NCBI GenBank assembly: GCA_036262075.1
Contig: DATAJO010000003.1
Location: forward strand, 15,464 to 79,463
DNA from: Candidatus Limnocylindria bacterium
GTDB lineage: Bacteria > Chloroflexota > Limnocylindria > QHBO01
Direction of reading: 5' to 3'
DNA length: 64,000 nucleotides
Shown here: positions 1 through 64,000 of the stretch, one piece after another
Layout of the letters: every line of letters begins with the position of its first letter
How positions within the stretch are numbered: position 1 is the stretch's first letter
Notes under the pieces: model-generated
What the model saw: only the letters and a program-made list of their open reading frames with translations
Database searches by the model: none
What the model was told of the DNA's origin: nothing
Translations under genes and position numbers: made by a program

Positions 1-1212
1 TGAGGAGCTCCATGAGCTGCTCGAAGGCCGCCTTCTCGCCGGCCAGGGTGATCTCGCCGCGGTGCTCGGGATCGAACGACCAGATCGGCGTGAACGTGTC
101 CTCGGTGTCGAGCAGGCCGAAGAGGTAGTCGATTCCGTCGTCGAAGGCGTAGGGGTCGCCCTCGAGGTCGAGGAACAGGTCGCCCTCGTTCGGCTCGGGC
201 AGCATGGCGAGCCCGCGCTCGCGCTCGATCGGCTCACCGGGCTTCGGCAGCAGGAGCTCGTGGATCGGCTTCGGAAGGCGGCGGCCGGCGACCTGGATCC
301 GGGCCTGCTCACGGATGCGCTCGACGCTCGCGGCGCTCGAGCCGTCGAGTGGGGGATCGAACGGCAGGGGCGCGTTGGCGAGCCGCACGACGGTGTCGAT
401 CTCGCGTGACGCCAGGGCCGTCCGTTGCCGGGCCGTGATGCCGGCCACGAGCGAGAGGTGGTCGTCCGCGCGCCGCCGATCGCGGCAGACGGCGGCCCAG
501 CGGCACACGTCGCAGTGCTCGACCGGCTCGGGATAGGTCGTCGACGGCGAGGCCGAACGCAGGCCGGCGGTCTCGGGATCGAGGACCGCGGCCTCGAAGC
601 GCGCCTTCGCCGCGCGATAGTAGGCGAGGAAGTCGTCGACGCGCAGGTGCGCCGTCTCGCGCGTGCTGCCGCCCAGGACGACGTGCATCTCACGGGGTCG
701 CACGCCCTGGATCCGCTCGAGCTGCTCGACGTACGAGCACATCTGGAGCACGGCGCCGGCCTTCACGTGGCGGGCGAGCTTCGTGTCGGCGACCTCGTAG
801 TGGTACGGGCCCCACGCCGATGGCCGCTCCGGGTCGTCGACGCGGAGAAGGAAGTCGGCGTAGCCGAGCCAGTGGCCGTCGAAGAACGTGGCCTGGTAGA
901 CGACGTCGGCACCGGCGGCCATGGCGTCGAGCGTCGCCTGCGCCTGGCGCCGGATCCGCTCGCCGCGCTCGGTGTCGTCGTCGCGCTCGATCTCGACCAC
1001 GCGACGGCCCGACGCGCGCAGCTCGTCCAGGTAGCGCGCCTCGTGGGCGAAGCCGCGCTTGCGAATGATCTCGAGCTCTCGATCGTTGTGCGCGGGGCGC
1101 TCCACCAGGCCCTGGAGCAGCGCCCGATCGAGCGCCGTGAGGTGCTCGCAGGCGAGGTAGCCGACGAGGTCGGTGGCGCTGAAGACCGGCTGACCGTCGA
1201 TCAGCTGCATCG
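1..1212 (-). CDS. RecB-family nuclease (TM0106-like, Cas4-like Cys cluster); 5' complete, 3' end runs off window
   Basis: Minus-strand ATG at 1212 (MQLIDGQPVFSATDLVGYLACEHL...), high GC3 throughout. C-x(n)-CxxC cluster HCDVCRWAAVC typical of the RecB/Cas4 nuclease Fe-S module. Absent from the ORF track only because there is no stop inside the window. Confidence 0.7.
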
Positions 1213-1281
1213 GCTACTCCTTCCCCGCATGCCGCCAGCCTACCGATCGGCGCGACAGCTCGGCTGTCGCGTGGCGCAGGC

Positions 1282-2094
1282 CTACGGGCGGGCGGATGGG
1301 GACGCGCTCGCGTCCGGGCTCACGGCGCGGCCGATGACGAGCGCCCAGTCGCAGTCCGACGTGACGGTGACGAAGGCCGAGCCGCGGACGCCGACCGCAG
1401 CGAACTGCTGGGGCTGGAGCGTCCCGCGATCGACGCCGGAGCCGACGGTCGCGCTGATCGCCCGCACCGGCTCACCGCCGGTCTCGGCCAGCGACACGCC
1501 GAACCGGCAGCCGGAGCGCTCGGGATCGGTTGCGATCCAGCGCACGAGATGATCGCCGCGGCCGATGTCGACCGGTCCCTCCTCGGCGTCGCCGAAGCCG
1601 GCCATGCCGTGCAGCCATGGCGAGTCCTCGACGCGCGTGCCCGACCCGCGCAGGAACGGCTCCGGCTCGAAGCCGGCGGCGATCCAGCCCTCCTCGAAGT
1701 CCGGCTCGCGGGGATCGACATCGGTCACGAGGTACCAGCCGAGGTCGCCCGCGATGAACGGTCCCATCACCACCTCGAGCTCCGCCCCGAGCGGGAGGAG
1801 GCCGGTGACCGTGGGCGAGTCGGTGCCGGGGCGTTGGCGGACCCGCATGCCGTCGATCCGGGTGAGGGCGAGCTCGCCGGCGGCCATGTTCGGGATGGCG
1901 CCGCGGTCCGGCGTGGGCATCGGCGTCGGGGTTGGCGAGGGCGTCGGCGGGGGAACGGTGACGATCGGGCTGGGCGTCGGGCTCGGCGACGGCCGGATCG
2001 TGGGCGTCGCCAGCGGTGGCAGCGTGCAGGCCGCGAGCACGAGCGCAGCGCCGACCGCGGCGGCGAACGTTCGGCCGGGTGCGCGCTGGGTCAT
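1282..2094 (-). CDS. hypothetical lipoprotein with Pro/Ser/Thr-rich linker
   Basis: Signal peptide plus lipobox-like LAAC, PSPSPTPSP linker, globular C-terminal domain of unknown function. Confidence 0.5.
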   Translation of the reverse strand: MTQRAPGRTFAAAVGAALVLAACTLPPLATPTIRPSPSPTPSPIVTVPPPTPSPTPTPMPTPDRGAIPNMAAGELALTRIDGMRVRQRPGTDSPTVTGLLPLGAELEVVMGPFIAGDLGWYLVTDVDPREPDFEEGWIAAGFEPEPFLRGSGTRVEDSPWLHGMAGFGDAEEGPVDIGRGDHLVRWIATDPERSGCRFGVSLAETGGEPVRAISATVGSGVDRGTLQPQQFAAVGVRGSAFVTVTSDCDWALVIGRAVSPDASASPSARP

Positions 2095-2122
2095 CGGCCC
2101 AGAGGGTAGCGCGCCGGAGACC

Positions 2123-3151
2123 CTAGCGGTCGAGCCGGGGGATCGATGAGGCGAGGAGGTCGGCGATCTCGCGGGCGTTCGTGGTGCCGTAGTTCGCGTA
2201 GCAGTTGTTCATGAGGACGTGCACCTCGGGCACCCGCCCGGCGACCTCCTGGATGCGCGGCACCCACTCGGACAGCTCGCCCTCGTCGTAGAGGTAGCGG
2301 AAGCGCTCGACGACCGGGATGCCCGACTTCTCCCACGTCTCGCTGCGCCGGCCGTGGAAGCGGATGACGGACAGCTTCGGGCTGCTCACCAGCGTGACCG
2401 GCGGCACCGACGACTTTGTGCCCGGCGGCGCGTCGACGATGACGTACGGGATCTGCTCGGACTCGAAGAAGCGGATCGTGCGCTCGCGGTTCTTCTCGTT
2501 GAACCAGCTGGCGTGGCGCAGCTCGACGGCGAACGGCGTGTCCCCGAGCCGCTCCCTGGCCGTGAGGATCTCCTCGCGCGACTCGCTGGTGGGGAAGAAC
2601 CAGCGCGGGTACTGGAGGAACACCGCGCCGAGCTTGCCCGACGAGCGGAGCGGCTCGATGCCGTCCAGGAACCGGTTCCAGATCTCGTCCTCGACGTCCT
2701 TCGGCAGGTCGCGAGCGTAGACGCGCTTCTGGTCGAGGATGTCGGGCGGCAGCGACTCGCGGATGTCCTTCGGCAGCCGCTTGGGCTCGGACGGCTGGCC
2801 GGTCATCAGCGCGTGGGCCTTGATGTCGAAGGTGAAGTCCGGCGGCGTGCGCTCGAGCCACAGCTCGCCCTGCCGACGGGCGGGGAGGGCGTAGTACGTC
2901 GCGTCGACCTCGACGATGGGGAACTGGTTGGCGTAGTGGACGAGCCGCTCCTCCGCCGTGTTCGCATCGGGCGGGTAGAAGACGCCCGGCGCGGTCATCG
3001 TCGGGTCGGTCCAGGACGCGGTGCCCAGGCGGATCGTCGATCCGTTCGTCCGGATCGGCTCGCGCGCAGCCTCGGCGTGGGCCTCGCCGCGCCTGCCCGC
3101 GACGTCGGGGCCGGGATCGTGCGGGTTCGTCGTCGTGGTCGTCGTCGGCAT
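2123..3151 (-). CDS. DUF72 family protein (YecE-like)
   Basis: 342 aa with motifs typical of DUF72 (IRLGTASWTD..FYPP.., YANQFPIVEVDATYY, LHASWF); recognised from memory of the family. Confidence 0.75.
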   Translation of the reverse strand: MPTTTTTTNPHDPGPDVAGRRGEAHAEAAREPIRTNGSTIRLGTASWTDPTMTAPGVFYPPDANTAEERLVHYANQFPIVEVDATYYALPARRQGELWLERTPPDFTFDIKAHALMTGQPSEPKRLPKDIRESLPPDILDQKRVYARDLPKDVEDEIWNRFLDGIEPLRSSGKLGAVFLQYPRWFFPTSESREEILTARERLGDTPFAVELRHASWFNEKNRERTIRFFESEQIPYVIVDAPPGTKSSVPPVTLVSSPKLSVIRFHGRRSETWEKSGIPVVERFRYLYDEGELSEWVPRIQEVAGRVPEVHVLMNNCYANYGTTNAREIADLLASSIPRLDR

Positions 3152-3218
3152 GCGACGAGCGTACTCGCCGATGTCGACAGGATCTGGCAGGAATGCCGGC
3201 CCCTGCCGGCTGATGCGG

Positions 3219-3686
3219 CTACTCCTGGCCGAGGGCGCGACGCACGCTGGGGAGGCAGAGGAGCAGCATCGCCAGGCTCGGGACCGCGAAGCCGATGAGG
3301 AAGGCGGGGTGCCAGGGCAGGGCGACGACCGCGATGGCGGTGCCGACGGCGACGAGCAGCTGCACGACGGCCGACGTGGTCCAGGACCACGCCCGGCGTC
3401 GCCGCACGCCCCGTGCGGCGATCGCGGCCGCGACGCCGAGCAGGAACGCGCCGGCGGCGGCGAATTGGAGGAGCGTCTCGGCCCGGGCGCCGCTCTCGCC
3501 GCCGAGGAAGGTGCGCTCGGCGACAGCCAGCAGGCTGAGCACGATGGCGAGCGCCACCGTGGCGAGCGCCTCGACGAGGAGGACGATGCGGACGGAACCG
3601 ATGGCGGCGTTGCGCGAGATCGGCGCAGCGGGGGTGTCGGTGGCCTGGATGGCGGTCGGCAGGGCGGTCATGGGCGGAGTCTCCAC
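3219..3686 (-). CDS. hypothetical integral membrane protein
   Basis: 155 aa, 4 predicted hydrophobic helices; no family recognised. Confidence 0.4.
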   Translation of the reverse strand: METPPMTALPTAIQATDTPAAPISRNAAIGSVRIVLLVEALATVALAIVLSLLAVAERTFLGGESGARAETLLQFAAAGAFLLGVAAAIAARGVRRRRAWSWTTSAVVQLLVAVGTAIAVVALPWHPAFLIGFAVPSLAMLLLCLPSVRRALGQE

Positions 3687-3800
3687 GCGACGCTCGGCTC
3701 GCGATACGGCGGATTGCCGCTGCGGAGCCTACGTCATTCGTCCACGGCCGCCTACCCCCGCGACGCGGGGCGGCACGTGGCGTGCTTCATCGGCGCCGGC

Positions 3801-4301
3801 ATGGGGCGCGTGACGCGGATGCCGCATCGCAGCATGGAGGATCGGTCACGGGCGCTGGCCGAGGTCGAGGCCATCGCCTGGCTGCTCGACAACAGCATCC
3901 CCGTGCCCGGCACCGGTGGGCGGCGCTTCGGGATCGACGCGATCATCGGACTCGTGCCGGTGGCGGGCGACCTCGTCAGCGGCGTCATCGGGCTGTACGT
4001 CGTGTGGCGCGGCGCCCGCCTGGGCGTGCCGCGCATCGTCGTGGCGCGCATGCTCGCGACATCGGCGCTCGACCTCGTCATCGGCGGCATCCCGTTCATC
4101 GGCGACGCGTTCGACCTGTGGTTCAAGGCGAACACCCGCAACCTCGCGCTGGTTCGGCGACACCTCGCCGATCCGGGCGCCTCGACGCGCGACGACTGGC
4201 TGATCGTCGGCGGGCTCGTGCTGGCCGTGGTGGCGGTGATCGTCCTGATCGGCTGGCTGCTCGTATCGCTCGTGACCGCGGTGGCCGGCGCGCTCAGCTG
4301 A
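3801..4301 (+). CDS. DUF4112-like membrane protein
   Basis: Internal ATG at 3801 of the 3021..4301 ORF; upstream part is Arg/Gly junk. Product has the GIDAIIGLVPVAGDLVSGVIGLYVV motif typical of DUF4112. Confidence 0.55.
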   Translation: MGRVTRMPHRSMEDRSRALAEVEAIAWLLDNSIPVPGTGGRRFGIDAIIGLVPVAGDLVSGVIGLYVVWRGARLGVPRIVVARMLATSALDLVIGGIPFIGDAFDLWFKANTRNLALVRRHLADPGASTRDDWLIVGGLVLAVVAVIVLIGWLLVSLVTAVAGALS

Positions 4302-4328
4302 TCCGGCGTTCTCGGCTGGCGGAGGGGG

Positions 4329-5321
4329 TCAGCCGACCGGAACGCGACCGACGTCGGCGTAGCGGGTCAGCGCCCGGCCCGCCAGCTCGTGGATCCGCGC
4401 TCGAATCCACTCCGGCTCGAGGATCTCGACCGCATCGCCCAGGGCGAGGAGGCGGCCCGGCACCTCGTCCGGCCAGTCGACCTCGAGGCGCAGCACGAGC
4501 CAGCCCTCCGGGTCGTCCGACGGGTCGCCGATGCGTCGCGCGTTATCGACCGCGCGGACGCCGACCAGGTCGGCCAGGAGGCCGATGCGGTACGGGTCGA
4601 CCCGCACGGTGATCTCGAGCCGCGGGGCGGACTCCTCGTAGGCGGCGATCGATGCCTGCCAGTGCTCGCCGAGGTCGAAGCCGGGCGGCCGGGTGAACGG
4701 CTGCTCGGTCGGCGTCACGCGGCTGAAGCGCGAGACGCGGTACGTGCGGATGTCGTCCTCGGCCGATGCGACGAGGTACCAGATCCCGGCCTTCAGGACG
4801 AGGCCGAGCGGATCGAGGATGCGGTTCACCTCGCCGCCGGCGCGGCGGTAGCCGACGGTGATGCGCTGCGCCTCCCACACGGCGTTGGCGATCGCGGCGA
4901 GGTGCGGGACCGATTCGCTCGACCGGAACCAGCCGGCCGCGTCGAGGTGGAAGCGCTCGACGAGGCGCTGGGCGCGGGCGCGCAGCTCGGCCGGCAGGGC
5001 GGCGAGGACCTTGAGTCGCGCGGCAGCGACGACCGTGCCGAGGCCGAGCTCGGCGGCCGGGCCGGGAAGGCCGGACAGGAACAGCGCCTCGGCCTCGGCG
5101 CCGGTGAGGCCGGTGAGACGGGTGCGGTATCCGTCGACGAGCTGGATGCCGCCGTGCGGTCCGCGCTCGGCGTAGATCGGCACGCCGGCGGCGCTCAGCG
5201 CCTCGACGTCGCGATGGATGGTCCGCTCGCTGACCTCGAGCTCGGCGGCGAGCATCGCGGCCGTCATGCGGCCACGCGCCTGGAGCAGGAGGAGGAGCTG
5301 GACGAGCCGAGAGGCACGCAT
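4329..5321 (-). CDS. WYL-domain transcriptional regulator (YafY/PafBC-like, HTH-WYL-WCX)
   Basis: N-terminal DeoR-like HTH (RLVQLLLLLQARGRMTAAMLAAELEVSERTIHRDVEAL), central WYL-type domain (RITVGYRRAGG..GIWYLV), C-terminal extension. Confidence 0.8.
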   Translation of the reverse strand: MRASRLVQLLLLLQARGRMTAAMLAAELEVSERTIHRDVEALSAAGVPIYAERGPHGGIQLVDGYRTRLTGLTGAEAEALFLSGLPGPAAELGLGTVVAAARLKVLAALPAELRARAQRLVERFHLDAAGWFRSSESVPHLAAIANAVWEAQRITVGYRRAGGEVNRILDPLGLVLKAGIWYLVASAEDDIRTYRVSRFSRVTPTEQPFTRPPGFDLGEHWQASIAAYEESAPRLEITVRVDPYRIGLLADLVGVRAVDNARRIGDPSDDPEGWLVLRLEVDWPDEVPGRLLALGDAVEILEPEWIRARIHELAGRALTRYADVGRVPVG

Positions 5322-5358
5322 CGGCGCCGATGATACGGCCGATACCTGCCAATTTCCG

Positions 5359-5883
5359 TCAGGTACGTTCCTCGATGAACCGGGCGACCTCGTCCATCGC
5401 CTCGTCGACGACCGCGTTCAGGCCGTGCCCGAGCCGCGGCCAGGTGCGGAGTCGGGCGTCGGGGAGCCGCTCGACCGCGGCGCGCAGCAGGTCGATGCGC
5501 GCGAACGGGTCGGATTCGCCGGACAGGAGCAGCACCGGGCAGGCGATGCCCGGGAAATGGGCGGTGCGCTCGTCCCAGGCCTCCTGCCGGCCCGGCGCGT
5601 GGAGCGGGAACGAGAGCAGCACCAGCGCCCGTGGCAGCTCCTCGGCGGCGAGCAGGGACGCCACGCGACCGCCGAACGAATGGCCACCGATGACCGACGT
5701 CGCCAGCTCGTCGCCGACGGCCTCGCGGTAGGCCGGCACGGCGCGCTCGGCCTTGCCGCGCGGCAGCGGGACGAGGTCGACGCTCAGCCCGCGTCGTGCC
5801 AGCGCGTTGGCGTACGGGCGGAGGCGCTCGATCGAGCCGGAGGCGCCGGGACCGAGGAAGACGTGGCTGGCGGGCATCGCCAC
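5359..5883 (-). CDS. alpha/beta-hydrolase fold protein (dienelactone-hydrolase-like)
   Basis: 174 aa, GHSFGG nucleophile elbow, C-terminal His (LGHGL). Confidence 0.6.
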
Positions 5884-5927
5884 AGAGCATAGTCGCGCCC
5901 GGCCGGGGATCGGCGTACGCTCAGGCC

Positions 5928-6356
5928 ATGACGCGAGAGAAGCTGACGAAGAGCGACGAGGAGTGGCGCGCCGAGCTCACCCCGGAGCAGTACCACGTGC
6001 TCCGCGAGGCGGGCACCGAGCGCGCGTTCACCGGCGCGTACTGGGACGAGCACCGGCCCGGCGTGTACCGATGCGCCGCCTGCGACGCGGTCCTGTTCGA
6101 GTCGGATACGAAGTTCGAGTCCGGCAGCGGCTGGCCGTCGTTCTTCGAGCCGGCCGAGTCCGATGCCGTCGAGCTCGTCGAGGACACCTCGTACGGCATG
6201 CGCCGGACCGAGGTCCGCTGCGCCCGCTGCGGCAGCCACCTGGGCCACCTGTTCGACGACGCGCACGACCAGCCCACCGGCCTGCGCTACTGCATCAACT
6301 CCGCGGCGCTCACGCTCGACCCGAAGGTGAAGCGAGAGCCGATCGAGCAGGTCTGA
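5928..6356 (+). CDS. msrB: peptide-methionine (R)-S-oxide reductase MsrB
   Basis: ATG at 5928 within the 5796..6356 ORF; two CxxC pairs (CAAC...CARC) and the GWPSF / RYCINS motifs of MsrB/SelR. Confidence 0.9.
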
Positions 6357-6365
6357 GCGGGACGG

Positions 6366-7421
6366 TCAACGGCCGTCCGCGACCGCCCGCATGACCTTCG
6401 CCGCCTCGCGGACGTCGTCGGCACCGACGTCGAGGTGGGTGACCGCGCGAATCGTGCGCGGTCCGAAGGCGTTGACCAGCACGCCCCGCTCCCGGCACGC
6501 GGCGACGAATCCGGGCGCATCAGGCACGCCGGTGCGCTCGACGAGGTCGAAGACGACGATGTTCGTCTGCACCGCATCGAGGTCGAGGACGACGTCGTCG
6601 CCGCGCAGCAGCTCGCGGGCGAGGAGCTTCGCGTTGTCGTGGTCCTCCGCCAGCCGCCCGACGTTGTTCGCGAGGGCGTAGCGGCCCGCCGCGGCGAGGA
6701 TCCCGGCCTGGCGCATCGCGCCGCCGGCCATGCGCCGGTACCGATGCGCCTGCTCGATGCGCTCGCGGCCGCCGGCGAGCATCGATCCGGCCGGCGCCCC
6801 GAGGCCCTTCGACAGCGACAACGACACGAGGTCGAATCCCGCCGCCAGCTCGCGCGCCGGACGGCCGGTCGCCACGGCCGCGTTGAGCAGCCGCGCGCCG
6901 TCGAGGTAGGTCGCCAGGCCGTGCTCGCGAGCGACGGCCACGGAGCGCGCCAGCGCATCGGCGGGGACGATCCGGCCGCCCGAGGTGTTGTGGGTGTTCT
7001 CGGCGACGAGCAGCGTGGTCGGGGGTGAGGCGATGTGCCCGCGCGGCGTGATGCCGGCCCGGACGTCATCGGCGTCGTACGTCCCGCGGCTGCCGATGGC
7101 CGTGAACTGCACGCCGGCGTTCGCGCCGCCGCCGCCGGTCTCGAAGCGCACGATATGCGCGCTGACCGGCACGAGCACGTCGTCGCCGGGGCGGGTGAGG
7201 GTCCGGAGCGCGACCTGGTTCGCCATCGTGCCGCTCGGCAGGAACAGCGCCGCCTCGGTGCCGAGCAGCTCCGCCACCTCGGCCTGGAGCGCGTTGACCG
7301 TCGGGTCCTCGCCGTACTGGTCGTCGCCGACCTCCGCCTCGGCGATGGCGCGGCGCATCTCCGGCGACGGCAGGGTGACGGTGTCGGATCGCAAGTCGAT
7401 CCGTCGGGCAAGCTGGCTCAC
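6366..7421 (-). CDS. ltaE: low-specificity L-threonine aldolase
   Basis: 351 aa PLP enzyme; DTVT, GTMANQ and SLSKGLGAP (PLP-lysine) motifs. Confidence 0.85.
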
Positions 7422-7450
7422 CCGCCGATGATACGGGTCGGGCGACCGGC

Positions 7451-7966
7451 TCAGTGCGCGGGGAGACGGCCGCGGATCGTCCGCCGCCGGCGGCGCTGGA
7501 CCACCGTGGAGACCGCCGCCGCATGTGCCGGCGACGAGCCGACGCCGTCACGCAGCCAGGCGATCGCGGCGTCGAGGTCGTCGGTCGCGAACGGCTTGGC
7601 GAGGATGGCGACCCCGGGCCCCGACACGAGCTCGATCGGCAGCGACGGCAGGGCCAGGCCGGTGCAGATCAGGAGGCGGGGGAGGGCCTGGAGCTCTTCG
7701 CGGACGCGGTGGCCGAGCGACAGGAACTGGGTGCCGTCGACGACGAGGGCATCGGGCCGCAGGCCGATGGCCAGGCGGCCGTCGAGCTCGACCGGGTCGA
7801 GCACCTCCGCCTCGGCGATCAGCTCCCCGAGGAGCAGGCGCATGCCCGGTTCGCGATCGCTGACCCAGATCGCCGCGCTCACGATGCGTCCGAACAGCAA
7901 GCGGAGTGCCGAATTGGCGGGGTCGCAGACCGAACCTGCGGTGGCGGGGCTCCGTACGATTGTCAT
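7451..7966 (-). CDS. stand-alone response-regulator receiver (CheY-like) domain protein
   Basis: Lower part of the artefactual 7451..9532 ORF. From ATG 7966: [18 protein letters not shown] (beta1/alpha1), [10 protein letters not shown] (phospho-acceptor Asp region), [15 protein letters not shown] (K-P-F motif). High GC3 after the first codons. Confidence 0.55.
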
Positions 7967-7975
7967 CCTCGTCGT

Positions 7976-9556
7976 ATGGATGAACGAATGAGCGAGCGGA
8001 CCTGGCAGCCGATGGACCGCCCGGCCACGCCGAGCCGCGGCCTGGCCGCGATCGCCGGCGCCGTGGCCGGTGCGGCCGCGCTCGGGGCCGCGGAGCTGCT
8101 CGCCGGCATCCTGCCCGGCGCCGCGAGCCCGGTCGTGGCCATCGGCGACCTCGTCATCTCGCTCCAGCCGCCGGGGGCGAAGCAGCTCGTCGTCGACCTG
8201 CTCGGCACGGCCGACAAGCTCGCGCTCAACCTGCTCGTCGTGGCCGTGGCGCTCGGCATCGCCGCGGGCCTGGGCGTGCTCGCGCGCCGATCGTTCGACC
8301 TTGCCCGCATCGGCTTCGCCGCCTTCGGCATCCTCGCCCTCGGGGCGAGCCTCCGTGACCCGCTCGCCTCGCCGCTCACCAGCCTCATCGTGGCCGCGCT
8401 GGCCGTCCTCGTGGCGATCGTCGTGCTGCGACGGCTGCTCGCCGCGGCCGCTCGGCGGCTCGGCCCGCCCGCAGCCGAGATGCCGGCCTGGGGGCGGCGG
8501 AAGTTCCTCATCGGCTCCGGCGCGCTCGTGGCCGCATCGGTCGCCGGCGGCGTCCTCGGGCGGACACTGCTCGAGCGCGGGCGGCTGGGCGCGGTGCCGC
8601 AGACGGGGGCGCTGCCCAGCCCGGCCGAGCCGGCGCCACCGCTGCCGGACGGCGCCGAGCTCGAGGTGAACGGCATCACGCCGCTCGTCACGCCCAACGA
8701 GCGCTTCTACCGGATCGACACCGCGCTCATCATCCCGCGGCCGGAGCTGGCGAAATGGCGCCTGCGGATCCACGGCATGGTCGAGAACGAGCTCGAGCTC
8801 ACGTACGACGAGCTCCTCGAGGAGCCGATCATCGAGCGGTACGTGACGATCGCGTGCGTGAGCAACGAGGTCGGTGGCGACCTCGTCGGCAACGCGCGCT
8901 GGGGCGGGGTGTCGCTGCGCCGGCTCCTCGACCGCGCCGGCGTCGATCCGGCCGCGACGCAGATCGTCGGTCGCGCGGTCGACGGCTTCACCGCCGGCTT
9001 CCCGGCCGTGCACGCCCTGACGGAGGGGACCGAGTCGCTCGTGGCGCTCACGATGAACGGCGAGCCGCTGCCGCCGGACCATGGCTTCCCGGCGCGCCTC
9101 ATCGTGCCGGGACTGTTCGGCTACGTATCGGCCACGAAGTGGCTGGGCGAGATCGAGCTCACGACCTGGGAGGCCTTCGACGCGTACTGGGTCCCGCTCG
9201 GATGGGCGAAGGAAGGACCGATCCTGACGCAGTCGCGGATCGACACGCCTCGTCGCGGTGACCGGCTCCCCGCCGGCACGATCCCGGTCGCCGGCGTGGC
9301 GTGGGCGCCGGATCGGGGGATCGGCGCGGTCCAGGTCCAGGTCGACGACGGCCCATGGTCGTACGCCGAGCTCAGCACGCCGATCTCCGACGCCACGTGG
9401 GTCCAGTTCGTGTACCAATGGAACGCGACGCCCGGCGACCACACGCTCCGCGTCCGCGCCACCGACGGCCACGGCGAGGTCCAGGAGGAGGGGCCGACCC
9501 GGCCCGCCCCGGACGGAGCGCGCGGGTATCACACGGTCGAGGTCAGCGTCGGCTGA
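7976..9556 (+). CDS. molybdopterin-dependent oxidoreductase (sulfite-oxidase / MsrP-YedY family) with fused N-terminal ~6-TM membrane domain
   Basis: Start ATG 7976 or 7988 inside the 7454..9556 ORF. N-terminal hydrophobic helices, then the Moco domain (RFYRID, IACVSNEVGG, GFPARLIVPG) and a C-terminal dimerisation domain. Confidence 0.8.
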   Translation: MDERMSERTWQPMDRPATPSRGLAAIAGAVAGAAALGAAELLAGILPGAASPVVAIGDLVISLQPPGAKQLVVDLLGTADKLALNLLVVAVALGIAAGLGVLARRSFDLARIGFAAFGILALGASLRDPLASPLTSLIVAALAVLVAIVVLRRLLAAAARRLGPPAAEMPAWGRRKFLIGSGALVAASVAGGVLGRTLLERGRLGAVPQTGALPSPAEPAPPLPDGAELEVNGITPLVTPNERFYRIDTALIIPRPELAKWRLRIHGMVENELELTYDELLEEPIIERYVTIACVSNEVGGDLVGNARWGGVSLRRLLDRAGVDPAATQIVGRAVDGFTAGFPAVHALTEGTESLVALTMNGEPLPPDHGFPARLIVPGLFGYVSATKWLGEIELTTWEAFDAYWVPLGWAKEGPILTQSRIDTPRRGDRLPAGTIPVAGVAWAPDRGIGAVQVQVDDGPWSYAELSTPISDATWVQFVYQWNATPGDHTLRVRATDGHGEVQEEGPTRPAPDGARGYHTVEVSVG

Positions 9557-9571
9557 CGCTCGCCGCCGCCG

Positions 9572-10849
9572 TCAGCTGGAGGGCCCGCGACCCCATTGCG
9601 GCGGTGCCGGTGGCCGCGACATCGGCGAGAGCCTGATCTCGACCTCGATGAGGCCCTCGGCCAGCGGCTTGTCGCTGATCAGCTCCCACGCCGCGTGCGA
9701 CAGGTTCGCCACGCGCTGGTCGGGCGTCCCGACGTAGCACGGGCAGGAGTCGACGACCGGCAGGGACGCGCACCGATCGGCGCAGATCATGACCCAGCCT
9801 GGATCGTCGCCGGCCCGGACGCCGCCGATCTCGAGGGGCAGCGCCACCGTCGGCTGGCCCTCGTACCCGGCGCTCGCCGCGTAGCTCGACGCCTTCCCGG
9901 TCGCGACGCCGTCGACGACGGGGATCGGGCCCTCGTCGACCGTCGGCCCCTCGGGCGCCGTGGCGACGCGACCGTCGGTCGCCGCCGCGACGCTGGCGGC
10001 CGCCACGCCGCTGAGGCTCGCGTCCGGATCGCCGGCAAACGCGTACCAGTAGTCGACCTTGCCCTCGAAGTAGGCCGAGCGATGGAGCCACGTCTCGGCG
10101 CCGTCGACCGCGGGATGCGCGAAGCGGGCCAAGCCGTCGGGGTCGAAGTGCGGGTCGGCGGCGAACACGTCGCCGTAGGGCAGGAACGGGTTGTCGAGCA
10201 GCGTGCCGACGAGGCTCGCGGCGCCCTCGTAGAAATCGGTGGCGAAGTAGGCCGATGCGCCGAGCTCCGCCAGCGGGGCACGCGAGTACGCGCTGACGCG
10301 CTCGGCGGCCGTCGTCTCGTCGGCGGGGTCGTGCTGGCCCTCGCCCGCGCCGGGGGCGTAGCAGGCGTTGGAGTAGATCATCACCCAGCCCGGTGCCGGC
10401 TTCGCGTGCTCCGCGATCCACGCCTCGCCGTAGTAGCGCAGCGAGCCGTCGCGGTAGGAGTCGGCGTGGCCATTCGGCCTCGGCCCGTTCAGGCCCCAGC
10501 CGTTGACCACGCCCGGGTTCGGGGTGTTCGAGTACGGGTTCGGGGTCCCGACGCCGTGGCCGAGGTAGACGACGATGTTGGCGCCCTCGACCGCGGCGAG
10601 GACGTTCTCGGCGGTGGCGTCGGGTGAGTAGGCCTTGGCCACCTCGGCGCCGCGCTCAGTGGCCGCGGTGGCGGCCGCATCGGCCAGGGCGATGTAGACC
10701 GGGGTCAGCTCCTCGCCGACGGGTCCGACGATGATCGCGACCTTCGCGATCGGCTCTGCACCTTGCGCGGTGGCGGGCGCGCCGAAGCCGGCGACGACCG
10801 TCGCCAGCAGGGTGACGAGCAGAAGAGCTGGGCGCACGACTCCCCTCAT
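9572..10849 (-). CDS. secreted two-domain protein: N-terminal putative His/Cys-dyad (caspase-fold-like) peptidase domain plus C-terminal RlpA/expansin-like DPBB domain
   Basis: Signal peptide from internal ATG 10849 (MRGVVRPALLLVTLLATVVAGFGAPATAQG). Strand-His (IVVYLGHG) and strand-Cys (VMIYSNACYAPG) arrangement. C-terminus GKASSYAA..GWVMICADRC..LSHAAWELI resembles double-psi beta-barrel lytic/expansin domains. Domain calls are inferred from motifs. Confidence 0.55.
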   Translation of the reverse strand: MRGVVRPALLLVTLLATVVAGFGAPATAQGAEPIAKVAIIVGPVGEELTPVYIALADAAATAATERGAEVAKAYSPDATAENVLAAVEGANIVVYLGHGVGTPNPYSNTPNPGVVNGWGLNGPRPNGHADSYRDGSLRYYGEAWIAEHAKPAPGWVMIYSNACYAPGAGEGQHDPADETTAAERVSAYSRAPLAELGASAYFATDFYEGAASLVGTLLDNPFLPYGDVFAADPHFDPDGLARFAHPAVDGAETWLHRSAYFEGKVDYWYAFAGDPDASLSGVAAASVAAATDGRVATAPEGPTVDEGPIPVVDGVATGKASSYAASAGYEGQPTVALPLEIGGVRAGDDPGWVMICADRCASLPVVDSCPCYVGTPDQRVANLSHAAWELISDKPLAEGLIEVEIRLSPMSRPPAPPQWGRGPSS

Positions 10850-10963
10850 GCAGGGCCCGCCAGGGCCTCGTAACGCTACCACGCCCCTGATGATCCGGGG
10901 ACGGTCGAGGCCCATGAACCCCCCAATTCGCGCGGATCGGCGAGGGATCGCCGCGGGCGAGCG

Positions 10964-11800
10964 TCAGCCCGGGACGGCCGCCAGCTCCGCTGCGGGCTGC
11001 TCCGGTCCGGCGACGAGCGCCTCGAAGATGACGTCGGCCCAGGCCGAGTAGCCGACGACCGAGGGGTGGAACCGGTCCTCGGACAGGACGTCGCGCCGCC
11101 CGCGGATGCGCGGCGGGACCTTCGCCGCGAGGTCGGCGTAGGCGACGCCGGTGGCCTGGGCCTCCGAACGGCTGATCGGCCGGAGGAGCTTCGCCCACGA
11201 ATCGGCGATGAGGATGAGCGGCTCGATCTGTGGCAGGGCACCGCGCAGGGCCGGGATCCCCGCCAGCACGACCCGGGCCTGCGGCGCGGCATCGCGCACG
11301 CGGCGCAGGAGGTGGCGCAGGGACGCGCGATAGCGGCGCGGGTTCGTGCGGTGGGTCGCGTCGTTGGCGCCGACGACGATGGCCACGACATCGGCTCCCG
11401 GCAGGAAGGGCTCGGTCTCCGAGCTGCGAAGTGGCTCCAGGGCGCGGCGGAGCTGCTGCTCGGCGACGTCGGCCATGCGGGCGCCGGCCCAGCCGTAGCT
11501 AACGACGTGCACAGGGCGTCCCTCGGCATCGGCCAGGCGTCGCGCGATGAGGTAGGGGAGCGCGTCCTCGGGTCGCGTGACCCCCACGCCGGCCGTCGTC
11601 GAGTCACCGAGGACGACCATCCGCAGGCGTCGCGAGTCACGCACGCTCGCCGGCCCGACGACGTGGTTGACGTAGAACCCGGGATGGCCGGGCAGGAAGC
11701 GCATCCGCTTCAGGCGCATGAACTGGACGGCGACGATGCCGGCGAACGCGCCGATCGCCGCGCCGAGGATGCGCGCGATGCTCGGCAGCCAACGACCCAT
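10964..11800 (-). CDS. SGNH/GDSL-family hydrolase with N-terminal membrane anchor
   Basis: Start at internal ATG 11800 (MGRWLPSIARILGAAIGAFAGIVAV); VVLGDSTTAG (GDS block I), GANDA block, DRFHPS (catalytic His block). Confidence 0.7.
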   Translation of the reverse strand: MGRWLPSIARILGAAIGAFAGIVAVQFMRLKRMRFLPGHPGFYVNHVVGPASVRDSRRLRMVVLGDSTTAGVGVTRPEDALPYLIARRLADAEGRPVHVVSYGWAGARMADVAEQQLRRALEPLRSSETEPFLPGADVVAIVVGANDATHRTNPRRYRASLRHLLRRVRDAAPQARVVLAGIPALRGALPQIEPLILIADSWAKLLRPISRSEAQATGVAYADLAAKVPPRIRGRRDVLSEDRFHPSVVGYSAWADVIFEALVAGPEQPAAELAAVPG

Positions 11801-11890
11801 GCCGGGCACGGTACCGGGTCCGGTCGCCGGGCGCCAACTCGTGACCCGGCCTCCACCGCGGCACCTTGACGCCACACTCACAATCCGTGC

Positions 11891-12814
11891 GTGCCGCTCG
11901 AGCCGCTGATCATCGTCAACCCCGTCGCCGGTGGCGGCCGTGCCGGTCGGCTCGTGCCGTGGCTGCGCGATCGGCTGTCCGGTGCGTCGCGAGGCCGGCT
12001 GCACGTCACCGCCCGCGCCGGCGAGGCGACCGACGTCGCGCGGGACGCGGCACGAGCGAACGTCGCTCGGGTGGTGGCGGTCGGCGGCGACGGGACGGTC
12101 CAGGAGGTCGTCAACGGGCTGCTCGCCGCGGACGGCACGAACGGATCGGCGCCGAGCCTCGGGATCATTCCGGTCGGGTCCGGCAACGATCTCGCCCGCA
12201 GCCTCCGGCTACCGCGTGCCACGCACATCGCGTACGCCCTGGCCACCGCGGGGCATGCCCGGCCGATCGACGTCGCGCGTGCCAGCGATCGGGCCGGGAG
12301 GAGCCGATGGTTCGCGTCCGCCGGGGGCATCGGCTTCGATGCCCAGGTGGCGGCCGCCATGGCGACGCGCTCCGGATGGCAGCGCGGCTCGGTGGGATAC
12401 CTGCTCACCACGCTCAGCGAGCTCCGGCGATTCTCGAACCGGCATATCAGCCTCAGCCTCGATGGCACCGCCACCGAGCTCGACGTCCTGTTCGTGGCGT
12501 TCGCGAACGGCGCGTACTACGGGGGCGGGATGCGGATCGCGCCGGACGCGCGGCCGGACGACGGGTTCCTCGACGTCTGCGTCGTCGGCGACGTCAGCCG
12601 CCTCACCGCCATCCGCCAGATCCCGAACCTGTACCGCGGGACGCATGTCAGTCATCGGGCAGTGGCCGTCAGCCGGGCGTCCAGGATGACGATCGAGGGG
12701 GGCTCCGACACGCTCGTCCACCTCGATGGCGAGCCGTTCGGCTCGCTGCCGCTCGACGTCGAGCTCGTGGCCGGCAGGCTCGGGATCGCCTCGGTCGCGC
12801 CGGCAGTGCGCTAG
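11891..12814 (+). CDS. diacylglycerol-kinase-family lipid kinase (YegS/DagK-like)
   Basis: GTG start; IIVNPVAGGGRAGR, GGDGTVQEVVNGL, PVGSGNDLAR motifs of the DAGK catalytic domain. Confidence 0.8.
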   Translation: MPLEPLIIVNPVAGGGRAGRLVPWLRDRLSGASRGRLHVTARAGEATDVARDAARANVARVVAVGGDGTVQEVVNGLLAADGTNGSAPSLGIIPVGSGNDLARSLRLPRATHIAYALATAGHARPIDVARASDRAGRSRWFASAGGIGFDAQVAAAMATRSGWQRGSVGYLLTTLSELRRFSNRHISLSLDGTATELDVLFVAFANGAYYGGGMRIAPDARPDDGFLDVCVVGDVSRLTAIRQIPNLYRGTHVSHRAVAVSRASRMTIEGGSDTLVHLDGEPFGSLPLDVELVAGRLGIASVAPAVR

Positions 12815-12823
12815 GCTGCCGGG

Positions 12824-13075
12824 ATGGTGAGCCAGGAGGCGGGTGCCCCGAAGGTCGGCGCGGAGGTGCGTGGCAAGCGCGGCCGGCGCATCGGCACCGT
12901 CGACGCCGTCTTCGCCGATTACCTGCTCGTGCGCACCGCGGGCCTCCTGCCGGTCGATCTCTACGTCCCGCGGCCGGAGACGAGGCTCGAGGGCGACGCC
13001 GTCGTCGTCGACGCCGATGCGCGCGAGGCGTACGCGCGCTGGCATCGGCCGCTCAAGCGCGCGCCCCACCCGTGA
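12824..13075 (+). CDS. small hypothetical protein (PRC-barrel-like, possibly DUF2171)
   Basis: 83 aa, good GC3; RIGTVDAVFADYLLVRT motif. Family assignment uncertain. Confidence 0.4.
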   Translation: MVSQEAGAPKVGAEVRGKRGRRIGTVDAVFADYLLVRTAGLLPVDLYVPRPETRLEGDAVVVDADAREAYARWHRPLKRAPHP

Positions 13076-13215
13076 CGGCCTTCGCTCGACCGGTGCTCGA
13101 CGCGCTGCGGGACGAGATGGAGATCCACGTCCACCCCGCCTGAGCCGCCTGAGCGCGGGCGGGGGAGCGGCGCGGGCTGGTGGCGCGCATCGGTCTTGCA
13201 GTACCCTCAGGCGTG

Positions 13216-14181
13216 ATGGACGAGCATTCCGACACGATCCAGCCGCTCAACCCGCGCCCGCCGTACGAGCCGGGCGACGCCGATGCGTTCTACGCGCACG
13301 TCGGATCGGGCGGCAAGATCGAGGCCGACGACTGGATGCCGGACGAGTACCGCGCCGCGGTCCTGAAGTTCGTCGAGATGCACGCCAACTCCGAGCTCAT
13401 GGGCGTGCTGCCGGAGCGCGACTGGATCATGCGCGCGCCGACCCTGCGCCGAAAGCTCGCGCTGACCTCGAAGATCCAGGACGAGGTCGGGCACGCGCAG
13501 CTGCTCTATCGCGTGGCGGAGGACCTCGGCAAGCCGCGGGCGCAGATGCTCCAGGACCTGCTCGACGGCAGGACGAAGTTCCACAACGTCTTCCACTACC
13601 CGACGCGCTCGTGGGCCGATGTCGGGATCATCGCCTGGCTCGTCGACGCCGCCGCGATCGTGTCGCAGCAGGCCCTGCGCGACTCCTCGTACGCGCCGTA
13701 CGCGCGAACGATGAAGAAGATCTGCTGGGAGGAGTCCGTCCACATCATGCACGGCCGCGACGTCGTGCTGACCCTCATGAACGGCACCGGCGAGCAGCGC
13801 GCCATGGTCCAGGAGGCGCTGGACCGATGGTGGGGCCCGCTCATGCAGATGCACGGCCCGCCGACCGACCCGGCGAAGGACAAGGACCTCCACTGGGGCA
13901 TCAAGTCGAAGGGCAACGAGCAGCTGCGCCAGGAGTTCCTCTCGATCTACGTGCCGCGCATCCGTGAGCTCGGCCTGCGCATCCCGGACCCGGCGCTGCG
14001 GCTGGACGAGGCGACGGGGCGCTGGGCGTACACCGAGCCCGATTGGGCCGAGCTGAAGGCCGTCGTGACCGGCCACGGTCCCGCATCGCAGTCGCGCCTC
14101 GAGTTCCGGCGTCTCAACTACGCCGAGACACAGTGGGTGCGCGACGCCCTCGTCGGCGCAGCGGGGACCGCCGCCGCCTGA
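13216..14181 (+). CDS. paaA: 1,2-phenylacetyl-CoA epoxidase subunit A
   Basis: Strong similarity by eye to PaaA (DWMPDEYR, EMHANSELMG, QDEVGHAQLLY, WADVGIIAWLVDAAAIVSQ). Start set at ATG 13216 because the first 12 codons of the 13180 ORF have low GC3. Confidence 0.85.
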   Translation: MDEHSDTIQPLNPRPPYEPGDADAFYAHVGSGGKIEADDWMPDEYRAAVLKFVEMHANSELMGVLPERDWIMRAPTLRRKLALTSKIQDEVGHAQLLYRVAEDLGKPRAQMLQDLLDGRTKFHNVFHYPTRSWADVGIIAWLVDAAAIVSQQALRDSSYAPYARTMKKICWEESVHIMHGRDVVLTLMNGTGEQRAMVQEALDRWWGPLMQMHGPPTDPAKDKDLHWGIKSKGNEQLRQEFLSIYVPRIRELGLRIPDPALRLDEATGRWAYTEPDWAELKAVVTGHGPASQSRLEFRRLNYAETQWVRDALVGAAGTAAA

Positions 14182-14224
14182 CGGCCTGCGGCCCATGCGC
14201 GCTGCGGATCTGCGGTCTTGCGGC

Positions 14225-14632
14225 GCCGTATGCGATTTATCGGTCCGTTTGGCGCCTGAGCTGAGGTTGGGGCTACGCCTGTTCTGTTTATCGGTGCGCA
14301 CATAGCCCGGGCGGGGACGAGGACGCCTTTGGGGCTACAGGCCTACCGATACATCGCATGGGCGTCGCCGCAACAGCCACCGCGGGCGACAAACCCCCGA
14401 TATATCGCCGAGGACCCCCGGGTCCTGCGGCCCCGTATGCGATTTATCGGTCCGTTTGGCGCCTGAGCAGATGTTGGGGCTACGCCTGTTCTGTTTATCG
14501 GTGCGCACATAGCCCAAGCGGGCGCGAGGGCGCCGTTGGGGCTACAGGCCTACCGACAAATCGCATGGGCGTCGCCGCAACAGCCACCGCGGGCGACAAA
14601 CGCCCGATATATCGCCGAGGACCCTCACGCCA
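14225..14632. repeat. two tandem ~207-bp repeat units (~90% identical), each with internal inverted sub-repeats built on TTATCGG/CCGATA, sitting between paaA and paaB
   Basis: The marker gtatgcgatttatcgg recurs at 14228 and 14435, so the period is 207 bp. Sub-repeat GGGGCTAC at 14268, 14329, 14475 and 14539. Inverted pair ATGCGATTTATCGG / CCGATACATCGCAT within each unit. Confidence 0.85.
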
Positions 14633-14673
14633 CGACGAGTGCGCCGCGTCAGGGGGCGCGGTACCCTTCGGTC

Positions 14674-15054
14674 GTGACTGATCCAGTCCCGGCGGTCGAG
14701 CGCGTGTGGGAGGTCTTCCGCCAGGACGACGAGGGCGACCCGATGATCCACGCCGGGAACGTGAATGCCCCCGACGAGGAGCTCGCGACGCACTATGCCC
14801 GCGAGTTCTACGGCCGCCGCGGCGAGTCGCATCGGCTGTGGATCGTGGCGCGCGAGGCGATCACCGAGCTCGACGATCCGGACCTCCTCAAGCCGCCGTT
14901 CGACCGCAGCCACAAGAAGCCCGGCGGCTACATCATCAAGCACAAGCTCGAGGCGGCGAAGGCCCGCGCCGCGGAAGGGACACCCGCCGAAGGGGCCGCC
15001 GCGGAAGGGGCCGCCGCCGAAGGGACACCCGCCGTCGAGGGGGCGACCGAGTGA
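14674..15054 (+). CDS. paaB: 1,2-phenylacetyl-CoA epoxidase subunit B, with Ala/Glu/Gly-rich C-terminal extension
   Basis: GTG 14674 in frame within the 14536..15054 ORF (upstream part crosses the repeat). VWEVF...HAGNV...WIV matches the PaaB core. Tail AAEGTPAEGAAAEGAAAEG is atypical. Start codon uncertain. Confidence 0.7.
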   Translation: MTDPVPAVERVWEVFRQDDEGDPMIHAGNVNAPDEELATHYAREFYGRRGESHRLWIVAREAITELDDPDLLKPPFDRSHKKPGGYIIKHKLEAAKARAAEGTPAEGAAAEGAAAEGTPAVEGATE

Positions 15055-15824
15055 CGGTGGCCGATGCGCTCGACGCGCCGGCACGCGCGGCGCTCGCGGA
15101 GCTGCTCCTGACGCTGGCCGACGACGAGCTCGTCATCGGCTTCTGGGACTCCGAGTGGACGGGCATCGCGCCGGTGCTCGAGGAGGACGTGGCGACGAGC
15201 TCGATCGCGCAGGACGAGATCGGCCATGCCAAGGCGCTGTACGAGCTGCTCGCCGAGCTGACGGACGATGATCCGGACCGGATCGCCTTCGGCCGTGCCG
15301 CCGAGGAGTACCGTCACGCCGCGCTGCTGAACCACGCGCGCGGCGATTGGGCGTTCAGCGCCGCCCGCCGCTACCTGTACGAGACCGCCGATGCCGTGCG
15401 GCTCGCCTCGCTGGCCCGCTCGGCGCATGCGCCGCTCGCCGCGCTGGCGGGGAAGATCCGGCGCGAGGAGACGTACCACCTCATGCACGCCGATGCCTGG
15501 CTGCGCCGCCTGGCCGATGCGCCCGCGCCCGCCTCGGATCGCCTGGCCGATGCGCTGCGCACGCTGTGGCCGGACGCGCAGGAGGTGTTCGCGCCCCTCG
15601 AGGGGGAGGCGGAGCTGACGCGCCGCGGCCTCCTGTCGGAGCCGATGACCGACCTGCATGCCGCCTGGCAGCGCTCGGTCCGGCCCGTCCTCGAGCCGAT
15701 CGCCGGTTCGCTCGAGGAGATCGGGCCCAGCCCGGACGGGCGGCAGCGGCGAACCGAGGACTTCCGCTGGCTCCACCGCGAGATGACGATGGTCGCGCGC
15801 TCGGTCGAGGGGGCGACGTGGTGA
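15051..15824 (+). CDS. paaC: 1,2-phenylacetyl-CoA epoxidase subunit C
   Basis: GTG 15051 overlapping the paaB stop (GTGA). LADDELVIGFWDSEW, AQDEIGHAKALY and EETYH motifs of PaaC. Confidence 0.8.
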   Translation: MTVADALDAPARAALAELLLTLADDELVIGFWDSEWTGIAPVLEEDVATSSIAQDEIGHAKALYELLAELTDDDPDRIAFGRAAEEYRHAALLNHARGDWAFSAARRYLYETADAVRLASLARSAHAPLAALAGKIRREETYHLMHADAWLRRLADAPAPASDRLADALRTLWPDAQEVFAPLEGEAELTRRGLLSEPMTDLHAAWQRSVRPVLEPIAGSLEEIGPSPDGRQRRTEDFRWLHREMTMVARSVEGATW

Positions 15825-16363
15825 GCGCCACCGCACGGCCGGCCGCCGCCTCCGACGCGGAGCGCCGCATCTGGGACGAGCTCGCCGCCATCCCGGACCC
15901 GGAGATCCCGGCCATCGGCCTCGTCGACCTCGGGGTCATCGGCTCCGTGGCCGTCGACGACGACGGCGCGGCGTGGATCGAGCTGCTGCCGACGTTCGTG
16001 GGCTGCCCGGCGATCGGGGTCATGCAGGCCGAGATCGAGCGCCGGGTCGGAGCGCTGGGCGTGGCGAAGGCGGTCGAGGTGCGGCTGAGCTTCGACCCGC
16101 CGTGGACGTCGGAACGGATCACGCCCGAGGGTCGCGAGCGGCTCCGCCGCAGCGGCTTCGCCCCGCCGGTCATGCCTCCGCCGACCGAGGCGGGGAGCGG
16201 GCTGACCGAGCTCGACGTGCTCGACACGCTGCCGCCCGCCGAGTGCCCGTACTGCGGGTCCCGCAACACGACCCTCGAGAACCCGTTCGGGCCGACCCTG
16301 TGCCGCGCGATCTACCACTGCGCCGACTGCCGGCAGCCGTTCGAGCAGATGAAGCGCGTCTAG
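15818..16363 (+). CDS. paaD: phenylacetate-CoA oxygenase subunit PaaD (MIP18/SufT-like with C-terminal zinc ribbon)
   Basis: GTG 15818 overlapping the paaC stop. IWDELAAIPDPEIP, LGVIGSV, and C-terminal CPYCGS...CADC. Confidence 0.8.
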   Translation: MVSATARPAAASDAERRIWDELAAIPDPEIPAIGLVDLGVIGSVAVDDDGAAWIELLPTFVGCPAIGVMQAEIERRVGALGVAKAVEVRLSFDPPWTSERITPEGRERLRRSGFAPPVMPPPTEAGSGLTELDVLDTLPPAECPYCGSRNTTLENPFGPTLCRAIYHCADCRQPFEQMKRV

Positions 16364-16378
16364 CCCGACCCGGCGGGC

Positions 16379-17398
16379 TTGCGGCCCCACGGTAGGCTGT
16401 CGCCGATGGCCCTGCCGGTCGCGCCGCTCGGTGCGGACCCCGCGCAGCCGATGCTGCGCGGCGACGCGGTGGAACGCGACGCGGAGGTCGCCGCCCCATC
16501 GCGCGCGTGGGCGCACCTGCGTCGCAGCCCGGCCTTCTGGTTCGGCGCCATCGTCGCGACGGCGATCGTGCTGCTCGCCATCGGCGCGGACGTCGTGGCC
16601 CGGTACGACCCGAACATCGCGATCCGCGGGAGCGGCCTCTCGGCCGACGGGCGTCCCGTCGGCCCGTCCGAGGAGTTCTGGCTCGGCACCGATCGGCTCG
16701 GGCGCGACTACGCGAGCCGCCTCCTCCACGGCGCGCGCACATCGCTGATCGTCGCGCTCGGCGCGAACGCCGTCGCCGCCCTCATCGGCACGCTCGTCGG
16801 CGCGACCGCCGCATACGCCGGCTCGCCGCGCGTCACGCTGCGGGTCGGGCGCTGGCGGAGGATCGTCGCTCTGCCGGTCGAGGCGCTGCTGATGCGCGCG
16901 ACCGATGCGCTGCTCTCGTTGCCGGTGCTGCTGCTGGCGATCGCCCTCGCCGCGATCCTCGGCCCGAGCCTGGTGCTGCTGACGATCGTCATCGCCGCCG
17001 TGTGGTGGACGACGACCGCCCGGATCGTCTTCAGCCAGGTGCGCGTCATCCTGGCGCAGGACTTCATCGAGGCGGCGCGGGCCATCGGTGCTCGGCCGCT
17101 TCGCATCCTCGTGGTGCACGTGCTCCCGCACATCGTGCCGCTGGTGGTCGTGTATGCCACGCTTGGCATCGCCGCGGTCGTCCTGTTCGAGTCGACGCTC
17201 TCGTTCCTCGGTGCGGGTCCGCCGCCGCCGGCGGCGTCGTGGGGAACGATGATCGCCGAGCACGCCAGCTACTACCGCTCCGACCCGCGACTGCTCCTCC
17301 TGCCCGGTGCCGCGATCGCGCTGACCGTGCTGGCCTTCAACCTCCTCGGCGACGCGCTGCGCGACGCCCTCGACCCGCGCGTCGCGAGCCAGGGGTGA
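16379..17398 (+). CDS. ABC transporter permease (peptide/nickel type, DppC/OppC-like)
   Basis: 339 aa, 6 TM helices, permease signature region, C-terminal NLLGDALRDALDPR. Confidence 0.8.
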   Translation: MRPHGRLSPMALPVAPLGADPAQPMLRGDAVERDAEVAAPSRAWAHLRRSPAFWFGAIVATAIVLLAIGADVVARYDPNIAIRGSGLSADGRPVGPSEEFWLGTDRLGRDYASRLLHGARTSLIVALGANAVAALIGTLVGATAAYAGSPRVTLRVGRWRRIVALPVEALLMRATDALLSLPVLLLAIALAAILGPSLVLLTIVIAAVWWTTTARIVFSQVRVILAQDFIEAARAIGARPLRILVVHVLPHIVPLVVVYATLGIAAVVLFESTLSFLGAGPPPPAASWGTMIAEHASYYRSDPRLLLLPGAAIALTVLAFNLLGDALRDALDPRVASQG

Positions 17399-17428
17399 CC
17401 CCGTCGGCCGCCGATCCGTCGCGCGGCA

Positions 17429-17453
17429 GGAATAGGGAATTCTCCCGATGCGC
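17429..17453 (+). promoter_or_regulatory. copy 1 of a conserved ~24-33 bp motif GAATAGGGAATTCTCCCGATGCGC, upstream of the substrate-binding-protein gene
   Basis: 22 of 24 identical to 23256..23279; contains the imperfect dyad GGGA-ATTC-TCCC. Confidence 0.4.
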
Positions 17454-17530
17454 CGCGGTGGCCCGCGCCGCATCGTCCGACCGACGGCGACCGCCGGCCG
17501 CGGCGGTCCGCGCGCAGGAGGAGCAGATCG

Positions 17531-19207
17531 ATGTCCCGAGCCCATCCGACGCGACCATTCATCCTCGCTCTCACCGTGCTGCTGGTGCTTGCCGCGTGCG
17601 GAGGGGAGGGCACCGCGTCACCCTCGGAGGAGGCACCGGGCTCCGACAGCCCTCCCGGGTCGCAGGCGCCCGAGGGTGGCGGCACGATGACCATCGCCTG
17701 GGAGGCGGACATCCAGTCGATGGATCCCGCCATCGCCTATGACTACGTCTCGATCCCGGCGGTCCACATGGTGTTCGAGTCGCTCATCGGCTACGACGAC
17801 GGGACGACGCTCGTTCCCGTCCTGGCCGAGGCGATGCCGGAGGTCAGCCCGGACGGGCTCACGTACACCTTCGTCCTCCGGCCCGGCGTCAACTTCGTGA
17901 AGCCGGACGGGTCGGTCCTGCGCGAGATGACCGCGGACGACGTGGTCTACTCCCTCAACCGCGTGCTCAACCCCAACCTGACCCCGACGCCGTCGCCGGT
18001 GGCGTCCTCGTTCTTCGCCCAGATCGAGGGCGGCCAGGCGGTGCTCGACGGCGAGGCCCATGAGGCGACCGGCGTCGTCGCGGTCGACGACCGCACCGTC
18101 GAGATCACGATCCTGTCGCCGAACCGGGCGTTCCTCAACGTCCTGGCCATGACGTTCGGATCGGTGGTCCCGGAGGGCGAGGCGGGAACCGACACCGCCG
18201 CCTTCTCGGCGGCCCCCATCGGCACCGGCCCGTACTACATGGCCTCGTACACCGCCGGGCAGGCGGCGCACTTCGTGCGCAACCCGCACTACTGGGGCCC
18301 GGCACCGGCCATCGCCGAGGTCGAGTACGAGGTGGGCGTCGACACCGTCACCCAGACGCAGCGCGCCCAGGCGAACACCCTCGATCTCATGGGCGACTCG
18401 ATTCCGACCGGGTCGCTGCCCGAGGTCCGCGACGACCCCGAGTACGCCGAGCGGTTGATCGAGGAGGCGACCGTCGCGGTGAGCTACGTCTCCATCGACG
18501 CCACGATCGAGGACCCGCCGCTCAACGACGTGCGGGTCCGTCAGGCGATCAACCACGCGATCGACAAGGAGAACCTCGTCGCCGTGGTCGGTGGGCGCGG
18601 GGAGCCCGCGAACTGCATCTTCCCGCCCGCCATCTCGGCTCACGATCCAGGATGCCAGCCGTACGACTACAACCCGGAGCGGGCGCGTGAGCTGCTGGCG
18701 GAGGCCGGCGTCCCCGACGGCTTCGCGACGACGTACTACACCGACACGACCGAGGACTCCGTCGCGCTCGCCCAGGCGATCCAGCAGGACCTGGCGGCCG
18801 TCGGGATCGACGTCGAGATCGTGAGCCAGGAGTTCGACGTGCTGCTCGAGACGATCCTCGTGCAGGGCAACGCGCCGCTCCTCGGCATCGCGTGGATCCA
18901 GGACTACCCGGACCCGTCCGACTTCTACGATCCGATCCTGTCGTGCGCGGCGGTCGGCGGCGGATTCAACACCTCCTGGGCGTGCTCCGAGGAGGCCGAT
19001 GCGATCGCCATCGAGGCGCTCTCCATGACCGACGAGGCGGAGCGCGACGAGGCGTACCGAGAGGTCCAGCGACTCGTCATGGAGGAGGCGCTGTGGGTGC
19101 CGACCTACTTCCCGACGGTCACGCACCTGCACTCCGATCGGCTGGAGGGAGCCTACTTCCACCCGGTCTGGAGCTGGGAGATCGTCGACTACTCGCTGAG
19201 CGAGTAG
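17531..19207 (+). CDS. ABC transporter substrate-binding lipoprotein (peptide/nickel family 5)
   Basis: Signal peptide plus lipobox (LAACGG), 558 aa, family-5 solute-binding domain features. Confidence 0.85.
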   Translation: MSRAHPTRPFILALTVLLVLAACGGEGTASPSEEAPGSDSPPGSQAPEGGGTMTIAWEADIQSMDPAIAYDYVSIPAVHMVFESLIGYDDGTTLVPVLAEAMPEVSPDGLTYTFVLRPGVNFVKPDGSVLREMTADDVVYSLNRVLNPNLTPTPSPVASSFFAQIEGGQAVLDGEAHEATGVVAVDDRTVEITILSPNRAFLNVLAMTFGSVVPEGEAGTDTAAFSAAPIGTGPYYMASYTAGQAAHFVRNPHYWGPAPAIAEVEYEVGVDTVTQTQRAQANTLDLMGDSIPTGSLPEVRDDPEYAERLIEEATVAVSYVSIDATIEDPPLNDVRVRQAINHAIDKENLVAVVGGRGEPANCIFPPAISAHDPGCQPYDYNPERARELLAEAGVPDGFATTYYTDTTEDSVALAQAIQQDLAAVGIDVEIVSQEFDVLLETILVQGNAPLLGIAWIQDYPDPSDFYDPILSCAAVGGGFNTSWACSEEADAIAIEALSMTDEAERDEAYREVQRLVMEEALWVPTYFPTVTHLHSDRLEGAYFHPVWSWEIVDYSLSE

Positions 19208-19253
19208 CGAACGCGGGGCCGCCGTCGGGGGGCGGCGGCCCAACCGCGCGCGC

Positions 19254-20198
19254 ATGATCCGCTACATCGGGCGTCGGCTGGCGTGGAGCGTGCTGGTCCT
19301 GGCCTTCGTCGCCGTCCTGACCTTCATCCTCATCTACGTCCTGCCCGGCGACCCGGCCCGGGCCGTGGCCGGCATCCACGCATCGGCGGAGGACGTGGCG
19401 CGCATCCGCGCGGCGCTCGGGCTCGACGAGCCGTTCGGGGTGCAGTTCGCCCGCTACGTCGGTCGCCTGGCGACCGGCGATCTCGGCTTCTCGTTCCATC
19501 GGCGGGCGGAGATCCTGCCGCTCCTCGTCGAGCGCTTCCCGGCGACGCTCCAGCTCGCCCTCGGCGGACTCGTCGTCGGCCTCGCCATCGGGCTGCCGAT
19601 GGGCGTGCTCTCCGCCGTCCGGCGCGGGACGAGCGTCGATCGCGCCTCGACGGCGACGACCGCGGTGCTCGTCTCGATCCCGTCGTTCTGGCTCGGCTAC
19701 GTGATCCTCGACGTGCTCGCCTTCCGACCCCTCGTGGCATGGGACGTCGCCATCTTCCCGATCGGCGGCTACGAGCCGTGGAGCCTGCGGCACCTCGCCT
19801 TACCGGCCCTCACGCTCGGTGCGGGCCTGGCGGCCTACTACGCCCGGCTGACCCGGACCGCGATGGTCGATCAGCTCGGCAGCGACTATGTCCGGACGGC
19901 GCGCGCCAAGGGCCTCGAGGGCCGGCTCGTCACCTGGCGCCACGCGTTCCGCAACGCGATGCCGACGCTCGTCACCCAGGTCGGCATCGACATCGGCCTC
20001 CTCCTCGGTGGCGTGGTGGTCGTGGAGCAGGTGTTCTCGTGGCCGGGCATCGGTCGGCTCGCCGTGGAGGCCATCGTGCAGACCGACCTGCCCCTGATCC
20101 TCGGCACCGTGGTGTTCGCGACGCTCATGATCGTCGTCGCCAATATCGTCACCGACGTGGCGGTCGCCGTCCTGGAGCCTCGGCTGCGCCGCGCCTGA
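19254..20198 (+). CDS. ABC transporter permease (DppB/OppB-like)
   Basis: 314 aa, 6 TM helices; MIRYIGRRL start typical of DppB; permease signature region. Confidence 0.85.
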   Translation: MIRYIGRRLAWSVLVLAFVAVLTFILIYVLPGDPARAVAGIHASAEDVARIRAALGLDEPFGVQFARYVGRLATGDLGFSFHRRAEILPLLVERFPATLQLALGGLVVGLAIGLPMGVLSAVRRGTSVDRASTATTAVLVSIPSFWLGYVILDVLAFRPLVAWDVAIFPIGGYEPWSLRHLALPALTLGAGLAAYYARLTRTAMVDQLGSDYVRTARAKGLEGRLVTWRHAFRNAMPTLVTQVGIDIGLLLGGVVVVEQVFSWPGIGRLAVEAIVQTDLPLILGTVVFATLMIVVANIVTDVAVAVLEPRLRRA

Positions 20199-20265
20199 CG
20201 CTCACCGCGCCTGGCGCTCGCCGCGCCTGGCGCTCGCCGAGCCTGACGCTCGCCGCGCCCGACGG
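20193..20265. repeat. tandem 16-bp repeat GCCTGRCGCTCRCCGM x ~4.5
   Basis: Units at 20193, 20209, 20225, 20241 and a partial at 20257; the first unit overlaps the permease stop codon. Confidence 0.8.
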
Positions 20266-20300
20266 CCGGGCGGCCCTTGTGCCGGTGCTGATAATCATCC

Positions 20301-23231
20301 ATGCCCGGGCGGATCTCGTGCCCGACGCTCGTCGGGCGGGAGGGAGAGCTCCAACGTATCCTGGCGCATCTCGCCGGTGAGTCCCCGGCACTCCTCGTCG
20401 TGCGCGGCGACGCCGGCATCGGCAAGACGCGCCTGCTCGACGAGGCGCTCGGCTCGGCCCGTGCCGGCGGGGCGACCGTCCTTGCCGGGGCGTGCATTCC
20501 CTTCGCGGGCCGGCGGCTCCCGTTCGGGCCGATTCTCGACGCCCTCCGGATCGCCGACGACGGGCCCGCGGCGACGGGCCTCGTGGCACTGCGCGCCGAC
20601 CTTCGACGGGTCGTCGACGCCGCCCCTCTCGGGGAAGACGACGGCGTCTCGCACGCCCGGGTCCTGAATGGCGCGGTCGACGCGCTCGAGCTTGCGGCGG
20701 GCGAATCGGTCGTCGTCCTGAGTGTCGACGACCTCCACTGGAGCGATGCCCCCACCCGCGATCTGCTGCTCGCCGTCGCCTCGAGCCGGCGCTCCGCCCG
20801 CGTTCGCCTCGTCGCCACGCTCCGGACCGATGAGGAGCACGAGGCGCTCAAGCCGATGCTGGCCGAGCTGACGCGCGCCGGGCTGCTCGACGTGCTCGAC
20901 CTCCAGCCGCTCGGCGTCGGCGCCGTGGACGAGCAGGTCACCGGCATCCTCGGGGCACCGCCCGCGAGAACCCTGCTCGACGCGGTGGCGCGCCGGTCGG
21001 GGGGAAATCCGTTCTTCGTCGAGGAGCTCGTGGCGGCGGCGCGTGGGGGCGATGCGGTCCTGCCCCCGAGCGTCGGCGAGGTGCTGCTCGTCAGGCTCGC
21101 GTCGCTCCCGGACGACGTGCTGGCGCTGCTGCGGACGATGGCGGTCCTCGGCGACAGCGTGCCGGACGCCCTCCTCGCGGCGGTGAGCGACGACGACCCT
21201 GCGACGGTCGCCGCGCGCCTGCGAACCGCGGAGGACGCGCACGTCGTCCGCATCGACCGTCGCGCCGGGACATATGCGTTCCGCCACGCGCTCATGCGCG
21301 AGGTGCTCTACGCCGACCTGCTCGCCGGTGAGCGGACCGCGATGCACGAGGCGGTCGCGCGCATCCTCGAGTCGGACCGTGCCAAGCGGCTGCTCTCACC
21401 CATGGCCCGGTCCCTCGCCCTGGCGGTCCACTGGGACGAGGCGGGGGACGTCGCGCGGGCCATCCCGGCGCTCGTGGCCGGCGCCCAGGCGGCGACGGCG
21501 GCGAACGCCCACGCCGACGCCCTGGAGCTCTATCGGCGCTGCCTGAGGCGGCTCGCGGATGACCCGAGCGCGGTCGAGACCGCCGGCAGCCGGCTCGATG
21601 AGCTCTACGCGCGCGCGGCGCACGCGGCCTTCCTGGCGGACGACACCGGCATGGCGATCGATCTCGCGAGACGCGCGGTCGAGCTGGCGGGGACGGACGA
21701 TGCAGCCCGCTCGGCGCTGCTCCACCAGCGGCTGTGCGAGTACCTCTGGGAGCACGGCGCGGGCGTGGAGTCGCTCGACATCGCGCGTCGCGCGTACGAG
21801 GTCGTGCCGGCCACGGCCGATCCGGCCATCCGCGCCGCCGTGGTCGGGTTCTGGGCATCGGCGCTCTGTGTCCTGAGCCGCTACGAGGAGGCCATCCCCG
21901 TCGCCGAGGAGTGCATCGAGATCGGACGCGCCCTGTCGGACCCGGCGACGATCGGTCTGGGGCTGGCGTGCCGCGGGGCGGCCGTGGCGGGCCTCGTCGA
22001 CGTCGAGGCCGGCGCGCGCGATTGCGCCGAGGCGATCGAGATCGCCCGAACCTCGAGCGAGGCCGATACCCAGCTCATCGCCTACATGAACGGGTCCTGG
22101 GTGATCGGCGTGCTGGCCGGGGATGCCGAGCGCGCCCTGGCGCTCGTCGCAGACTGGCAGGAGCTCCAGCGCCGGAGCGGACTCGAGCGGACGCGCGGCA
22201 TGTGGATGGCCGGATTCGCGGGTGACCTGCTGCTCCGGCTCGGCCGCTGGGACGAGGCGGACGAGGTGCTGAGCGAGGCACTGCGGCTCCCGTTCCGCGG
22301 CCCGTCGCGGCACGAGGTGGTGGCCAATGCCGCCATCATGCGCACCTGGCAGGGCCGGCTGGAGGAGGCCGATGCGCTGGCGCGCGAGGCCCTCGCGCTG
22401 GCCGCGCATGCCGGCACACTCCAGTTCACGGGGCTGAGCCACGCGATCGCCGTCGACGTCGCGCTCTGGCGCGGCGACACCGATCGCGCCGTCGAGCTGG
22501 TCGACGCCGCCATGCCGACCGTCGATGCCACCGAGGACCCGCTCTACACGCGCCACTTCTACGCGGCCGCGGCGCGCGCCTGCATCGAGCGCCGGGAGCG
22601 CCTGCGCGGGCGCCGGTCCGAATCGGAGCGCGAGGCGCTCATCCGGCGCGCGGAATCGTTCGCGCAGCGCGCCCGGTACGCTGGCGTGCTGAACGTCACG
22701 GCCCGGGCTCCGGAGACGCGCGCCTGGACCGCGCAGGCCGCGGCCGAGGTGGCACGGGCCACCGCGACCTTGACGGCCGCAGAGGAGTGGGACCGAACCC
22801 GCGACGCGTGGCACGCGGTCGGGGATCGAGCGCACGAGGCGTACTCGGCCCTCCGCTCGGCAGAAGCATCGCTGGCGTGCGGGCAGCGCGGCCGGGCGGC
22901 CGAGTCGATGCGCGCCGCACGCGAGCTCGCCGCCACGATCGGTGCGGAGGCCGTCGTCCGATCGGCCGATGCGCTCGCGGAGCGGGCTCGACTGCGTCCG
23001 GCCGGGGCCGCGGGCGCGACGACCGGCTTCGGCCTGACGGTGAGGGAGCTCGAGGTGCTCGACCTCGTGGCGCGCGGGCTGACGAATCGCGAGATCGCCG
23101 CGACGCTGTTCATCAGCGAGAAGACGGCCGGCGTCCACGTCTCGAACATCCTGGCGAAGCTCGACGTCACGAGCCGGGCACAGGCCGCGGCCATCGCGGT
23201 TCGCCACGAGCAGGAGCTGGCGAAGCACTGA
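20301..23231 (+). CDS. LAL-type (MalT-like) LuxR-family regulator: N-terminal P-loop NTPase, central helical repeats, C-terminal LuxR HTH
   Basis: Walker [15 protein letters not shown]; C-terminal [43 protein letters not shown]. Confidence 0.85.
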
Positions 23232-23255
23232 TCGGGGTGCGACGAGAGCGCCCTC

Positions 23256-23279
23256 GAATACGGAGTTCTCCCGATGCGC
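23256..23279 (+). promoter_or_regulatory. copy 2 of the conserved motif GAATACGGAGTTCTCCCGATGCGC, upstream of the PKD-domain gene
   Basis: See 17429..17453; located 25 bp after the LAL regulator stop. Confidence 0.4.
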
Positions 23280-23308
23280 GCGGCGGCCGGGCAGCCCACG
23301 GTTGACGC

Positions 23309-23989
23309 GTGTCCGTACGCATGCTGGCGCCCGCCGGGCCCATCGGTGCGACTCGCGCCCCGTCGGTCGGAGCCAGCCTCCGGCTGCCGCCACGGGACTG
23401 GCTGCGCGCATCGTGGGAATGGGACGATGGATCCGTCGAGCCGGTCGCGGCGCCATGGGCCTCGATCGTTCGGATGCGCACGGTCCATCGCTACGCGCGA
23501 CCCGGGGTGTACCGCGTCCGCCTCCGGGTCGAGGGCGACGGGGGGTGGTCGTCCGAGATGGGCGAGCGATACGTCGTGGTCAGCGGTCCCGGGCAGCTCG
23601 CCGCGTCGGGCTGGATTCGCGATCCGGTCCACCGCGCGGTGCCGGTCGGTTTGCTGCTCACGCCATCCGACGGTGCCCGGCTCGGATCGGCGCTGCTCCG
23701 ATGCCTCGTTCCCGACGGCGAGCTCGTCGCCTCGGACCTCGCCTGGATGGTCGCACCGGATCCCGGGTCGGTGCATTTCGGGGGTCACGCACGGCTCGGG
23801 ACGGAGGCCTCGTCCGACCGGCCGTACCGGGTCGACGTCGCGCTCGCCGCTCGCGAGCACCGCGGCGCGCGTCCTCACCTGACCGTCAGCGTCTATGCGG
23901 CCGGGCGCCGGCCCGGGAGCGACGCGCCCGAGATCAGGGTGTCGGGCGACCTGCGGCCGGGCGGGATCGATCTCGGGAGTCCCGGTTGA
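23309..23989 (+). CDS. PKD-domain-containing hypothetical protein
   Basis: WEWDDGSVE...HRYARPGVYRVRLRVEGDGG resembles the PKD consensus (WDFGDGS...HTY..GTYTVTLTV.D). Moderate GC3; no clear signal peptide. Confidence 0.4.
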   Translation: MSVRMLAPAGPIGATRAPSVGASLRLPPRDWLRASWEWDDGSVEPVAAPWASIVRMRTVHRYARPGVYRVRLRVEGDGGWSSEMGERYVVVSGPGQLAASGWIRDPVHRAVPVGLLLTPSDGARLGSALLRCLVPDGELVASDLAWMVAPDPGSVHFGGHARLGTEASSDRPYRVDVALAAREHRGARPHLTVSVYAAGRRPGSDAPEIRVSGDLRPGGIDLGSPG

Positions 23990-24104
23990 GGGCCGTTCAC
24001 CGATCCTGAGCGTGACGGGATCGGGATGCCCGGCTTCGCCGAGGCGCTCCCGCTGGCGTACGGCATCGGCGTTCGGCATCGGCGTTTGCGCTACCCTTCG
24101 GCGC

Positions 24105-25919
24105 ATGTCGATCGACCCTGACGAGCTGGGCGGCGACGCCGCGACCGACCTCGGGTCGGGCCACGGCGACCACCTCGCCGCGATGCGTCACAGCGCGGCG
24201 CATATGATGGCCGCGGCCGTGCTCGAGCTGTTCCCCGACGCGAAGCTCGGCATCGGTCCCGCCATCAAGGACGGCTTCTACTACGACTTCGACCTGCCGC
24301 GCCCGCTGACGCCGGCCGACCTCGAGCAGATCGAGGCCAAGATGCGCGAGCAGCAGGCCGCCGACCTGACGTTCGAGCACTCGAAGGACCTCCCGCGGGA
24401 CGAGGCCGTCACGCTGCTCGAGGAGCGCGGTCAGCCGTTCAAGGTCGAGATCGTCAACGACCTCGATCCCTCGGAGGGTCCGACGGTCTCGTTCTACCGG
24501 CACGGCTCCTTCGAGGACCTGTGCCGCGGCGGGCACCTCGACTCCACGAGGCAGCTCGGGGCGTTCAAGCTTTTGAACACGGCCGGCGCGTACTGGCGCG
24601 GCGACGAGACCCGGCCGATGCTCCAGCGCATCTACGGCACCGCCTGGGACACGCAGGAGGAGCTCGACCGCTACCTGTGGCGGCTCGAGGAGGCGAAGAA
24701 GCGCGACCACCGCAAGCTCGGCCGCGAGCTCGACCTGTTCACGTTCCACCCCGAGTCGCCCGCCGCGCCGTTCCTCCATCCGCGGGGCATGGCCATCTGG
24801 CGCGCCCTCGAGGACTGGTCGCGCGAGGTCCGCTCGGGCGCCGGCTTCCACGAGGTCCGCACGCCGAGCCTCGTGCGCAAGGAGCTGTGGGAGACGTCGG
24901 GCCACTGGGCGAACTACCAGGACAACATGTTCGTCCTCGACGACTACGACCACGTGTCCGGCCTCAAGCCGATGAACTGCCCGGAGGAGATCCTCATCTA
25001 CCGCACCCGGGCACGCTCGTATCGCGATCTGCCGATGCGCTTCAGCGACTACTCGGTCCTGTTCCGCAAGGAGCGCACCGGCGTCCTGGCCGGGATGTTC
25101 CGCGTGCGGCAGCTCACCCAGGACGACTCGCACGTCTTCTGCCGCGACGACCAGGTCGACGACGAGCTCCGCCTCGCCCTGTCGCTCGTCCGCAAGCAGT
25201 ACGCGCCGTTCGGGTTCGAGCCTCGGGCCAAGCTGGCGACGCGGCCGGAGAAGCGCATCGGCTCCGACGAGTTCTGGGAGCGTGCCGAGCAGCGCCTGCG
25301 CGACCGCCTCGAGGAGGACGGCATGTCCTACGCGCTCGACGAGGGCGGCGGGGCGTTCTACGGGCCGAAGATCGACATCTTCATCGAGGACGCGCTGGGC
25401 CGGGAGTGGCAGATGGCCACGATCCAGGCCGACTACCAGCTGCCGCAGCGCTTCGACCTCGAGTACCGCGCCGCCGACGGCAAGTTCGAGCGCCCGGTCA
25501 TCGTCCACTACGCGATCTACGGCTCGTTCGAGCGGTTCATCGGCATCATCACCGAGGAGTACGCCGGGGCCTTCCCGTTCTGGCTGGCGCCGGTGCAGGT
25601 CGTGGTCGTGCCGATCGCCGATCGCCACCTCGAGTACGCCGAGTCGGTGCGGGCCGCCCTGGCCGATGCCGGCCTGCGGGCGGAGGTCGACGCGCGCTCC
25701 GAGCGCATGCAGGCCAAGCTGCGCGAGGCGCAGGAGCAGAAGATCCCGGTCATGGTCGTGGTGGGGGACCGCGACGCCGAGGCCGGTGCCGTCTCGCCTC
25801 GGCTGCGCACCGGCGAGTCGTCGCAGGGCGTCCCGCTCGCCGAGTTCGTCGCCGATCTCGTCGCGCGCAACGCGGTCCGCGAGCTGTGGCCGGCGCCGCC
25901 GAGCGGTCCGGAGTCCTGA
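24105..25919 (+). CDS. thrS: threonine--tRNA ligase lacking the N-terminal TGS domain
   Basis: ATG 24105 inside the 23895..25919 ORF. HSAAHMMAAAV marks the editing domain; class II motifs FRVRQLTQDDSHVF and GAFYGPKID; anticodon-binding domain present. Confidence 0.9.
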   Translation: MSIDPDELGGDAATDLGSGHGDHLAAMRHSAAHMMAAAVLELFPDAKLGIGPAIKDGFYYDFDLPRPLTPADLEQIEAKMREQQAADLTFEHSKDLPRDEAVTLLEERGQPFKVEIVNDLDPSEGPTVSFYRHGSFEDLCRGGHLDSTRQLGAFKLLNTAGAYWRGDETRPMLQRIYGTAWDTQEELDRYLWRLEEAKKRDHRKLGRELDLFTFHPESPAAPFLHPRGMAIWRALEDWSREVRSGAGFHEVRTPSLVRKELWETSGHWANYQDNMFVLDDYDHVSGLKPMNCPEEILIYRTRARSYRDLPMRFSDYSVLFRKERTGVLAGMFRVRQLTQDDSHVFCRDDQVDDELRLALSLVRKQYAPFGFEPRAKLATRPEKRIGSDEFWERAEQRLRDRLEEDGMSYALDEGGGAFYGPKIDIFIEDALGREWQMATIQADYQLPQRFDLEYRAADGKFERPVIVHYAIYGSFERFIGIITEEYAGAFPFWLAPVQVVVVPIADRHLEYAESVRAALADAGLRAEVDARSERMQAKLREAQEQKIPVMVVVGDRDAEAGAVSPRLRTGESSQGVPLAEFVADLVARNAVRELWPAPPSGPES

Positions 25920-26025
25920 CCCCGGTCGAACCCGTGGCCTGTTGCGTCGTACGACTCCCGTTCGCATCGGTGACGCCTCCCCACGCCCGCCCCACGATCC
26001 GTCCCCGCCGACGAGGAGCCGCCGC

Positions 26026-26403
26026 ATGAGGAAGATGCGCGGGCTCGGCCAGCTCGCCCTGCGCTCGACCGATCCGAGCCGCGTCGCCGAGTTCTACGAG
26101 TCGGCGTTCGGCTTCCGCCGCATCGCCGCCGACGACGGTGGCGTCGACCTCGAGCTCGGCGGCTTCGAGCTCAGCTTCCGGCGCGGCGAGACGGCCGCGC
26201 GGGACGGGATGCAGATCGGCTTCAAGGTCGAGACGGCCGCGGAGGTCGACGCGTGGGCCCAGGAGCTGTCGCGCCGCGGGTTCGCGCTCGCGGCGCCGCC
26301 ATCGGGCGACCGATGGGAGGGGAGCCGGTCATTCCGCATCGCTGACCCCGACGGTCGCCAGGTCGCGGTCTTCTACGACTACCCGGGCGCCACGGGCCGC
26401 TGA
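26026..26403 (+). CDS. VOC (glyoxalase/bleomycin-resistance-fold) family protein
   Basis: 125 aa; GAGGAG RBS 8 nt upstream of ATG 26026; beta-alpha-beta-beta-beta module pattern. Confidence 0.65.
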   Translation: MRKMRGLGQLALRSTDPSRVAEFYESAFGFRRIAADDGGVDLELGGFELSFRRGETAARDGMQIGFKVETAAEVDAWAQELSRRGFALAAPPSGDRWEGSRSFRIADPDGRQVAVFYDYPGATGR

Positions 26404-26404
26404 C

Positions 26405-27247
26405 CTACCGTCCTGGTCCGATCCGAACCGAGACGACATCGGTCCCGAGGGACTTGCCCTTCAGATCGAGCGTGCGCCGCTCGAGATCCGGATCGAGGTC
26501 GGAGGCGGCGGCCGCGTCGACGGAGACGAGCACCTCGCCGGCCTGGGCCGCCGCGGCGAGCCGGGCTGCGACGTTGACGGCGTCACCCACGGCAGTCAGC
26601 TCGACATGGGTGCCCTCGCCGACCACTCCGAACCATGCTCGACCGGCATGCACGCCGACGCCGACCGGCACCCACGGGCCGCCCGGGTCGGCGTGTCCCG
26701 TCGCCCGAAGCAGGTCGGTGGCCGCCGAGACACAGCGCGCCACGAACCGCTCGCCGGTGAGGAGCGGGAAGAACACGGCGACGATCTCGTCGCCGACGAA
26801 CTTGTCTACCATGCCGTCCCGCTCGAAGACGACTCGGGTGGCGGCGGCGAAATAGCGCTCGAGCAGGCCGTGGAAGTCGCCCGGTGACATGCGTTCGGCC
26901 AACGCGGTAGAGCCGCGGATGTCGGCGAAGAGGAAGGCGAGCTCGACCTCGGCGCCGCCGTGGTGCTTGGACATGAAGTCGAAGCAGGACGAGCACCAGT
27001 AGGGGTTTCCGGCCGACGGCCGCTTGCCGATGAGGCGCATGAGCGGCGCGCCCGGACCGCGGAAGGGAGCGGCGCACATGCGGCATCGCGGATCGGCCGG
27101 GATCCGCTTGAAGACGCGTCTGCCGATGCCCTTCCAGGTGTCCCCGCCCTGCTCCAGGAAGCTGCGCCAGAAGTCCTCGTCCTGCGACGGTCGTCCGCCG
27201 GGGGACGCGCCGGCACTGGAAGCAGGCTCGCCGGTCCGCCTCGCCAT
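26405..27247 (-). CDS. class III adenylate/guanylate cyclase with N-terminal zinc-ribbon
   Basis: CRMC...CSSC ribbon, then FLFADIRGSTALAER and GDAVNVAARL cyclase motifs. Confidence 0.8.
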   Translation of the reverse strand: MARRTGEPASSAGASPGGRPSQDEDFWRSFLEQGGDTWKGIGRRVFKRIPADPRCRMCAAPFRGPGAPLMRLIGKRPSAGNPYWCSSCFDFMSKHHGGAEVELAFLFADIRGSTALAERMSPGDFHGLLERYFAAATRVVFERDGMVDKFVGDEIVAVFFPLLTGERFVARCVSAATDLLRATGHADPGGPWVPVGVGVHAGRAWFGVVGEGTHVELTAVGDAVNVAARLAAAAQAGEVLVSVDAAAASDLDPDLERRTLDLKGKSLGTDVVSVRIGPGR

Positions 27248-27289
27248 GTGGGCAGCATAGGCCGCCGACCAAGGGGGCGACCGATGTGG

Positions 27290-28462
27290 CTAGGTGTAGA
27301 ACCCGAGGACGGTGATCGCCCAGATCCCGTAGGCGTGCACGGCGATCCCGACGAGGATCGTGGCGATCAGCACCCACGACGCCCGCTCCCGGTACGCGAG
27401 GCCGAGGAGCAGGAGCAGGAGCGGCACGGCGTCGAGGATGAACCGATAGCCGAACTGCGCGAAGCCCCACGAGCCGTGGAGGAAGTCGGGCGCCAGGACG
27501 AGCGCGACGCCGATCCAGAGCAGGCCGGCATGGCGGCCGCGCGCGAGGAAGGCGAGGAACAGGAACGGCCCGGTGAGGAGCAGCGACATGCCGCTCAGGT
27601 TCGGCCGCAGCCATGGCGGCTGCGGGACGAGGTCGGGGAGCTCGAAGAGCATGACCTCGATGTGGCGCGGGATGTACGTGATCGACAGGATCCCGTCCCG
27701 GAACCACGGCTCGTCGGTGACGAGTCCGTGCTCACCCGAGGGAATGCGGGCGTAGCCGAAGTCGAACGGCGAGCCGAAGCGCGCGACGTTGTACCAGGCC
27801 ACGGCCAGGGCGGGGAGCGCCAGCCCGGCGAGGACCGGCAGCCACGACCGATGCGGCCGCCAGCCGCCGCCGTACAGGCCGAGGAGGACCGGCAGGGCGA
27901 GGCCCATCGGCAGGCGTGAGCCGGCGGCGAGGCCGAGGAGCAGCCCGGCGGCCATCGGCCAGCGGCCGCGCACGGCGAGGTTGAGGGCGAGGAGCGTGAA
28001 CAGCACCCCGCACAGCTGGGCGTAGTGGTGCGGCCCGGCCATGCCGGCCACCCACCAGTGCGTCGTGCCGGCGAAGCCCACGACGAGCCAGCGGCGTGGC
28101 GACGGCGCGACGCCCCAGCCGGCGAGGAGCCACCAGGCCAACGCCACGTTCAGCCCGCCGACGATGCTGCCGTAGACGTTGCCGTCGAGCTCGCCGAACG
28201 GGACGAACGGCAGGAGCGTGAGCGCCGGGACCGGCGGCAGGGGCACGTACTGGCCGCCCCCGGCCCGCGGCACGAGCTCGAGCCACGGCCGGTCCTCGAC
28301 GAGATGGAGCCGGCCGTTGGCGAATGCCTCGGCCAGGGGCGGCCAGACGTCGCCGGAGGCGGACGGGCCGGTCACCCAGTACACGACGAACGCGACGAGC
28401 CCGAACAGGACCGGCTCAGCCCATTCTGAGCGGCGGCCGAGCCCGGCCAGCCGGGCGCTCAC
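27290..28462 (-). CDS. GT-C fold membrane glycosyltransferase (family 39/83-like, ArnT/PMT-type)
   Basis: About 12 TM helices. Start placed at GTG 28462; the N-terminal ~100 codons of the 27290..28771 ORF read antisense through the infC promoter/leader and are not credible. Confidence 0.65.
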   Translation of the reverse strand: MSARLAGLGRRSEWAEPVLFGLVAFVVYWVTGPSASGDVWPPLAEAFANGRLHLVEDRPWLELVPRAGGGQYVPLPPVPALTLLPFVPFGELDGNVYGSIVGGLNVALAWWLLAGWGVAPSPRRWLVVGFAGTTHWWVAGMAGPHHYAQLCGVLFTLLALNLAVRGRWPMAAGLLLGLAAGSRLPMGLALPVLLGLYGGGWRPHRSWLPVLAGLALPALAVAWYNVARFGSPFDFGYARIPSGEHGLVTDEPWFRDGILSITYIPRHIEVMLFELPDLVPQPPWLRPNLSGMSLLLTGPFLFLAFLARGRHAGLLWIGVALVLAPDFLHGSWGFAQFGYRFILDAVPLLLLLLGLAYRERASWVLIATILVGIAVHAYGIWAITVLGFYT

Positions 28463-28502
28463 GCCGGCGTCACCGGGGGCGTGGATCGCATCGGCGGAGG
28501 CG

Positions 28503-28532
28503 GATCGGCTCGTTGACCATCTGTTCGGTATC
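28503..28532 (+). promoter_or_regulatory. sigma70-type promoter TTGACC-N18-TATCAT for infC-rpmI-rplT
   Basis: TTGACC at 28503-28508, TATCAT at 28527-28532; leader hairpin GGCCACC...GGTGGCC downstream (28569-28598). Confidence 0.5.
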
Positions 28533-28619
28533 GGTGTATCATCCCGCGGCAATTCGCGAACGTTGCAGGGCCACCCGTCCGTGATCGGCCAGGTGGCCTT
28601 GTTGTTGAAGGAGCAGGCA

Positions 28620-29273
28620 CTGGCAAGGGACCTCCGCGTCAACGAAATGATTCGGATCCGCGAGGTGCGGGTCATCGATGAGGAAGGCCAGCAGCTCGGC
28701 GTGATGCCGACCTTCAAAGCCCTTGCCCTGGCAAAGGAGAAGGACCTCGATCTCGTCGAGGTGGCTCCCACGGCGGTCCCACCGGTCTGCCGAATCCTGG
28801 ACTACGGCCAGTACAAGTACGAGCTCCAGAAGCGCGAGCGCGAACAGAAGAAGAAGCAGAAGTCGCAGACCTTCAAGGAGGTCCGGCTGGGCGTCAAGGT
28901 CGACGTCCACGACCTCCAGGTCAAGGCCCGCCGCGCGGCCCAGTTCCTGGACCACGGGGATCGCGTGAAGATCACCGTCCGCTTCCGCGGACGCGAGATC
29001 AGCCATGCGAACCTGGGCCGGGACCTGCTGATGCGGACCGCGGAGCTGCTGGCTGACCACGGGACCATCGAGCGGCAGCCGCTGCTCGAGGGTCGCAGCA
29101 TGTACATCATCATGGCCCCCATCGAGAAGCGGGCCGAGAAGAAGGCCGATGCCGACGGTTCGACCGAAGGCGAAGGCGAGACCATCGGCGACGCCGTCGC
29201 CGCCCAGGCACCGGCCCCCGTGGCCGATACCGCCCGGGCGGGCGCCGAGACGCCGGCACAGCAGGGATCGTAG
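28620..29273 (+). CDS. infC: translation initiation factor IF-3 with acidic C-terminal tail
   Basis: RVNEMIRIREVRVIDEEGQQLGV matches the IF-3 N-terminus; PPVCRILDYGQYKYE; ITVRFRGREI. AAGGAG RBS 6 nt upstream of CTG 28620; non-AUG starts are typical of infC. ATG 28647 is the conservative alternative. Confidence 0.8.
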   Translation: MARDLRVNEMIRIREVRVIDEEGQQLGVMPTFKALALAKEKDLDLVEVAPTAVPPVCRILDYGQYKYELQKREREQKKKQKSQTFKEVRLGVKVDVHDLQVKARRAAQFLDHGDRVKITVRFRGREISHANLGRDLLMRTAELLADHGTIERQPLLEGRSMYIIMAPIEKRAEKKADADGSTEGEGETIGDAVAAQAPAPVADTARAGAETPAQQGS

Positions 29274-29280
29274 AGAAGCC

Positions 29281-29490
29281 ATGCCGAAGATGAAGACCCA
29301 CAAGGGGACGGCGAAGCGCTATCGGAAGACCGGCTCCGGGAAGTGGGTCCGGCCGAAGGCCTGGCGCGGCCATCACCTCGAGATCAAGTCGAGCCGCCGC
29401 ACGCGCCGCTACGCGGGCGTCGCAATCGTGTCGGACGCGCACACCGACCAGCTCGAGCGGCTCATGCCGTACGCTGGCAAGGGGAAGTAG
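29281..29490 (+). CDS. rpmI: 50S ribosomal protein L35
   Basis: MPKMKTHKGTAKRYRKTGSGK. Confidence 0.9.
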   Translation: MPKMKTHKGTAKRYRKTGSGKWVRPKAWRGHHLEIKSSRRTRRYAGVAIVSDAHTDQLERLMPYAGKGK

Positions 29491-29493
29491 CCG

Positions 29494-29853
29494 ATGGCCC
29501 GAGTCAAGCGCGGCGTCACCGCGCGCCGCCGCCACAAGCGGCTCCTCAACCTCGCCGAGGGCCGGCGCGGAACGCGTTCGACGCTCGTCCGCCCCGCCCG
29601 TGAGGCGCTCATCCACGCCCTCGTCTACGCCTATCGCGATCGGCGCGACCGGAAGCGCGACATGCGCCGCCTCTGGATCGAGCGCATCAACGCCGCCTCG
29701 CGGCAGCATGGCGTCCCGTACGGTCGCTTCATCGCCGGCCTGAAGGCCGCGGGGGTCGAGGTCGACCGGAAGATCCTGGCCGACATGGCGGTCCGCGAGC
29801 CCGCGGCGTTCGCCGCGATGGTCGAGACCGCGAAGTCCTCCTTTACCAGCTGA
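29494..29853 (+). CDS. rplT: 50S ribosomal protein L20
   Basis: [18 protein letters not shown]... Confidence 0.95.
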
Positions 29854-29873
29854 CCGGCGTCACCCGACGCCGG
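29854..29873 (+). terminator. possible hairpin terminator after rplT (CCGGCGT-cacccg-ACGCCGG), no U-tract
   Basis: 7-bp GC stem immediately 3' of the rplT stop; followed by a 76-bp gap before pheS. Confidence 0.3.
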
Positions 29874-29949
29874 TCCTCACGGCCCTGTCCCGGATTCCGG
29901 GGCGGGGTCGTTCGCTTTGACCGATGATTGAGCACGGACCCATGGACCG

Positions 29950-31032
29950 ATGAGCCAGCTGCGCACCGACCTCGAGAGCCTGCGCGCCGACGCGAGGGCG
30001 CGGCTGGATGCCGCTGCCTCGGCCGACGAGCTCGACGCGCTGCGCCACGAGCTCCTCGGACGCTCGGGCAGGCTGACCGCCCTGCTGAAGCAGCTTGGCA
30101 GCGTGCCGGCCGAGGAGCGCCCGGCCATCGGCCAGCTGGCGAACGAGGTCCGTCGCGAGCTGGAGGGCGTGCTCGAGGAGCGCCTGGCTCGGCTCCGGGA
30201 CGCCGATCTCGATGCGCGGCTCGCGGCCGAGGCGATCGACATGAGCGCGCCGGGACGCCCGATCCGCGTCGGTCACCTCCACCCGGTCCTGACGCTCATG
30301 CGCGACCTGCGCGAGCTGTTCCACGCCTACGGCTTCGAGGTCTTCGAGGGCCCGGAGGTCGAGACCGAGGAGTACAACTTCGAGCTCCTCAACATCCCGC
30401 CCGACCACCCGAGTCGCGACCTGTGGGACACGCTGTACGTCGCCGAGCCGGGGTCGGTCGAGGCCGGCGAGCCGCGTCCGGCCGAGGACGGCACGATCCT
30501 GCGCACCCACACGTCGCCGGTGCAGATCCGGGCCATGCGCGCGCTCGAGCCGCCCATCCGGGTGATCATGCCCGGTCGCTGCTTCCGCTACGAGGCCGTC
30601 GACGCCAGCCACGGCTTCGAGTTCTTCCAGGTCGAGGGCCTCGTCGTCGACCGCGACACGACGATGGCCGACCTCAAGGGCCTGCTCGAGGAGGTCGCCC
30701 GGGCGCTCTACGGCCGCGACGTGGCGACCCGCTTCCGGCCCGGCTACTACCCGTTCACCGAGCCGAGTGTCGCGTTCGACATCGGCTGCCTCGTCTGCGG
30801 TGGAGATGGCTGCCCGGCGTGCAAGCGGAGCGGCTGGATGACGATCCTCGGTGCCGGGATGGTCCATCCGCGCGTCCTCGAGGCCGGTGGCTACGACCCG
30901 GCCGTGTACCAGGGCTACGCCTTCGGCATGGGACCGGACCGGATGACGATGCTGCGCCACGGCATCGGCGACATCCGGCTCTTCTTCGGCGCCGACCTGC
31001 GCTTCATCACGCAGTTCCCGGAGGGCCGATAG
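29950..31032 (+). CDS. pheS: phenylalanine--tRNA ligase alpha subunit
   Basis: 360 aa; class II motifs (FRYEAVDASHGFEFFQVEG, GAGMVHP, GYAFGMGPDR). Confidence 0.95.
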   Translation: MSQLRTDLESLRADARARLDAAASADELDALRHELLGRSGRLTALLKQLGSVPAEERPAIGQLANEVRRELEGVLEERLARLRDADLDARLAAEAIDMSAPGRPIRVGHLHPVLTLMRDLRELFHAYGFEVFEGPEVETEEYNFELLNIPPDHPSRDLWDTLYVAEPGSVEAGEPRPAEDGTILRTHTSPVQIRAMRALEPPIRVIMPGRCFRYEAVDASHGFEFFQVEGLVVDRDTTMADLKGLLEEVARALYGRDVATRFRPGYYPFTEPSVAFDIGCLVCGGDGCPACKRSGWMTILGAGMVHPRVLEAGGYDPAVYQGYAFGMGPDRMTMLRHGIGDIRLFFGADLRFITQFPEGR

Positions 31033-33477
31033 ATGCGCGTGCCCCTCTCCTGGCTGCGCGAGTACGTCGACGTCACCCTCTCGCCGCGCGAGCTCACGGC
31101 CGAGCTGACGATGCGCGGCATGGAGGTCAGCGACGTCGAGATCGGCGGCGAGGGCTGGCAGAACGTCGTCGTCGGCCGCGTCCTCCACGTCGAGCGGCAC
31201 CCGAACGCCGACACGCTGTGGCTCACCCGCGTCGACGTCGGCCCGGCGGGCGGCGAGCTCGAGATCGTGTGCGGCGCCCAGAACCTCGAGGTCGGGCAGC
31301 TCGTCCCGGCCGCCCTGCCGGGCGCCGTCCTGCCCGGCGATCGGCGCATCGAGCGCTCGAAGATCCGCGGCGTGGTGAGCAACGGGATGCTGTGCAGCGC
31401 GGTCGAGCTGGGCCTTGGCCCCGATGCCGATGGGATCCATGTCCTCGGCCACCACGACGAGCTGCCCGTCGGGCAGCCGCTGGGCGAGGCGATCGGCGAG
31501 GTCGTGCTCGACGTCGACGTCAAGCCGAACCGCGGCGACGCGCTGTCGATGGTCGGCCTGGCCCGCGAGATCGCCGCCTTCACCGGCGCCGAGCTCCGGG
31601 TTCCCGAGCCGCAGACCGTCGAGGGCGACGTGGCCGTGGAGGACCGCGTGTCGGTGCGGATCGAGGACCCCGAGCTCTGCCCGCGCTTCACGGCGCTCTG
31701 GTTCGACGACGTCGCCAACGGCCCGTCGCCGGACTGGATGCAGCAGCGCCTCGTCGCGGCGGGCATGCGGCCGATCAGCGCGGTGGTCGACGTCACGAAC
31801 TACGTCATGCACGAGCTCGGGCAGCCGCAGCACGCGTACGACGCCGATGCGATCCCCGGCGGCGAGATCGTCGTGCGACGCGCCCGGGCGGGGGAGCGGC
31901 TCGAGACGATCGACCACGTCGACCGCGCGCTCGACGAGCGGATGCTCGTCATCGCCGATCGGGAGCGGCCGATCGGCCTGGCCGGGATCATGGGCGGCGC
32001 CTCGACCGAGGTCAGCGAGTCGACGAAGCGGGTGATCCTCGAGTCGGCCATCTTCCATGGCCCGACGATCCGCAACACGGCGCGGCGCCTCGGCCTGCGC
32101 TCCGAGGCGAGCATGCGGCACGAGAAGGGCATCGGTCCCGACCTGCCGCGCCTCGCCGCGTACCGTGCCGCCCAGCTCATCCAGCAGATCACCGGCGCAA
32201 CGCTCGCGGCCGGCATCGTCGACAACGATCCGGGGCCGCATCCGGCGCGACGGGTGAGCGTCAGCGTGTCGCGCATGGAGCGGCTGCTCGGCCTCCCGCT
32301 CGACGCGGGACGCGTGCGGCAGCTGCTCGAGCCGCTCGAGTTCGGCGTCATGGGGGACGGTGACGAGCTCGAGATCAGCGTGCCGTCGCATCGGCTCGAC
32401 GTTGCGCTCGAGGCGGACGTCGCCGAGGAGGTGGCGCGGGCCCACGGCTACGAGCGCATCGCCGGCCGCCTGCCACGGGCCGAGCTGCCGCCGTACCGCA
32501 CCGACCCGAGCGAGCCGCGCAACCGCGTGCGACGCGTCCTCGCCGGCATCGGCCTCGACGAGGTCGTGACCCACGCGCTCTTCGACCCCGACGACCTGGA
32601 TCGCACCGGGTACGACGGCAGCGCGCAGCACCTCATCCGCCTGTCGAACCCGCTGAGCGAGGCGCATTCCGTGCTGCGGCCGGTGATGGCGCCGTCGCTG
32701 CTTTCCTCGCTGGCCGAGAACGCGCGCCGCCGCCGGCCGGACGCGTGGCTGTTCGAGGTCGGCAAGGTGTACTGGATGCACGACGGGCCGCCCACGCCCC
32801 GTGAGCGCGCGTCGGAGACCGCCGGCACCGGGCGTTACGAGGCCTGGGAGCTCGGGATCGCGCTCAACGGCCGTCCGGTGCCCGTCACCGCCGGCGCCGC
32901 GGTCGAGCCGGCCGACGTCGCGACCCTGAAGGGCATCGTCGACGCGCTCCACGACGCGCTCGGCGCGCCGCGCCCGGAGTACCGCGCCGAGGAGCCCGAC
33001 ACGCGCCATCCGCACCGCCATCCGGGACGCGCCGGCGTCATCACCGATGCCCAGGGCCGCCCGTACGGGTCGCTCGGCGAGGTGCACCCGCGCGTGGCCG
33101 AGGCGTGGGGCCTGCCGGGACGCCCGGTGGACGCCACGATCGATCTTCATCGGCTCCTCGAGCTCGTGCCGCAGCGGATCGAGGCCAGGCCGATCCCATC
33201 GGCCCAGCCGGTGGATCGCGACCTCGCGGTCGTGCTCGACGAGACGACGCCGGTCGGCGAGCTGCTCCGCGTGACGCGGATGAGCGCCGGGCCGATGCTG
33301 ACCGAGCTGACGCTGTTCGACGTCTACCGCGGCGAGCAGATCGGCGAGGGAAAGGTGAGCTACGCGCTGTCGATGCGCTTCCAGCCGGACGAGGCGGGCG
33401 ACGAGAAGGCGGTCGAGAAGGCGCTGAACAAGGTTCGCGGCTCGCTGCGCCATCACCTCGGGGCCGAGATCCGGTAG
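31033..33477 (+). CDS. pheT: phenylalanine--tRNA ligase beta subunit
   Basis: 814 aa; N-terminal tRNA-binding fold (GRVLHVERHPNADTLWLTRVDVG), B3/B4, B5 and C-terminal FDX-ACB domains. Confidence 0.95.
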   Translation: MRVPLSWLREYVDVTLSPRELTAELTMRGMEVSDVEIGGEGWQNVVVGRVLHVERHPNADTLWLTRVDVGPAGGELEIVCGAQNLEVGQLVPAALPGAVLPGDRRIERSKIRGVVSNGMLCSAVELGLGPDADGIHVLGHHDELPVGQPLGEAIGEVVLDVDVKPNRGDALSMVGLAREIAAFTGAELRVPEPQTVEGDVAVEDRVSVRIEDPELCPRFTALWFDDVANGPSPDWMQQRLVAAGMRPISAVVDVTNYVMHELGQPQHAYDADAIPGGEIVVRRARAGERLETIDHVDRALDERMLVIADRERPIGLAGIMGGASTEVSESTKRVILESAIFHGPTIRNTARRLGLRSEASMRHEKGIGPDLPRLAAYRAAQLIQQITGATLAAGIVDNDPGPHPARRVSVSVSRMERLLGLPLDAGRVRQLLEPLEFGVMGDGDELEISVPSHRLDVALEADVAEEVARAHGYERIAGRLPRAELPPYRTDPSEPRNRVRRVLAGIGLDEVVTHALFDPDDLDRTGYDGSAQHLIRLSNPLSEAHSVLRPVMAPSLLSSLAENARRRRPDAWLFEVGKVYWMHDGPPTPRERASETAGTGRYEAWELGIALNGRPVPVTAGAAVEPADVATLKGIVDALHDALGAPRPEYRAEEPDTRHPHRHPGRAGVITDAQGRPYGSLGEVHPRVAEAWGLPGRPVDATIDLHRLLELVPQRIEARPIPSAQPVDRDLAVVLDETTPVGELLRVTRMSAGPMLTELTLFDVYRGEQIGEGKVSYALSMRFQPDEAGDEKAVEKALNKVRGSLRHHLGAEIR

Positions 33478-33582
33478 GACCTCCGGTTGCCTTGTCCGGC
33501 CGCGCCGGGGGCTGGTACCCTTGCGCGCGGCCCGAGCCTGGGTGACCCATGCCGGGACCGATCCTGATCGAAGGAGCGGCGT

Positions 33583-34137
33583 GTGGAAGTCCTCACCCAG
33601 CTGAGCTGGCTGGACCTCGTGATCATCCTCCTGCTGGCCGTCGGCGTCTTCGTCGGCTTCACGCAGGGCGCGATTCGCTACGCGCTGAACTGCGTGGTGG
33701 TCCTCGTCGCCTTCGTGCTGGCGGCGCAGCTGTACGGTCCGGTGCTCGGCGTCCTCGGCTTCTGGCGCGCCTTCACCCCCGCCGGCCGTGAGCTCATCAT
33801 CTTCTTCGTCCTGTTCGTCGTCTTCGTCGTCGGCGGCTGGTTCGCCGTCCGGGCGCTCTACCACCGCACCCGGCTCCCGATCCCGAAGGCGGTCGACGAG
33901 ATCGTCGGAGCGATCCTCGGGCTGCTGTGGGTATCGCTGATCCTCGTCTTCCACCTGCTCGTCCTCGACAGCTTCTTCCTCGGCGATGGACAGGCCGGTG
34001 GCTGGCTCGCCGGGTACTACGACGCGATGACCGGCTCGCTGCTCGTCGGGTACATGCGCGACGCCCTCGTCCCGACCGCCGGCTTCCTCGTCCGCCCGTT
34101 CGTTCCGAGCCACATCGCCCAGCTCCTCCAGCAATGA
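33583..34137 (+). CDS. cvpA: CvpA-family membrane protein
   Basis: GTG start 6 nt after the GAAGGAG RBS; LSWLDLVIILLLA...GF..G start typical of CvpA; 4 TM helices. Confidence 0.7.
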   Translation: MEVLTQLSWLDLVIILLLAVGVFVGFTQGAIRYALNCVVVLVAFVLAAQLYGPVLGVLGFWRAFTPAGRELIIFFVLFVVFVVGGWFAVRALYHRTRLPIPKAVDEIVGAILGLLWVSLILVFHLLVLDSFFLGDGQAGGWLAGYYDAMTGSLLVGYMRDALVPTAGFLVRPFVPSHIAQLLQQ

Positions 34138-34745
34138 GTTCGGCCGCGGCCGAGGAACCGGAGCCCCTCGAGCGCGGCTGGTTCGACCGACCGGCTCCCG
34201 AGCTGGCCCTCGCGCTCCTCGGCTCCCGGCTCGTCCACGAGAGCCCGGAGGGGACGGTCGGCGGGCGGATCGTCGAGGTCGAGGCCTATCGCGGGCCGGA
34301 GGACCTGGCCGCGCACTCGTCGCGCGGGCGCACGGAGCGCAATGCCGTGATGTTCGGCGAGCCCGGGCACCTCTACGTCTACCTCATCTACGGCCTGCAC
34401 CACTGCATGAACGTCGTCGCCGGCCCCGGCACGAAGCCGGAGGCGGTGCTCATCCGAGCCCTCGCCCTGGACGAGGGGATCGACCTGGCCCGCGCCCGTC
34501 GAGGCGAGCGGGTGCCGGACCGACGGCTCGCCTCGGGGCCGGGCAACGTCGGGTCGGCGCTCGGCGTCGACCGGTCGCTGAACGGCGTCGACCTCCTCGA
34601 GGGGCCGGTGCGGGTCGTGCCGCGCGAGACGCCCCGGCCGCGCGTGTCACGCGGCCCGCGCGTCGGCGTCGACTATGCCGGGCCATGGGCGGCACGCCCG
34701 TTGCGCTTCTGGATCACCGATGACCCGCACGTCTCGCGACGCTGA
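34134..34745 (+). CDS. mpg: DNA-3-methyladenine glycosylase (AAG/Mpg family)
   Basis: ATG overlapping the cvpA stop (ATGA). LLGSRLVH...GRIVEVEAYRG, HSSRGRTERN, LYVYLIYGLHHCMNVV motifs. Confidence 0.8.
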   Translation: MSSAAAEEPEPLERGWFDRPAPELALALLGSRLVHESPEGTVGGRIVEVEAYRGPEDLAAHSSRGRTERNAVMFGEPGHLYVYLIYGLHHCMNVVAGPGTKPEAVLIRALALDEGIDLARARRGERVPDRRLASGPGNVGSALGVDRSLNGVDLLEGPVRVVPRETPRPRVSRGPRVGVDYAGPWAARPLRFWITDDPHVSRR

Positions 34746-37137
34746 CCCTGCGCCCGGCGCCGCCGTCGACCCGGGGACGCTCCGCGCCCTCGAGTACGGC
34801 GCCATCGTCGAGCGGCTGGCCGGGCTGACCGCCTTCGAGCCGTCGCGCGAGCTCGCGCTGGCCCTCGAGCCCGTCGCCGACGCGGCGCACGTCGCCCTGC
34901 TCCAGGACCAGACCGATGAGGCGGCGCGGCTCCTCGCCGAGCAGGCACAGGCCTCGATCGGCGGCGCGCGCGACGTCCGGGCGGCCCTCGGCCGCGCCCG
35001 GCGCGGTGGCCGCCTCACGCCGGAGGAGCTGCTCGACATCGCGGCCACGCTCGAGGCGACGGCCTCGTTCGCGTCGCGCCTCGCCGGATGGCGCGACCCG
35101 CACCTCGCGGGCGTCCGGGACGAGCTCGACCCGGCGCCGGAGCTGTCCGAGCGCATCGCGCGCTCGGTCGACGATGCCGGCGAGATCCTCGACACCGCCT
35201 CGCCGGAGCTCGCCACGGTCCGGAAGCGCATGCGCACGGCCCAGGACCGCGTACGGGAGCGGCTGAACGCGATGATCCGCTCCACGGCGCTGGCCGGCGT
35301 CATCGGCGAGCCGATCGTCACCGTGCGCGCCGGCCGCTACGTCATCCCGATCCGCGCCGAGGCGAAGGGCCGGCTGAAGGGCATCGTCCACGACCAGAGC
35401 GCGTCGGGCGCCACGCTGTTCGTGGAGCCGCTCACCGTCGTCGAGCTGAACAACACCTGGACCGAGGCCGCGCTCGCCGCCGAGCGCGAGGAGGAGCGGA
35501 TCCTCGACGAGCTGTCACGCGCCGTCGAGGCGCGCGCCGAATCGCTGACCGGCAGCCTCGCGGCGCTCGCCCGAGCCGACCTGTGGATCGCCCGGGCCAG
35601 GCTGGGCGAGCAGATGGACGCCGTGCGCCCCGCCGTCGCCGCCGATGCCGTCGAGCTCCTCTCGGCGCGCCATCCGCTCCTCGGCCCGGAGGTCGTGCCG
35701 ATCGACCTGCGCCTCGGCGACCGATTCGGGTACCGGGCGCTGGTCGTCACCGGCCCGAACACCGGCGGCAAGACGGTCTCGCTCAAGACCCTCGGCCTCC
35801 TGTCGCTCATGCACCAGGCCGGGATGCGCGTCCCCGCCGCTGCCGGCGCGCGCCTGCCGGTGTTCCGCCGCGTCATGGCCGATATCGGCGACGAGCAGTC
35901 GATCGCGCAGTCGCTGTCGACCTTCTCGAGCCACCTGCGCAACGTCATCCGCTTCGTCGAGGCCGCGGGCCCCGATACCCTCGTCCTGCTCGACGAGGTG
36001 GGCGCCGGGACCGATCCGGCGGAGGGATCGGCCCTGGCCATGGCGATCCTCACCCATCTCCTGGACGCGGGCGCCCACGTGGCCGCCACGACCCACTACG
36101 CCGAGCTGAAGACGTTCGCCACCGAGCACCCGGGCGTGTCGAACGCCGCGGTCGAGTTCGACGTCACGACGCTCCGTCCGACGTACCGTCTGACGATCGG
36201 CCTGCCCGGCAAGAGCCAGGCGTTCGCCATCGCCGAGCGGCTCGGCCTGCCGGGGCCGATCCTCGAGGACGCGCGGAGCCGGATCTCGGCCGAGCACGCG
36301 ACGATGGAGGAGACGCTCGCCGCCATCGCGCGGGCCGAGGAGGAGCAGGCGAAGGCGCTCGAGGCGGCGACGAGCGAGCGCCGGGCCGCGGCCGAGGAGC
36401 GGGAGCTCGCCCGCAGCGGCGTCGCCCGCGCCCGGCGCGAGGCGGCCGAGATCCTGGCCGATGCCCGCCGTGCCGCCGATGCGCTCCTCGCCCGCGCCGA
36501 GCGCGAGGTCGCCGAGGTTCGCCGCGAGCTCACGCGACAGCGCAACCTCGCCTCCGGCGCCCGAACGCGCCCGCATGCCGATGCGCTCGAGGAGCTGGGC
36601 CGGCGCACCGCCCGCGCCCGCGAGGAGACGGCGACCTCACCGGCGGCTGAGGCCGAGCAGGAACCCGAGGCGCAGGCGCCGGTTCCCCGCGTCGGCCTGT
36701 GGGCGCGCTCCCGGACGCTCGGCTCGACCGGGCGGATCGTCGACATCAGCGGCCGCACCGGCCGCGTGACGCTCGAGACCGAGGGGGCGCGGCTCGTCGT
36801 GCCGGCCGACGACGTCGAGGTCGTCCCGGAGCCGATCCGCGGCCCGAGCCCGCGTGACCTCGAGGCCGAGGAGCTCCGCCGCCGTGCCGCGGCCCGCGTC
36901 TCGCCGACGCTCAACCTGCGCGGCGAGCGCGTGGAGGCGGCGCTCGAGCAGCTCGACGCGTACCTCGACGAGGCGCTCCTCGCGGGGCTCGACAGCGTGA
37001 CGATCGTCCACGGCTCGGGGACCGGCGCCCTGCGTCGCGCGATCCGCGAGCGGCTCGCCGAGCATCCCCGCGTGCGCTCGGTGCGCGGCGGGCGACGCGA
37101 GGAGGGCGGCGAGGGAGCGACGATCGCCGAGCTCTGA
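34720..37137 (+). CDS. mutS2: endonuclease MutS2 (MutS domains III/IV/V plus Smr)
   Basis: ATG 34720 overlaps the mpg end by 26 nt. Walker A VVTGPNTGGKTVSLKT, DEVGAGTDP, C-terminal Smr domain (TIVHGSGTGALR). Confidence 0.85.
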   Translation: MTRTSRDADPAPGAAVDPGTLRALEYGAIVERLAGLTAFEPSRELALALEPVADAAHVALLQDQTDEAARLLAEQAQASIGGARDVRAALGRARRGGRLTPEELLDIAATLEATASFASRLAGWRDPHLAGVRDELDPAPELSERIARSVDDAGEILDTASPELATVRKRMRTAQDRVRERLNAMIRSTALAGVIGEPIVTVRAGRYVIPIRAEAKGRLKGIVHDQSASGATLFVEPLTVVELNNTWTEAALAAEREEERILDELSRAVEARAESLTGSLAALARADLWIARARLGEQMDAVRPAVAADAVELLSARHPLLGPEVVPIDLRLGDRFGYRALVVTGPNTGGKTVSLKTLGLLSLMHQAGMRVPAAAGARLPVFRRVMADIGDEQSIAQSLSTFSSHLRNVIRFVEAAGPDTLVLLDEVGAGTDPAEGSALAMAILTHLLDAGAHVAATTHYAELKTFATEHPGVSNAAVEFDVTTLRPTYRLTIGLPGKSQAFAIAERLGLPGPILEDARSRISAEHATMEETLAAIARAEEEQAKALEAATSERRAAAEERELARSGVARARREAAEILADARRAADALLARAEREVAEVRRELTRQRNLASGARTRPHADALEELGRRTARAREETATSPAAEAEQEPEAQAPVPRVGLWARSRTLGSTGRIVDISGRTGRVTLETEGARLVVPADDVEVVPEPIRGPSPRDLEAEELRRRAAARVSPTLNLRGERVEAALEQLDAYLDEALLAGLDSVTIVHGSGTGALRRAIRERLAEHPRVRSVRGGRREEGGEGATIAEL

Positions 37138-37141
37138 ACCC

Positions 37142-39886
37142 CTACGGGCCGGGTGTCGGCGTCGGGGTGGGGAGCGGCGCCACGCTGGCCGGCGGAAGCG
37201 TCGGCAGCGGCGTCGGCTCGGGGGTCACCTCCGGCGACGGTGTCAGCTCCGGCGTCGGCGATGGCGACGGGGTGGGTGACGGCGACGGCGATGGCGTCGA
37301 GGTGGGCACCTCGCCCGGCGTGCACGTCTCGGTCGGCGCGAGCGGCGCGTCGATCGGTCCGGGATACGGGACGCGGACCGACTGGTTGAGCTCGCTCTCG
37401 CGCCCGCGCCACGCCTCGATCCAGGCGACGTTCGCCTCCTCCCAGGCCGGGTGGTGATCCTCCCAGCCGACGAGATCGAGGTAGACCTCCTCGAGCGGCT
37501 CCGGCGGCTGCGGCTCGGCAGACGGATCGGGGCTTCCGGATGGTGCCGCCGGCTCGAAGTCGCCGCAGCCCTCTTGCCAGATCTTGCCGGTCTCGGCCTC
37601 GATCCGCAGCTCGCGGTGGAGCGTGTCCTCGGTCGTGGGCTGGTTGTCGGTCCGGAACAGCTCGGTGATCGTCGTGCTCGTGTGCTCGCCCGGCAGGAGG
37701 CCGCTGATCGCGTCGACGGTGACCTCGGTCACGCCGTCGGGCCGCGCGAAGTCGTGGACCGGCAGCTCGTTGAGCGCGGCGACCTCGGCCATGTAGTCGT
37801 GCCAGATGAACGTCGGTCCATCGGCCGCGAACACGTCCTGGATGGGGGAGAAGTCGCTGTTGCCGACCCACACGCCGGTCACGATCGCGCCGGTCGGGTC
37901 GTCGGGATCGTCCGGGTTGCCGGCGAGGTAGCCGACGGCCTGGAGGTCGCGGAAGTCGTTCGTCGTGCCCGTCTTCAGCGTTGCCGGGCGGCGGGTGCCG
38001 TCCGCGTTGAGCAGCTGGAAGCGGGGTCCCCACAGCGGGTTCGTGGCGGGATCGGTGTTGTCGGCCAGGATGTCGGTCACGAGATGGGCCGATGCGGCGG
38101 AAACGATCTGCTCGGGCTCGGCCGCATCGGTCGCGTGGTCGTAGATGACGTTGCCGTCGCTGTCCTCGATGCGCTCGATGAGGTACGGCTCGGCGAGCTC
38201 TCCACCGTTGGCCAGCCCGCCGTACGCGCCGGCCAGGTCGAGCATGTGGACGCCGATCGTGCCGAGCGTCAGCGACGGCACCTCGACCTCGCGCTCCTGG
38301 CGCGGGTCCCACTCCAGCCCGAGACGCTCGGCGAGGGACACGACGTTCGCTGTGCCGATGAGCTGCTGCGCCTTGGCGACCGGGATGTTGAGCGAGTACT
38401 TCAGGGCATCGCGCACGCGGACCGGGCCGCGCTCGCGGCCATCGGCGTTCGGGACGCTGTAGCCGTCGACGATTTCGCCCTCGACGTCCATGAACATCGT
38501 CGCCGGCGTGATGACGCCGGACTCGAAGCCGGCCGCGTACGTGATCGGCTTGAAGGCCGATCCGGACTGCCGGTAGGCCTGGCCGATGACGTCGAAGTTC
38601 GGCTGGTGCTGCGGCGTGGCCTCGCCGTAGAAGTTCGCCGCCCCGACGTAGGCCAGCACGGCGCCGGTGCGGTAGTTGATCGTCACCATGGCCGAGTTGT
38701 TGATGTTCCGTCCCTGGAGCTGGCCGATCCACGACAGGGCCTGCTCGCCGTACTTCTCGACGAGCTCCGCATCGGTCATGCGATCCATGTCGTACGCGAC
38801 CTGGGCCCATTTCTCGGCCGCCGTCTGGTAGCCCTCGTAGTCGAGCGTGGTGACGATGCGCAGCCCGTCGCGGTCGAGCGCCTCCTCGCCGTCGAGCAGG
38901 TCACCGGCCTCGCGGCGCACCGCGTACACGAAGTGCGGGGCGAGGTAGCTCGTGTCGCGCGGCGGCGCGAGGACGATCTGCTCGGCGAGCGCCTCCTCGT
39001 ACTGCTCCTGGGTGATGAAGCCGGCCTCGCGCATCGTCCGCAGCACGATATTGCGGGTCGTGATCGCCTGGGCCGTCTCGGGCACGACGTAGCGCCTCTC
39101 GCCGTCGACCTCCTGCTGGACGGCCTCCGTCGTCGGGTCGAGCCGGGAGGGCGCGCGCACGAGGCTGGCGAGCATCGCCGCCTCGCTGACGGTGAGCTGG
39201 TCCTCGGGCGCATCGGAGGTGATGTCCTTGCCGAAGTACGCCCGCGCCGCCGCCCACACGCCGTAGGCGTTGTTCCCGTAGTAGACCTGGTTCAGGTACA
39301 TCTCGAGGATGCGCTGCTTGCCCTCCTCGCCGGGATGGCGGTCGTCGAGGCGAAGGGCGAGGATCGCCTCCTTGAACTTCATCTCGACGCGCCGCGAGGG
39401 ATCGGCGGCGATCTCCGCGTCGATGAGCCGCATGCCGATGAGCTGCTGGCAGATCGTGCTGGCGCCGGAGACCGTCGTGCCGGCCTGGATGTTCTGCACG
39501 AAGGCCCGCACGATGGCCCGGAAGTCGACGCACGGGTTGGTCCAGAACGTCCGGTCCTCGGCCGCGACCTGGGCGTCGATCATGACCTGCGGCAGGTCCT
39601 CGAAGCTGATCTCGCGGCGGTCCTCGACGGCGAACGTGGCGAGCTCCTGGTCGTCGGCCGAGACGACGGTCGAGCCCTCGGCCAGGTCGAAGTCCTCGAT
39701 GGCCGCCACATCGGGCAGGTCGCTCGTGAACGAGAAGTACACGCTCATGAGGAAGCCGAACAGGCCGATGGCGGCCACGCCGAAGGCACCGAGGATGATG
39801 CGCGGCAGGACGGGGGAGCCGGGTCGACGGGGAGGAGCCCGCCGGGCCGCCCCGCGGGACCGGGGCGGCGGTACGCGTCGGGTCAT
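37142..39886 (-). CDS. class A penicillin-binding protein (transglycosylase plus transpeptidase) with Pro/Thr-rich C-terminal tail
   Basis: ATG 39886 inside the 37142..40870 ORF. N-terminal TM anchor, GT51 motifs (EDRTFWTN, RVEMKFKEA), TP motifs (SGSAFKP, SLN, KTGTT). Confidence 0.85.
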   Translation of the reverse strand: MTRRVPPPRSRGAARRAPPRRPGSPVLPRIILGAFGVAAIGLFGFLMSVYFSFTSDLPDVAAIEDFDLAEGSTVVSADDQELATFAVEDRREISFEDLPQVMIDAQVAAEDRTFWTNPCVDFRAIVRAFVQNIQAGTTVSGASTICQQLIGMRLIDAEIAADPSRRVEMKFKEAILALRLDDRHPGEEGKQRILEMYLNQVYYGNNAYGVWAAARAYFGKDITSDAPEDQLTVSEAAMLASLVRAPSRLDPTTEAVQQEVDGERRYVVPETAQAITTRNIVLRTMREAGFITQEQYEEALAEQIVLAPPRDTSYLAPHFVYAVRREAGDLLDGEEALDRDGLRIVTTLDYEGYQTAAEKWAQVAYDMDRMTDAELVEKYGEQALSWIGQLQGRNINNSAMVTINYRTGAVLAYVGAANFYGEATPQHQPNFDVIGQAYRQSGSAFKPITYAAGFESGVITPATMFMDVEGEIVDGYSVPNADGRERGPVRVRDALKYSLNIPVAKAQQLIGTANVVSLAERLGLEWDPRQEREVEVPSLTLGTIGVHMLDLAGAYGGLANGGELAEPYLIERIEDSDGNVIYDHATDAAEPEQIVSAASAHLVTDILADNTDPATNPLWGPRFQLLNADGTRRPATLKTGTTNDFRDLQAVGYLAGNPDDPDDPTGAIVTGVWVGNSDFSPIQDVFAADGPTFIWHDYMAEVAALNELPVHDFARPDGVTEVTVDAISGLLPGEHTSTTITELFRTDNQPTTEDTLHRELRIEAETGKIWQEGCGDFEPAAPSGSPDPSAEPQPPEPLEEVYLDLVGWEDHHPAWEEANVAWIEAWRGRESELNQSVRVPYPGPIDAPLAPTETCTPGEVPTSTPSPSPSPTPSPSPTPELTPSPEVTPEPTPLPTLPPASVAPLPTPTPTPGP

Positions 39887-39934
39887 TCGGGCGGCAGGGT
39901 AGCACGGACGATCGGGTGCGTTATCCTCGGCCGC

Positions 39935-41227
39935 ATGGAGGCCAACGCCCGCACGGCGGTGCTCGACGACCTCGCCTGGCGCCGGATGATCGCCGATCAC
40001 ACCGATCTCGACGCGCTGCGGGCTGCCATGGCCGCCGGCCCGGTGTCCTACTACATCGGCTTCGACCCGACCGCCCCCAGCCTGCACTTCGGCAATCTCG
40101 TCCAGCTCATCACCATGCGCCGGCTCCAGCTGGCCGGGCACCGCCCGGTCGGCCTCGTGGGCGGGGCGACCGGTCTCGTCGGTGACCCGGGCGGACGCAC
40201 GAGCGAGCGCGTCCTCAACGAGCGCGAGGTGGTCGCCGAGTGGGTGGAGCGCATCCGCGCCCAGGTCGCGCGCTACCTGTCGTTCGAGGGCTCGAACGCG
40301 GCGATCATCGTCAACAACCTCGACTGGACCGGCGAGCTGAGCGCGATCGACTGGCTCCGGGACGTCGGGAAGCACTTCAGCGTGAACCGCATGCTGGCCA
40401 AGGAGGCGATCGCGGCCCGGATGGAGGCCGGCGGCATCAGCTACACCGAGTTCAGCTACCAGATCATGCAGGCGCTCGACTTCCTGGAGCTGTACCGGCG
40501 CCATGGCGTCACGCTCCAGCTGGGCGGAAGCGACCAGTGGGGGAATCTCACGGCCGGTGTCGACCTCATCCGGCGCGTCGAGGGGGTCCAGGCCCACGCG
40601 CTGGCGACGCCGCTCATCACGCGCCCGGACGGAGAGAAGTTCGGCAAGTCGACCGGTTCGACGCTGTGGCTCGACCCGGCGCTGACGGCACCGTTCCAGT
40701 TCTACCAGTGGTTCCTCAACACCGACGACACGGTGGTCGGGACGTACCTGCGGGTGTTCAGCTTCCGCTCGCACGAGGAGATCGAGGCGCTCGAGCAGGC
40801 CGTCACGACACGCCCGGAGGCGCGCGAGGCGCAGCGCGCCCTGGCGGCGGAGGTCACCGAGCTCGTCCACGGAGCCGATGCCGCCCGGCGGGCCGAGCAG
40901 GCGTCGGCGGCGCTGTTCGGCGCCGGCGATCTCCGCGAGCTCGACGCCGGCACGCTCGAGGCCGCGTTCGCCGACCTGCCGCGGGCGCGGCTGTCGGCGC
41001 AGGACGGGATGCCGGCGATCCTCGACCTGCTGGTCGAGACCGGGTTGGCGGAGAGCCGCGGCCAGGCGCGCCGGGTCGTCGGCGAGGGCGGGGCCTACCT
41101 GAACAACGAGCGCGTCACGGATCCGCAGGCCGTGCCCGAGCGCGAGTCACTGCTCGCCGGCCGCTGGCTCCTCCTGCGGCGCGGGAAGCGGACGCTGGCC
41201 GTGGCCGAGGTCGAGGGCGGCGGATGA
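39935..41227 (+). CDS. tyrS: tyrosine--tRNA ligase
   Basis: ATG 39935 inside the 37451..41227 frame. HIGN-like SLHFGN, KFGKS (KMSKS) and C-terminal S4 domain. Confidence 0.9.
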   Translation: MEANARTAVLDDLAWRRMIADHTDLDALRAAMAAGPVSYYIGFDPTAPSLHFGNLVQLITMRRLQLAGHRPVGLVGGATGLVGDPGGRTSERVLNEREVVAEWVERIRAQVARYLSFEGSNAAIIVNNLDWTGELSAIDWLRDVGKHFSVNRMLAKEAIAARMEAGGISYTEFSYQIMQALDFLELYRRHGVTLQLGGSDQWGNLTAGVDLIRRVEGVQAHALATPLITRPDGEKFGKSTGSTLWLDPALTAPFQFYQWFLNTDDTVVGTYLRVFSFRSHEEIEALEQAVTTRPEAREAQRALAAEVTELVHGADAARRAEQASAALFGAGDLRELDAGTLEAAFADLPRARLSAQDGMPAILDLLVETGLAESRGQARRVVGEGGAYLNNERVTDPQAVPERESLLAGRWLLLRRGKRTLAVAEVEGGG

Positions 41228-41469
41228 AGCTCGCGTTCGGCGTCGGGGCGCTGGCGGCGGGGCTCGCCGTCGTCGCCCTCGTGGCCGTCGCGATCTGGAT
41301 CGTGACGCTCGTCACCGGCTCATCGGCCGCGTGGTCGGCGGCGTCGTGGATCATGCTCGCCGCCGCGGCGCTCGTGGCCGCGGCGACGTACGCCGCCGAA
41401 CGCTTCGTCCATCGGCGCACCATGGCCCGCATGCGCGCCATGGGCGAGCCCTGGGCCTACCGCGAATAG
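41224..41469 (+). CDS. small hypothetical membrane protein
   Basis: 81 aa, 2 TM helices; ATG overlaps the tyrS stop (ATGA); high GC3. Confidence 0.4.
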   Translation: MKLAFGVGALAAGLAVVALVAVAIWIVTLVTGSSAAWSAASWIMLAAAALVAAATYAAERFVHRRTMARMRAMGEPWAYRE

Positions 41470-41473
41470 TCGG

Positions 41474-43561
41474 CTAGTGGGCGACGCGCTCCGCCGCCGC
41501 CCCGTGGCCGTTCTTCGAGGCCTCGGCGACGACCTTCTCGGCGATCTGGTGCGGCACCTCGGCGTAGTGGTCGAGCTTCCAGCTGAAGCGGCCACGTCCC
41601 TGGGTGATCGAGCGCAGCTCGGTGGCGTAGTGGAACATCTCGGCCTGCGGGACCTGCGCGCGAAGGTGCTGCATGCCCTCGACCGAATCCATGCCGAGCA
41701 CGTGGCCGCGCTTGGCGGTGATCTGGCCCATGACGTCGCCCATGTACTCGTCGGGGACGACGATCTCGACCTCGAGGACCGGCTCGAGCAGCGTCGGTGA
41801 GGCGACCTCGAAGGCCCGCTTCAGCGCCTGCGAGGCGGCGACCTTGAATGCCATCTCGGAGCTGTCGACGGTGTGGTACGAGCCGTCGACGAGCGTGGCC
41901 TGGAGGTCGACGACCGGGTAGCCGGCCAGGACGCCCTCGGACATCGCCTCGCGCAGGCCCTTCTCGACGGCCGGGATGTACTGCTTCGGCACGACGCCAC
42001 CGACGATCTTGTCCCCGAACTGGAAGCCGGTGCCCATCTCGGCCGGGGCGAACTCGATGACGACGTGCCCGTACTGGCCGTGCCCGCCGGTCTGGCGCTT
42101 GAACTTGTTGTCGATGCGGGCCGGCTGGCGGATCGTCTCCCGGTACGGCACGCGCGGCGTGGCGACCTTGACCGCGGCGCCGAACTTCCGCTTCAGCCGA
42201 TCGACGATGACGTCCACGTGCGCGTCGCCCATGGCGGTGAGGATGGTCTCGCCGGTGCCCTCCTCGCGATGGATGCGGATCGCCGGCTCCTCCTCCTCGA
42301 GCCGATGCAGCGCGGAGCCCAGCTTGTCGAGGTCCGCCTTCGACTCGGGCTCGATCGCCACCTGGAGGGTGGGCGAGGGGAACGCGAGGCCCTGCAGCTC
42401 CACCGCCTGCGACCGATCGGCGACGAGCGTGTCCCCGGCGTGCGTCGAGGTCAGCTTCGCGACGGCCGCGATGTCACCCGGGCCGACCTTGGCGAGGTTC
42501 TCGGTGTCCTTGCCCTGCACCGACAGGAGGTTGCCGATGCGCTCCTCCTCGCGGCGGTTGACGTTGTAGACGTGCCCCTGGCCGGACAGGGATCCGGAGA
42601 CGACGCGGAGGTACGTGAGGCGGCCGACGAACGGGTCGGCGGTGGCCTTGAACACCTGCGCCACGAACGGCCCGTTCGGGTCGGGCGTGATCTCCTTGCC
42701 GTCCGCCGTCCTGCGGCCGCCCACCTCGGCGGGGGAGGGGATGTGCTTGACGATCATGCTGAGGAGCTCGCGGACGCCGACGTTCTTCGTCGCCGACCCG
42801 ACGAAGACCGGCACCACCGAGCCCTCGCGCGTGCCCGTGTGGAGCGCCGCCTCGATCTCCTCGTCGCTGAACGGCTCGCCCTCGAGGTACTTCATCATCA
42901 GCTCGTCGCTGGCCTCGGCGGCAGCCTCCACGAGCTGGTCGTGGCGGGTGTGCTCGATGCCCTCGAGCTCGGGCGGGATCGGGACCTCCTTGGGCGAGCC
43001 GCCCTCGTAGACGGTCGCGTGCTCCTCGATGACGTCGACGTAGCCCCTGAACGAGTCGGCGGCGCCGATCGGCAGGTAGACGGGCGCGATCTTCGGGCCG
43101 AACTTCGCCTTCAGCGCGTCGAGCGTGGCGTCGTAGTTCGCGTTCTCGCGGTCCATCTTGTTGACGAACACCATCCGCGGCAGCCCGCGCGCGTCGGCCA
43201 GCTTCCAGACCTCCTCGGTCCCGACCTCGACGCCGGCGCTGGCGTCGACCACGACGATCGCCGCGTCCACCGCGGCCAGCGCCTCGGCGACATCGGCCTG
43301 GAAGTCGGCGTAGCCGGGCGTGTCGACGATCGTGATCCGCGTCCCGTCGTGCTCGAGTGACCCGATGGCGAGGTTGATCGACTGCGTCCGCTTGTGCTCG
43401 TCGGGGTCCCAGTCGAACGTCGTCGTGCCCGCTTCGACGGTCCCCAGGCGTGAGATCGCGCCGGCATCGAAGAGCATCGCCTCGGCGAGGCTCGTCTTGC
43501 CGGCGCCACCGTGGGAGATGAGGGCGACGTTCCTGATCCTGTCGGGGGTGGTCGGCTTCAT
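41474..43561 (-). CDS. elongation factor G paralog (EF-G/EF-G2 family translational GTPase)
   Basis: 695 aa; G1 HGGAGKTS, G3 DTPGYADF, G4 NKMD, plus domains II-V. Stand-alone, not in an rpsL-rpsG-fusA-tuf context. Confidence 0.85.
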   Translation of the reverse strand: MKPTTPDRIRNVALISHGGAGKTSLAEAMLFDAGAISRLGTVEAGTTTFDWDPDEHKRTQSINLAIGSLEHDGTRITIVDTPGYADFQADVAEALAAVDAAIVVVDASAGVEVGTEEVWKLADARGLPRMVFVNKMDRENANYDATLDALKAKFGPKIAPVYLPIGAADSFRGYVDVIEEHATVYEGGSPKEVPIPPELEGIEHTRHDQLVEAAAEASDELMMKYLEGEPFSDEEIEAALHTGTREGSVVPVFVGSATKNVGVRELLSMIVKHIPSPAEVGGRRTADGKEITPDPNGPFVAQVFKATADPFVGRLTYLRVVSGSLSGQGHVYNVNRREEERIGNLLSVQGKDTENLAKVGPGDIAAVAKLTSTHAGDTLVADRSQAVELQGLAFPSPTLQVAIEPESKADLDKLGSALHRLEEEEPAIRIHREEGTGETILTAMGDAHVDVIVDRLKRKFGAAVKVATPRVPYRETIRQPARIDNKFKRQTGGHGQYGHVVIEFAPAEMGTGFQFGDKIVGGVVPKQYIPAVEKGLREAMSEGVLAGYPVVDLQATLVDGSYHTVDSSEMAFKVAASQALKRAFEVASPTLLEPVLEVEIVVPDEYMGDVMGQITAKRGHVLGMDSVEGMQHLRAQVPQAEMFHYATELRSITQGRGRFSWKLDHYAEVPHQIAEKVVAEASKNGHGAAAERVAH

Positions 43562-43695
43562 CGGTGCTCCTCAACGCGTGCGTGCCGGAGTCGCCGAGGC
43601 CGAATGCTCCGCCTCGGGCGGTCGGTGGCCAGGAGTGGGACGGCCATTATAGAAGCGGTAGAATCGGCGGCCGACTCCGAGGGCAGGGAGGTTCC

Positions 43696-44454
43696 ATGTC
43701 CGGCCACAGCAAGTGGTCCCAGATCAAGCGACAGAAGGGCGCGAACGACGCCAAGCGCGGCGCGCTGTTCACGAAGCTGGCCCGCGAGATCATCACCGCC
43801 GCCCGCCAGGGGGGCGGCGATCCCGACGCCAACTATCGCCTGCGCATGGCGATCGAGAAGGCGAAGGCGAACTCGATGCCGGCCGACAACATCAAGCGCG
43901 CCATCGAGCGCGCGACCGGCGGTGGAGCCGATGCGGAGCAGTACGAGGAGATCACGTACGAGGGCATCGGGCCGGGGAGCGTGGCCGTCATCGTCGAGGC
44001 CATGACGGACAACCGGAACCGAACGGCGTCGGAAGTGCGCAGCGTGTTCAACAAGCACGGCGGCAGCCTGTCCACCGTGGCCTGGCAGTTCGAGCAGAAG
44101 GGCATCATCACCATCCCGCTCAACGGGCGGGATCCCGACGAGGTGACGCTGGCCGCCATCGACGCCGGCGCCTCCGACGTCAGCGCGCCGGACGGCGGCT
44201 CGATCGAGGTGACGACGGAGCCGAGCGAGCTCGAGGCGGTGCGGCGCGCCCTCGCCGATGCCGGCTACGAGGCGGAGTCAGCCGAGCTGTCGATGGAGCC
44301 GACGACGACCGTCGAGATCGCCGACGAGAAGACCGCGAAGTCGGTGCTCCAGTTCGTCGAGCGTCTCGAGGATCTCGACGACGTGCAGAACGTGTACGCG
44401 AACTTCGACATCCCGGCCGAGCTCATGGAGCAGCTCGAGGCCCAGGTCGCCTGA
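43696..44454 (+). CDS. yebC: YebC/PmpR-family DNA-binding regulator
   Basis: MSGHSKWSQIKRQKG...; GGGAGG RBS upstream of ATG 43696. Confidence 0.9.
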   Translation: MSGHSKWSQIKRQKGANDAKRGALFTKLAREIITAARQGGGDPDANYRLRMAIEKAKANSMPADNIKRAIERATGGGADAEQYEEITYEGIGPGSVAVIVEAMTDNRNRTASEVRSVFNKHGGSLSTVAWQFEQKGIITIPLNGRDPDEVTLAAIDAGASDVSAPDGGSIEVTTEPSELEAVRRALADAGYEAESAELSMEPTTTVEIADEKTAKSVLQFVERLEDLDDVQNVYANFDIPAELMEQLEAQVA

Positions 44455-44485
44455 CGCCCCTCCGGGGCGCAACGGGGAACGAAGG

Positions 44486-45613
44486 TCAGCGGCCGGCGGT
44501 CGTCCGCCGCTTGGGCGCCGCCGGAGACGCCGGAGTGGCGGATGCGGCCGGCGCACCGAGATACCCTGCGAGCAGCCCGCCGACATCGGGCAGCGCCTCC
44601 TGGCGCAGCCGGTAGCGCTTCTGGCCCACGCCGACCGTCACCAGGCCGGCGGAGCGCAGGATGATCATGTGGTGGTGCATCGTCGTCTTGGCGACGCCGA
44701 ACATGTCCGCCAGCTCCATGAGCGTCTTCTCGCCGTCGGCGAGGGCCCGCAGGATGCGCAGCCGCTTCTCGTCGCCGAGGGCCTTCGACAGGCGCACGAG
44801 GCGGCGGGGCGGCTCGTCGGTCGCGGCGGTCACCGACTCGTCGGCCACCGGGTAGACGATGAGCTGGACGTCGGCGTACTCGGTGTACGACACCAGCGGC
44901 CGCTGGACGAAGCTCGGAACCATCACGATGCGCGCCACGCCGGGACGGGGGACGTACTCCACGCCGTTCGTCGCCTCGCGCACGAACTCGTCGATCGGCA
45001 TCGCGGTCAGCATGGCGCGCTTCGCGGCCGCGTCACGCTCGATGATCGGCAGGATCGTCAGCGCCTCGGCCTTCCAGACCTTCTCGTGCCACTCGGCCAG
45101 GACCTCGAGGATCCCGGCCTTCAGCTCGTCGCCATCGGCGTCGAGGATGTTGGCGAGGAAGTGGGTCCACTCCTCGACCTCGGGGTGCGAGGTGCGCAGG
45201 AACTCGTCGCGCGCAGCGCGGTCACCCGCGACGGCCGCCCGCATGACGGAGAGGGGCGTCATACGGCGGGCCTCGCGGGTGTAGAAGGAGACGAGGTGGA
45301 GCTTCAGCTCCACCGGATCGGTTTCGCGAAGATGCTCGAGGAAGGCGGGGACGTCGCGCGGCGCCGGCGTCTCGTACGCGAGGGTGACGAGCGACGTGAA
45401 GAGGTCCGCGTTGTCGAAGCAGACCTCGCGGATGCGGGCGATGAGCGCGTCACCCGCCCGGGCGCGCAGATCGGCCACCCATTCGGGGCCGACGTCGTAG
45501 GTGTCGTCGCGGTCGCCCTCGATGACGGGCAGGAGGGACTCGAGCAGCTCGTAGGCCGGCGCGGGATCGATGACGACGAACGGGGCGCCGTGCGGTCGAC
45601 GGGCGGGGGCCAT
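44486..45613 (-). CDS. transcriptional regulator with C-terminal ArsR-type winged HTH
   Basis: 375 aa; C-terminal LGDEKRLRILRALADGEKTLMELADMFGVAKTTMHHHMIILRSAGLV. Confidence 0.6.
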   Translation of the reverse strand: MAPARRPHGAPFVVIDPAPAYELLESLLPVIEGDRDDTYDVGPEWVADLRARAGDALIARIREVCFDNADLFTSLVTLAYETPAPRDVPAFLEHLRETDPVELKLHLVSFYTREARRMTPLSVMRAAVAGDRAARDEFLRTSHPEVEEWTHFLANILDADGDELKAGILEVLAEWHEKVWKAEALTILPIIERDAAAKRAMLTAMPIDEFVREATNGVEYVPRPGVARIVMVPSFVQRPLVSYTEYADVQLIVYPVADESVTAATDEPPRRLVRLSKALGDEKRLRILRALADGEKTLMELADMFGVAKTTMHHHMIILRSAGLVTVGVGQKRYRLRQEALPDVGGLLAGYLGAPAASATPASPAAPKRRTTAGR

Positions 45614-45907
45614 CGTTCGGCTCCTTCAGCGGGGAATGGACGTCAGGCAGGCCGATGCGCCGACGGGCGCACGCGCTCGCCGCGCTCGCCGCTCAGCCGG
45701 GTCCCGGCGCCGATCAGGGCGTGACCGAGCTGGACGCGAAGCGACCGCGCCTGCGGCCGGCGGGCGGCACGCTCGCGCTCGGCGAGGGTCGCGGGGTCCG
45801 GTCGCCGGGCGAAGCGAGCCAGGCGCGCTCGCGCCATCTCTCGCTGCATCGTCTCATTCGGCATGATCATCGCACGTTCGTCCTATCGTTCGATCGAGGC
45901 TGCATCT

Positions 45908-45925
45908 GTTCGAACCGTATCGAAC
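45908..45925 (+). promoter_or_regulatory. dyad GTTCGA-accgta-TCGAAC in a low-GC region ~100 bp upstream of ruvC; candidate SOS-box-like operator
   Basis: Perfect 6-bp inverted arms with a 6-nt spacer. Half-sites equal those of the actinobacterial LexA box (TCGAAC-N4-GTTCGA) but in swapped arrangement and spacing, so the call is tentative. Confidence 0.3.
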
Positions 45926-46026
45926 AAGACGCATCGTACGACAAACCTCGGATGGCGTCAAGCCCTTTCGAATGACCGATGCGGACGCCACGTCTGACGC
46001 TGGCCGAACCCGGCTACCATGGCCGG

Positions 46027-46524
46027 GTGATCGCGATCGGCATCGATCCCGGAACGGCGACCTGCGGCTTCGGCGTCGTGCGCCTCGAGCCCGATGGGGC
46101 CGTGCGGATGATCGACGCCGGTGTCGTACGAACTCCTTCGAACATCCCGGAGGCGGAGCGTCTCGGACAGCTCCACGCGGCGCTCGGCGGGCTGATCGGC
46201 ACGCACCAACCGGATCGCGTGGCGGTCGAGCGGCTGTTCTTCCAGCGCAACGTGCAGACGGCGATGGCGGTCGGCCAGGCGCGCGGCATCGCGCTCCTCG
46301 TGGCCGCCACCGCCGGCGTCCCGATCGACGAGCCGACGCCGAACGAGATCAAGCAGCAGATCTGCGGCTCCGGATCGGCCGACAAGGCGCAGGTGGCGGC
46401 GATGGTGGAGCGGCTGCTCGGCGTGCGCCTCGCCGGCGTCCCCGACGACGCGACCGATGCGCTGGCGGCCGCCATCGGCTGCGCCTTCCGCCATGCCGCC
46501 CAGCCGAAGGCGGTGATCGGGTGA
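46027..46524 (+). CDS. ruvC: crossover junction endodeoxyribonuclease RuvC
   Basis: GTG 46027 gives (M)IAIGIDPGTATCGFGVV; catalytic D/E/D/D positions present. ATG 45979 is an alternative start. Confidence 0.9.
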   Translation: MIAIGIDPGTATCGFGVVRLEPDGAVRMIDAGVVRTPSNIPEAERLGQLHAALGGLIGTHQPDRVAVERLFFQRNVQTAMAVGQARGIALLVAATAGVPIDEPTPNEIKQQICGSGSADKAQVAAMVERLLGVRLAGVPDDATDALAAAIGCAFRHAAQPKAVIG

Positions 46525-47096
46525 TCGGCTCGATCCGCGGACAGGTGACGCACGTCGGGCTCGACCACGCCCTCGTCGAGGTGGGGGGCATCGGCTACCG
46601 GGTGGTCGCCGGGCCGGCGTTGCTCGCGAAGCTCCGACCGGGCACGGAGGCATCGGTCTTCACCCATCACCTCGTGCGCGAGGATCAGCAGGCGCTGTTC
46701 GGCTTCGCGACGACCGAGGAGCTGGCGTTCTTCGAGCTGCTCATGACGGTCTCGCAGGTCGGACCGCGCCTGGCCCTGGCGATCACGAGCGCGCACCCGG
46801 TCACGAAGCTCCAGCTGGCGATCGTGACCGATGACGCCGACGTGTTCACCAGCGTCTCCGGCGTGGGCCGCAAGACGGCGCAGCGCATCATCCTCGAGCT
46901 CAAGGAGAAGGTCCACGCGGCCGGCATCGCGGTCGGGCCCGGCGCTTCGACCGATTCCGACGTCGTGGCGGCGCTCGAGTCGCTCGGCTACTCCGCGGCC
47001 GAGGCCCGCAGGGCGGCCGGCGCGGTGGCCGGCACCGATGGCGGGCTCGACGCCCGCATCAAGGCCGCGCTCCAGGAGCTGGCCCGCAGCCGATGA
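46521..47096 (+). CDS. ruvA: Holliday junction DNA helicase RuvA
   Basis: GTG overlapping the ruvC stop; (M)IGSIRGQV...GIGYRV; HhH motifs (VSGVGRKTAQRIILEL). Confidence 0.9.
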   Translation: MIGSIRGQVTHVGLDHALVEVGGIGYRVVAGPALLAKLRPGTEASVFTHHLVREDQQALFGFATTEELAFFELLMTVSQVGPRLALAITSAHPVTKLQLAIVTDDADVFTSVSGVGRKTAQRIILELKEKVHAAGIAVGPGASTDSDVVAALESLGYSAAEARRAAGAVAGTDGGLDARIKAALQELARSR

Positions 47097-47584
47097 CCGA
47101 TCCCCGCGAGCCGATGGAGCCTTCGGAGCCGATGGAGATGGTCGCCGATCCGTGGAGCGACCCGATGGTCGCGAAGCGGATCCTGCGCTCGTTCCGGGTC
47201 TGGGCCGTCGTCGGCTGCTCGTCGAACCCGTCGCGGCCGTCGCACGGCGTGTCGCGGTACCTGCTGTCGCAGGGCTACGCCGTCGTGCCGATCAACCCGA
47301 ACGAGGAGGTCGTCCACGGCGAGCGGGCCTATCCCGACCTCCGCTCGGTGCCGGCCGATCCGAGCGCGCCGATCGAGGTCGTCGACCTGTTCCGTCGCTC
47401 GGACGCGGTCCTGCCGCACGTCGAAGAGGCGATCGACATCGGCGCCAGGGCGATCTGGATGCAGCTCGGGGTCTGGAACCAGGAGGCCGCCGAGCTCGCC
47501 ACGCATGCCGGGCTGCTCGTCGTGATGAACCGCTGTCCCGCGATCGATCATCCGAGGCTCATCGGCGCTTCGGGCGGTCGCTGA
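47093..47584 (+). CDS. CoA-binding domain protein (YccU-like)
   Basis: ATG overlapping the ruvA stop; FRVWAVVGCSSNPSRPSHGV matches the CoA-binding Rossmann motif. It occupies the position where ruvB is normally found. Confidence 0.7.
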   Translation: MTDPREPMEPSEPMEMVADPWSDPMVAKRILRSFRVWAVVGCSSNPSRPSHGVSRYLLSQGYAVVPINPNEEVVHGERAYPDLRSVPADPSAPIEVVDLFRRSDAVLPHVEEAIDIGARAIWMQLGVWNQEAAELATHAGLLVVMNRCPAIDHPRLIGASGGR

Positions 47585-47715
47585 GGGCATCCGGGCGGCG
47601 CGTCGGGACGAGGCCGAGCCGCTGACGGCGCTCCATGGACGCGCGAACGTGCCAAATTCCCGCCAGGTGGGCGTTATCGGCCCGGAAGCGGCTCGAACGT
47701 GCCAAATGCCCACCG

Positions 47716-47776
47716 AGTGAGCACCAGGGGCCGTAGCGCGCCATTCGGCCCCGCGCAACCCGCGTAATGCTCACTC
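47716..47776. ncRNA. candidate structured element (nested hairpin) in a convergent intergenic region
   Basis: Outer 9-bp inverted repeat GAGTGAGCA / TGCTCACTC and inner 7-bp stem GGGGCCG / CGGCCCC. Flanked by direct repeats CGAACGTGCCAAAT (47645, 47694), its partial inverse (47780-47792), and tandem CGCGG...CCGCG hairpins (47821-47874). Confidence 0.3.
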
Positions 47777-47862
47777 CACGGGAATCTGGCACCCCCGCCG
47801 GCGGCGGCGGGCACCCGCCGCGGTCAGTCGCGGCGGGCATCCGCGGCGGGCATCCGCGACGG

Positions 47863-48789
47863 TCAGTCGCGGTGGAGGACGAGGCCGATGTGCCCGTACG
47901 GCGGCCGCGGGTCGGCGTACGTCTTCGTGCGGCCGTCATCGGCCTCGGCACCGACGTCCCACAGCCGGTTCTGCGCGTCGAACGAGACCGAGGCGAGCTG
48001 CGGCCATCGGTCGAGCATGCGGGTGCCGATCTCGTTGACGAGGTGCTGGATCGAGAGGCTGACGAACTCGTGGAAGACGGCGTTCGCGAGATCGGCGACC
48101 TGCTCCGAGGCGACGTACCTGGAGGGGTCCGCCAGGACGGCATCGGACGCATCGGCGTAGCGCCAGCCGATGTTCAGCCAGATGTAGAGCGGCCGATCCG
48201 GGCGCTCGGGGAGGGTCGTGTGCTCGTCGCGGGCGAAGTCGGCGAAGGCGGAGCCGGTGACCTTGATGAGCTGGAGGTCCCGGCGACCGGACTCGTGATC
48301 GGTGATCACGACGCTGCCGTCGTCGGTGCGCGCCAGCTCGAGGCGGGCGGAGCCCGCGTCGCATCGGTCTCTGCTGAAGAGCCGATCTGACGCCTCGAAT
48401 CCGTCGCCGTCGGCCGCGGGCACGAGGGCGGCGGGGAAGGGCAGGTCGCGCCCGAGCATCGTCAGGCGCTCCATGTGCGGGTACGTGTCGAGGAAGGCCG
48501 TGCCGACCTCGAGCAGCCACTCCTCCAGGCTGCGGGCGCGCGCCGTGAGCGAGGCGGCGTGGATGAAGTTCTTCATCGTGTCGGTCGCCACGACCTTGCG
48601 GTTGTCGCCCTTCGTGTACGCGTCGATGAACTCGGTGCCGTGGACGACGACCTCGATCTCGGCCGCGGCGAGGATGTTCTCGCGGCCGGTGAACGGCGAC
48701 TCGGGGATCGGCGTGATGCCGGTCAGCGGCTCGGCGTAGGTGCGGTAGACCTTGACGTCGGCCTTGCCGTAGCGAATCTCGTGGCGCAC
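47863..48789 (-). CDS. pucL: urate oxidase (uricase)
   Basis: YGKADVKVYRT N-terminus; T-fold signature VVATDTMKN; 308 aa. Confidence 0.85.
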   Translation of the reverse strand: MRHEIRYGKADVKVYRTYAEPLTGITPIPESPFTGRENILAAAEIEVVVHGTEFIDAYTKGDNRKVVATDTMKNFIHAASLTARARSLEEWLLEVGTAFLDTYPHMERLTMLGRDLPFPAALVPAADGDGFEASDRLFSRDRCDAGSARLELARTDDGSVVITDHESGRRDLQLIKVTGSAFADFARDEHTTLPERPDRPLYIWLNIGWRYADASDAVLADPSRYVASEQVADLANAVFHEFVSLSIQHLVNEIGTRMLDRWPQLASVSFDAQNRLWDVGAEADDGRTKTYADPRPPYGHIGLVLHRD

Positions 48790-48827
48790 GGGCCGATACT
48801 AGCGACCGAGCGCCCGCCGGACGACCC

Positions 48828-49847
48828 TCACGCGCGGAGCGTGGCGAGCCGATCGGCCGCGATGTGGACCACGTCGTCCAGCCCGCGGCGCCGCTCCGCC
48901 TCGCGCTCCTCGCGCAGGGCGATCTCGAGGAGCGGCACGATCGCCGACCGGGGCCGGCCGGCGACGAAGATCACGAAGCGGAACCCGAAGATCCGCTCGT
49001 ACGCGTCGTTCAGCGCCTCGAGCTCCTCGGCGATCCAGGGCTCCTGGCGGGGTGCGTCCACGTCGTAGCCCTGCTCGGCGTGCGACATCGCGCTGACCGA
49101 TGCGGGATCGGCTCCGATGCGCGGATGGGCGTCCAGCAGCTCGATCTGCTCGTCCTCGGGGATCGTGCGCGCCAGGTCCCGCGCCGCGGTGATCATGCCC
49201 GCGTCGTCCCCGAAGGGCCGCGCCGCGACGAGACGGGCGAGGAAGCGGGGAGCGTCCTCGAACAGCGGCCCGAGGAGGTGGGCGGCCGGTTCCGGCGGCA
49301 GCCTGTCCAGGTCCTCGATCCGTGGGAAGGGCTGAAAGCGCAGCTCCTCGCCGGCATCGGTCGGCAGCTCGAGCTCGACCAGGTCGCGCAGGGGAATGCC
49401 GTTCTCCGGGTTGACCCTCGGGATCTCGGCCTTGAGGGCCGCGCGGTCCGCGTCGACCGCTCCGGTGTGGACGGCAGCCACCCGCATCCCGCGGCGGAGA
49501 TACCAGCGGATGCCATGCAGGTTGTCGTTGGTGGTGACGAGCCAGAGCCGTGGCGCACCCGATGCGACCGCCACGCGCAGGGCGGTCTCGAGCAGCCGCG
49601 ATCCGGCGCCGATGCCCTCGACCGCGCTGTGGAGGGTGAGCACCTCCATCCCGCGGTCGGTCTCGTTGACGGTGAGCAGCCCGATCGGCTGGCCGTCGCG
49701 CTCGGCGACGAGGCCCTCCTTCTCGAGCGGGTTCAGCAGCTCGCCGAGGCGGGCCACCTGCGGGATGCCGCCACCGTGGCCGGCGAGCAGGCGCGTGGCC
49801 CAGTCGTGATCGGCGGGGACGAAGTCCCGGATGTCCAGCTCGCTCAT
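48828..49847 (-). CDS. fusion protein: N-terminal GNAT acetyltransferase-like domain plus C-terminal OHCU decarboxylase (UraD)
   Basis: GNAT core (LHSAVEGIGAGSRLLE...RLWLVTTNDN). C-terminal AHPRIG motif and FVIFVAGR block typical of 2-oxo-4-hydroxy-4-carboxy-5-ureidoimidazoline decarboxylase. Confidence 0.75.
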   Translation of the reverse strand: MSELDIRDFVPADHDWATRLLAGHGGGIPQVARLGELLNPLEKEGLVAERDGQPIGLLTVNETDRGMEVLTLHSAVEGIGAGSRLLETALRVAVASGAPRLWLVTTNDNLHGIRWYLRRGMRVAAVHTGAVDADRAALKAEIPRVNPENGIPLRDLVELELPTDAGEELRFQPFPRIEDLDRLPPEPAAHLLGPLFEDAPRFLARLVAARPFGDDAGMITAARDLARTIPEDEQIELLDAHPRIGADPASVSAMSHAEQGYDVDAPRQEPWIAEELEALNDAYERIFGFRFVIFVAGRPRSAIVPLLEIALREEREAERRRGLDDVVHIAADRLATLRA

Positions 49848-49857
49848 GAAGCGGCCG

Positions 49858-50205
49858 TCAGCTCCCGCGGTACGTGCTCATCCCGTACGGGCTGAGGAGG
49901 AGCGGGACGTGGTACGAGCGCTCCGTGTCGACGATGCGCAGCGCGATCGCGGCGCTCTGGAAGAACGCGTCCGGGTCATCGGCGTAGCCACCGACGTCGA
50001 AGGCGAGCTGGTAGTCGCCCTCGACGAGCTCGCCGCCGTCCAAGAGGTCGCGGATGCGGCCGTCGTCATCGGTCTGGAGCTCGCTCACGAGCTCGGGCGT
50101 GCCGTCGTCGGCCAGGCGGAAGAGCGCCACGCCGACACCGGGGGCGGGGTCGCCGCTGGCGAGGTCGAGGACGTGGGTGCTGATCGTGTGACGGTCGGCG
50201 GCCAT
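49858..50205 (-). CDS. uraH: 5-hydroxyisourate hydrolase (transthyretin-like)
   Basis: 115 aa; HVLD...PA.GV; C-terminal YRGS tetrapeptide diagnostic of HIUases. ATG 50205 inside the 49858..51084 ORF. Confidence 0.85.
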   Translation of the reverse strand: MAADRHTISTHVLDLASGDPAPGVGVALFRLADDGTPELVSELQTDDDGRIRDLLDGGELVEGDYQLAFDVGGYADDPDAFFQSAAIALRIVDTERSYHVPLLLSPYGMSTYRGS

Positions 50206-50232
50206 GGGTCCCTCGGGTATGCTCCGCGACGC

Positions 50233-50820
50233 ATGATGACCGATGCGCCGACCGAGCGTACTGCCCGCTACGACGTCCTCCTCGTCGGCTCGGCCGGGCC
50301 GCAGGTGGCGAGCACCTGCTCGCTGATCCGCGACGGTGACCGGGCGATCGTCGTCGACCCGGGGTTGGCGCCGTCCCAGGCCGCGATCCTCGACCCGCTG
50401 CGCGCCCTCGGGTTGTCGCCGGAGGACGTGACGGACGTCGTCATCTCGCACCACCATCCCGACCACGCCCTGAACGTCGCGCTGTTCCCGGCGGCGCGCG
50501 TCCACGACCACTGGGCCATCTACGACTTCGCCGGCCGATGGGACGACGTCGAGTCCGAGGGGCGCGTCGTCGCGCCGTCCGTGCGCCTGCTCCGGACGCC
50601 GGGGCACTCGAACGAGGACATCTCGACCGCGGCCTGGACGCCGGAGGGCGTCGTCGTGTTCACCCACCTGTGGTGGACCGATGCGCATCCTGTTGAGGAC
50701 CCATACGCGCCGGATCCGGCCGTCCTCCACGCCTCGCGGCAGCGGATCCTCGAGCTGGCCGATGTGATCGTGCCGGGCCATGGCGCGCCCTTCGTCCCGG
50801 GCCGGGAGACGCCGAGGTAG
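50233..50820 (+). CDS. MBL-fold metallo-hydrolase
   Basis: HHHPDH motif (VISHHHPDHALN); ATG 50233 inside the 49831..50820 ORF. Confidence 0.7.
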   Translation: MMTDAPTERTARYDVLLVGSAGPQVASTCSLIRDGDRAIVVDPGLAPSQAAILDPLRALGLSPEDVTDVVISHHHPDHALNVALFPAARVHDHWAIYDFAGRWDDVESEGRVVAPSVRLLRTPGHSNEDISTAAWTPEGVVVFTHLWWTDAHPVEDPYAPDPAVLHASRQRILELADVIVPGHGAPFVPGRETPR

Positions 50821-50857
50821 CCGTCGGCGCCCGGGATCGTGACGTATCCTGCGCCGC

Positions 50858-51274
50858 ATGGCTGACCTGCAGATTCGCGTCGGGGACGACCTCCAGTTCA
50901 CCGCCCGCTGGGAGGAGGCCGCGCCGAGGACGCGCGAGGCGCTCCGCGCCTGGCTCCCGATCCGCTCGAAGCTCATCCACTGCCGATGGAGCGGCGAGTC
51001 GACCTGGATCCCGTTCGGCGACCGCCGGCCGGACGTCGGATACGAGAACCACACCTCGCACCCGGCACCGGGCCAGATCCTCATCTACGTCGGCGAGATC
51101 AGCGAGTGCGAGATCCTCTTCCCGTACGGCGCGTGCAGCTTCAGCTCGAAGGTCGGCCAGCTGGCCGGCAACCATTTCGCCACGCTGCTGACGGGGCAGG
51201 AGCAGCTCCCCGAGGTCGGGCGCCGCGTGCTGTGGGAGGGCGCCCAGCCGATCGAGATCGTCGAGGCGGGCTGA
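50858..51274 (+). CDS. hypothetical protein (possibly DUF3830, cyclophilin-like; family recalled from memory and uncertain)
   Basis: 138 aa, good GC3, conserved-looking Trp/Cys pattern (HCRWSGESTW). Confidence 0.5.
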   Translation: MADLQIRVGDDLQFTARWEEAAPRTREALRAWLPIRSKLIHCRWSGESTWIPFGDRRPDVGYENHTSHPAPGQILIYVGEISECEILFPYGACSFSSKVGQLAGNHFATLLTGQEQLPEVGRRVLWEGAQPIEIVEAG

Positions 51275-51281
51275 TCCGGCG

Positions 51282-52640
51282 GTGACGGACCTCGTCGTCA
51301 CCGGGGGCCGCGTCGTCACGCCGAACGGCGTCCTCGAGGCCGATGTCGCCGTCACCGACGGGCGCATCAGCGCCATCGGTCCCGGGCTCTCGTCCGACGG
51401 AGCCGAAGTCCTCGACGCGAGCGGCATGCTCGTCCTGCCGGGCGCGATCGACGTCCACACCCACGTCCGCCTGCCGACTCCCGAGCGGCCGGATCGATTC
51501 CGGCAGGACCTCCTCGCGGCCGCCGCCGGCGGCACGACCACGGTCCTGACGTTCAACAACCCCGGCACCGGCATCAGCGACTCCGGCGCGCGGTCGCTGC
51601 TGCGGGGCCTGGACGAGTTCCGCGAGCGGACCGCCGGCGAGGCGCCGATCGACTTCGGGCTGAACGCGGTCGTCAGCGGCAAGCAGCCGCACGCTCGGGA
51701 CGAGCTGCCGGAGCTCATCGCGCGGGGCGTGCCGACGTTCAAGGCGTTCATGGTCTACGACTTCGCCCTGCCCGAGGACGCGCTCGAGCCGATGCTCCGC
51801 ACCGCCGCCCGGCACGGCGGCATGCTCCAGCTCCACTGCGAGGAGCCGGGGGTCATCGACCCGCTCGTGATCGATGCGCTGGCGCGCGGCGACGTCGGTC
51901 CACGCCACCACGCGGCCTGCCGGCCGGCGGACGCCGAGGCGCGCGCCACCCGGCGGGCGATCGCGGCCGCGCGACGGGCCGATGCGCCGCTCTACATCGT
52001 CCACCTGTCGTGCGCGGCGGCCCTCGAGGCCGTCGCCGAGGCCAAGAGTCGCGGTGAGCCCATCCACGCCGAGACCTGCCCGCACTACCTGACCCTCACC
52101 GACGAGCTGTACGCCGATCCGGACGAGGCCGAGGTCATGAAGCGCGTCATCTCGCCGCCGCTGCGGAGCGCGGCGGACGTGGAGGCGCTGTGGCAGGGAC
52201 TGCGCGACGGCGTCCTCGACGTCGTCGGCAGCGACCACGTCCCGGATCGGCTCGACACCGAGAAGGCGCTGCCCGCGCCGCCGTTCCCGCAGATCAGCAA
52301 CGGGGCGCCGGGGATCGAGACGCTCCTGTCGGTCGTGTACTCCGAGGGTGTGGCCCGCGGGCGCATCGGCCTGGAACGGCTGGCCGAGGTGCTGGCAGCC
52401 ACCCCCGCACGCCTGTTCGGCCTTGCGACGAAGGGTCGCCTGGAGGTCGGAGCCGATGCGGACCTCGTCGTCTGGGATCCGGACGCGCGTCGGACGCTGC
52501 GCCAGGCCCACCTCCATCACACGAGCGATTTCACGCCGTACGAGGGCCTCGAGGTTGCCGGCGCGCCGGTCGCCGTGCTCAGCCGCGGACGGCGTCCGGA
52601 GGGCACGGACGGCCGGTTCCTCGAGCGTCGCCGGTCCTGA
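51282..52640 (+). CDS. cyclic amidohydrolase of the allantoinase/dihydropyrimidinase/hydantoinase family
   Basis: 452 aa; metal-binding DVHTHV, carboxylated-Lys region KAFMVY, HLSC, downstream GSDHVP. Substrate not assignable from sequence; urate-pathway context suggests allantoinase. Confidence 0.8.
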   Translation: MTDLVVTGGRVVTPNGVLEADVAVTDGRISAIGPGLSSDGAEVLDASGMLVLPGAIDVHTHVRLPTPERPDRFRQDLLAAAAGGTTTVLTFNNPGTGISDSGARSLLRGLDEFRERTAGEAPIDFGLNAVVSGKQPHARDELPELIARGVPTFKAFMVYDFALPEDALEPMLRTAARHGGMLQLHCEEPGVIDPLVIDALARGDVGPRHHAACRPADAEARATRRAIAAARRADAPLYIVHLSCAAALEAVAEAKSRGEPIHAETCPHYLTLTDELYADPDEAEVMKRVISPPLRSAADVEALWQGLRDGVLDVVGSDHVPDRLDTEKALPAPPFPQISNGAPGIETLLSVVYSEGVARGRIGLERLAEVLAATPARLFGLATKGRLEVGADADLVVWDPDARRTLRQAHLHHTSDFTPYEGLEVAGAPVAVLSRGRRPEGTDGRFLERRRS

Positions 52641-52675
52641 TTCCGAGCGCTTGCCTGCCTGCGTACACTGCGGGC

Positions 52676-53095
52676 ATGGCGCAGGACGAGAAGATCGAGC
52701 ATCTCCGGCGGGTGCCGATGTTCTCCCGGCTCGGCAACCGGGAGCTCGAACGACTCGGGCAGCTGGCCGATGAGATCCAGGTCGGCCTCGACGAGAAGCT
52801 GACGGAGCAGGGCCGCTTCGGCCACGACTTTTTCATCGTCCTGTCGGGCCACGTCACCGTCATCGAGGACGGCAGGCCGGTCCGGCAGCTCCATCCCGGC
52901 GACTTCTTCGGTGAGCTCGCGCTCCTCGGCGATCACCTGCGCACCGCCACCGTTCGCGCCGATGGCATCGCCGAGCTGCTCGTCCTCGGTCATCGCGAGT
53001 TCAACGCGCTCATGTACGAGTTCCCGGCCATCCGCGCGGCGGTCGATGCCGCCGCGGCCGAACGCCGCCCCGCGACCGGAGGCGACTCGGCCTGA
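52676..53095 (+). CDS. stand-alone cyclic-nucleotide-binding (CAP effector) domain protein, no HTH
   Basis: ATG 52676 inside the 52190..53095 ORF; FGELALL...RTATVRA matches the cNMP-binding phosphate-binding cassette. Confidence 0.7.
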   Translation: MAQDEKIEHLRRVPMFSRLGNRELERLGQLADEIQVGLDEKLTEQGRFGHDFFIVLSGHVTVIEDGRPVRQLHPGDFFGELALLGDHLRTATVRADGIAELLVLGHREFNALMYEFPAIRAAVDAAAAERRPATGGDSA

Positions 53096-53157
53096 TCGGC
53101 GCGCGGTAGGCTGCCGCGCATGTCAGCGCCGCCCGCCGAATCCGCATCCGCATCCGC

Positions 53158-54537
53158 ATGACGAGGCTGGTCGGCCGCGCCCGCGGCGCCGCGGCCCGGC
53201 TCGTCCCGCGCGGGGCGGCCGTCCTCTCGGTCCTCATCTTCGCGAGCTACGTCATGGGACTCGTGCGTGACCGGATCTTCGCTCGCACGTTCGGCGCCGG
53301 CCCGGAGCTCGACGCCTACAACGCCGCGTTCCGCCTGCCGGAGCTCCTGTTCGACGTCCTCGTCGAGGCCGGACTGGCGGCGGCATTCATCCCGATCTTC
53401 GTCCGGCTGCGGCACGGCGACGAGGCGGCGGCGCATCGCTTCGGGCAGGCGATCCTCACGCTCGGCGTGGCGGTCATGGGCATCGGCTCACTCGTGCTCC
53501 TCGTCTTCGCCGATGCGACGACCTCGTTCATCGCCCCCGGCTTCGCCGGCGAGCAGCGCGCGCTGTACGCCGACTTGTTCCGGATCATGCTCGTGACCCA
53601 GGTCCTGTTCGCCGCCTCGCTCACCCTCGGGCAGGTGCTCCTCGCCGAGCAGCGCTACTTCTGGTACGGCGTCGCGCCGCTGCTCTACAACGCCGGCATC
53701 GTCATCGGGGCGCTGGCCTTCAGCGGGACGCTCGGCATCTCCGGCGCCGCCCTCGGCGCGGTCCTCGGAGCCGCGATCCATCTCGGCAGCCGGTTCATCG
53801 GCCTGCGCGGGAGCCGATTCCGGATCCGCTTCGGCTGGCCACCGCCGCCGGGCACGCTCGGCGAGTTCGTGCGCCTCACGCTGCCGCGCCTCGCGGCCCA
53901 GCCGGTCGAGCCGATGGCGTTCCTGTTCTTCGCCAACGTCGCGTCGCGCCTGAGCGCCGGCAGCCTGTCGATCTTCGACTACGCGCGGAACTTCCAGAGC
54001 GTGCCGGTCTCGCTCGTCGGCGTCGCGTTCGCCATCGCCGCCTTCCCGGCGCTCGCCTCGGCCCATGCCGATGGCGACCGGCGCGGCTTCCTGCGGCTGT
54101 TCGGAACGAACCTCGCGTACATCGTGGGCCTGACGGTCGCCGCGGCCGTCGCCATGGTCGTGGTGGGGGAGACGGCGATCGGCATCCTGCTGGGCGGCGG
54201 CCGCTTCGGACCCGACGAGGTGGGACGCACGGCCGCCGTGCTCGGCGTCTTCGCGCTGTCGGTGCCGTTCGAGAGCGTCGCGCACCTGCTGACGCGGGCG
54301 ATCTTCGCCACGCGCCACACGCTGACCCAGGCGCTCGCCTCGATCGCCGGCCTCGAGATCACGATCGCCGCCACATGGTTCCTTCTGCCGGAGATGGACC
54401 TCCTGGCGCTGCCGCTCGGCTTCGCGATCGGCCAGGCGGCGAAGGTCGCGCTGCTGGCGCTGGCGCTCGCCGTCAGGCTGGCCGTGTGGCGCCCGGATCA
54501 GGCGAACGCTACTGGTCGCGCGGGGTCGTCGGGATGA
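53158..54537 (+). CDS. murJ: lipid II flippase MurJ (MviN family)
   Basis: 459 aa, ~14 TM helices, N-terminal SYVMGLVRDRIFARTFGAG and AFRLPELLFD motifs. Confidence 0.85.
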   Translation: MTRLVGRARGAAARLVPRGAAVLSVLIFASYVMGLVRDRIFARTFGAGPELDAYNAAFRLPELLFDVLVEAGLAAAFIPIFVRLRHGDEAAAHRFGQAILTLGVAVMGIGSLVLLVFADATTSFIAPGFAGEQRALYADLFRIMLVTQVLFAASLTLGQVLLAEQRYFWYGVAPLLYNAGIVIGALAFSGTLGISGAALGAVLGAAIHLGSRFIGLRGSRFRIRFGWPPPPGTLGEFVRLTLPRLAAQPVEPMAFLFFANVASRLSAGSLSIFDYARNFQSVPVSLVGVAFAIAAFPALASAHADGDRRGFLRLFGTNLAYIVGLTVAAAVAMVVVGETAIGILLGGGRFGPDEVGRTAAVLGVFALSVPFESVAHLLTRAIFATRHTLTQALASIAGLEITIAATWFLLPEMDLLALPLGFAIGQAAKVALLALALAVRLAVWRPDQANATGRAGSSG

Positions 54538-55456
54538 GGACCACGAACTTGCCGTCGCGGTCCGGGTAGCGGCCCTCGGGACGGGTCCAGCCGGGACCGA
54601 TGGACTCGTGGCCGGGCGGACCCTGGTAGGCAGGCCAGTTGCGCTCGAGCTCGGCGAGGTCCTCGAAATTGCCCGGCGGATCGGACTTGCCCCAGATGGA
54701 CGACGTCCGTGGGAACCACGGGTCGAGGATGTAGGCGCCGCTGATGTGCGCGTCGGGGAACAGGGTCGGATCGGCATCGGCCCGGTAGCCGTACATCACC
54801 CAGGTGTGGGCGCCCCACCAGGGGAACATCACGACCGGCTTGTCGTAGGTCGAGATCGCGATGGCCGAGTCGCGCAGCGCATCGGTGTAGGACTCGTAGG
54901 CGCGCTCGTCGTAGCCGTCGGCGCCGTAGGCGGCGAGCGCCTGGTCCACCGCCGCCGGTCCCCAGCCGGGGTTGAGGCTGTCGTGGACGGATTCCCACTC
55001 GGGCAGCCGATCCTTGATCTCCTGCTGGAACTCCCGCGACGTGTCGCCCAGCCCGAGAATGGCGAGCACCATCTGCGTGCCAGCCACGGCGCAGTCCTTC
55101 TCGGTCAGCTGCGTGGCGAAGACGGCCTCGGGATCGGGCACGAGCTCGACGTCGACGGGCACGCGCGGGATCGGCGTGGGCGTCGGCGAGGCGGACGGTT
55201 CGAGCGTCGCAGGGGGCGTCGGCACCTCGGTGGGGGAGGGGCTCGGAGCCGGCGTCACGACCACCGTCGGCTGGATCGAGCGATCGGGCGGCGGGAAGAA
55301 GAAGTTCTCGACGCGCGCGGTCAGCCGGTCGAACCGATCGCCCATGCCGAGCACGTTCGCGCCGACCACGGTGAAGCCGGTCGCGAACAGGAGGACGAAG
55401 GCGAGGCCGGCGAGGGCGAAGCGCCGTGGCAGGCGGGGAGGGGGCTGAGCGTTCAT
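54509..55456 (-). CDS. membrane-anchored protein with Pro-rich linker and C-terminal C39-like (papain-fold) peptidase-like domain
   Basis: TM anchor; PSPSPTEVPTPP linker; Cys motif DCAVAGTQMVLAILG and downstream His (GAHTWVMYGY) resemble Peptidase_C39_2-like domains. Overlaps the murJ 3' end convergently by 29 bp. Confidence 0.5.
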   Translation of the reverse strand: MNAQPPPRLPRRFALAGLAFVLLFATGFTVVGANVLGMGDRFDRLTARVENFFFPPPDRSIQPTVVVTPAPSPSPTEVPTPPATLEPSASPTPTPIPRVPVDVELVPDPEAVFATQLTEKDCAVAGTQMVLAILGLGDTSREFQQEIKDRLPEWESVHDSLNPGWGPAAVDQALAAYGADGYDERAYESYTDALRDSAIAISTYDKPVVMFPWWGAHTWVMYGYRADADPTLFPDAHISGAYILDPWFPRTSSIWGKSDPPGNFEDLAELERNWPAYQGPPGHESIGPGWTRPEGRYPDRDGKFVVLIPTTPRDQ

Positions 55457-55509
55457 GGGGAGACGGCGCTCAGGATGACACCGGATGCTTGCTTCGGCAA
55501 CATGACGCC

Positions 55510-56898
55510 ATGCGCCCGCGCCGCCGTTTCGCGCCCGTCGCGCTTGCCGTGGGGCTGACGCTCGGCGCGATGCTCACGGCGCCGCCTCCGGCGAGCGCGA
55601 TTCCGGAGGAGCACGTCGGTCAGAAGTACGCGATCACGGCCACGCTCGACGTCGCCGCGCGGCGCCTCGACGCCGATGTCGAGCTCACGCTCGTGAACCG
55701 GGGTGCCAGCCCGATGGACCACGTCGACCTCACCCTCGTGCCGCGCTCGCTCGGCTGGCTCGTGAGCGACGACCTCGACGTCACGGTCGATGGCGCGTCG
55801 GTCAGCGAGGAGTGGACGACCGCGATCAACCTCCGCGTCCCGCTCGACGGGCTCCGCGTCCACGAAACGACGACGATCCGCATCCCATTCGCGCTCGTGG
55901 TCGGCCGGGCGCCCGACGCGTTCTCCGCGCGGACGAGCGCCGAGAACGGCGTGCTCAGCTTCGGCCAGTGGTTCCCGATCGTCTCGACCGAGCACGACGT
56001 CTACGGCCTCGGCGACCCGCAGATCAGCTTCACCGCCGCGTCCGTCCGACTCGAGCTGCGGACCACGACGTCACTGCCCCGCAACGCCGTTGCCTGCCCG
56101 GGCCTGGCGAGCGCGCCCCCGGGCACTGGGACGGCGTGGACCTGCGAGGCCGGGCAGGTGCGCGACTTCAGCTTCGTCGTCAACCCGCGCTTCCGGCTCG
56201 TCGAGCGCGCCGTGGGCGACGTCGACGTGCGGGTCTACGCCGAGACCGTCGACGGCAACCGGACGGCGGACCTGGCGACCCAGGCCCTCATCGGCCTCGA
56301 GGAGACGTTCGGGCCGTACCCGTGGGACGACCTCGTGCTGGCGGAGGTCGGCGCCGGCGGCGGGTTCAGCATGGAGTACCCGCGGATGATCCACCTCACC
56401 CGCGGCAAGGTCACCGATCCGTACGTGGTCTATCACGAGGTCGCGCACCAGTGGTTCTACGGCCAAGTCGGCAACGACCAGCAGGCCGAGCCGTGGCTCG
56501 ACGAGGCGCTGGCTGATTTCAGCGCGCGGTATCTCATGGGCGTCGGCGAGAACCAGTGCTCGACGCGTCCCGTCGACTCCGAGGTGTTCGCCTGGCCGGC
56601 CGCGGCCACGACGGGCGGCGACTGGACCTCGTGCGACGGCTACTTCCACGCGGTGTTCTATCGCGGCACCGAGTTCCTCACCGCGGTGCGCAGCACGATG
56701 GGTGACGGCGCCTTCTTCCGCGCCATGCGCGCCTGGGTCGACCGCAACCGCCACGGCTTCGCGACCGGCGACGAGCTCCTCCGGCACCTCGAGCGCCATA
56801 CCGATGCGGACCTGCGGCCGATCTTCGACGCCTACCTCGGCAACACCGATGCGGCCGTGCGGCATCGGCCGGCTTCAGCCGGGGCGCGACCGCAGTAG
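55510..56898 (+). CDS. secreted M1-family (gluzincin) metallopeptidase
   Basis: Signal peptide; HEVAHQWFYG...(18)...E zinc-binding HEXXH-E arrangement; GFSMEYP resembles the GAMEN-like exopeptidase motif. Confidence 0.75.
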   Translation: MRPRRRFAPVALAVGLTLGAMLTAPPPASAIPEEHVGQKYAITATLDVAARRLDADVELTLVNRGASPMDHVDLTLVPRSLGWLVSDDLDVTVDGASVSEEWTTAINLRVPLDGLRVHETTTIRIPFALVVGRAPDAFSARTSAENGVLSFGQWFPIVSTEHDVYGLGDPQISFTAASVRLELRTTTSLPRNAVACPGLASAPPGTGTAWTCEAGQVRDFSFVVNPRFRLVERAVGDVDVRVYAETVDGNRTADLATQALIGLEETFGPYPWDDLVLAEVGAGGGFSMEYPRMIHLTRGKVTDPYVVYHEVAHQWFYGQVGNDQQAEPWLDEALADFSARYLMGVGENQCSTRPVDSEVFAWPAAATTGGDWTSCDGYFHAVFYRGTEFLTAVRSTMGDGAFFRAMRAWVDRNRHGFATGDELLRHLERHTDADLRPIFDAYLGNTDAAVRHRPASAGARPQ

Positions 56899-56902
56899 CG
56901 GT

Positions 56903-57772
56903 TCAGCCCTCGCCGATCTCGGTCAGCGGCAGGAGCGTTGCCGGTGGCGGATCGGTGCGGCGACGGAGCACGTTCGAGAGGAGCGATCGGCTGCGCGCGA
57001 CCTCGAGCTGGCGCTCGGCGAGGACCTGCTGCGCGGCGCAGTCGATGGCGTCGCACTCGCTGCCCCACCAGGCCAGGCGGCGCCGATGGATGGAGAGGTA
57101 GACATCGGCGTCCGAGCAGTCGTCGATGAGCTGGCCGATGGTGGCGCGCGCCTCGGCGATCGTCGGCAGGTAGTCGTTCGCGTACCAGTCGCGCGCGACG
57201 TCGGGCCACGGCCGGATGCGGCCGCCGGCCGCCTCCGCCATCTCGAACGCGTGGGCGCGGACCGCGGCGTACAGCTCGCCATAGGCGTCGATATCGGTCA
57301 GGGCGAAGCGGACCTCGGGGATCGCCTCACGGAAGCCGCTGTGGCGCCGAAACTCCGACTCGCGGGCGGTGCGGAGGATCACCTCCTCGTCGAGATCGGT
57401 GTCCACGGCGTACGGCGTCTGCGCGCGGCTGACCCGGGCATCGAGGAACTCGCGGCCCTCGCGGTGGGCCAGCGCGACGCGCTTGTGGCCGTCACGCACG
57501 AAGTAGGCGCGATCGACGCGCACGACGTCGATCGGCTCGTCGAGGCCGGACGGGGCGGCGTTGCGGATGTCGTCGAGCTGCTTGGCCAGGCGCGGGTGGA
57601 GGGGATGCCAGCACGCGTCGAAGTCGCGAGCGCGCTGGGCGCTGCCGATGATCTGCGCCACCGGGATCTCCTGCACGCCCTCGGGCACGGGCGATCCGAG
57701 CGCAAGCTGCCGGCTGATCCAGCCGAGCTCGTAGAGCGGGCCGCACTCGTGCGGCGTGCCGGGCAATCGCAT
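56903..57772 (-). CDS. ParB/sulfiredoxin-like nuclease-domain protein
   Basis: PVAQIIGSAQRARDFD...VVRVDRAYFVRDGHKRV matches the ParB N-terminal fold with a DGHHR-like motif; 289 aa. Confidence 0.55.
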   Translation of the reverse strand: MRLPGTPHECGPLYELGWISRQLALGSPVPEGVQEIPVAQIIGSAQRARDFDACWHPLHPRLAKQLDDIRNAAPSGLDEPIDVVRVDRAYFVRDGHKRVALAHREGREFLDARVSRAQTPYAVDTDLDEEVILRTARESEFRRHSGFREAIPEVRFALTDIDAYGELYAAVRAHAFEMAEAAGGRIRPWPDVARDWYANDYLPTIAEARATIGQLIDDCSDADVYLSIHRRRLAWWGSECDAIDCAAQQVLAERQLEVARSRSLLSNVLRRRTDPPPATLLPLTEIGEG

Positions 57773-57812
57773 GCCGGGACGATACGACCGTCGGCGCCGT
57801 CGGACCAGCGAC

Positions 57813-57957
57813 CTATGTCGCGTCCGGATGTCGGCGTCCCGTCGCCCGCACGAACTCGAGGAAGCCGATATCGCCGGGCGACACGCCGGCGCGGGTCAGC
57901 AGGACGGCCGCCTCGCTGAACTGCTGCAGGGCGTGGCTGTACAGGTGCATGACGTAG
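57813..57957 (-). pseudogene. short ORF with host-like codon usage (MHLYSHALQQFSEAAVLLTRAGVSPGDIGFLEFVRATGRRHPDAT); possible 3' remnant of a gene truncated by the adjacent insertion
   Basis: Excellent GC3, bounded upstream by an in-frame TAG at the edge of a CTAG-rich, lower-GC segment. Not in the ORF track (under 60 aa). Confidence 0.25.
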
Positions 57958-58096
57958 TGCCGCAGCGGCTAGTCAGGTACGCGCGCCGGCGACGCGACAT
58001 TCCGCCGTCCCGGCGTCCGTCGCAGCGCCGATGGCATGGATCGGCAGGCGTCGCATTGGAGGTCCGACGCCTAGCTGATCCCAGATGATCGCCTTG

Positions 58097-58121
58097 GGTC
58101 AAAGTTGACATTGGCGCAAGG
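58097..58121. repeat. 25-bp direct repeat, left copy GGGTCAAAGTTGACATTGGCGCAAG (contains palindrome GTCAA-ag-TTGAC)
   Basis: 22 of 25 identical to 58584..58608; the two copies bracket a small ORF with atypical codon usage. Confidence 0.8.
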
Positions 58122-58129
58122 CTATTGGG

Positions 58130-58510
58130 TCACTCGTAGAAGGCGCCGACCCGCAGGACTTCGAACGCGCGATCCCATGCCTCCGGCGGCAGCTGGACTC
58201 CCGAGCCCGCCCACTCGGCCAGCGCGTCTAGGTGCGACTGAAGATCAGCCTCGTCGCCGTCCCGCTCCGGAAGCAGAACCTGCCACGTCCCGAGAAGCTC
58301 CTGATCTAGCGGCATGCTTGAGCCGGCGCGGTAGCTGTGACTGGCGTTGACCCACCCCGTAAGGGTCCAATTGCGCCACCAGTCGCCTCGCTGCTCTTCC
58401 CAGGCTGCATAGTCCGGCTCCGGCAGTGCAAGGGCTGCGTCGAGCGATGCCCGAAGCTGGCGGACAGCTTGGGCGAACTCGTCCGCCGAGGACAGGTGTT
58501 TTGGCTCCAT
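58130..58510 (-). CDS. small acidic Trp-rich hypothetical protein (126 aa) with atypical lower GC3 codon usage; probably horizontally acquired
   Basis: ATG 58510 inside the 58130..58705 ORF. Codons such as cca, aaa, caa, gct, ctt, gca, tat, gaa, aat and cta are frequent, unlike neighbouring genes. Six CTAG tetramers lie within ~0.7 kb versus ~5 in the remaining 63 kb. Confidence 0.45.
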   Translation of the reverse strand: MEPKHLSSADEFAQAVRQLRASLDAALALPEPDYAAWEEQRGDWWRNWTLTGWVNASHSYRAGSSMPLDQELLGTWQVLLPERDGDEADLQSHLDALAEWAGSGVQLPPEAWDRAFEVLRVGAFYE

Positions 58511-58583
58511 GAGCAAATCATGCACATGCGAGCGGTCAGTCGCAGGCTGGCGGAGAGCCGGGCGGCGCCGTGTCGCCAAGCGT

Positions 58584-58608
58584 GGGTCGAACTTGACAGT
58601 GGCGCAAG
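58584..58608. repeat. 25-bp direct repeat, right copy GGGTCGAACTTGACAGTGGCGCAAG
   Basis: See 58097..58121. Confidence 0.8.
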
Positions 58609-58617
58609 CGAACCTAG

Positions 58618-59556
58618 TCAACCGAGTCGCCGCGTCCGGAGTCCGGACCGGTCCTCCAGGTACAGCCGTGGCACTCCAACGAGCGCGGCCAGCCGCGCGA
58701 GCCACATCGTCGGTACCGCGACGACGAGCGCAGCGAACGCAAGCCAGCCCCAGCGTTGCCTCGTTGCGATCGTCATGAGCACACCCGCGATCGCCAGTCG
58801 GAGGAGGAAGTCACCCAGCGTCGACGGCACCAGGAAGAGCAGCTGGTCACCGATATATGGAGCGTCATTCGTGCTGGCTCCCTGTTGCAGCATGGCGGCG
58901 ACGAAGGCTCCCCACGATTCCGGGTCGAGGCTGACGTGTGCGGCCACCGCCACTGATGCGGCGACGGTCCCGAGGATGATCGGGCGGCGCGCGGCGGGGG
59001 TCGCGATCCACAGGTACCCGATGAGCAAGGCGCTGCCGTACTTGACGAACGACTGCGCCGCGAGAGCGGCAGCGCCGGCGCCTCGCAGTGCCCACCGCGC
59101 GCCGGCGGCCAGCGGAAGGGTCAGGTTGAGGCTCCACAGCTCGATGAGCAGCGGCGGGAACAGGAGCGCCCACCCCACTGCCTTCCACGATCCGACGAGG
59201 TAGCGCACGCAGAGCAGGCAGGCGGCTCGGTACAGCCACGTCAACATGGACTCCGGAAGGACGGTGAACGGCGCAACCAGCGCCGCGAACGTGGGCAGGT
59301 ACCGATATGCCCCCGGGTCGTTGATCTCCACTGCCGTGTAGAGCGGCTCTCCCGCGAGGTACCGCTGGCCGGCGAGGTAGTAGGCGTTGAAGTCGTACGC
59401 CCATCCGCCGTCGCGGCGGAGGCCGTCCATGAACGAAAGCGCGGCGATCGCGAATCCCGCGGCTGCCGCAACGTACCCGGCCACGAGGAGCGCTGTCCGC
59501 ACGCTCGGCACCTGAACGAGCCGGGCGAAGCCGCGCTCGGCGGACTCGGTGGTCAC
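58618..59556 (-). CDS. DUF2029 / GT87-like integral membrane protein (mannosyltransferase-like)
   Basis: 312 aa, multiple TM helices; resembles actinobacterial alpha-1,2-mannosyltransferase-family membrane proteins but appears short. Confidence 0.6.
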   Translation of the reverse strand: MTTESAERGFARLVQVPSVRTALLVAGYVAAAAGFAIAALSFMDGLRRDGGWAYDFNAYYLAGQRYLAGEPLYTAVEINDPGAYRYLPTFAALVAPFTVLPESMLTWLYRAACLLCVRYLVGSWKAVGWALLFPPLLIELWSLNLTLPLAAGARWALRGAGAAALAAQSFVKYGSALLIGYLWIATPAARRPIILGTVAASVAVAAHVSLDPESWGAFVAAMLQQGASTNDAPYIGDQLLFLVPSTLGDFLLRLAIAGVLMTIATRQRWGWLAFAALVVAVPTMWLARLAALVGVPRLYLEDRSGLRTRRLG

Positions 59557-59684
59557 GAGGGGAATCTACGCCCTGTGGGCGCGACGCCGAGCGGATCGTC
59601 GGCGCCGCGCGCGCCGATCCGCCGACCTTCGATGGCCGGCTCCGCGGAGAGGGTCAACCGTGACCGGGGCTCGAGCGCCACCGG

Positions 59685-61265
<1,581 letters not shown>

Positions 61266-61406
61266 CGGCTCAAGGGTAGCGCGCTTGGCGTGGCGCGGGA
61301 CCTGTGGTGCGGCTTGCGCGGCGTGCCTCGCGCACAGGTCGTACGGCGCAGGATCCCTCCTTAGCCGCTGACCTCGAACGTGCGGGCTCGGACGACGCGC
61401 ATTGGC

Positions 61407-61877
61407 TCAGGCGCCGAAGCGCATGAGGATCATGCAGGTGAAGACGATGAAGAACAGGCCGAGGTCGATCCTCGAGATGCGGCGCAGCCGCGCCACGCTC
61501 GCGCCGTAGTCGGGCGTGTCCTTCAGGCCCTCGAAGATCGGGCCGATGTACCGGGCGCCGGTGTAGAACAGCGCGACCGTGGTCAGCAGGGCCACGACCC
61601 AGGTGATGCCGTAGGCGGTGCCGAAGACGTCCGCGAACGCGTCGATCGGCCCGAACAGCGTGCCGCGAATGATGCCGAGCGCGAGGACCGCGAGGCCGAC
61701 GAACGGGAAGACCTTCGCGCCGATCTCACCCAGCCGCGCGTTCGTGATCCGACCCTGGGCTTCGGGCAGCTCCAAGAGGGCCGGGGTGACGAGGAAGTAC
61801 ATCGCCAGCGCGTAGCCGAACCACAGGATGCCGAGCAGGACGTGCAGCCATTGCACAGCGAACTGAGCCCAGTCCAT
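61407..61877 (-). CDS. hypothetical integral membrane protein
   Basis: 156 aa, 4 TM helices, good GC3. Confidence 0.5.
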   Translation of the reverse strand: MDWAQFAVQWLHVLLGILWFGYALAMYFLVTPALLELPEAQGRITNARLGEIGAKVFPFVGLAVLALGIIRGTLFGPIDAFADVFGTAYGITWVVALLTTVALFYTGARYIGPIFEGLKDTPDYGASVARLRRISRIDLGLFFIVFTCMILMRFGA

Positions 61878-61944
61878 GGTCGCCCTCCGTGACGGACCGA
61901 TTCAACCGGCGCAGCATACGCCGGCCGCCCGCGCCGGAAGGCCG

Positions 61945-62310
61945 TCAGGGTGCGCGCCGGCGCCGCTCGAAGGCGTGGATGCCGGCCGGGTGCATCCGAC
62001 CGGCGACGCGCAGCTTCTCGATCCGAGCGAGGTTGATGGCCGACCAGTTCGACGCGCGACGGCGCGGGGTGAAGCGGATGGCGTGGAGCTCCTCGTCGAT
62101 GCCGAACGTGATGCCGTCGATCCAGCCGAAGCACAGCGCCTCGTCGACGGCATCGTCGTACGTCATCGCCGTCTTGCCGGCGGACTTGCGATAGAAGCCG
62201 ACGAACAGGGCGTCGGCCCGGTCTTGGTGAGCCTCGAGCCAGTCGCGGAACGCCTCGGCGGTGGGGAAGACCGTGACCTCGTCGCGCGTCGGGCGCTGGA
62301 TCGGGCTCAC
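61945..62310 (-). CDS. YdeI/OmpD-associated family protein (PF13376-like)
   Basis: GTG 62310 overlapping the upstream gene stop (GTGA); FRDWLEAHQDRADALFVGFYRK...EALCFGWIDG matches the family by eye. Confidence 0.55.
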   Translation of the reverse strand: MSPIQRPTRDEVTVFPTAEAFRDWLEAHQDRADALFVGFYRKSAGKTAMTYDDAVDEALCFGWIDGITFGIDEELHAIRFTPRRRASNWSAINLARIEKLRVAGRMHPAGIHAFERRRRAP

Positions 62311-63188
62311 CAGCCCCCCTCGTCGCGGATGAGCCGATGCAGGACGCGGCCGGCCACGAGCCGTCGGTAGTCGGCGGTCGAGCGGACGTCGTCGATCGGA
62401 TGGATCTCGGCCTCGAGCGCCTCGCGGGCGCGATCGGCGGTCTCGGCGGTCGGTCGCGCGCCCTCGAGGGCGGCCTCGGTGGCAGAGGCCCGAATCGGGG
62501 TGGCCGCCACGGAGCCGAGGGCCACGCGCACGTCGGTCCACGCAGCGTCGTCGCTGACGGCGCGCCAGGCGAGCGCCATGACGACCTTGCTGATCGCCTG
62601 TGCCCGACGCGTGCCGACCTTGCGGAACCGGACCTGGCGGTCGGCGACGATCGGGATGCGGATGCGGACGACGAGCTCCTCGTCACGGCGCGCGGTCGTG
62701 CGGTACGACGGCCAGAACTCGCTCGCCGGCACCGTCCGCTCGCCGCCGGCGGATCCGAGCACGATCTCGGCATCGAGGGCCAGGAGGACGGGCAGCGTGT
62801 CGCCGGCGGGCGAGGCGTTCACGACGTTGCCACCGATCGTCCCGCGGTTCTGGATCTGTGCCGCGCCGATCGTGGCGGCCGCCTCGGCGAGGACCGGGAC
62901 GAGCTCGGCGACCACGGGCGATCGGCGGAGCTCGGTGTACGTCGTCAGCGCCCCGAGCACGAGCGCATCGGCCTCGACGCTGATGCCGCGCAGCTCGTCG
63001 AGGCCCCAGATGTCGAGGATCCGCTCCGGCGGCGCACCGATCTCCCCGGCCAGCTGGACCATGAGGTCCGTGCCGCCGGCCAGCGGACGCCATGGGCGGC
63101 CGCCATCGGCCGTGGCCTCGGCCAGGAGCGCGTAGGCGGCCTCGAGGCGGGTCGGGGATTCGGTTGGCGGCTCGACGGCGTTCGGCAT
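62307..63188 (-). CDS. FAD-binding subunit of a molybdenum hydroxylase (xanthine dehydrogenase / CoxM-type)
   Basis: 293 aa; LAGGTDLMVQL, NRGTIGGN, and a CO-dehydrogenase-flavoprotein C-terminal domain. Confidence 0.8.
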   Translation of the reverse strand: MPNAVEPPTESPTRLEAAYALLAEATADGGRPWRPLAGGTDLMVQLAGEIGAPPERILDIWGLDELRGISVEADALVLGALTTYTELRRSPVVAELVPVLAEAAATIGAAQIQNRGTIGGNVVNASPAGDTLPVLLALDAEIVLGSAGGERTVPASEFWPSYRTTARRDEELVVRIRIPIVADRQVRFRKVGTRRAQAISKVVMALAWRAVSDDAAWTDVRVALGSVAATPIRASATEAALEGARPTAETADRAREALEAEIHPIDDVRSTADYRRLVAGRVLHRLIRDEGGW

Positions 63189-63221
63189 CGGCTCGGGCGT
63201 CTCCGTATCGGCTGCCGAGGG

Positions 63222-63359
63222 TCAGTGGCGGAAGGAGCGGATGAAGCGCAGGAGGAGCCAGATGGCGACGATGGCCACGAGGAGCTGCCCCGGCGTCAGC
63301 GCCAGGGTGATGTCGCGGTCCTCGAGCGCCTCTTGAAGGCTTTCGGGCTGGTCGGTCAT
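63222..63359 (-). CDS. possible tiny membrane protein (45 aa) between the Fe-S and FAD subunit genes
   Basis: MTDQPESLQEALEDRDITLALTPGQLLVAIVAIWLLLRFIRSFRH; ATG overlaps the upstream stop; one TM helix. Not in the ORF track. Confidence 0.25.
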   Translation of the reverse strand: MTDQPESLQEALEDRDITLALTPGQLLVAIVAIWLLLRFIRSFRH

Positions 63360-63823
63360 GCGTGGCTCCTTCTTTCGGCGGCGAGGGCGATGGCCTCGAT
63401 GATCTTCGTGTAGCCGGTGCAGCGGCACAGGTTGCCGGCGATCGCCTCGCGGATGTTCTCCTCGGTCGGCTCGTCGCCGGAGGCGAGGAACGCCTCGCCG
63501 GCCATGAGCATTCCCGGCGTGCAGATGCCGCACTGGGCGCCGCCGGTCTCGAGGAAGGCCTGCTGGAGGTCGTTCAGGGCGTTCGGCCGGCCGAGGCCCT
63601 CGACCGTCCGCACGCTGGCACCGGCGACCTGGCTGACGGGCACGAGGCAGGCGTCGACCACCGCGCCGTCGACGAGGACGCTGCACGCGCCGCACTCGCC
63701 CTCGCCGCAGCCCTCCTTGGTGCCGGTCAGGCCGAGGTCCTCGCGCAGGACGTCGAGCAGGCGTCGCGAACCCGTGACGCGCACCTCGACCGGGTCGCCG
63801 TTGACCGTGAAGCGGAAGCTCAT
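63356..63823 (-). CDS. (2Fe-2S)-binding small subunit of a molybdenum hydroxylase (XdhC/CoxS-type)
   Basis: CGEGECGACSV (plant-ferredoxin-type cluster) and CGICTPG...CRCTGY (second cluster). Confidence 0.85.
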   Translation of the reverse strand: MSFRFTVNGDPVEVRVTGSRRLLDVLREDLGLTGTKEGCGEGECGACSVLVDGAVVDACLVPVSQVAGASVRTVEGLGRPNALNDLQQAFLETGGAQCGICTPGMLMAGEAFLASGDEPTEENIREAIAGNLCRCTGYTKIIEAIALAAERRSHA

Positions 63824-64000
63824 CGCGGATCCCCGGGATCGGTCGGCGCGCGGAACGGCATCGGGTCGCCGCCGTGCGGGAGGTCCTCGATCGGCGGCGT
63901 TCGCGGGACAGGCTCCTCGAGCGAGATGCCCGGCGGGGGCGGCATCGGCCCGCCGGAGAGCGTGGCGAGGATGCGCTCGGGCGTGGCCGGCAGGTCGTCG
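63820..64000 (-). CDS. 3' end of an upstream CDS (unknown; runs off window)
   Basis: Stop TGA overlaps the ATG of the 2Fe-2S subunit gene; high GC3 reading frame continues to the window edge; product not identifiable from 60 codons. Confidence 0.3.
   Translation of the reverse strand, partial: DDLPATPERILATLSGGPMPPPPGISLEEPVPRTPPIEDLPHGGDPMPFRAPTDPGDPR

Follow-up and report, generated by a model that had tools for sequence, protein, structure and literature searches.

Cysteine peptidases of clan CD place the catalytic His on loop L3 and the catalytic Cys on loop L4, with a small sheet between β3 and α3 (PMC4357240), and a His-Gly...Ala-Cys motif is the signature of the clan (PMC12445089). 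Among double-psi β-barrel (DPBB) proteins, the activity of the bacterial expansin EXLX1 requires D71, Y73, and D82 (PMC3995998). RlpA of P. aeruginosa retains the catalytic Asp and is active, whereas E. coli RlpA reportedly lacks lytic transglycosylase activity because Ser stands at this position (PMC9712689). DPBB proteins are also able to inhibit cysteine proteases (PMC7662947). In C. difficile, processing of the S-layer precursor is carried out by Cwp84, a secreted Cys protease that a binding module anchors to the wall (PMC12445089). Here, we compare these systems with a gene in a 64,000-nucleotide stretch of DNA from a Candidatus Limnocylindria bacterium, referred to as the window. Its 425-aa product appears to join a clan CD-like peptidase domain to a DPBB domain.

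Gene model, neighborhood, and family

The complete coding sequence lies at 9572..10849 on the minus strand and comprises 425 codons followed by TGA, according to the ORF list and a codon check. Its ATG start codon occupies 10847-10849. An alternative in-frame ATG at 10915 might add 22 residues, but the start at 10849 is preferred because homologs open at the MR... position. The G+C content of the window is 70-75%, long chance ORFs are frequent, and six of them overlap the 9572-10849 locus. Homologs, cluster representatives, and conserved synteny nevertheless identify the 425-aa ORF as a real gene and not as a high-GC chance ORF. The best 120 of 1,293 homologs (E<=1e-3) are 65-94% identical over 89-100% of the length, and a 50%-identity library contains 920 related cluster representatives. 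The ORF and the predicted secreted two-domain protein of the initial annotation are confirmed, and all motifs quoted there were found. An identity of 65-70% is kept class-wide along with the chromosomal position, and the gene, present in single copy and strongly conserved, is one of the core genes of Limnocylindria (Chloroflexota). All named homologs come from metagenome-assembled genomes (MAGs) of Candidatus Limnocylindria or Chloroflexota, and every one is annotated as "hypothetical protein."

The protein is composed of a signal peptide, a clan CD-fold peptidase domain, a linker, the DPBB, and a tail. Residues 1-28 (10766..10849, minus strand) show the pattern MRGVVR, hydrophobic core, ATA|QG, and the sequence of this N-terminus, MRGVVRPALLLVTLLATVVAGFGAPATA|QG, has the features of a Sec signal peptide, including an AxA site for cleavage. 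A lipobox Cys is absent from it, both in the sequence itself and in the homolog alignment. The N-termini of homologs vary in sequence and keep signal-peptide character, and residues 5-22 form a helix in the full-length model. The linker, residues 291-312 (9914..9979, minus strand), is an Ala/Gly/Pro-rich low-complexity segment of variable length and sequence, which corresponds to the gapped, unconserved columns 301-338 of the homolog alignment and has a pLDDT below 50 at residues 291-305 of the full-length model. The Pro-rich C-terminal tail, residues 411-425 (9575..9619, minus strand), is likewise variable and unconserved, with a pLDDT below 50. In the representative search, residues ~5-290 and ~300-410 behave as separate modules, each of which is also found without the other. 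The window holds no second copy of either the peptidase domain or the barrel.

The gene is part of a syntenic block that consists of PaaA, a small ORF, a YegS-type kinase, a GDSL hydrolase, the 425-aa gene, a molybdopterin (Moco) oxidoreductase, a small ORF, and a β-eliminating lyase. Convergence with the Moco oxidoreductase, which had been remarked on before, is borne out by an Oxidored_molyb match (E 2e-42) and stop codons only 15 nt apart. By contrast, the supposed orphan receiver at 7451-7843 (minus strand) matched nothing in Pfam with the cutoff relaxed to E<=1, and this part of the initial annotation is not sustained. Directly upstream and co-directional, a membrane-anchored GDSL/SGNH hydrolase is encoded at 10964..11800 on the minus strand (Pfam Lipase_GDSL_2, E 1.4e-28). 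It neighbors the 425-aa gene in the same direction at most orthologous loci (L002-L013) and is absent from L001 and from more distant orthologs (L021-L024). The hydrolase is a possible operon partner of the 425-aa gene but is treated as a lead only, because the linkage is lost in the more distant orthologs. A function deduced from an operon was considered and rejected, as the syntenic block is functionally mixed and does not persist in those orthologs. Hence, with metabolically unrelated neighbors and lost linkage, the gene context yields no substrate.

Searches of the full-length protein against Pfam and NCBIfam returned zero matches even at E<=10, in agreement with the earlier remark that no described family fits. 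Single-sequence phmmer against the PDB gave only a spurious aminopeptidase match, and profiles of the two domains hit PDB sequences by chance only. The peptidase domain is best described as a new, Limnocylindria-restricted sequence family of clan CD in a new architecture. This family is confined almost wholly to Limnocylindria and their uncultured MAGs. Neither Pfam nor NCBIfam has a model for it. For one of its subfamilies at least 3,392 relatives were found and for another 1,293, and a genome carries several paralogs; a divergent subfamily of mostly single-domain proteins (~290 aa) accounts for 3,392 matches, which, where named, belong only to Limnocylindria or Chloroflexota.

The peptidase-like domain and the barrel

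The caspase/gingipain-fold (clan CD-like) domain comprises residues 33-290 (9980..10753, minus strand). The full-length model was derived from a shallow alignment; its pLDDT was 72.5 and its pTM 0.56, and the loop 99-140 was unresolved. For the N-terminal domain, a model rebuilt from a diverse alignment (pLDDT 93.5) was used instead. The modeled order of elements is β1-α1-β2-α2-β3-[GHG]-small β-hairpin-α3-β4-[NAC]-α4-β5-α5, followed by a further sheet. The motif IVVYLGHG covers residues 92-99 and contains strand β3 (92-96) as well as G97-H98-G99 (10553..10561, minus strand), in which His98 (nt 10556-10558) is the predicted catalytic His. The segment VMIYSNACYAPG covers residues 156-167 and contains strand β4 (156-160) as well as A162-C163 (10361..10366, minus strand), in which Cys163 (nt 10361-10363) is the predicted nucleophile. 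Both assignments combine modeled secondary structure and conservation. As in clan CD, a His-Gly loop follows β3, an Ala-Cys loop follows β4, the His comes first, and the modeled α/β/α sandwich superposes on solved catalytic domains of the clan.

In the table of structural neighbors, SAVED-CHAT stands at 13.5 (172 residues, 3.0 Å), Gingipain R at 12.3, the CHAT peptidase DdvA at 11.4, and Gingipain K at 11.3. Metacaspases (10.1-10.4), MALT1 (10.2), legumain and OaAEP1 (both 10.1), GPI8 (9.9), caspases (8.9-9.8), and separases (8.4-9.1) complete the clan CD entries, and the first unrelated fold is NQO1 at 8.3. Foldseek, which is less sensitive, agrees, with SAVED-CHAT as the sole significant match (E 1.7e-5). 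Non-peptidase alternatives for the domain, flavodoxin-like or otherwise Rossmann-like, were rejected: 29 clan CD structures rank above them, and they would leave the invariant His and Cys unexplained.

Among 103 diverse relatives of the N-terminal domain, His98 is kept in 101 and both flanking Gly residues in 102-103, while position 163 is Cys in 91 and His in 8. G97, G99, G101, P103, Y139, G141, E142, Y164, G167, E170, and R184 are near-invariant in the same set. In the orthologs, His98, Cys163, and their Gly/Ala neighbors are invariant (47/47). Some paralogs of the domain have clearly lost the His/Cys dyad. Known sequence families are approached below threshold: Peptidase_C25 in 10 of 21 family members (best E 0.014), with 12.2 bits and an E of 0.11 for the query domain against a gathering threshold of 23 for PF01364, and Peptidase_C50 in 5 of 21. 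Neither the query nor any of the 21 members matched Pfam CHAT (PF12770) at E<=10, even though the structural comparison ranks CHAT first. Taken as a model, the N-terminal domain shows a clan CD-like fold with the predicted dyad in the canonical place and conserved, and the clan CD-type assignment of the initial annotation, together with its proposed His/Cys pair, holds up.

The DPBB domain comprises residues 313-410 (9620..9913, minus strand), and the motifs GKASSYA, GWVMICADRC, and LSHAAWELI were located within residues 318-391. Its structural neighbors are the expansin D1 domains 9ms5 (9.5), 4jcw (9.1), and 7wvr (8.7), the RlpA-like barrel PA4485 (9.2; 78 residues, 2.2 Å), kiwellin (9.0), the Streptomyces papain inhibitor SPI (8.6; 26% identity), loosenin (8.4), and a barwin-like protein (7.8). 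Pfam DPBB_1 (PF03330) gave sub-threshold matches in 13 of 22 family members (best E 2.8e-4), and the query barrel obtained 14 bits (E 0.061) against a gathering threshold of 28.8. At the level of fold, the previous call of a C-terminal double-psi β-barrel is right, with the domain lying under the DPBB_1 family threshold. The four invariant cysteines, Cys 356, 360, 369, and 371, probably form two disulfides; they may alternatively provide a metal site.

Two acidic positions known from EXLX1 and RlpA behave differently in this barrel. The first is Asp367 in VVDSCPC (9749..9751, minus strand), which by motif would be equivalent to D71 of EXLX1 and to the Asp of "NDRGP" in RlpA. A motif scan finds Asp here in 119 of 120 fused proteins and in all 118 stand-alone homologs. 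The second lies in N382-L383-S384 (9698..9706, minus strand), an xxDLS motif whose catalytic or essential Asp is exchanged for Asn. In the motif R-x-x-[D/N]-L-S, all fused proteins (120/120) have Asn before L-S, and all stand-alone homologs (118/118) have Asp. Stand-alone barrel paralogs of 110-204 aa with an N-terminal anchor occur in the same genomes. The catalytic Asp of xxDLS that marks the lytic transglycosylases RlpA and MltA is thus replaced throughout the fused set. E. coli RlpA reads RVISLS at the motif, and a relaxed hmmsearch places the family stretch RVvDLSeaaW over its RVISLSRAAAD (E 0.27, motif region only). Comparison of the C-terminal domain profile with the single E. coli RlpA sequence by hhalign aligned an irrelevant linker and not the barrel. 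We infer the equivalence of N382 with the Asp of RlpA and EXLX1 mainly from the canonical motif together with this weak local alignment.

Because Asn occupies the position of the catalytic Asp, the barrel is likelier to be a targeting module than a transglycosylase, and most likely it would bind glycan without cutting it. The strict invariance of Asn382 suggests that this residue might be selected for binding. Thus, a natural Asp-to-Asn switch distinguishes the stand-alone barrel, which is probably catalytic, from the fused barrel, which probably only binds. The likeness to RlpA and lytic transglycosylases proposed in the initial annotation therefore extends to the DPBB fold but probably not to a catalytic role.

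Proposed role and alternative readings

The company kept by the N-terminal domain in other proteins bears on its location. A Pfam scan of 67 longer proteins that share only this domain found Big_5 (13), FlgD_ig (8), CW_binding_2 (6), CHU_C-like (4), Big_13 (4), SLH (3), SH3_3 (2), Peptidase_M23 (1), and PKD (1) as partners. Since CWB2, SLH, and SH3b are wall-binding modules, the peptidase domain appears to be tethered repeatedly to the envelope. Wall-anchoring partners of this kind occur also on proteases that act on proteins and not on peptidoglycan. Furthermore, a single-domain paralog from the divergent ~290-aa subfamily resides in two genomes inside a cluster of mreB, mreC, rmlABCD, the paralog, a GH18/Ig protein, and a GT2. 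The partner modules and this mreBC-rhamnose-GH18 cluster point to the cell envelope as the place of the peptidase family.

With moderate confidence, we favor a wall-tethered cysteine peptidase of the caspase/gingipain type in which a non-cutting barrel serves as the anchor and a conserved envelope substrate is processed. A conserved substrate is proposed because of the 65-70% identity across the class and the single-copy core status, and processing in the envelope is the likely job because other family members carry other wall-anchoring modules. After removal of the signal peptide, residues ~33-290 would fold as a clan CD-like cysteine peptidase. With His98 as the general base, Cys163 would attack the peptide bond, and the resulting acyl-enzyme would be hydrolyzed. 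A flexible linker would connect this domain to the C-terminal barrel, which, with Asp367 lining the groove, the four Cys kept, and Asn at position 382, might bind a glycan strand of the wall uncut and so anchor the peptidase. The substrate could be stem peptides or cross-links of peptidoglycan, or wall-associated proteins, comparable to the case of Cwp84 (PMC12445089). In Arg/Lys-specific clan CD enzymes, acidic pocket residues confer a preference for basic P1 residues; by analogy, one may speculate that the invariant Glu142 and Glu170 might do the same here.

A more specific version, which we regard as unlikely, takes peptidoglycan itself as the substrate. The N-terminal domain would then be a peptidase or transpeptidase of stem peptides or cross-links, the P1 pocket of Glu142 and Glu170 might read the dibasic stem residue (DAP, Lys, or Orn), and a formerly lytic or expansin-like barrel would have become a pure binder through the Asp-to-Asn exchange. 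Clan CD enzymes are not known to act on peptidoglycan or the wall, and for this reason such a substrate would raise the significance of the protein. Cell-wall hydrolysis would then be attributed to the caspase fold for the first time, which would extend the range of the fold, and the expansion of the family would represent a lineage-specific toolkit for wall remodeling in Limnocylindria.

The barrel might instead cap the active site of a zymogen and be freed by cleavage of the linker, in which case it would regulate the peptidase rather than target it. The C-terminal prodomain of legumain docks on the legumain active site in this manner, and SPI, a DPBB-type inhibitor, is among the structural neighbors of the barrel. 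We nevertheless judge the zymogen unlikely, given that the known DPBB protease inhibitors target clan CA and not clan CD, and that a profile search against PDB sequences found no sequence-level similarity between barrel and SPI. The full-length model moreover lacks confident inter-domain packing (pTM 0.56, linker pLDDT below 50), and paralogs fill the C-terminal position with CWB2, SLH, SH3b, or Ig modules or with nothing, which fits targeting better.

That the protein is a bifunctional autolysin, with the DPBB as an active lytic transglycosylase or glycanase comparable to P. aeruginosa RlpA or MltA and with the N-terminal domain cutting peptide stems, seems improbable. The Asn at the xxDLS position in every fused protein, next to stand-alone paralogs in the same genomes that keep the Asp, argues against it. 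The missing Asp is the stated cause of inactivity in E. coli RlpA (PMC9712689), and EXLX1 needs D82 (PMC3995998).

We attach little probability to a transpeptidase or ligase, in which an amine, for example of a peptidoglycan side chain, would resolve the Cys163 acyl-enzyme and attach surface proteins in a sortase-like manner. GPI8, butelase/OaAEP1, and PorU are clan CD precedents for such an amine-resolved acyl-enzyme, and GPI8 and OaAEP1 are among the structural neighbors of the N-terminal domain. On the other hand, hydrolysis is the default of the clan, and the loci compared showed neither conserved substrate genes next to this gene nor proteins with sorting signals. Equally improbable is an inert scaffold, i.e., a caspase-like pseudo-peptidase such as Raptor or c-FLIP that only binds and has a structural role in the wall, because the dyad, although lost in some paralogs, follows the invariance pattern of an active site in the orthologs and is near-invariant in the wider family.

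In soils and lakes, the Limnocylindria (formerly Ellin6529) are an abundant, as yet uncultured group of Chloroflexota whose envelope biology is barely described. For this group, the analysis supplies thousands of "hypothetical proteins" with an annotation, namely a caspase/gingipain-clan fold with recurrent wall-anchoring modules. The 425-aa protein, which we prefer to read as a wall-tethered peptidase, is a candidate for a new class of envelope-processing enzyme.

Comparison with known systems

By fold and active-site layout, the gingipains RgpB and Kgp (MEROPS C25, clan CD) and the CHAT peptidases are the closest to the 425-aa protein. Gingipains are found in Bacteroidota, whereas the protein described here is from Chloroflexota, remains below the C25 gathering score (12.2 vs 23 bits), and has neither an N-terminal prodomain nor Ig-like/haemagglutinin domains nor a T9SS C-terminal domain. 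CHAT peptidases (SAVED-CHAT 8tl0, DdvA, Craspase TPR-CHAT) are signaling and defense effectors of the cytoplasm or membrane that are activated by nucleotides or partners. In contrast, the 425-aa protein is predicted to be secreted, and both a sensor domain and a Pfam CHAT match are absent.

For the barrel, E. coli RlpA provides the nearest parallel, as it is a DPBB with an xxDLS-type motif in which another residue takes the place of the catalytic Asp, Ser there and Asn here. By analogy, this replacement suggests a binding or structural role of the fused barrel at the wall. RlpA is a septal lipoprotein composed of a DPBB and a SPOR domain, whereas the 425-aa protein has no lipobox and, according to Pfam, no SPOR; its barrel is joined to a peptidase, has four conserved Cys, and lies under the DPBB_1 threshold. 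Compared with the bacterial expansin EXLX1, D2/CBM63 is missing, with only ~15 variable residues after the barrel, and the putative equivalent of D82, matched by motif, is Asn. Loosenin, cerato-platanin, kiwellin, barwin, and SPI are single-domain relatives of the expansins.

Finally, Cwp84, which has CWB2 repeats, resembles the proposed arrangement in being a secreted cysteine protease that a binding module holds at the wall. Cwp84 has the papain fold of clan CA and is unrelated to the 425-aa protein in fold and sequence. The likeness is thus one of functional analogy only, and paralogs of the N-terminal domain also carry CWB2 modules.

Genes neighbouring the fusion gene

Immediately upstream of the gene for the fused peptidase–DPBB protein and co-directional with it lies a gene (10964-11800, minus strand) whose product is a GDSL/SGNH hydrolase anchored in the membrane at its N-terminus. 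Among the orthologous loci compared, this adjacency is present in most (L002-L013) and missing in L001 and in the distant orthologues. The GDSL/SGNH hydrolase could be a wall esterase partner of the fusion protein.

At the Moco oxidoreductase, two mirror-image ORFs of ~700 codons each occupy opposite strands (7451-9532, minus strand; 7454-9556, plus strand). A domain is found in the plus-strand ORF only (Oxidored_molyb, E 2e-42). The true start of this gene is probably well downstream of 7454 because its orthologues are just 519-540 aa long. Apart from its final 130 codons, the ORF on the minus strand is an artefact of high GC content. Between the Moco oxidoreductase and β-eliminating lyase genes, a conserved small ORF of 130 aa (7451-7843, minus strand) keeps 52-55% identity across ~9 orthologous loci. 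The initial annotation took this ORF for an orphan receiver, a reading that finds no backing in Pfam, where its product has no match at E<=1. A second conserved small ORF (83 aa; 12824-13075, plus strand), located between a YegS-type lipid kinase gene and a PaaA/PaaC gene, is found in nearly all orthologous loci with 50-71% identity, and a Pfam search with its product gave no match.

Paralogues of the peptidase domain

Single-domain peptidase paralogues of ~290 aa occur in two Limnocylindria genomes (L086, 5001-5858; L088, 5001-5891). In both, the paralogue sits within a cluster arranged as mreB, mreC, dTDP-rhamnose genes (rmlABCD), paralogue, GH18/Ig protein and GT2. The predicted catalytic dyad, His98 and Cys163 in the fusion protein, is lost in some family members from the representative library, including P0185 and P0166; 8/103 members carry His at the position equivalent to Cys163 (e.g., GQAHYAPG). 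P0185 retains neither the dyad His nor the Cys, and its caspase-like fold is interrupted by a Peptidase_M23 domain.

Stand-alone relatives of the DPBB barrel

The fused barrel contains four invariant Cys residues (356, 360, 369, and 371; window 9737-9784, minus strand) in a C-x3-C-x8-C-x-C pattern; they could either pair up as two disulfides or make up a metal site. The same pattern recurs in stand-alone DPBB-domain paralogues of 171-183 aa with an N-terminal anchor (L084, 6001-6552; L085, 6001-6516). These are encoded at a separate conserved locus of their own, adjoining a TPM_phosphatase/DUF2207 gene. The Asp of the xxDLS motif, at whose place the fused barrel has Asn382, is retained in all stand-alone paralogues (118/118). 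The stand-alone proteins may represent the catalytically competent version of the fused barrel.

Follow-up and report, generated by a model that had tools for sequence, protein, structure and literature searches.

MITEs such as Correia/NEMIS in Neisseria, ERIC in enterobacteria, and RUP in pneumococcus are 100–300 bp in length and contain no ORF. Their termini are complementary, they have the potential to form a hairpin over their whole length, they may be co-transcribed with their neighbors, and their presence varies between close relatives. The mycobacterial MIRUs are 46–101 bp in length and not palindromic, occupy ~40 dispersed loci, and often contain in-phase small ORFs that preserve coupling. 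REP clusters can hold tandemly reiterated dimers, and clustered GTAG REPs occur in Thermomicrobium roseum, a member of Chloroflexota (PMC3733652). With respect to short operator sequences at paa genes, the consensus of PaaR from Thermus thermophilus is AACnAACGTTnGTT (PMC6651687), and the PaaR operators of Burkholderia cenocepacia are single 15-bp inverted repeats located between the -35 and -10 regions (PMC2770484). In high-GC bacteria, leaderless genes are marked by a TAnnnT sequence near the start codon and by the lack of a Shine-Dalgarno sequence (PMC3160421, PMC3898074, PMC12340547).

In this study, we analyzed a tandem palindromic repeat located between the phenylacetate-degradation genes paaA and paaB in a 64-kb stretch of DNA from an uncultured, soil-type member of Limnocylindria (the window, to which the coordinates below refer). 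The array is of a known kind, that of bacterial intergenic palindromic repeats, and belongs to no known family.

Gene context of the repeat array

The gene paaA (1,2-phenylacetyl-CoA epoxygenase subunit A, 321 aa) is located at 13216–14181 on the + strand, and its product matched Pfam PF05138 (PaaA_PaaC) with an E-value of 4.9e-81. The best PaaA homologues, 93% identical and ~320 aa in length, were found in metagenome bins of Chloroflexota / 'Candidatus Limnocylindria'. A -10-like box, TACCCT (13202–13207, + strand), is located 8 nt before the ATG at 13216. This box is part of a block conserved in the clade, TCTTGCrGTACCCT, which also precedes paaA in four of the related loci compared below (L001, L006, L011, and L019). 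The gene paaB (14674–15054, + strand) encodes a protein of 126 aa with a repetitive Ala/Glu/Gly tail, whose translation matched Pfam PF06243 with an E-value of 6.4e-16. The GTG start of paaC (15051–15824, + strand) overlaps the paaB stop, and the PaaC sequence is identical to NCBI HEX2765122.1 from 'Candidatus Limnocylindria bacterium'. The fourth gene, paaD (15818–16363, + strand), was found by the ORF scan and corresponds to a gene call in L018. Genes encoding a DUF72 protein, a WYL-domain regulator, MsrB, a lyase, a Mo-oxidoreductase, a GDSL lipase, and a DAG kinase precede paaABCD in the window. An opp-like ABC transporter, a LuxR-type regulator, and thrS follow it, and beyond thrS are infC, rplT, pheST, mutS2, a PBP gene, fusA, ruvC, genes of urate catabolism, and a malate synthase gene. 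The window is ordinary core chromosome.

Anatomy of the array

A previous sequence-only reading of this DNA had described a tandem repeat of ~490 bp between paaA and paaB, made of two ~207-bp units with ~90% identity, and both statements were confirmed. The spacer from the paaA stop (14181) to the paaB GTG (14674) is 492 bp in length and is mostly filled by a two-unit array at 14214–14627. Tandem Repeats Finder reported the repeat at 14214–14624 with a period of 207, 2.0 copies, 93% matches, no indels, and a score of 731. When unit 1 (14214–14420) and unit 2 (14421–14627), both 207 bp in length and assigned to neither strand, were compared directly, 192 of 207 positions were identical. Six of the 15 differences fall within the apical 20 nt. 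The array is by far the strongest repeat of the 64-kb window, and the G+C content of the 492-bp spacer is 66%, compared with 72% for the window.

Each unit is an imperfect palindrome from end to end, with a match to its own reverse complement over positions 19–195 at 66% identity, and consists of a module of ~203 bp and a 4-bp linker. The unit ends, GGTCYTGCGGC and GCCGAGGACC, pair over 10 bp (helix 1). As terminal inverted repeats these ends are weak evidence, since the whole unit is palindromic. The inverted pair quoted in the sequence-only reading, ATGCGATTTATCGGT and ACCGATACATCGCAT, is present as described, with a length of 15 nt, 93% complementarity, and a distance of 100 nt. The sequence TTGGGGCTAC occurs four times, every time within the array, and the 25-mer GTATGCGATTTATCGGTCCGTTTGG occurs just twice, at the two expected places in the array.

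In an alignment of the four arms, a few blocks are common to both arms, most clearly a 15-bp motif, ATGCGATnTATCGGT, whose inner dyad is CGAT-NN-ATCG. Four copies are present per unit. Site 1, ATGCGATTTATCGGT, is on the + strand at 14230–14244 in unit 1 and 14437–14451 in unit 2, and site 2, a degenerate copy (..TTCTGTTTATCGGT), is on the same strand at 14281–14295 and 14488–14502. The other two sites are on the - strand; site 3 is at 14345–14359 in unit 1 (ATGCGATGTATCGGT) and 14552–14566 in unit 2 (ATGCGATTTGTCGGT), and site 4 is at 14396–14410, where it reads CGGCGATATATCGGG, and at 14603–14617. The claim that a TTATCGG/CCGATA core recurs at least four times per unit in alternating orientation therefore holds for the number and not for the orientation; the four TATCGG/CCGATA cores of each unit have the order ++--, with centre spacings of 51/61/51/44 bp. 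Helical phasing of the sites was only approximate and was not used as evidence. All five occurrences of CGATNNATCG in the 64-kb window, and all six near-matches to the 15-mer, are in the array. The motif is kept in both arms, and the remainder of the arms is only ~66% symmetric, a pattern that hints at sequence-specific constraint and would speak against neutrality. Resemblances noted by eye to dif/Xer-like sites and DnaA boxes (GGTGCGCA.., TTATC..) were dropped as too short to have meaning.

Each unit contains three + strand copies of the tetranucleotide CTAC (GTAG on the - strand) and none on the other strand, and these tags are located inside the long helix or beside non-palindromic sequence. 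The left flank of the array (14182–14213, + strand) reads as a CTGCGG-rich stretch. Its positions 14183–14199 resemble the first ~20 nt of the unit (GGCCTGCGGCCC-ATGCG compared with GGTCCTGCGGCCCCGTATGCG), and CCTGCGGCCC is present at 14185 and again at 14424. The right flank (14628–14661, + strand) is unique and GC-rich and contains a small local hairpin (GCGCCGCG..GGCGCGG).

Assembly support

The number of two copies rests on the assembly. In an independent short-read assembly, the Logan contig SRR12767728_281800 is 100% identical to window positions 14572–23758. This contig starts at the first 31-mer that includes the unit-2-specific base at unit position 182. On the assumption that Logan contigs are built from a k = 31 graph, a break at 14572 is expected if the 42 nt before it are present twice in the reads. 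Contigs of two independent assemblies end in or close to the paaA-paaB junction. The contig of the closest relative, L023 (PaaC 96% identical), ends 24 nt inside paaB.

Predicted folding and coding potential

The suggestion that the RNA of the array would fold into long hairpins was supported by prediction. The predicted folding energy of unit 1 was -97.9 kcal/mol (z -3.19 against dinucleotide shuffles), and that of unit 2 was -108.7 kcal/mol (z -5.13). In each unit, the prediction consists of one hairpin with 74 pairs. For the whole spacer, the energy was -254.7 kcal/mol, and the predicted fold exceeded the dinucleotide shuffles on the + strand (z -3.95) and on the - strand (z -2.77). As none of the 15 differences between the units is compensatory in the 74 predicted pairs, nothing in the comparison of the two copies points to selection on the predicted structure.

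Unit 1 contains a stop codon in every frame, and no frame on either strand is open across both units. A Pfam search with the small ORFs of the repeat gave no matches. Rfam likewise gave no matches at the gathering threshold; the best sub-threshold scores were 14–16 bits, compared with thresholds of 37–80. Judged by these predictions and searches, a structured, non-coding repeat is supported.

Scans for a consensus sigma-70 promoter and for tRNA/tmRNA gave nothing. No terminator-like site was found in 12800–15300, and neither hairpin is followed by a T-run. The hairpins therefore do not qualify as intrinsic (Rho-independent) terminators of the canonical kind, which speaks against the explanation favored below. 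The integron attC cores RYYYAAC and GTTRRRY were absent from the + strand of the spacer, which was the strand scanned, and no integrase was found among the ORFs scanned; an integron attC site or gene cassette was rejected on these grounds.

The paaA-paaB junction in relatives

We compared the paa locus in nine distinct relatives, almost all of which differ from one another at the paaA-paaB boundary. In L006-8, the two genes overlap by 4 nt (GTGA), and in L019/20 they are separated by 13 bp. The distance is 81 bp in L001, roughly 100–160 bp in L022, ~190 bp in L002, 230 bp in L021, and 332 bp in L011/12. In L009 and in a JGI contig, the junction is occupied by a complete M14 peptidase gene that is encoded on the opposite strand, and in another JGI contig with the same PaaA protein, it contains two other ORFs. 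None of the paaA-paaB spacers of the relatives showed any resemblance to the repeat of the window. Likeness among these spacers is limited to a block of 12–18 nt just before paaB, and the spacers of L002 and L011 were not unusually structured (z -0.71 and +1.52, respectively).

Comparison with orthologous paa loci had been proposed as a way to recognize an old shared spacer, and the result, relatives without the repeat, argues against one. Since the repeat is absent from the varied spacers of the relatives, it is, on these sequence comparisons, specific to the lineage of the window and located at a boundary with fast turnover.

Promoter-like sequence upstream of paaB

The block before paaB that is common to all split junctions reads GCGGTAsnCT, and the TAnnnT within it ends 6–9 nt before the paaB start codon. 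In the window, the box is TACCCT (14662–14667, + strand), with 6 nt between it and the GTG at 14674, a leaderless distance. In the relatives, it is TAGGCT at +7 in L001 and at +9 in L009, TACGCT at +7 in L002 and L022, and TACGCT at +8 in L011 and L021. The box was present at all seven split junctions, including that of the window, and at neither of the two coupled junctions. TACCCT at 14662 is also the sole TANNNT on either strand of the 492-bp spacer, in which ~5 would be expected from base composition (Poisson p ~0.05, by our own estimate). This scarcity could mean selection against stray promoters, which would again speak against neutrality.

The same geometry is found at other genes. In the relatives, a TANNNT ended 6–9 nt before the start at 23 of 73 called starts, which are partly orthologous and not all independent, compared with 5 at the other offsets between 0 and 54. 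In the window, where 50 ORFs were examined, 21 candidate starts had the sequence 6–9 nt upstream. Genes inside operons, for example paaC and paaD, overlap the preceding gene or carry a GGGGA/GGAGG box.

Because the box accompanies every split junction and no coupled one, paaB(CD) probably has a promoter of its own that yields a leaderless mRNA. With paaB under its own promoter, the array would lie between two transcription units and not inside a coupled operon. The sequence-only reading, which had treated the array as an insertion inside an operon with coupled paaA and paaB, is misleading for this clade in that respect. It had also regarded the paaB start as unclear and perhaps remodeled by the element. 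The start is the GTG at 14674, which aligns with the homologues (..ERVWEVF..) and has the conserved box upstream, and remodeling is unsupported. A PaaR operator was considered and rejected: the 15-mer is unlike AACnAACGTTnGTT, a distance of 45 nt or more separates its sites from the downstream paaB -10 box, and none is present at paaA.

Search for other copies

No second copy was found by blastn (word size 7) or by nhmmer with units and arms in the 64-kb window, nor by blastn and nhmmer in ~120 kb of the loci of relatives. For the host genome, the search covered 64 kb, which gives a chance of about one half of overlooking a family with tens of copies per genome. Plasmid and phage collections gave no match by blastn. 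With an arm-pattern query, GCGATWTATCGGN{2,3}GTTTGNCGCC, scanned in GTDB genomes, JGI metagenomes, and viral contigs, we found three matches in 185,579 GTDB species genomes and five among JGI metagenome contigs but no match in viral contigs. All of these matches were bare 25-mers without extension, and chance would yield about as many; neither scanned collection includes the host genome. At the protein level, a 107-aa ORF across the repeat gave no HMMER match among 1.84 billion representatives, and a six-frame concatenate of the repeat gave none among 5.8 billion proteins.

Marks of transposition were also sought. The flanks and linker read CTGC / CCCG / CTCA and contain no target-site duplication. 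When the flanks were joined as an empty site (78 nt) and aligned with the spacers of the relatives, the alignment was no better than that of shuffles. No transposase, integrase, or Y1 (RAYT) enzyme was found among 50 GC3-supported ORFs scanned across the window. Within this scope, the searches did not bear out the dispersed MITE/REP family that had been proposed for the repeat, and membership of the array in such a family is putative.

Discussion

In the explanation that we favor, with confidence that is evenly balanced, the array is an intergenic palindrome, near-neutral or selfish, that is specific to this lineage and became a pair by local duplication. Slippage or unequal recombination would probably have produced a single tandem duplication of a palindromic module of ~203 bp with its 4-bp linker. 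The module itself may have originated as a decayed MITE/REPIN-like insertion or as a locally generated inverted duplication. In this Limnocylindria clade, paaA and paaBCD would form two transcription units separated by an evolutionarily unstable spacer, and the repeat would have been tolerated because no translationally coupled operon was broken. A transcript reading out of paaA would contain two hairpins of ~190 nt each. Such hairpins could shield the paaA 3' end from exonucleases, hinder read-through, and insulate paaA from the paaB promoter. At most, then, the array would act as a hairpin insulator or stabilizer at the paaA 3' end, the sole activity that can be predicted from the modeled structure. 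We do not read the array as a dedicated regulator.

Among other explanations, it is possible, though on balance unlikely, that the array is a tandem-pair member of a dispersed non-autonomous mobile family (MITE- or REP/REPIN/BIME-like) on which a transposase encoded elsewhere acts in trans. Each unit as a whole forms a predicted hairpin with complementary ends (GGTCYTGCGGC / GCCGAGGACC, 10 pairs), its length of ~200 bp is a typical MITE size, the array is located between unidirectional genes, the orthologous sites of relatives lack the repeat, and the three CTAC (GTAG, - strand) tags per unit are strand-specific. The precedent of tandemly reiterated REP dimers (PMC3733652) and the contig ends at or near the junction in two independent assemblies would also fit a mobile family. 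Against it, no second copy was detected in the 64 kb, the loci of relatives, or the collections searched, no target-site duplication is present (CTGC / CCCG / CTCA), no clean empty site could be reconstructed by comparison with relatives, and no transposase or RAYT was found among the window ORFs scanned. Furthermore, the GTAG tags are not at the foot of a 20–40-bp stem-loop, unlike those of REPs. An assembly artefact, in which one unit was assembled twice, head to tail, from two strain variants, is highly improbable. The source is a metagenome-assembled genome, and short-read graphs break at the array; however, the junction between the units (..GGACCCCCGGGTCCTGCGG..) is unlike both outer flanks, so that a simple allele bubble does not account for it, and the Logan contig begins exactly where a true internal repeat predicts.

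The sites could also form an eight-site array of the 15-bp ATGCGATnTATCGGT for a dimeric DNA-binding protein that controls or insulates the paaB promoter. The motif is the best-conserved block between the arms, CGATNNATCG (5/5) and the 15-mer near-matches (6/6) in the 64-kb window are confined to the array, and three of the four spacings (51, 61, and 51 bp) are near whole helical turns. Faint echoes are present in two relatives: the spacer of L022 contains GCGATATATC inside a small palindrome and scores above 300 of 300 shuffles, and that of L001 contains CATCGCATGG and GGTATCGG. The array of regulator sites put forward in the sequence-only reading is to this extent possible, but the rest of the window, including the paaA promoter, lacks the motif. 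Its distance from the -10 box is not constant between the window, L001, and L022, the palindrome reaches far beyond the sites, and the array has no neighboring regulator gene. The motif does not fit the PaaR consensus of T. thermophilus, AACnAACGTTnGTT (PMC6651687), and its placement is unlike that of the B. cenocepacia PaaR operators (PMC2770484). On this evidence, we regard an operator array as decidedly unlikely. A functional structured RNA, whether a cis-regulatory leader of paaB, a processing site, or an sRNA, is very unlikely. The predicted stability on the + strand is significant, but the repeat has no Rfam family, shows no covariation, and forms a plain long helix, and the spacers of relatives (L002, z -0.71; L011, z +1.52) are not unusually structured. 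Moreover, because the paaB promoter box is downstream of the array, the array would be outside the paaB mRNA.

In a bolder version of these ideas, the 207-bp module would be the first copy to be recognized of a novel element of Chloroflexota, and its four 15-bp ATGCGATnTATCGGT motifs would bind a protein, either as part of a non-autonomous mobile element recognized by a transposase or recombinase or as part of an eight-site operator array on the leaderless paaBCD promoter. The paaA|paaB boundary would then be an insertion hotspot at which promoter capture re-splits the ancestral operon. We consider this quite unlikely.

Under the favored explanation, that of a locally duplicated near-neutral palindrome, the repeat alone carries little weight, as one more orphan in the large class of bacterial intergenic palindromic repeats. 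More noteworthy are the split junction and the pervasive leaderless geometry. About a third of the genes in these uncultured Limnocylindria show leaderless-promoter geometry. The paaA-paaB junction is coupled in some relatives and in others appears to have been split and refilled with unrelated DNA many times, with the -10 box always kept. This series of junctions may serve as a natural system for the break-up of an operon by way of a downstream leaderless promoter, in which the gaps then collect repeats or genes. If the 15-bp motif binds a protein or the unit is dispersed, the array would represent a new element family in a phylum with few such elements described.

Comparison with known systems

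The array shares with PaaR/PaaX operators the presence of short dyad-symmetric motifs beside paa genes. It differs in that the known operators are single and located within or beside the core promoter, and the paaA promoter here lacks the motif.

Like the MIRUs, the array is a tandem repeat between operon genes in a high-GC organism rich in leaderless genes, and its period is a multiple of three (207 = 3 x 69). It differs from them in that every frame of unit 1 is interrupted by a stop and paaB is preceded by a promoter box of its own. With no open frame through both units and a box at paaB, a MIRU-like intercistronic repeat was rejected.

The likeness to Correia/NEMIS, ERIC, and RUP includes the unit size, the lack of an ORF, the complementary termini, the hairpin potential, the possibility of co-transcription with neighboring genes, and the patchy presence. 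The array differs from these MITEs in lacking a target-site duplication and in being a direct tandem pair with a 4-bp linker, and no dispersed copies and no parent IS with matching ends were found among the sequences and window ORFs searched.

REPs differ from the array in that they are stem-loops of 20–40 bp with a terminal GTAG or CGTC tag, are present in tens to hundreds of copies, and are associated with a RAYT gene, whereas the palindrome of the array is ~200 bp, its GTAG does not mark the base of a short stem, and no other copy and no RAYT were found in the window. Like REP, REPIN, and BIME sequences, the array is extragenic, GC-rich, and palindromic and is located between unidirectional genes. 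It also consists of oppositely oriented sub-elements that are predicted to fold into one large hairpin, and tandem dimers are known for REPs (PMC3733652). Finally, the roles proposed for REPs, namely stabilization of mRNA at the 3' end and attenuation of read-through, match the effect that we infer for the array.

Variability of the paaA-paaB junction and the flanking region

We compared the paaA-paaB junction across the paa loci of relatives (L001, L002, L006-8, L009, L011/12, L019/20, L021, and L022) and two JGI contigs. The size of the junction ranged from a 4-nt overlap up to >1.1 kb. Even with an identical PaaA protein (P0003), the content of the junction differed, consisting of either an opposite-strand M14 peptidase gene or two unrelated ORFs. 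The paaA-paaB junction acts as a hotspot for insertion or turnover. The spacers of L011 (3967-4298) and L021 (3458-3687) contained small repeats of their own, CACACCAGRGTGAG and GCTGCAATTCAWGCC, respectively, each present twice, and neither was akin to the 207-bp unit of the window. Unit 1, the first tandem copy of this unit, begins with GGTCTTGCGG (14214-14223), and GGTCTTGCAG is found in the conserved paaA promoter block (13191-13199), shortly 5′ of the -10 box. The resemblance between GGTCTTGCGG and GGTCTTGCAG could have arisen by chance or could be a relic of promoter duplication.

A second variable spot was observed between paaD and thrS (16379-23990 in the window; 1786-4736 in L023, the closest relative). 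The gap in the window holds an opp-like ABC transporter, a 976-aa AAA16/LuxR regulator, and an ORF with a PKD domain, and that of L023 holds an NPCBM-associated protein and an ABC-2 transporter. No gene was called between paaD and thrS in L001, and thrS directly follows paaD in L006. The nucleotide identity of L023 to the window was 93.8% for paaBCD (window 14698-16361) vs 99.0% for thrS (window 24067-25272), and this mosaic identity points to recombination within this region.

PaaB ends in a C-terminal tail (AAEGTPAEGAAAEGAAAEGTPAVEG) whose coding sequence is a 15/30-nt tandem repeat (14967-15034). Because the tail in L023 is shorter and different, and PaaB of other relatives is only 97-105 aa long, the tail is a length-variable low-complexity extension. 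Elsewhere in the window, the 16-nt tandem repeat CGCCGCGCCTGACGCT (20187-20266; ~4.9 copies with 88% matches) starts in the final codons of an ABC permease gene (19254-20198) and makes up most of the gap between this gene and the LuxR-type regulator gene. A short 13/26-nt tandem repeat, GCGGCGGGCATCC-like (47804-47875), covers the 3′ end of a uricase-family gene (47863-48789, minus strand) and the sequence immediately downstream.

Geometry of gene starts

In these Limnocylindria genomes (the window and L001, L006, L009, L011, L019, and L021), a TAnnnT box ending 6-9 nt 5′ of ATG or GTG, without a Shine-Dalgarno sequence, was found for approximately one-third of genes. The box occurred at this distance before 23 of the 73 called starts in the relatives and, in a set of 50 ORFs from the window, before 21 candidate starts; examples in the window are located at 12806-12811, 13202-13207, 14662-14667, and 24086-24091. 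Leaderless mRNAs have this geometry. In an early survey, only ~5% of Chloroflexi genes were leaderless (PMC3160421).

Follow-up and report, generated by a model that had tools for sequence, protein, structure and literature searches.

Two conserved 21-bp inverted-repeat sites as predicted LAL-dependent promoters of a transporter–regulator gene set and a PKD-domain protein gene in Candidatus Limnocylindria

The 64-kb stretch of DNA analysed here (the window), from a Candidatus Limnocylindria (Chloroflexota) MAG, contains two copies of a 21-bp motif which, judging from sequence, are most likely docking sites of the neighbouring LAL regulator that have been built into two promoters. It is quite probable that both promoters are LAL-dependent, with site 1 serving the genes of an ABC substrate-binding protein (SBP), an OppB-like permease and the LAL regulator, which would thus be autoregulated, and site 2 serving the gene of a PKD-domain protein. 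The layout of site plus promoter is found again, in four bacterial phyla or more, beside regulators related to this LAL. The locus comprises the following features:

16406..17398, + strand: OppC-like ABC permease gene (Pfam BPD_transp_1, OppC_N), located before site 1, with no obvious control by it; start as called in the identical contig L001, at a position common to all relatives
17431..17451, + strand: site 1, predicted operator AATAGGGAATTCTCCCGATGC (conservation, dyad); left half ATAGGGA 17432-17438, spacer ATTC 17439-17442, right half TCCCGAT 17443-17449, centre between 17440 and 17441
17471..17476, + strand: predicted -10 hexamer CATCGT of the site-1 promoter (A2/T6 hexamer at the conserved distance)
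17531..19207, + strand: SBP gene, SBP_bac_5, peptide/nickel/opine type (Pfam, NCBIfam), the first gene past site 1
19254..20198, + strand: OppB-like ABC permease gene (Pfam, NCBIfam)
20301..23231, + strand: LAL regulator gene, 976 aa (Pfam)
23257..23277, + strand: site 2, predicted operator AATACGGAGTTCTCCCGATGC (conservation, dyad); left half ATACGGA 23258-23264, spacer GTTC 23265-23268, right half TCCCGAT 23269-23275
23297..23302, + strand: predicted -10 hexamer CACGGT of the site-2 promoter (A2/T6 hexamer at the conserved distance)
23309..23989, + strand: PKD-domain protein gene, 226 aa from GTG 23309 (Pfam PKD_4 and PKD, translation)

The two copies lie within the 24-mers GAATAGGGAATTCTCCCGATGCGC (17430-17453) and GAATACGGAGTTCTCCCGATGCGC (23256-23279), which are identical at 22 of 24 bases, as the initial annotation of this DNA had reported; the first 24-mer, however, starts one base past the 17429 given there. 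Both copies indeed lie upstream of plus-strand genes, with 79 nt between the 3' end of site 1 and the ATG of the SBP gene (17531), and 31 nt between the 3' end of site 2 and the GTG of the PKD gene (23309). The 24-mer search proposed at the time, with up to three mismatches and run on both strands of the 64-kb window, returned these two copies and no third one, while 100 dinucleotide-preserving shuffles gave 0 matches. Within the window, the exact 10-mer CTCCCGATGC occurs only at sites 1 and 2, and a sequence profile derived from 18 sites scores them at 46 bits each, followed by 9.4 bits for the next best position. The similarity that had been noted past the core (GCGCCGCGGTGGCC versus GCGCGCGGCGGCC) is not kept in relatives and is probably GC-rich chance.

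Orthologous loci were found via the SBP protein, at identities from 80% down to 56%. In every locus examined, both motif copies are kept at the same two positions amid diverged flanks—site 1 upstream of the SBP gene (L002, L004, L006, L007, L008, L009, L029, L041, L086, L095) and site 2 past the LAL stop codon and before the PKD gene (L002, L004, L006, L008, L009, L041, L058, L086)—with the retained pattern aaTA.Gga.T.CTCCCgATGc. The motif has the form of an imperfect 7-4-7 inverted repeat, AT(A/C)GGGA-N4-TCCCGAT, whose half-sites are spaced by 11 bp from centre to centre. The dyad matches at 6 of 7 positions in site 1, at 5 of 7 in site 2, and at 4-6 of 7 in 13 orthologous sites chosen without use of the motif pattern. 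An imperfect dyad had been proposed before and is present, but its earlier form, GGAG-TT-CTCC, is to be replaced, since the conserved dyad is ATnGGGA-N4-TCCCnAT. The right half together with the following GC is invariant and the left half is variable, an asymmetry greater than that of a simple dimer site; contacts with RNA polymerase may account for part of the conservation.

The motif is not private to this locus: a scan of 185,579 species genomes revealed it in Actinomycetota, Acidobacteriota, Proteobacteria and Chloroflexota, one culturable carrier being Microbacterium arabinogalactanolyticum JCM 9171 (locus L013). All Limnocylindria sites are followed, 19-20 nt past the motif, by an A2/T6 -10-like hexamer, which is also present at this distance in 55 of the 70 scan matches from loci of more than 55% G+C, against a background of about one per offset; in the lower-GC Chloroflexi contig L014, the hexamer reads TATACT. 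Over four phyla, the spacing between motif and hexamer is constant within 1 nt. A -35-like hexamer was looked for at these promoters and none was recognisable.

The hexamer of site 2 is followed, after 6-7 nt, by a GTG or ATG start codon in the window as well as in L002, L004, L006/L086, L008, L009, L041 and L058; the same distance to a start codon is seen in the actinobacterial loci L030, L097, L101 and L107. This position of the start codon implies a leaderless mRNA and thereby places the transcription start independently, so that the dyad centre would fall near -42.5, overlapping the -35 region, where class II activators and the lux box are located. Transcription from site 2 is thus predicted to start at about 23309, the G of the GTG start codon, and the mRNA to be leaderless. 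For site 1, we infer a start at about 17483, with a 5' UTR of about 48 nt and GGAGGAG before the ATG. Gene callers place the PKD start 12 nt (L001, L002, L004) or 3 nt (L009) downstream of the predicted leaderless start—in the identical contig L001 (position 8750) at what is ATG 23321 of the window—and these calls count against the leaderless-start reading.

GerE regulators are the sole type of gene found repeatedly next to the motif. Among the 55 high-GC hexamer-bearing sites, a GerE/LAL ORF is found within 500 nt of the site in 24, with two more abutting it, and inside the 8-kb block in 33. Three true sites missed by the filter (L014, L054, L110) each have an adjacent GerE/LAL regulator as well. 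The layout is either 'LAL stop - motif - next gene', like site 2 of the window, or 'motif - small ORF - LAL'. The regulator next to the motif is not a LAL but an HD_5+GerE protein in L054 and L017, which makes the GerE domain the common element. Four paralogous LALs (33-37% identity) have no such motif within 4 kb.

The regulator encoded between the two sites combines an N-terminal AAA_16 P-loop NTPase domain (residues 10-169, E = 2.5e-19), with the P-loop sequence GIGKT read within 20414-20453, and a C-terminal GerE helix-turn-helix (residues 912-966, E = 2.1e-18; both Pfam). The helical-repeat region gives a weak TPR_7 match in the window protein and TPR_12, TPR_MalT and WHD_MalT matches in its homologs; in domain content and in its size of about 900-1000 aa with a helical-repeat sensor, the protein conforms to the LAL family. 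Solved relatives of the C-terminus include the DevR DNA-binding domain. The GerE domains of motif-linked regulators are 45-67% identical to that of the window LAL, which is about equal to the identity with the unrelated solved GerE domain 4wt0, and their recognition helices differ; the DNA-binding domains hence give no independent support. In relatives, the gap between the OppB and LAL genes is 40-52 nt, and the gaps to the genes upstream of LAL are short. No terminator-like sites were found between genes from 17000 to 24000, the single match (17986-18006) lying within the SBP gene. On account of these short gaps and the absence of intergenic terminator-like sites, the LAL gene is probably part of the site-1 operon and co-transcribed from site 1.

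According to the mechanism we favour, each motif copy would serve as the operator portion of a promoter that depends on an activator. A dimer of GerE domains of the adjacent 976-aa LAL, a STAND ATPase of the MalT kind, would bind AT(A/C)GGGA-N4-TCCCGAT over the -35 region, with the centre near -42.5, at a promoter that offers a -10-like hexamer only. Given that no -35 hexamer is recognisable, RNA polymerase would need the bound regulator, which corresponds to class II activation of the lux-box kind. Site 1 would drive SBP-OppB and very probably LAL too, resulting in positive autoregulation, and site 2 would drive the PKD gene as a leaderless or nearly leaderless mRNA. By analogy with MalT, the signal might be a small molecule tied to the substrate of the ABC importer. 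The lux-box-like LAL operator for transporter and PKD protein suggested in the initial annotation is, as a prediction, supported by the conservation at orthologous positions, the dyad, the fixed -10 distance and the LAL/GerE neighbours in four phyla.

In sequence, the motif is presumably unrelated to the 20-bp lux box and has hence not been filed as one; the likeness is one of dyad and position only. The half-sites are about one helical turn apart and the centre is, by prediction, near -41.5/-42.5, as at class II operators. The lux box is centred at -42.5, and the lux box/LuxR system of Vibrio fischeri and other class II LuxR-type activator sites share with the predicted sites of the window the inverted repeat, the GerE-type dimer and the -42.5 centre over -35 (PMC3376562). 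In contrast to the lux box, the motif of the window is more asymmetric, with its right half and GC invariant; LuxR is an acyl-homoserine-lactone receptor, whereas the protein here is a STAND ATPase of about 1000 aa. MalT, the prototype LAL of the maltose regulon, has the same architecture of P-loop NTPase, helical/TPR sensor and C-terminal GerE domain, and both MalT and, by prediction, the LAL of the window are regulators of an ABC importer. MalT boxes are short asymmetric repeats, GGA[TG]GA (PMC9628970), in direct or inverted arrays, while the site of the window is a single 7-4-7 dyad; GGATGA and GGAGGA are absent from both strands of both sites, the closest match being GGGAGA on the minus strand.

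The sequence bound by PimM, CTVGGGAWWTCCCBAG, lies at the -35 hexamer, and operators of this PAS-LuxR type (Streptomyces) share with the window the GGGA/TCCC half-sites, flanked by T/A, and, by prediction here, the location at -35 of activated promoters (PMC4700089). However, the central spacer is 2 nt in PimM operators and 4 nt here (ATTC/GTTC), with the half-sites 2 bp further apart, and the sensor of PimM is a PAS domain instead of a STAND ATPase; a PimM-type 16-bp palindrome is ruled out by the 4-nt centre. The DosR/DevR box of Mycobacterium, with the consensus TTSGGGACTWWAGTCCCSAA, is likewise a palindrome with GGGA(C) half-sites and a GerE-type reader (PMC2275270), but half-site spacing and flanks differ, and DosR is a two-component response regulator.

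A more far-reaching proposal, which we regard as tentative and rather doubtful, is that the 21-bp operator and the -10 element at fixed distance form a portable cassette, carried by descent or horizontal transfer together with one GerE lineage mounted on different sensors (STAND/LAL ATPase or HD-GYP-like HD_5) and near-invariant across Chloroflexota, Actinomycetota, Acidobacteriota and Proteobacteria. If so, the strong conservation and the asymmetric, invariant CTCCCGATGC (-41 to -32) would point to a site read jointly by regulator and RNA polymerase, e.g., with the GerE domain replacing sigma region 4 at the -35 position, and thus to a separate promoter class and not an ordinary operator.

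As to alternative explanations, the sites might be real operators that repress by occlusion of the -35 region, or that are bound by another transcription factor than the neighbouring LAL, which we consider unlikely. A site over -35 can block RNA polymerase as readily as recruit it, the LAL-type SCO6993 has been reported as a negative regulator (PMC9628970), for about 22 plausible sites, many of which border the end of a block or contig, the 8-kb block contains no regulator, and the similarity of the DNA-binding domains is uninformative. Activation is nevertheless what we infer, since the -10 spacing, constant over four phyla, is required of activators and not of repressors, and since a -35-like hexamer is missing; against another factor stands the GerE regulator as the only recurring neighbour.

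The fixed distance to the downstream hexamer and the invariant, asymmetric 3' part CTCCCGATGC would also suit a -35-side element of an alternative sigma factor, with the LAL genes merely in its regulon, and ECF sigma genes lie directly upstream of some paralogous LAL genes (L118, L119). The chance of this is small, though: the hexamer that follows belongs to the housekeeping type (TAnnnT; TATACT in L014), the conserved block of 21 bp is dyad-symmetric and extends to about -53, and the loci with an ECF sigma gene beside LAL are devoid of the motif. No sigma-factor gene was found neighbouring the motif, and tblastn with two ECF sigma proteins as queries detected no homolog in any motif-bearing locus.

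A structured RNA, as part of a leader or riboswitch, or an anti-Shine-Dalgarno CUCCC acting on the downstream gene is very improbable. GGGA....UCCC can pair as a 4-bp hairpin at site 1, and CUCCC could pair with the GGAGG Shine-Dalgarno sequences that precede the SBP gene. Yet in folding energy the sequences do not surpass their shuffled versions (z-scores -0.6 to +1.4), RNAalifold on 18 sites yields two invariant pairs at -0.21 kcal/mol with covariation absent, and the GGGA/UCCC pairing is lost without compensation in L006, L007, L008 and L009. Rfam gives 0 matches in the window and 18 loci, transcription is predicted to begin only past the motif, and at the site-2 gene there is no Shine-Dalgarno sequence that could be masked; the RNA-element reading is largely refuted.

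That the ATG of the motif, at 17448 and 23274 in the window, opens a short leader ORF, the GGAG-N8-ATG alternative of the initial annotation, is scarcely credible: the ATG is present in 13 of 13 orthologous sites, with GGAG 8 nt upstream at site 2 of the window, but GGAG is not conserved (GGGAAT, GGGATT, GGATTC or GGCATC instead), the ORFs of 4-202 aa have nothing in common past M-R/P, and the ATG belongs to the half-site TCCCGAT plus GC, at about -35 and hence upstream of the predicted transcription start. A dispersed repeat, which had also been contemplated, or the termini or attachment sites of a mobile element covering 17431-23277 have a practically negligible probability; the direct repeats do flank a 5.8-kb segment, but none of the genes that lie between the sites or next to them was seen to encode an integrase or transposase, the copies number two in the 64-kb window and 2-3 in related loci, all upstream of genes and in the same orientation and distance to the downstream gene, and the mobile segment is refuted by conserved synteny, both copies and the intervening genes being syntenic in relatives down to 50% LAL identity.

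The two copies of a 21-bp dyad motif on either side of the gene for the large LuxR-family regulator (LAL) are a real, conserved regulatory element and, judged from sequence, most likely represent the operator of this regulator, built into two promoters. Site 1 (17431-17451) precedes the gene of an ABC substrate-binding protein (SBP) and site 2 (23257-23277) lies between the LAL stop codon and the gene of a PKD-domain protein, in the order paaA, paaB, paaC, paaD, OppC, site 1, SBP, OppB, LAL, site 2, PKD, threonyl-tRNA synthetase. The genes concerned are:

16406-17398, OppC-like permease
17531-19207, SBP_bac_5 substrate-binding protein
19254-20198, OppB-like permease
20301-23231, LAL regulator with AAA_16, TPR and GerE domains (976 aa)
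23309-23989, PKD-domain protein

The window derives from a MAG labelled Candidatus Limnocylindria bacterium (Chloroflexota); a 108,695-bp NCBI contig encodes proteins that are 100% identical to its SBP and its LAL. The permease genes OppC and OppB are split around the SBP gene. The ABC ATPase signature LSGGQ is absent throughout the 64-kb window; therefore, the transporter ATPase must be encoded elsewhere.

The first 24-mer pointed out in the initial annotation, GAATAGGGAATTCTCCCGATGCGC, was read correctly, with its actual span (17430-17453) beginning one base later than the start of 17429 assigned to it; the second, GAATACGGAGTTCTCCCGATGCGC, is present at 23256-23279, and 22 of the 24 bases are common to both. 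On both strands of the 64-kb window, no third copy with up to 3 mismatches was found, and 100 dinucleotide-preserving shuffles gave 0 such matches. Exact occurrences of the invariant 10-mer CTCCCGATGC in the window are restricted to the two sites, and a sequence-only profile (18 sites) scores 46 bits at each of them, the runner-up in 64 kb reaching 9.4 bits. The motif is an imperfect inverted repeat of 7-4-7 architecture (ATAGGGA-ATTC-TCCCGAT), in which dyad symmetry extends to 6/7 positions at site 1, 5/7 at site 2 and 4-6 of 7 in 13 orthologous sites.

Relatives of the locus were gathered via the SBP protein, without use of the motif, and range from 80% to 56% in SBP identity and from 59% to 50% in LAL identity. 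They keep the order OppC-SBP-OppB-LAL-PKD; the motif is present in the OppC-SBP spacer of every one of them, and again downstream of the LAL stop codon, ahead of the PKD gene, in each one whose contig extends that far. Because the consensus aaTA.Gga.T.CTCCCgATGc is kept across the 13 orthologous sites while their flanks vary freely, the motif is under selection. The right half of the dyad and the GC after it are invariant and the left half is variable, an asymmetry which suggests that part of the conservation reflects RNA polymerase contacts. Two further features read from the window sequence, namely the similarity 3' of the core and the GGAG at site 2, are not conserved among the orthologues. 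Over positions 13180-25919, the order paaABCD-OppC-SBP-OppB-LAL-PKD-thrS is shared with three comparison contigs (L004, L008, L009) and is kept across Limnocylindria to 50% LAL identity; relatives carry a 76-aa ORF between paaABCD and OppC. One contig (L086, CAYYDA010000063.1) is assigned to an 'uncultured Steroidobacteraceae' MAG and shares 97.6% identity with the Limnocylindria-type contig L006 across 6.3 kb; it is probably mis-binned.

At every Limnocylindria site, the last C of the motif is followed 19-20 nt later by a hexamer that has A in second and T in sixth position (e.g., CATCGT, CATCCT, GATCCT, CACGGT, GACACT, CATTCT, GATGCT); in L014, a lower-GC Chloroflexi contig, it reads TATACT. 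Its assignment as the -10 element is based on this comparative position. A sigma-70 consensus scan of 17000-24000 gave 0 matches, an expected outcome for hexamers that are GC-rich variants. No -35-like hexamer was found at the sites; the motif itself sits at the -35 position. If transcription starts 7 nt past the hexamer, as predicted, the dyad centre falls at -42.5 at both window sites:

17471-17476, hexamer of the predicted site 1 promoter; predicted start ~17483, with a 5' UTR of ~48 nt and GGAGGAG before the ATG
23297-23302, hexamer of the predicted site 2 promoter; predicted start ~23309

At site 2, a GTG or ATG stands 6-7 nt past the hexamer in the window (GTG at 23309) and in L002, L004, L006/L086, L008, L009, L041 and L058; this start codon stands where the transcript would begin, so that a leaderless PKD mRNA is predicted. 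L008, L041 and L058 offer no alternative ATG close downstream. Gene callers take the predicted leaderless codon in L006 and L008, an ATG 12 nt downstream of it in L001 (the contig identical to the window), L002 and L004, and one 3 nt downstream in L009. The same predicted layout recurs at the actinobacterial sites L030, L097, L101 and L107.

A single exact-pattern search for WWTASGGNNTYCTCCCGATGC across 185,579 species-representative genomes yielded 108 matches in 106 stretches; judging by the pattern's information content, ~70 would be expected by chance. Roughly half of the matches come from AT-rich genomes and are either chance or coding ones; one group falls into the KMSKS region of aminoacyl-tRNA synthetases of Flavobacteriaceae, and a Clostridia group appears to lie inside conserved coding sequence. 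The remaining matches are intergenic, skewed to AATAGGGAAT[TC]CTCCCGATGC, have the hexamer at the right distance and span four phyla—Actinomycetota (Microbacterium, Leifsonia, Streptomyces, Acidimicrobiia, Jatrophihabitans and others), Acidobacteriota, Proteobacteria and Chloroflexota. The hexamer occurs at offset 19 or 20 in 55 of the 70 matches from loci of >55% G+C, and in the offset profile these two positions count 20 and 36, respectively, most others 0-2. An earlier candidate for the actinobacterial -10 element, TAGGGAT at 25 nt past the motif, was dropped, since this profile gives a common nAnnnT at 20 nt. Limnocylindria genomes in the scanned collection have two matches each, and the many scattered copies that the initial annotation had named as the mark of a repeat element were found in no genome.

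Neighbouring regulators were sought in 8-kb blocks by tblastn, the queries being the LAL protein of the window and its GerE domain. A GerE/LAL ORF starts or ends within 500 nt of 24 of the 55 filtered sites, abuts 2 further ones and is found anywhere in the block for 33; many regulator-less sites are at the edge of a block or contig. Three further true sites missed by the filter (L014, L054, L110) also have such an ORF adjacent. Among ~50 other matches, it was found only in L048, where the motif is inside the LAL gene, which looks like chance. The commonest layouts are 'LAL stop - motif - next gene', corresponding to window site 2, and 'motif - small Arg/Glu-rich ORF - LAL'. The latter is seen in Microbacteriaceae and relatives (L012, L013, L022, L034, L044, L076, L102, L109), where the small ORFs encode 63-105 aa and have no Pfam match. 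These actinobacterial loci also share a conserved CCTYAG 10-11 nt past the motif and often CTnAGG ~16 nt ahead of it; a closing RNA helix was rejected for these flanks as the pairs lack covariation, and a role as stop codons was discarded as CCGAGG variants hold none. In two MAGs, the neighbour is a different type of regulator:

L054 (Acidobacteriota), 4557-5930, minus strand, HD_5+GerE regulator divergent from the motif
L017 (Actinomycetota), 1284-2732, minus strand, HD_5+GerE regulator divergent from the motif

These HD_5 (HD-GYP-like) proteins of 457 or 482 aa are not LALs; therefore, the GerE domain is the common element and the sensor module differs. Motif-linked regulators resemble one another in their GerE domains no more closely than they do unrelated solved ones (~55% identity to 4wt0), and they differ in the recognition helix; hence, domain similarity was set aside as uninformative about common specificity. 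Homologs of the LAL bear generic names only, and NCBIfam matches are at domain level only. Since four LAL paralogs (L116-L119, 33-37% identity) lack the motif within 4 kb, it marks a subset of regulators, which sequence comparison did not delimit, and is not shared by all LALs. In two of these loci, both from Acidobacteriota MAGs, an ECF sigma gene lies immediately upstream of the paralogous LAL (L118 3384-3956, L119 3423-3950).

Downstream targets vary by lineage and include DUF3303, glyoxalase, MFS, DUF1330, SCO4226-like, DUF5995, TonB-dependent receptor, molybdopterin oxidoreductase, Peripla_BP_6, RTX, GNAT, methyltransferase and peptidase S58 proteins, as well as large proteins of ~880-1,100 aa in which Pfam recognises no domain. 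Weaker extra motif copies are found upstream of a 1375-aa cadherin/Big/PKD protein (L002 12344-12368, minus strand) and of a 62-aa Cys-rich ORF (L043 749-806, minus strand), and a weak one upstream of OppC (L009 2275-2332, plus strand); thus, the regulon differs between species. It may be centred on surface proteins.

The simplest account is that the neighbouring regulator, through a dimer of its GerE domains, would occupy the dyad at -42.5 and recruit RNA polymerase to a promoter without a -35 element, i.e., class II, activator-dependent control. Site 1 would drive SBP-OppB and, across short gaps, the LAL gene, and site 2 the PKD gene. No terminator-like sites were found between the genes of the putative site-1 operon, the single match of the scan being inside the SBP gene. 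Activation is favoured over repression because the spacing is tight across phyla.

Recognition of the motif by an alternative sigma factor is unlikely: the -10 element has the housekeeping form, conservation extends over 21 bp with dyad symmetry, and motif-bearing loci encode no ECF sigma homologs. Far less probable still is an RNA element, as Rfam is empty for the window and 18 motif-bearing loci, single-sequence folding energies are no better than those of shuffled controls, RNAalifold yields two invariant pairs with no covariation, and the motif lies upstream of the predicted transcription start. The short leader ORFs offered as an alternative reading in the initial annotation vary from 4 to 202 aa with no conservation and were rejected, as was a repeat, mobile element or direct-repeat insertion, there being two copies only, syntenic in all relatives.

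The proposed operator recognition by the LAL has parallels in known systems. In the lux box (PMC3376562), a 20-bp inverted repeat has its centre at -42.5, which matches the predicted geometry of the window sites. The PimM operator CTVGGGAWWTCCCBAG, located at the -35 hexamer (PMC4700089), has similar half-sites, however, with a central spacer of 2 nt instead of 4 nt, and the half-sites of the DosR box, TTSGGGACTWWAGTCCCSAA (PMC2275270), also resemble those of the motif. While the LAL shares its architecture with MalT, MalT boxes (GGA[TG]GA; PMC9628970) are absent at the window sites. By analogy with MalT, we infer that the effector may be related to the ABC importer's substrate. The literature searched for the motif strings and for LAL operators contained no description of the site. 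LAL regulators are abundant and, to our knowledge, almost none has a defined operator beyond MalT and a few antibiotic-cluster regulators. The motif is most likely one case of a widespread, previously undescribed pairing of operator and GerE regulator; as a type, it is an ordinary LuxR-type activator site. For an uncharacterised LAL of an uncultured Chloroflexota lineage, this provides a precise, testable predicted operator and promoter geometry together with two predicted direct targets, autoregulation being probable. In Microbacterium, Leifsonia and Streptomyces, all culturable Actinomycetota, related regulators are marked by the same operator, so that the prediction is open to genetic tests there; culturable carriers include Microbacterium arabinogalactanolyticum JCM 9171 (L013), Leifsonia sp. 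McL0618 (L022) and Streptomyces sanglieri JCM 12607 (L067). The operator also serves as a ready sequence signature for regulon discovery in genomes and metagenomes; cross-phylum constancy together with precise geometry makes the prediction useful and directly testable.

Three tandem repeats were observed within the locus. A 16-bp unit, CGCCGCGCCTGACGCT, is present in 4.9 tandem copies at 20187-20264, spanning the OppB stop codon and the OppB-LAL spacer, and accounts for a gap of 102 nt in the window versus 40-52 nt in relatives. The paaA-paaB spacer (14214-14627) contains a 207-bp unit in tandem duplicate (93-94% identity) with no counterpart in any related locus and no Rfam match; the identical Logan contig L001 starts inside its second copy, and the duplication could be genuine or an assembly problem. 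At the paaB-paaC junction, a 15/30-bp tandem repeat (14967-15034) lies within an ORF (14536-15054) whose translation there repeats AAEG(T/A)P.

Follow-up and report, generated by a model that had tools for sequence, protein, structure and literature searches.

A strain-specific gene islet beside malate synthase in Candidatus Limnocylindria and a stop-codon-anchored repeat that probably marks cassette junctions

Together, the results presented here lead to the conclusion that an islet of about 1.7 kb (positions 57971-59684) was acquired by one strain of Candidatus Limnocylindria and replaced native genes, a conclusion that we hold with high confidence. The islet lies within a stretch of 64,000 nucleotides, hereafter the window, with a G+C content of 72%. 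It carries two genes, mem312 and orf126, and copies of a 26-nt element, the repeats of which probably mark cassette junctions. On the minus strand the order is malate synthase, mem312, orf126, a 45-codon ORF and p289 (locus tags VHR55_00770 to _00785), and the features are as follows.

59685-61265, minus strand: malate synthase gene, which is conserved and anchors one side of the variable slot
59650-59675, minus strand: element copy c3, CTCGAGCCCCGGTCACGGTTGACCCT (coding strand), diverged, 9 nt past the malate synthase TGA
58618-59556, minus strand: mem312, a 312-aa multi-pass membrane protein, an accessory gene with no family match
58583-58608, minus strand: element copy c2, CTTGCGCCACTGTCAAGTTCGACCCA, 9 nt past the mem312 TGA
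58511-58582, minus strand: 72-nt leader from c2 to the orf126 start, its translation conserved in the homolog P0147
58130-58510, minus strand: orf126, an acidic, Trp-rich, all-helical protein of 126 aa, assigned from its relatives as a divergent DUF7660 member
58095-58120, minus strand: element copy c1, CTTGCGCCAATGTCAACTTTGACCCA, 9 nt past the orf126 TGA
57971-58094, minus strand: 124-nt piece from c1 to the breakpoint, resembling neither the related loci nor any other part of the window
57813-57970, minus strand: 3' remnant of a DinB-family gene, about the last 50 codons and the stop, holding a 45-codon ORF at 57813-57950
56903-57772, minus strand: p289, a core gene of the lineage (289 aa) whose product has a ParB/sulfiredoxin-fold domain at its N-terminus, anchoring the opposite side of the slot

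A comparison of the locus across related genomes, which the first-pass annotation of this DNA had recommended, showed that the flanks are syntenic and that orf126 and mem312 have no homolog in any of 46 related loci. The order of malate synthase, p289, the M1 peptidase gene, a 315-aa gene and MurJ is kept in related loci. In 14 of these the position of malate synthase is unchanged and its amino acid identity is 80-87%; the ortholog on the contig of P0007 provides the Pfam MS_N/MS_TIM-barrel/MS_C match. At the other anchor, p289 (56903-57772, minus strand) displays the ParB/sulfiredoxin fold with a DGHHR-like motif, in agreement with the earlier description of a neighbor with a ParB-like nuclease domain. 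The slot between malate synthase and this ParB/Srx-fold gene is hypervariable in Candidatus Limnocylindria. Every relative has different genes in the interval, in mixed orientation, among them those for a methyltransferase, a hydrolase, a glyoxalase, DinB, a globin, a lipoprotein and a GNAT acetyltransferase. Because relatives carry other genes there, we conclude that this strain replaced the content of the slot with about 1.7 kb of DNA. In this respect the locus is nothing out of the ordinary, a hypervariable slot that holds an accessory islet.

These results alter the extent and the nature of the event as it was first described. A foreign segment of about 0.7 kb around orf126 had been proposed, and the block is now seen to be about 1.7 kb (57971-59684) and to take in mem312. 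The segment had been viewed as an insertion. Its horizontal acquisition and strain specificity stand, and the event itself was a replacement of native genes rather than a simple insertion. The 312-aa gene had also been labeled GT87, a label that finds no support, as no match to GT87 or DUF2029 was obtained in Pfam (E values up to 1), NCBIfam or PDB sequences. Indeed, mem312 has no match of any kind in Pfam (E up to 1), NCBIfam or the PDB sequences and is the sole member of its 90% identity cluster. Similarly, nothing related to the two leaders or to the 124 nt that follow c1 was found among the loci compared.

The far edge of the islet lies in a truncated gene. When the 45-codon ORF is read upstream past its ATG as far as an in-frame TAG, its translation is 75-91% identical in amino acids to the C-termini of intact 167-aa genes in eight related loci (L002-L016). 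The L002 copy of the 167-aa gene carries Pfam DinB, and homology over the retained part places the ORF in the DinB family (PF05163 / PF12867). In a sister strain, L052, at least 131 codons of a DinB-family gene lie upstream of p289, with the same 40-nt gap as in the window, and p289 itself is 96% identical in protein and 97% identical in DNA to that of the window. An ungapped DNA comparison of the window with L052 gives 191 identical positions of 200 (95.5%) over 57772-57971, whereas beyond that point identity is about 25-30%, which is chance level. The in-frame TAG (57969-57971) arises at the junction, at a position where L052 has CAG. The breakpoint can thus be fixed to about 2 bp, because the identity with L052 drops at 57971 and because L052 has CAG.

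Since homologs of the DinB family match the ORF and L052 retains the intact copy, we conclude that disruption of a gene left the 45-codon ORF behind as its remnant. Truncation of the DinB-family gene, the foreign origin of the islet and its strain specificity are all well supported. The first-pass annotation had already interpreted this ORF as the 3' remnant of a disrupted gene with host-like codons. Its reading is borne out by the DinB homology, the intact gene in L052 and a GC3 of 0.89 for 57813-57950, and only the count changes, from 44 codons to 45. The in-frame TAG that it had placed at the segment edge is indeed there, and is the product of the junction.

Composition also sets the islet apart. 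The G+C content of orf126 at the three codon positions (0.75/0.49/0.76) is a coding pattern, and its GC3 of 0.76 compares with 0.85-0.95 in neighboring genes. Host-rare codons were defined from eight reference genes as those with a frequency below 3 per 1000; they account for 20% of orf126 versus 1.2-4.5% of the reference genes themselves. With a GC3 of 0.85 and 11% rare codons, mem312 is a codon outlier as well. The orf126 protein has a pI of 4.4, 8 Trp residues and 22 Asp plus Glu versus 9 Lys plus Arg, so that its original description as an acidic, Trp-rich product of a 126-aa ORF with low GC3 is accurate. The tetramer CTAG occurs 11 times in the window. Five of these sites (57969, 58071, 58228, 58306 and 58614) lie within 57960-58625, where CTAG accounts for 5 of the 11 TA dinucleotides as compared with 6 of 554 elsewhere. 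The probability that any 666-bp stretch would hold five of 11 uniformly placed CTAG sites is 2.5e-5. The clustering reported earlier is therefore real, with counts of five against six in the other 63 kb in place of six against about five.

The first-pass annotation had drawn attention to two 25-bp direct repeats around orf126. Unextended, these are identical at 22 of 25 positions (58096-58120 and 58584-58608), the left copy lying one base from where it had been placed; extended to 26 nt (58095-58120 and 58583-58608), c1 and c2 agree at 23 of 26. No shuffle of the window gave a match comparable to these repeats. The palindrome GTCAA-AG-TTGAC is present in the left copy, c1, as had been noted, and c1 together with two flanking bases forms an 11-6-11 imperfect palindrome. 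The element is not confined to two copies as had been supposed. A third, diverged copy, c3 (59650-59675), is identical to c1 at 17 of 26 positions and follows malate synthase. On the coding strand, c1, c2 and c3 each begin exactly 9 nt past a TGA, and the 9 nt themselves differ. Nor do the repeats bracket the ends of an insertion, since the left breakpoint at 57971 falls 124 bp beyond the left repeat.

In related species the element is a native feature of the sequence that follows malate synthase. It begins 9 nt past the malate synthase stop codon in L003, 8 nt past it in L008 and 9 nt past it in L026, and these copies match c2 at 21 of 26, 18 of 26 and 15 of the first 18 positions, respectively. 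Fainter traces are seen in L004 and L006, and the element is absent after malate synthase in eight other relatives. A search for the 25-mer had been suggested; outside this locus the element was found neither in the remainder of the window nor in the related loci, which span about 750 kb (about 800 kb examined). Scans of viral contigs with both element patterns, that of the window and that of contig L050 described below, returned no matches or single matches at chance level, and an Rfam search of contigs L001, L050 and L051 gave no match. We also considered a selenocysteine or other recoding signal after TGA and rejected it, as malate synthase and the orf126-family homologs end at these stops.

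Direct repeats on both sides of a single ORF might be a target-site duplication made by a transposon carrying orf126. However, a 26-bp duplication with three mismatches would be atypical, and neither terminal inverted repeats nor a transposase were found. The third copy, together with the orthologous copies in L003, L008 and L026 where nothing has inserted, led us to reject this explanation, which we find scarcely credible.

It has also been suggested that the repeats are operators. As first worded, they would serve a co-acquired regulator, a proposal with nothing in its favor, as the segment encodes no DNA-binding protein. In a more general form, they would be bound by a transcription factor controlling malate synthase and the genes downstream. 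The partial dyad GTCA-N4-TGAC in c1 and c3 is compatible with such a role, as is the fact that, on the coding strand, mem312, orf126 and the DinB remnant each have a copy upstream of them. The distances argue otherwise, for the fixed spacing is to the upstream stop codon and the next starts are 93 and 72 nt away. In addition, the segment encodes no regulator, the scan revealed no promoter-like site, and in relatives the element is followed by opposite-strand genes or by long non-coding stretches. We consider operators very improbable.

The constant distance from stop codons is what would be expected of a hairpin at the 3' end of transcripts, which is the main rival to the explanation that we favor. 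According to this rival, the element is a factor-independent terminator or an mRNA-stabilizing stem-loop that traveled or was copied with the foreign genes by ordinary homologous or illegitimate recombination and has no role in mobility. All copies lie 8-9 nt past a stop codon on the coding strand, and in relatives the element trails malate synthase without any cassette behind it. Folding of the L003 copy yields a 14-bp hairpin (z -4.3) and that of c1 a weaker hairpin (z -2.5), and between these two hairpins two base pairs have changed on both sides. In contrast, the folds of c2, L008 and L026 are no more stable than those of shuffled sequences, no U-tract follows the element, and a consensus scan for sigma-70 promoters and intrinsic terminators found neither. 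A generic 3'-end element would also be expected after many genes, but in about 800 kb malate synthase and the two foreign genes are the only ones that it was seen to follow. Finally, the hairpin accounts neither for the presence of an element native to the recipient on foreign genes of atypical composition nor for the homology of P0147, described below, that ends at the element edge. On balance we regard the hairpin as unlikely, and operators, target-site duplication and an assembly chimera as less likely still.

The last of these deserves attention, as the source is a metagenome-assembled genome and a chimeric join at the repeats or at the DinB junction could have produced part of the arrangement. 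An independent Logan contig, L001, reproduces exactly the malate synthase side, both genes and the three element copies; it ends at window position 58066, before the DinB junction. The repeat closest to that junction is 124 bp away, and no repeat is shared with DinB. Moreover, the unit of c2, leader and orf126 is found in other assemblies (P0146 and P0147). An artefact, even a partial one, is therefore quite improbable.

The relatives of orf126 offer a second line of evidence on the element. P0147, which comes from another assembly and belongs to the 90% identity cluster of orf126, is orf126 read through from upstream. Over c2 and the 72-nt leader its translation is the same as that of the window, and the resemblance is lost no more than 3 nt from the 5' edge of c2. 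P0001, an 86%-identical homolog, sits between two oppositely oriented genes. An exhaustive HMMER search of 1.84 billion representative proteins recovered only about nine true relatives of orf126. Of the nine family members aligned, four match DUF7660 (Pfam PF24693), with a best E value of 1.6e-7, and precomputed PF24693 matches, some of them flagged as faint, exist for P0127, P0134 and P0136-P0138. No match of orf126 itself to PF24693 was seen at E values up to 10, and searches of PADLOC, PHROG and the PDB also returned none. Because its own sequence gives no profile match, orf126 is tied to DUF7660 via its relatives only; on this sequence evidence we tentatively assign it as a divergent member of DUF7660.

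Several relatives reside among small genes punctuated by repeats. A scan of metagenomes with the orf126 protein alone returned only L050, a contig of 3.4 kb in which another 26-nt element, GTGACATTnnCCnACGCTGACTGAGC, is present seven times, every 397-589 bp, and separates small co-directional ORFs. One interval of L050 contains a 24-codon remnant of an orf126-family gene, with a 37-nt stretch that is 95% identical in DNA to orf126, and one ORF has a sub-threshold CdiI match (E 0.01). In L051, a full-length family gene has the L050-type element on both sides, the downstream copy lying 9 nt past the TGA. The elements of L050 and L051 belong to a different sequence family from that of the window, in which no L050-type element was found. 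Elsewhere, the family gene of L049 is flanked by 9-nt tandem repeats, the P0140 contig holds five co-directional small ORFs, the P0136 contig holds small ORFs and an AAA_25 gene, and on the P0134 contig an Imm27 gene ends 28 nt upstream of the family gene. An immunity-like cargo had been guessed from the first, and the guess is a fair one given that DUF7660 relatives lie in arrays of small ORFs and that one is 28 nt from an Imm27 gene. Judged from gene neighborhoods only, orf126 probably encodes an orphan immunity-type or other small protective protein. The immunity reading draws on one Imm27 neighbor and one sub-threshold CdiI match.

Based on these observations, we favor the capture of cassettes at a fixed site beside malate synthase, because genes and element copies alternate, because the element is native to malate synthase, because the homology to P0147 ends at the element edge and because relatives lie in repeat-punctuated arrays. 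In this proposal, mem312 and orf126 would have arrived singly as cassettes through site-specific recombination at the malate-synthase-adjacent element. The recombinase acting on the element would be encoded elsewhere, and capture would be akin to that at integron attI or to Xer-dependent integration at dif. Each capture would have left one element copy at its junction. A later deletion by illegitimate recombination may then have removed the DNA between a point 124 bp past the last element copy and approximately codon 119 of the DinB-family gene, an event that would have created the in-frame TAG. What we infer is that the element was the site of recombination, in which order the events took place and what the orf126 protein does. 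For recombination at the element the case falls just short of even, and for the whole reading, in which two cassettes were captured at this site and a deletion into DinB followed, we judge the chances to be evenly balanced. Against our explanation, no recombinase gene was found in the conserved neighborhood and none is linked to the element, and c3, which would be the copy at the landing site, is less like the copies of other species than c1 and c2 are. There are also just two cassettes here, in one metagenome-assembled genome.

The locus only resembles integrons, dif-based systems and rAID-1 arrays, because the defining features of each are missing. The attC sites of integrons measure 55-141 nt and have the core sites RYYYAAC and GTTRRRY; clusters of attC that lack an integrase are known as CALINs. 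The locus shares with integron arrays and CALINs mostly promoterless, co-directional small ORFs of atypical composition with a short, partly palindromic site after each one, together with growth at one fixed chromosomal position and the presence of cassettes elsewhere in other contexts. However, the element here is 26-28 nt long, its copies are alike in sequence and not in structure alone, and direct reading of c1-c3 and their flanks reveals no R''/R' cores of the form RYYYAAC ... GTTRRRY. No IntI or attI lies beside the array, where the flanks consist of conserved housekeeping genes in the order seen in relatives. Short imperfect palindromes just past stop codons are also reminiscent of REP and BIME sequences. 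A genome holds tens to hundreds of REP copies, whereas about 800 kb of sequence yielded the present element at this locus alone.

In Xer-dependent IMEX, as would be the case here, integration duplicates the site (dif in IMEX), copies flank successive inserts and no recombinase need be encoded by the element. In pdif modules the sites are inverted, in contrast to the direct copies here. An imperfect palindrome of about 28 bp with an 11-6-11 layout, clearest in c1, recalls dif, but the sequence agrees with the E. coli XerC arm at only 6 of 11 positions, and the sole 8-mer in common with the XerD arm of the Frankia dif (Frankia dif in PMC3025954) is TGTCAAGT. A chromosomal dif site or terminus was also rejected, as the GC skew does not switch, the match to dif is poor and the element is absent at the orthologous position in many relatives. 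Thus the c1 layout is compatible with a Xer site, but the three copies, the poor match and the lack of a skew switch are not.

The rAID-1 arrays of Bacteroidales described by Ross et al. bring together orphan immunity genes of skewed GC, intergenic sequences that are repetitive and a XerD-like recombinase (bioRxiv 10.1101/471110), and their authors call them integron-like (10.1101/471110). Their definition asks for a XerD-like recombinase at the 5' end and, after it, two or more co-directional low-GC genes (10.1101/471110). Here, two co-directional genes have lowered GC3 and one orf126 relative adjoins an Imm27 gene. In contrast to the low-GC Bacteroidales arrays, this locus belongs to another phylum, has two genes and carries a putative immunity role, and the upstream gene is malate synthase in place of a recombinase.

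A short junction element that is anchored to stop codons and common to the malate synthase flank is unusual and possibly new. On a broader view, which we offer as speculative and on the whole doubtful, the locus would belong to an undescribed integron-like system in soil Chloroflexota and the organisms of L050 and L051, with sites of about 26-28 nt directly past stop codons, a distant recombinase, the 3' flank of malate synthase as the landing pad in Limnocylindria and a cargo that includes small acidic proteins of DUF7660 type serving as orphan immunity factors. Should the element prove not to be a recombination site, what remains is a clean, dated case of gene replacement, with the DinB gene intact in L052 and the junction known to about 2 bp. 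If it is one, the results would describe a compact, integrase-distal form of cassette capture in an abundant uncultured soil lineage, and the seven-cassette array of L050 would represent a sister system. The range of integron-like machinery would then be wider, and DUF7660 would gain its first functional context.

The source MAG, as publicly annotated, has only a 61-aa product with an internal Met start (HEX2765163.1) at 58130-58510, the position of orf126, the gene for an acidic, Trp-rich protein that is probably a divergent DUF7660 member. Alignment of the full family supports a length of 126 aa for the orf126 product. Several ORFs within window positions 1-7000 have a GC3 of 0.73-0.80, as low as that of orf126, for example:

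3846-4328, minus strand, low-GC3 ORF
6357-7028, plus strand, low-GC3 ORF

They could represent either shadow ORFs or another atypical region.

The 7-mer TGACTAG occurs only twice in the window, on the minus strand, at 57969-57975 (the junction with the DinB-family remnant) and at 58614-58620 (the stop of the membrane protein gene mem312), and only twice in all fetched loci once L001, a duplicate of the window, is excluded. Its occurrence was not significant when compared with dinucleotide shuffles.

Repeats were also observed around relatives of orf126 on other contigs. The family gene in L049 is bracketed by 9-nt tandem repeats (GGGCGTGAC / GGTGTTGCG), and two neighbouring genes are preceded by a 47-nt repeat (91% identical). 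The repeat coordinates in L049 are:

1479-1517, 1940-1986 and 2743-2790
also 427-473 and 1038-1084

In L050:1-3388, seven copies of a 26-nt element, GTGACATTnnCCnACGCTGACTGAGC, spaced 397-589 bp apart, separate small co-directional ORFs, whose stop codon is often the TGA belonging to the element. Several of these ORFs carry lipoprotein-type signal peptides, and the ORF at 489-941 has a weak match to CdiI.

Both flanks of the ParB/Srx-fold core gene (window 56903-57772; orthologs in L002-L017) are occupied by variable accessory genes in relatives; DinB, for instance, lies on the upstream or the downstream side of the core gene, depending on the genome. The malate synthase ortholog at L002:4949-6414, from a long-read MAG, is split into three frames, which are probably the product of assembly indel errors and not the mark of a pseudogene. 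Between malate synthase and an OmdA-like gene, window 61407-61877 encodes a 156-aa membrane protein that is found only in some relatives (L005, L008, L026 and, partly, L014). This gene is a further presence/absence difference close to the orf126/mem312 locus.
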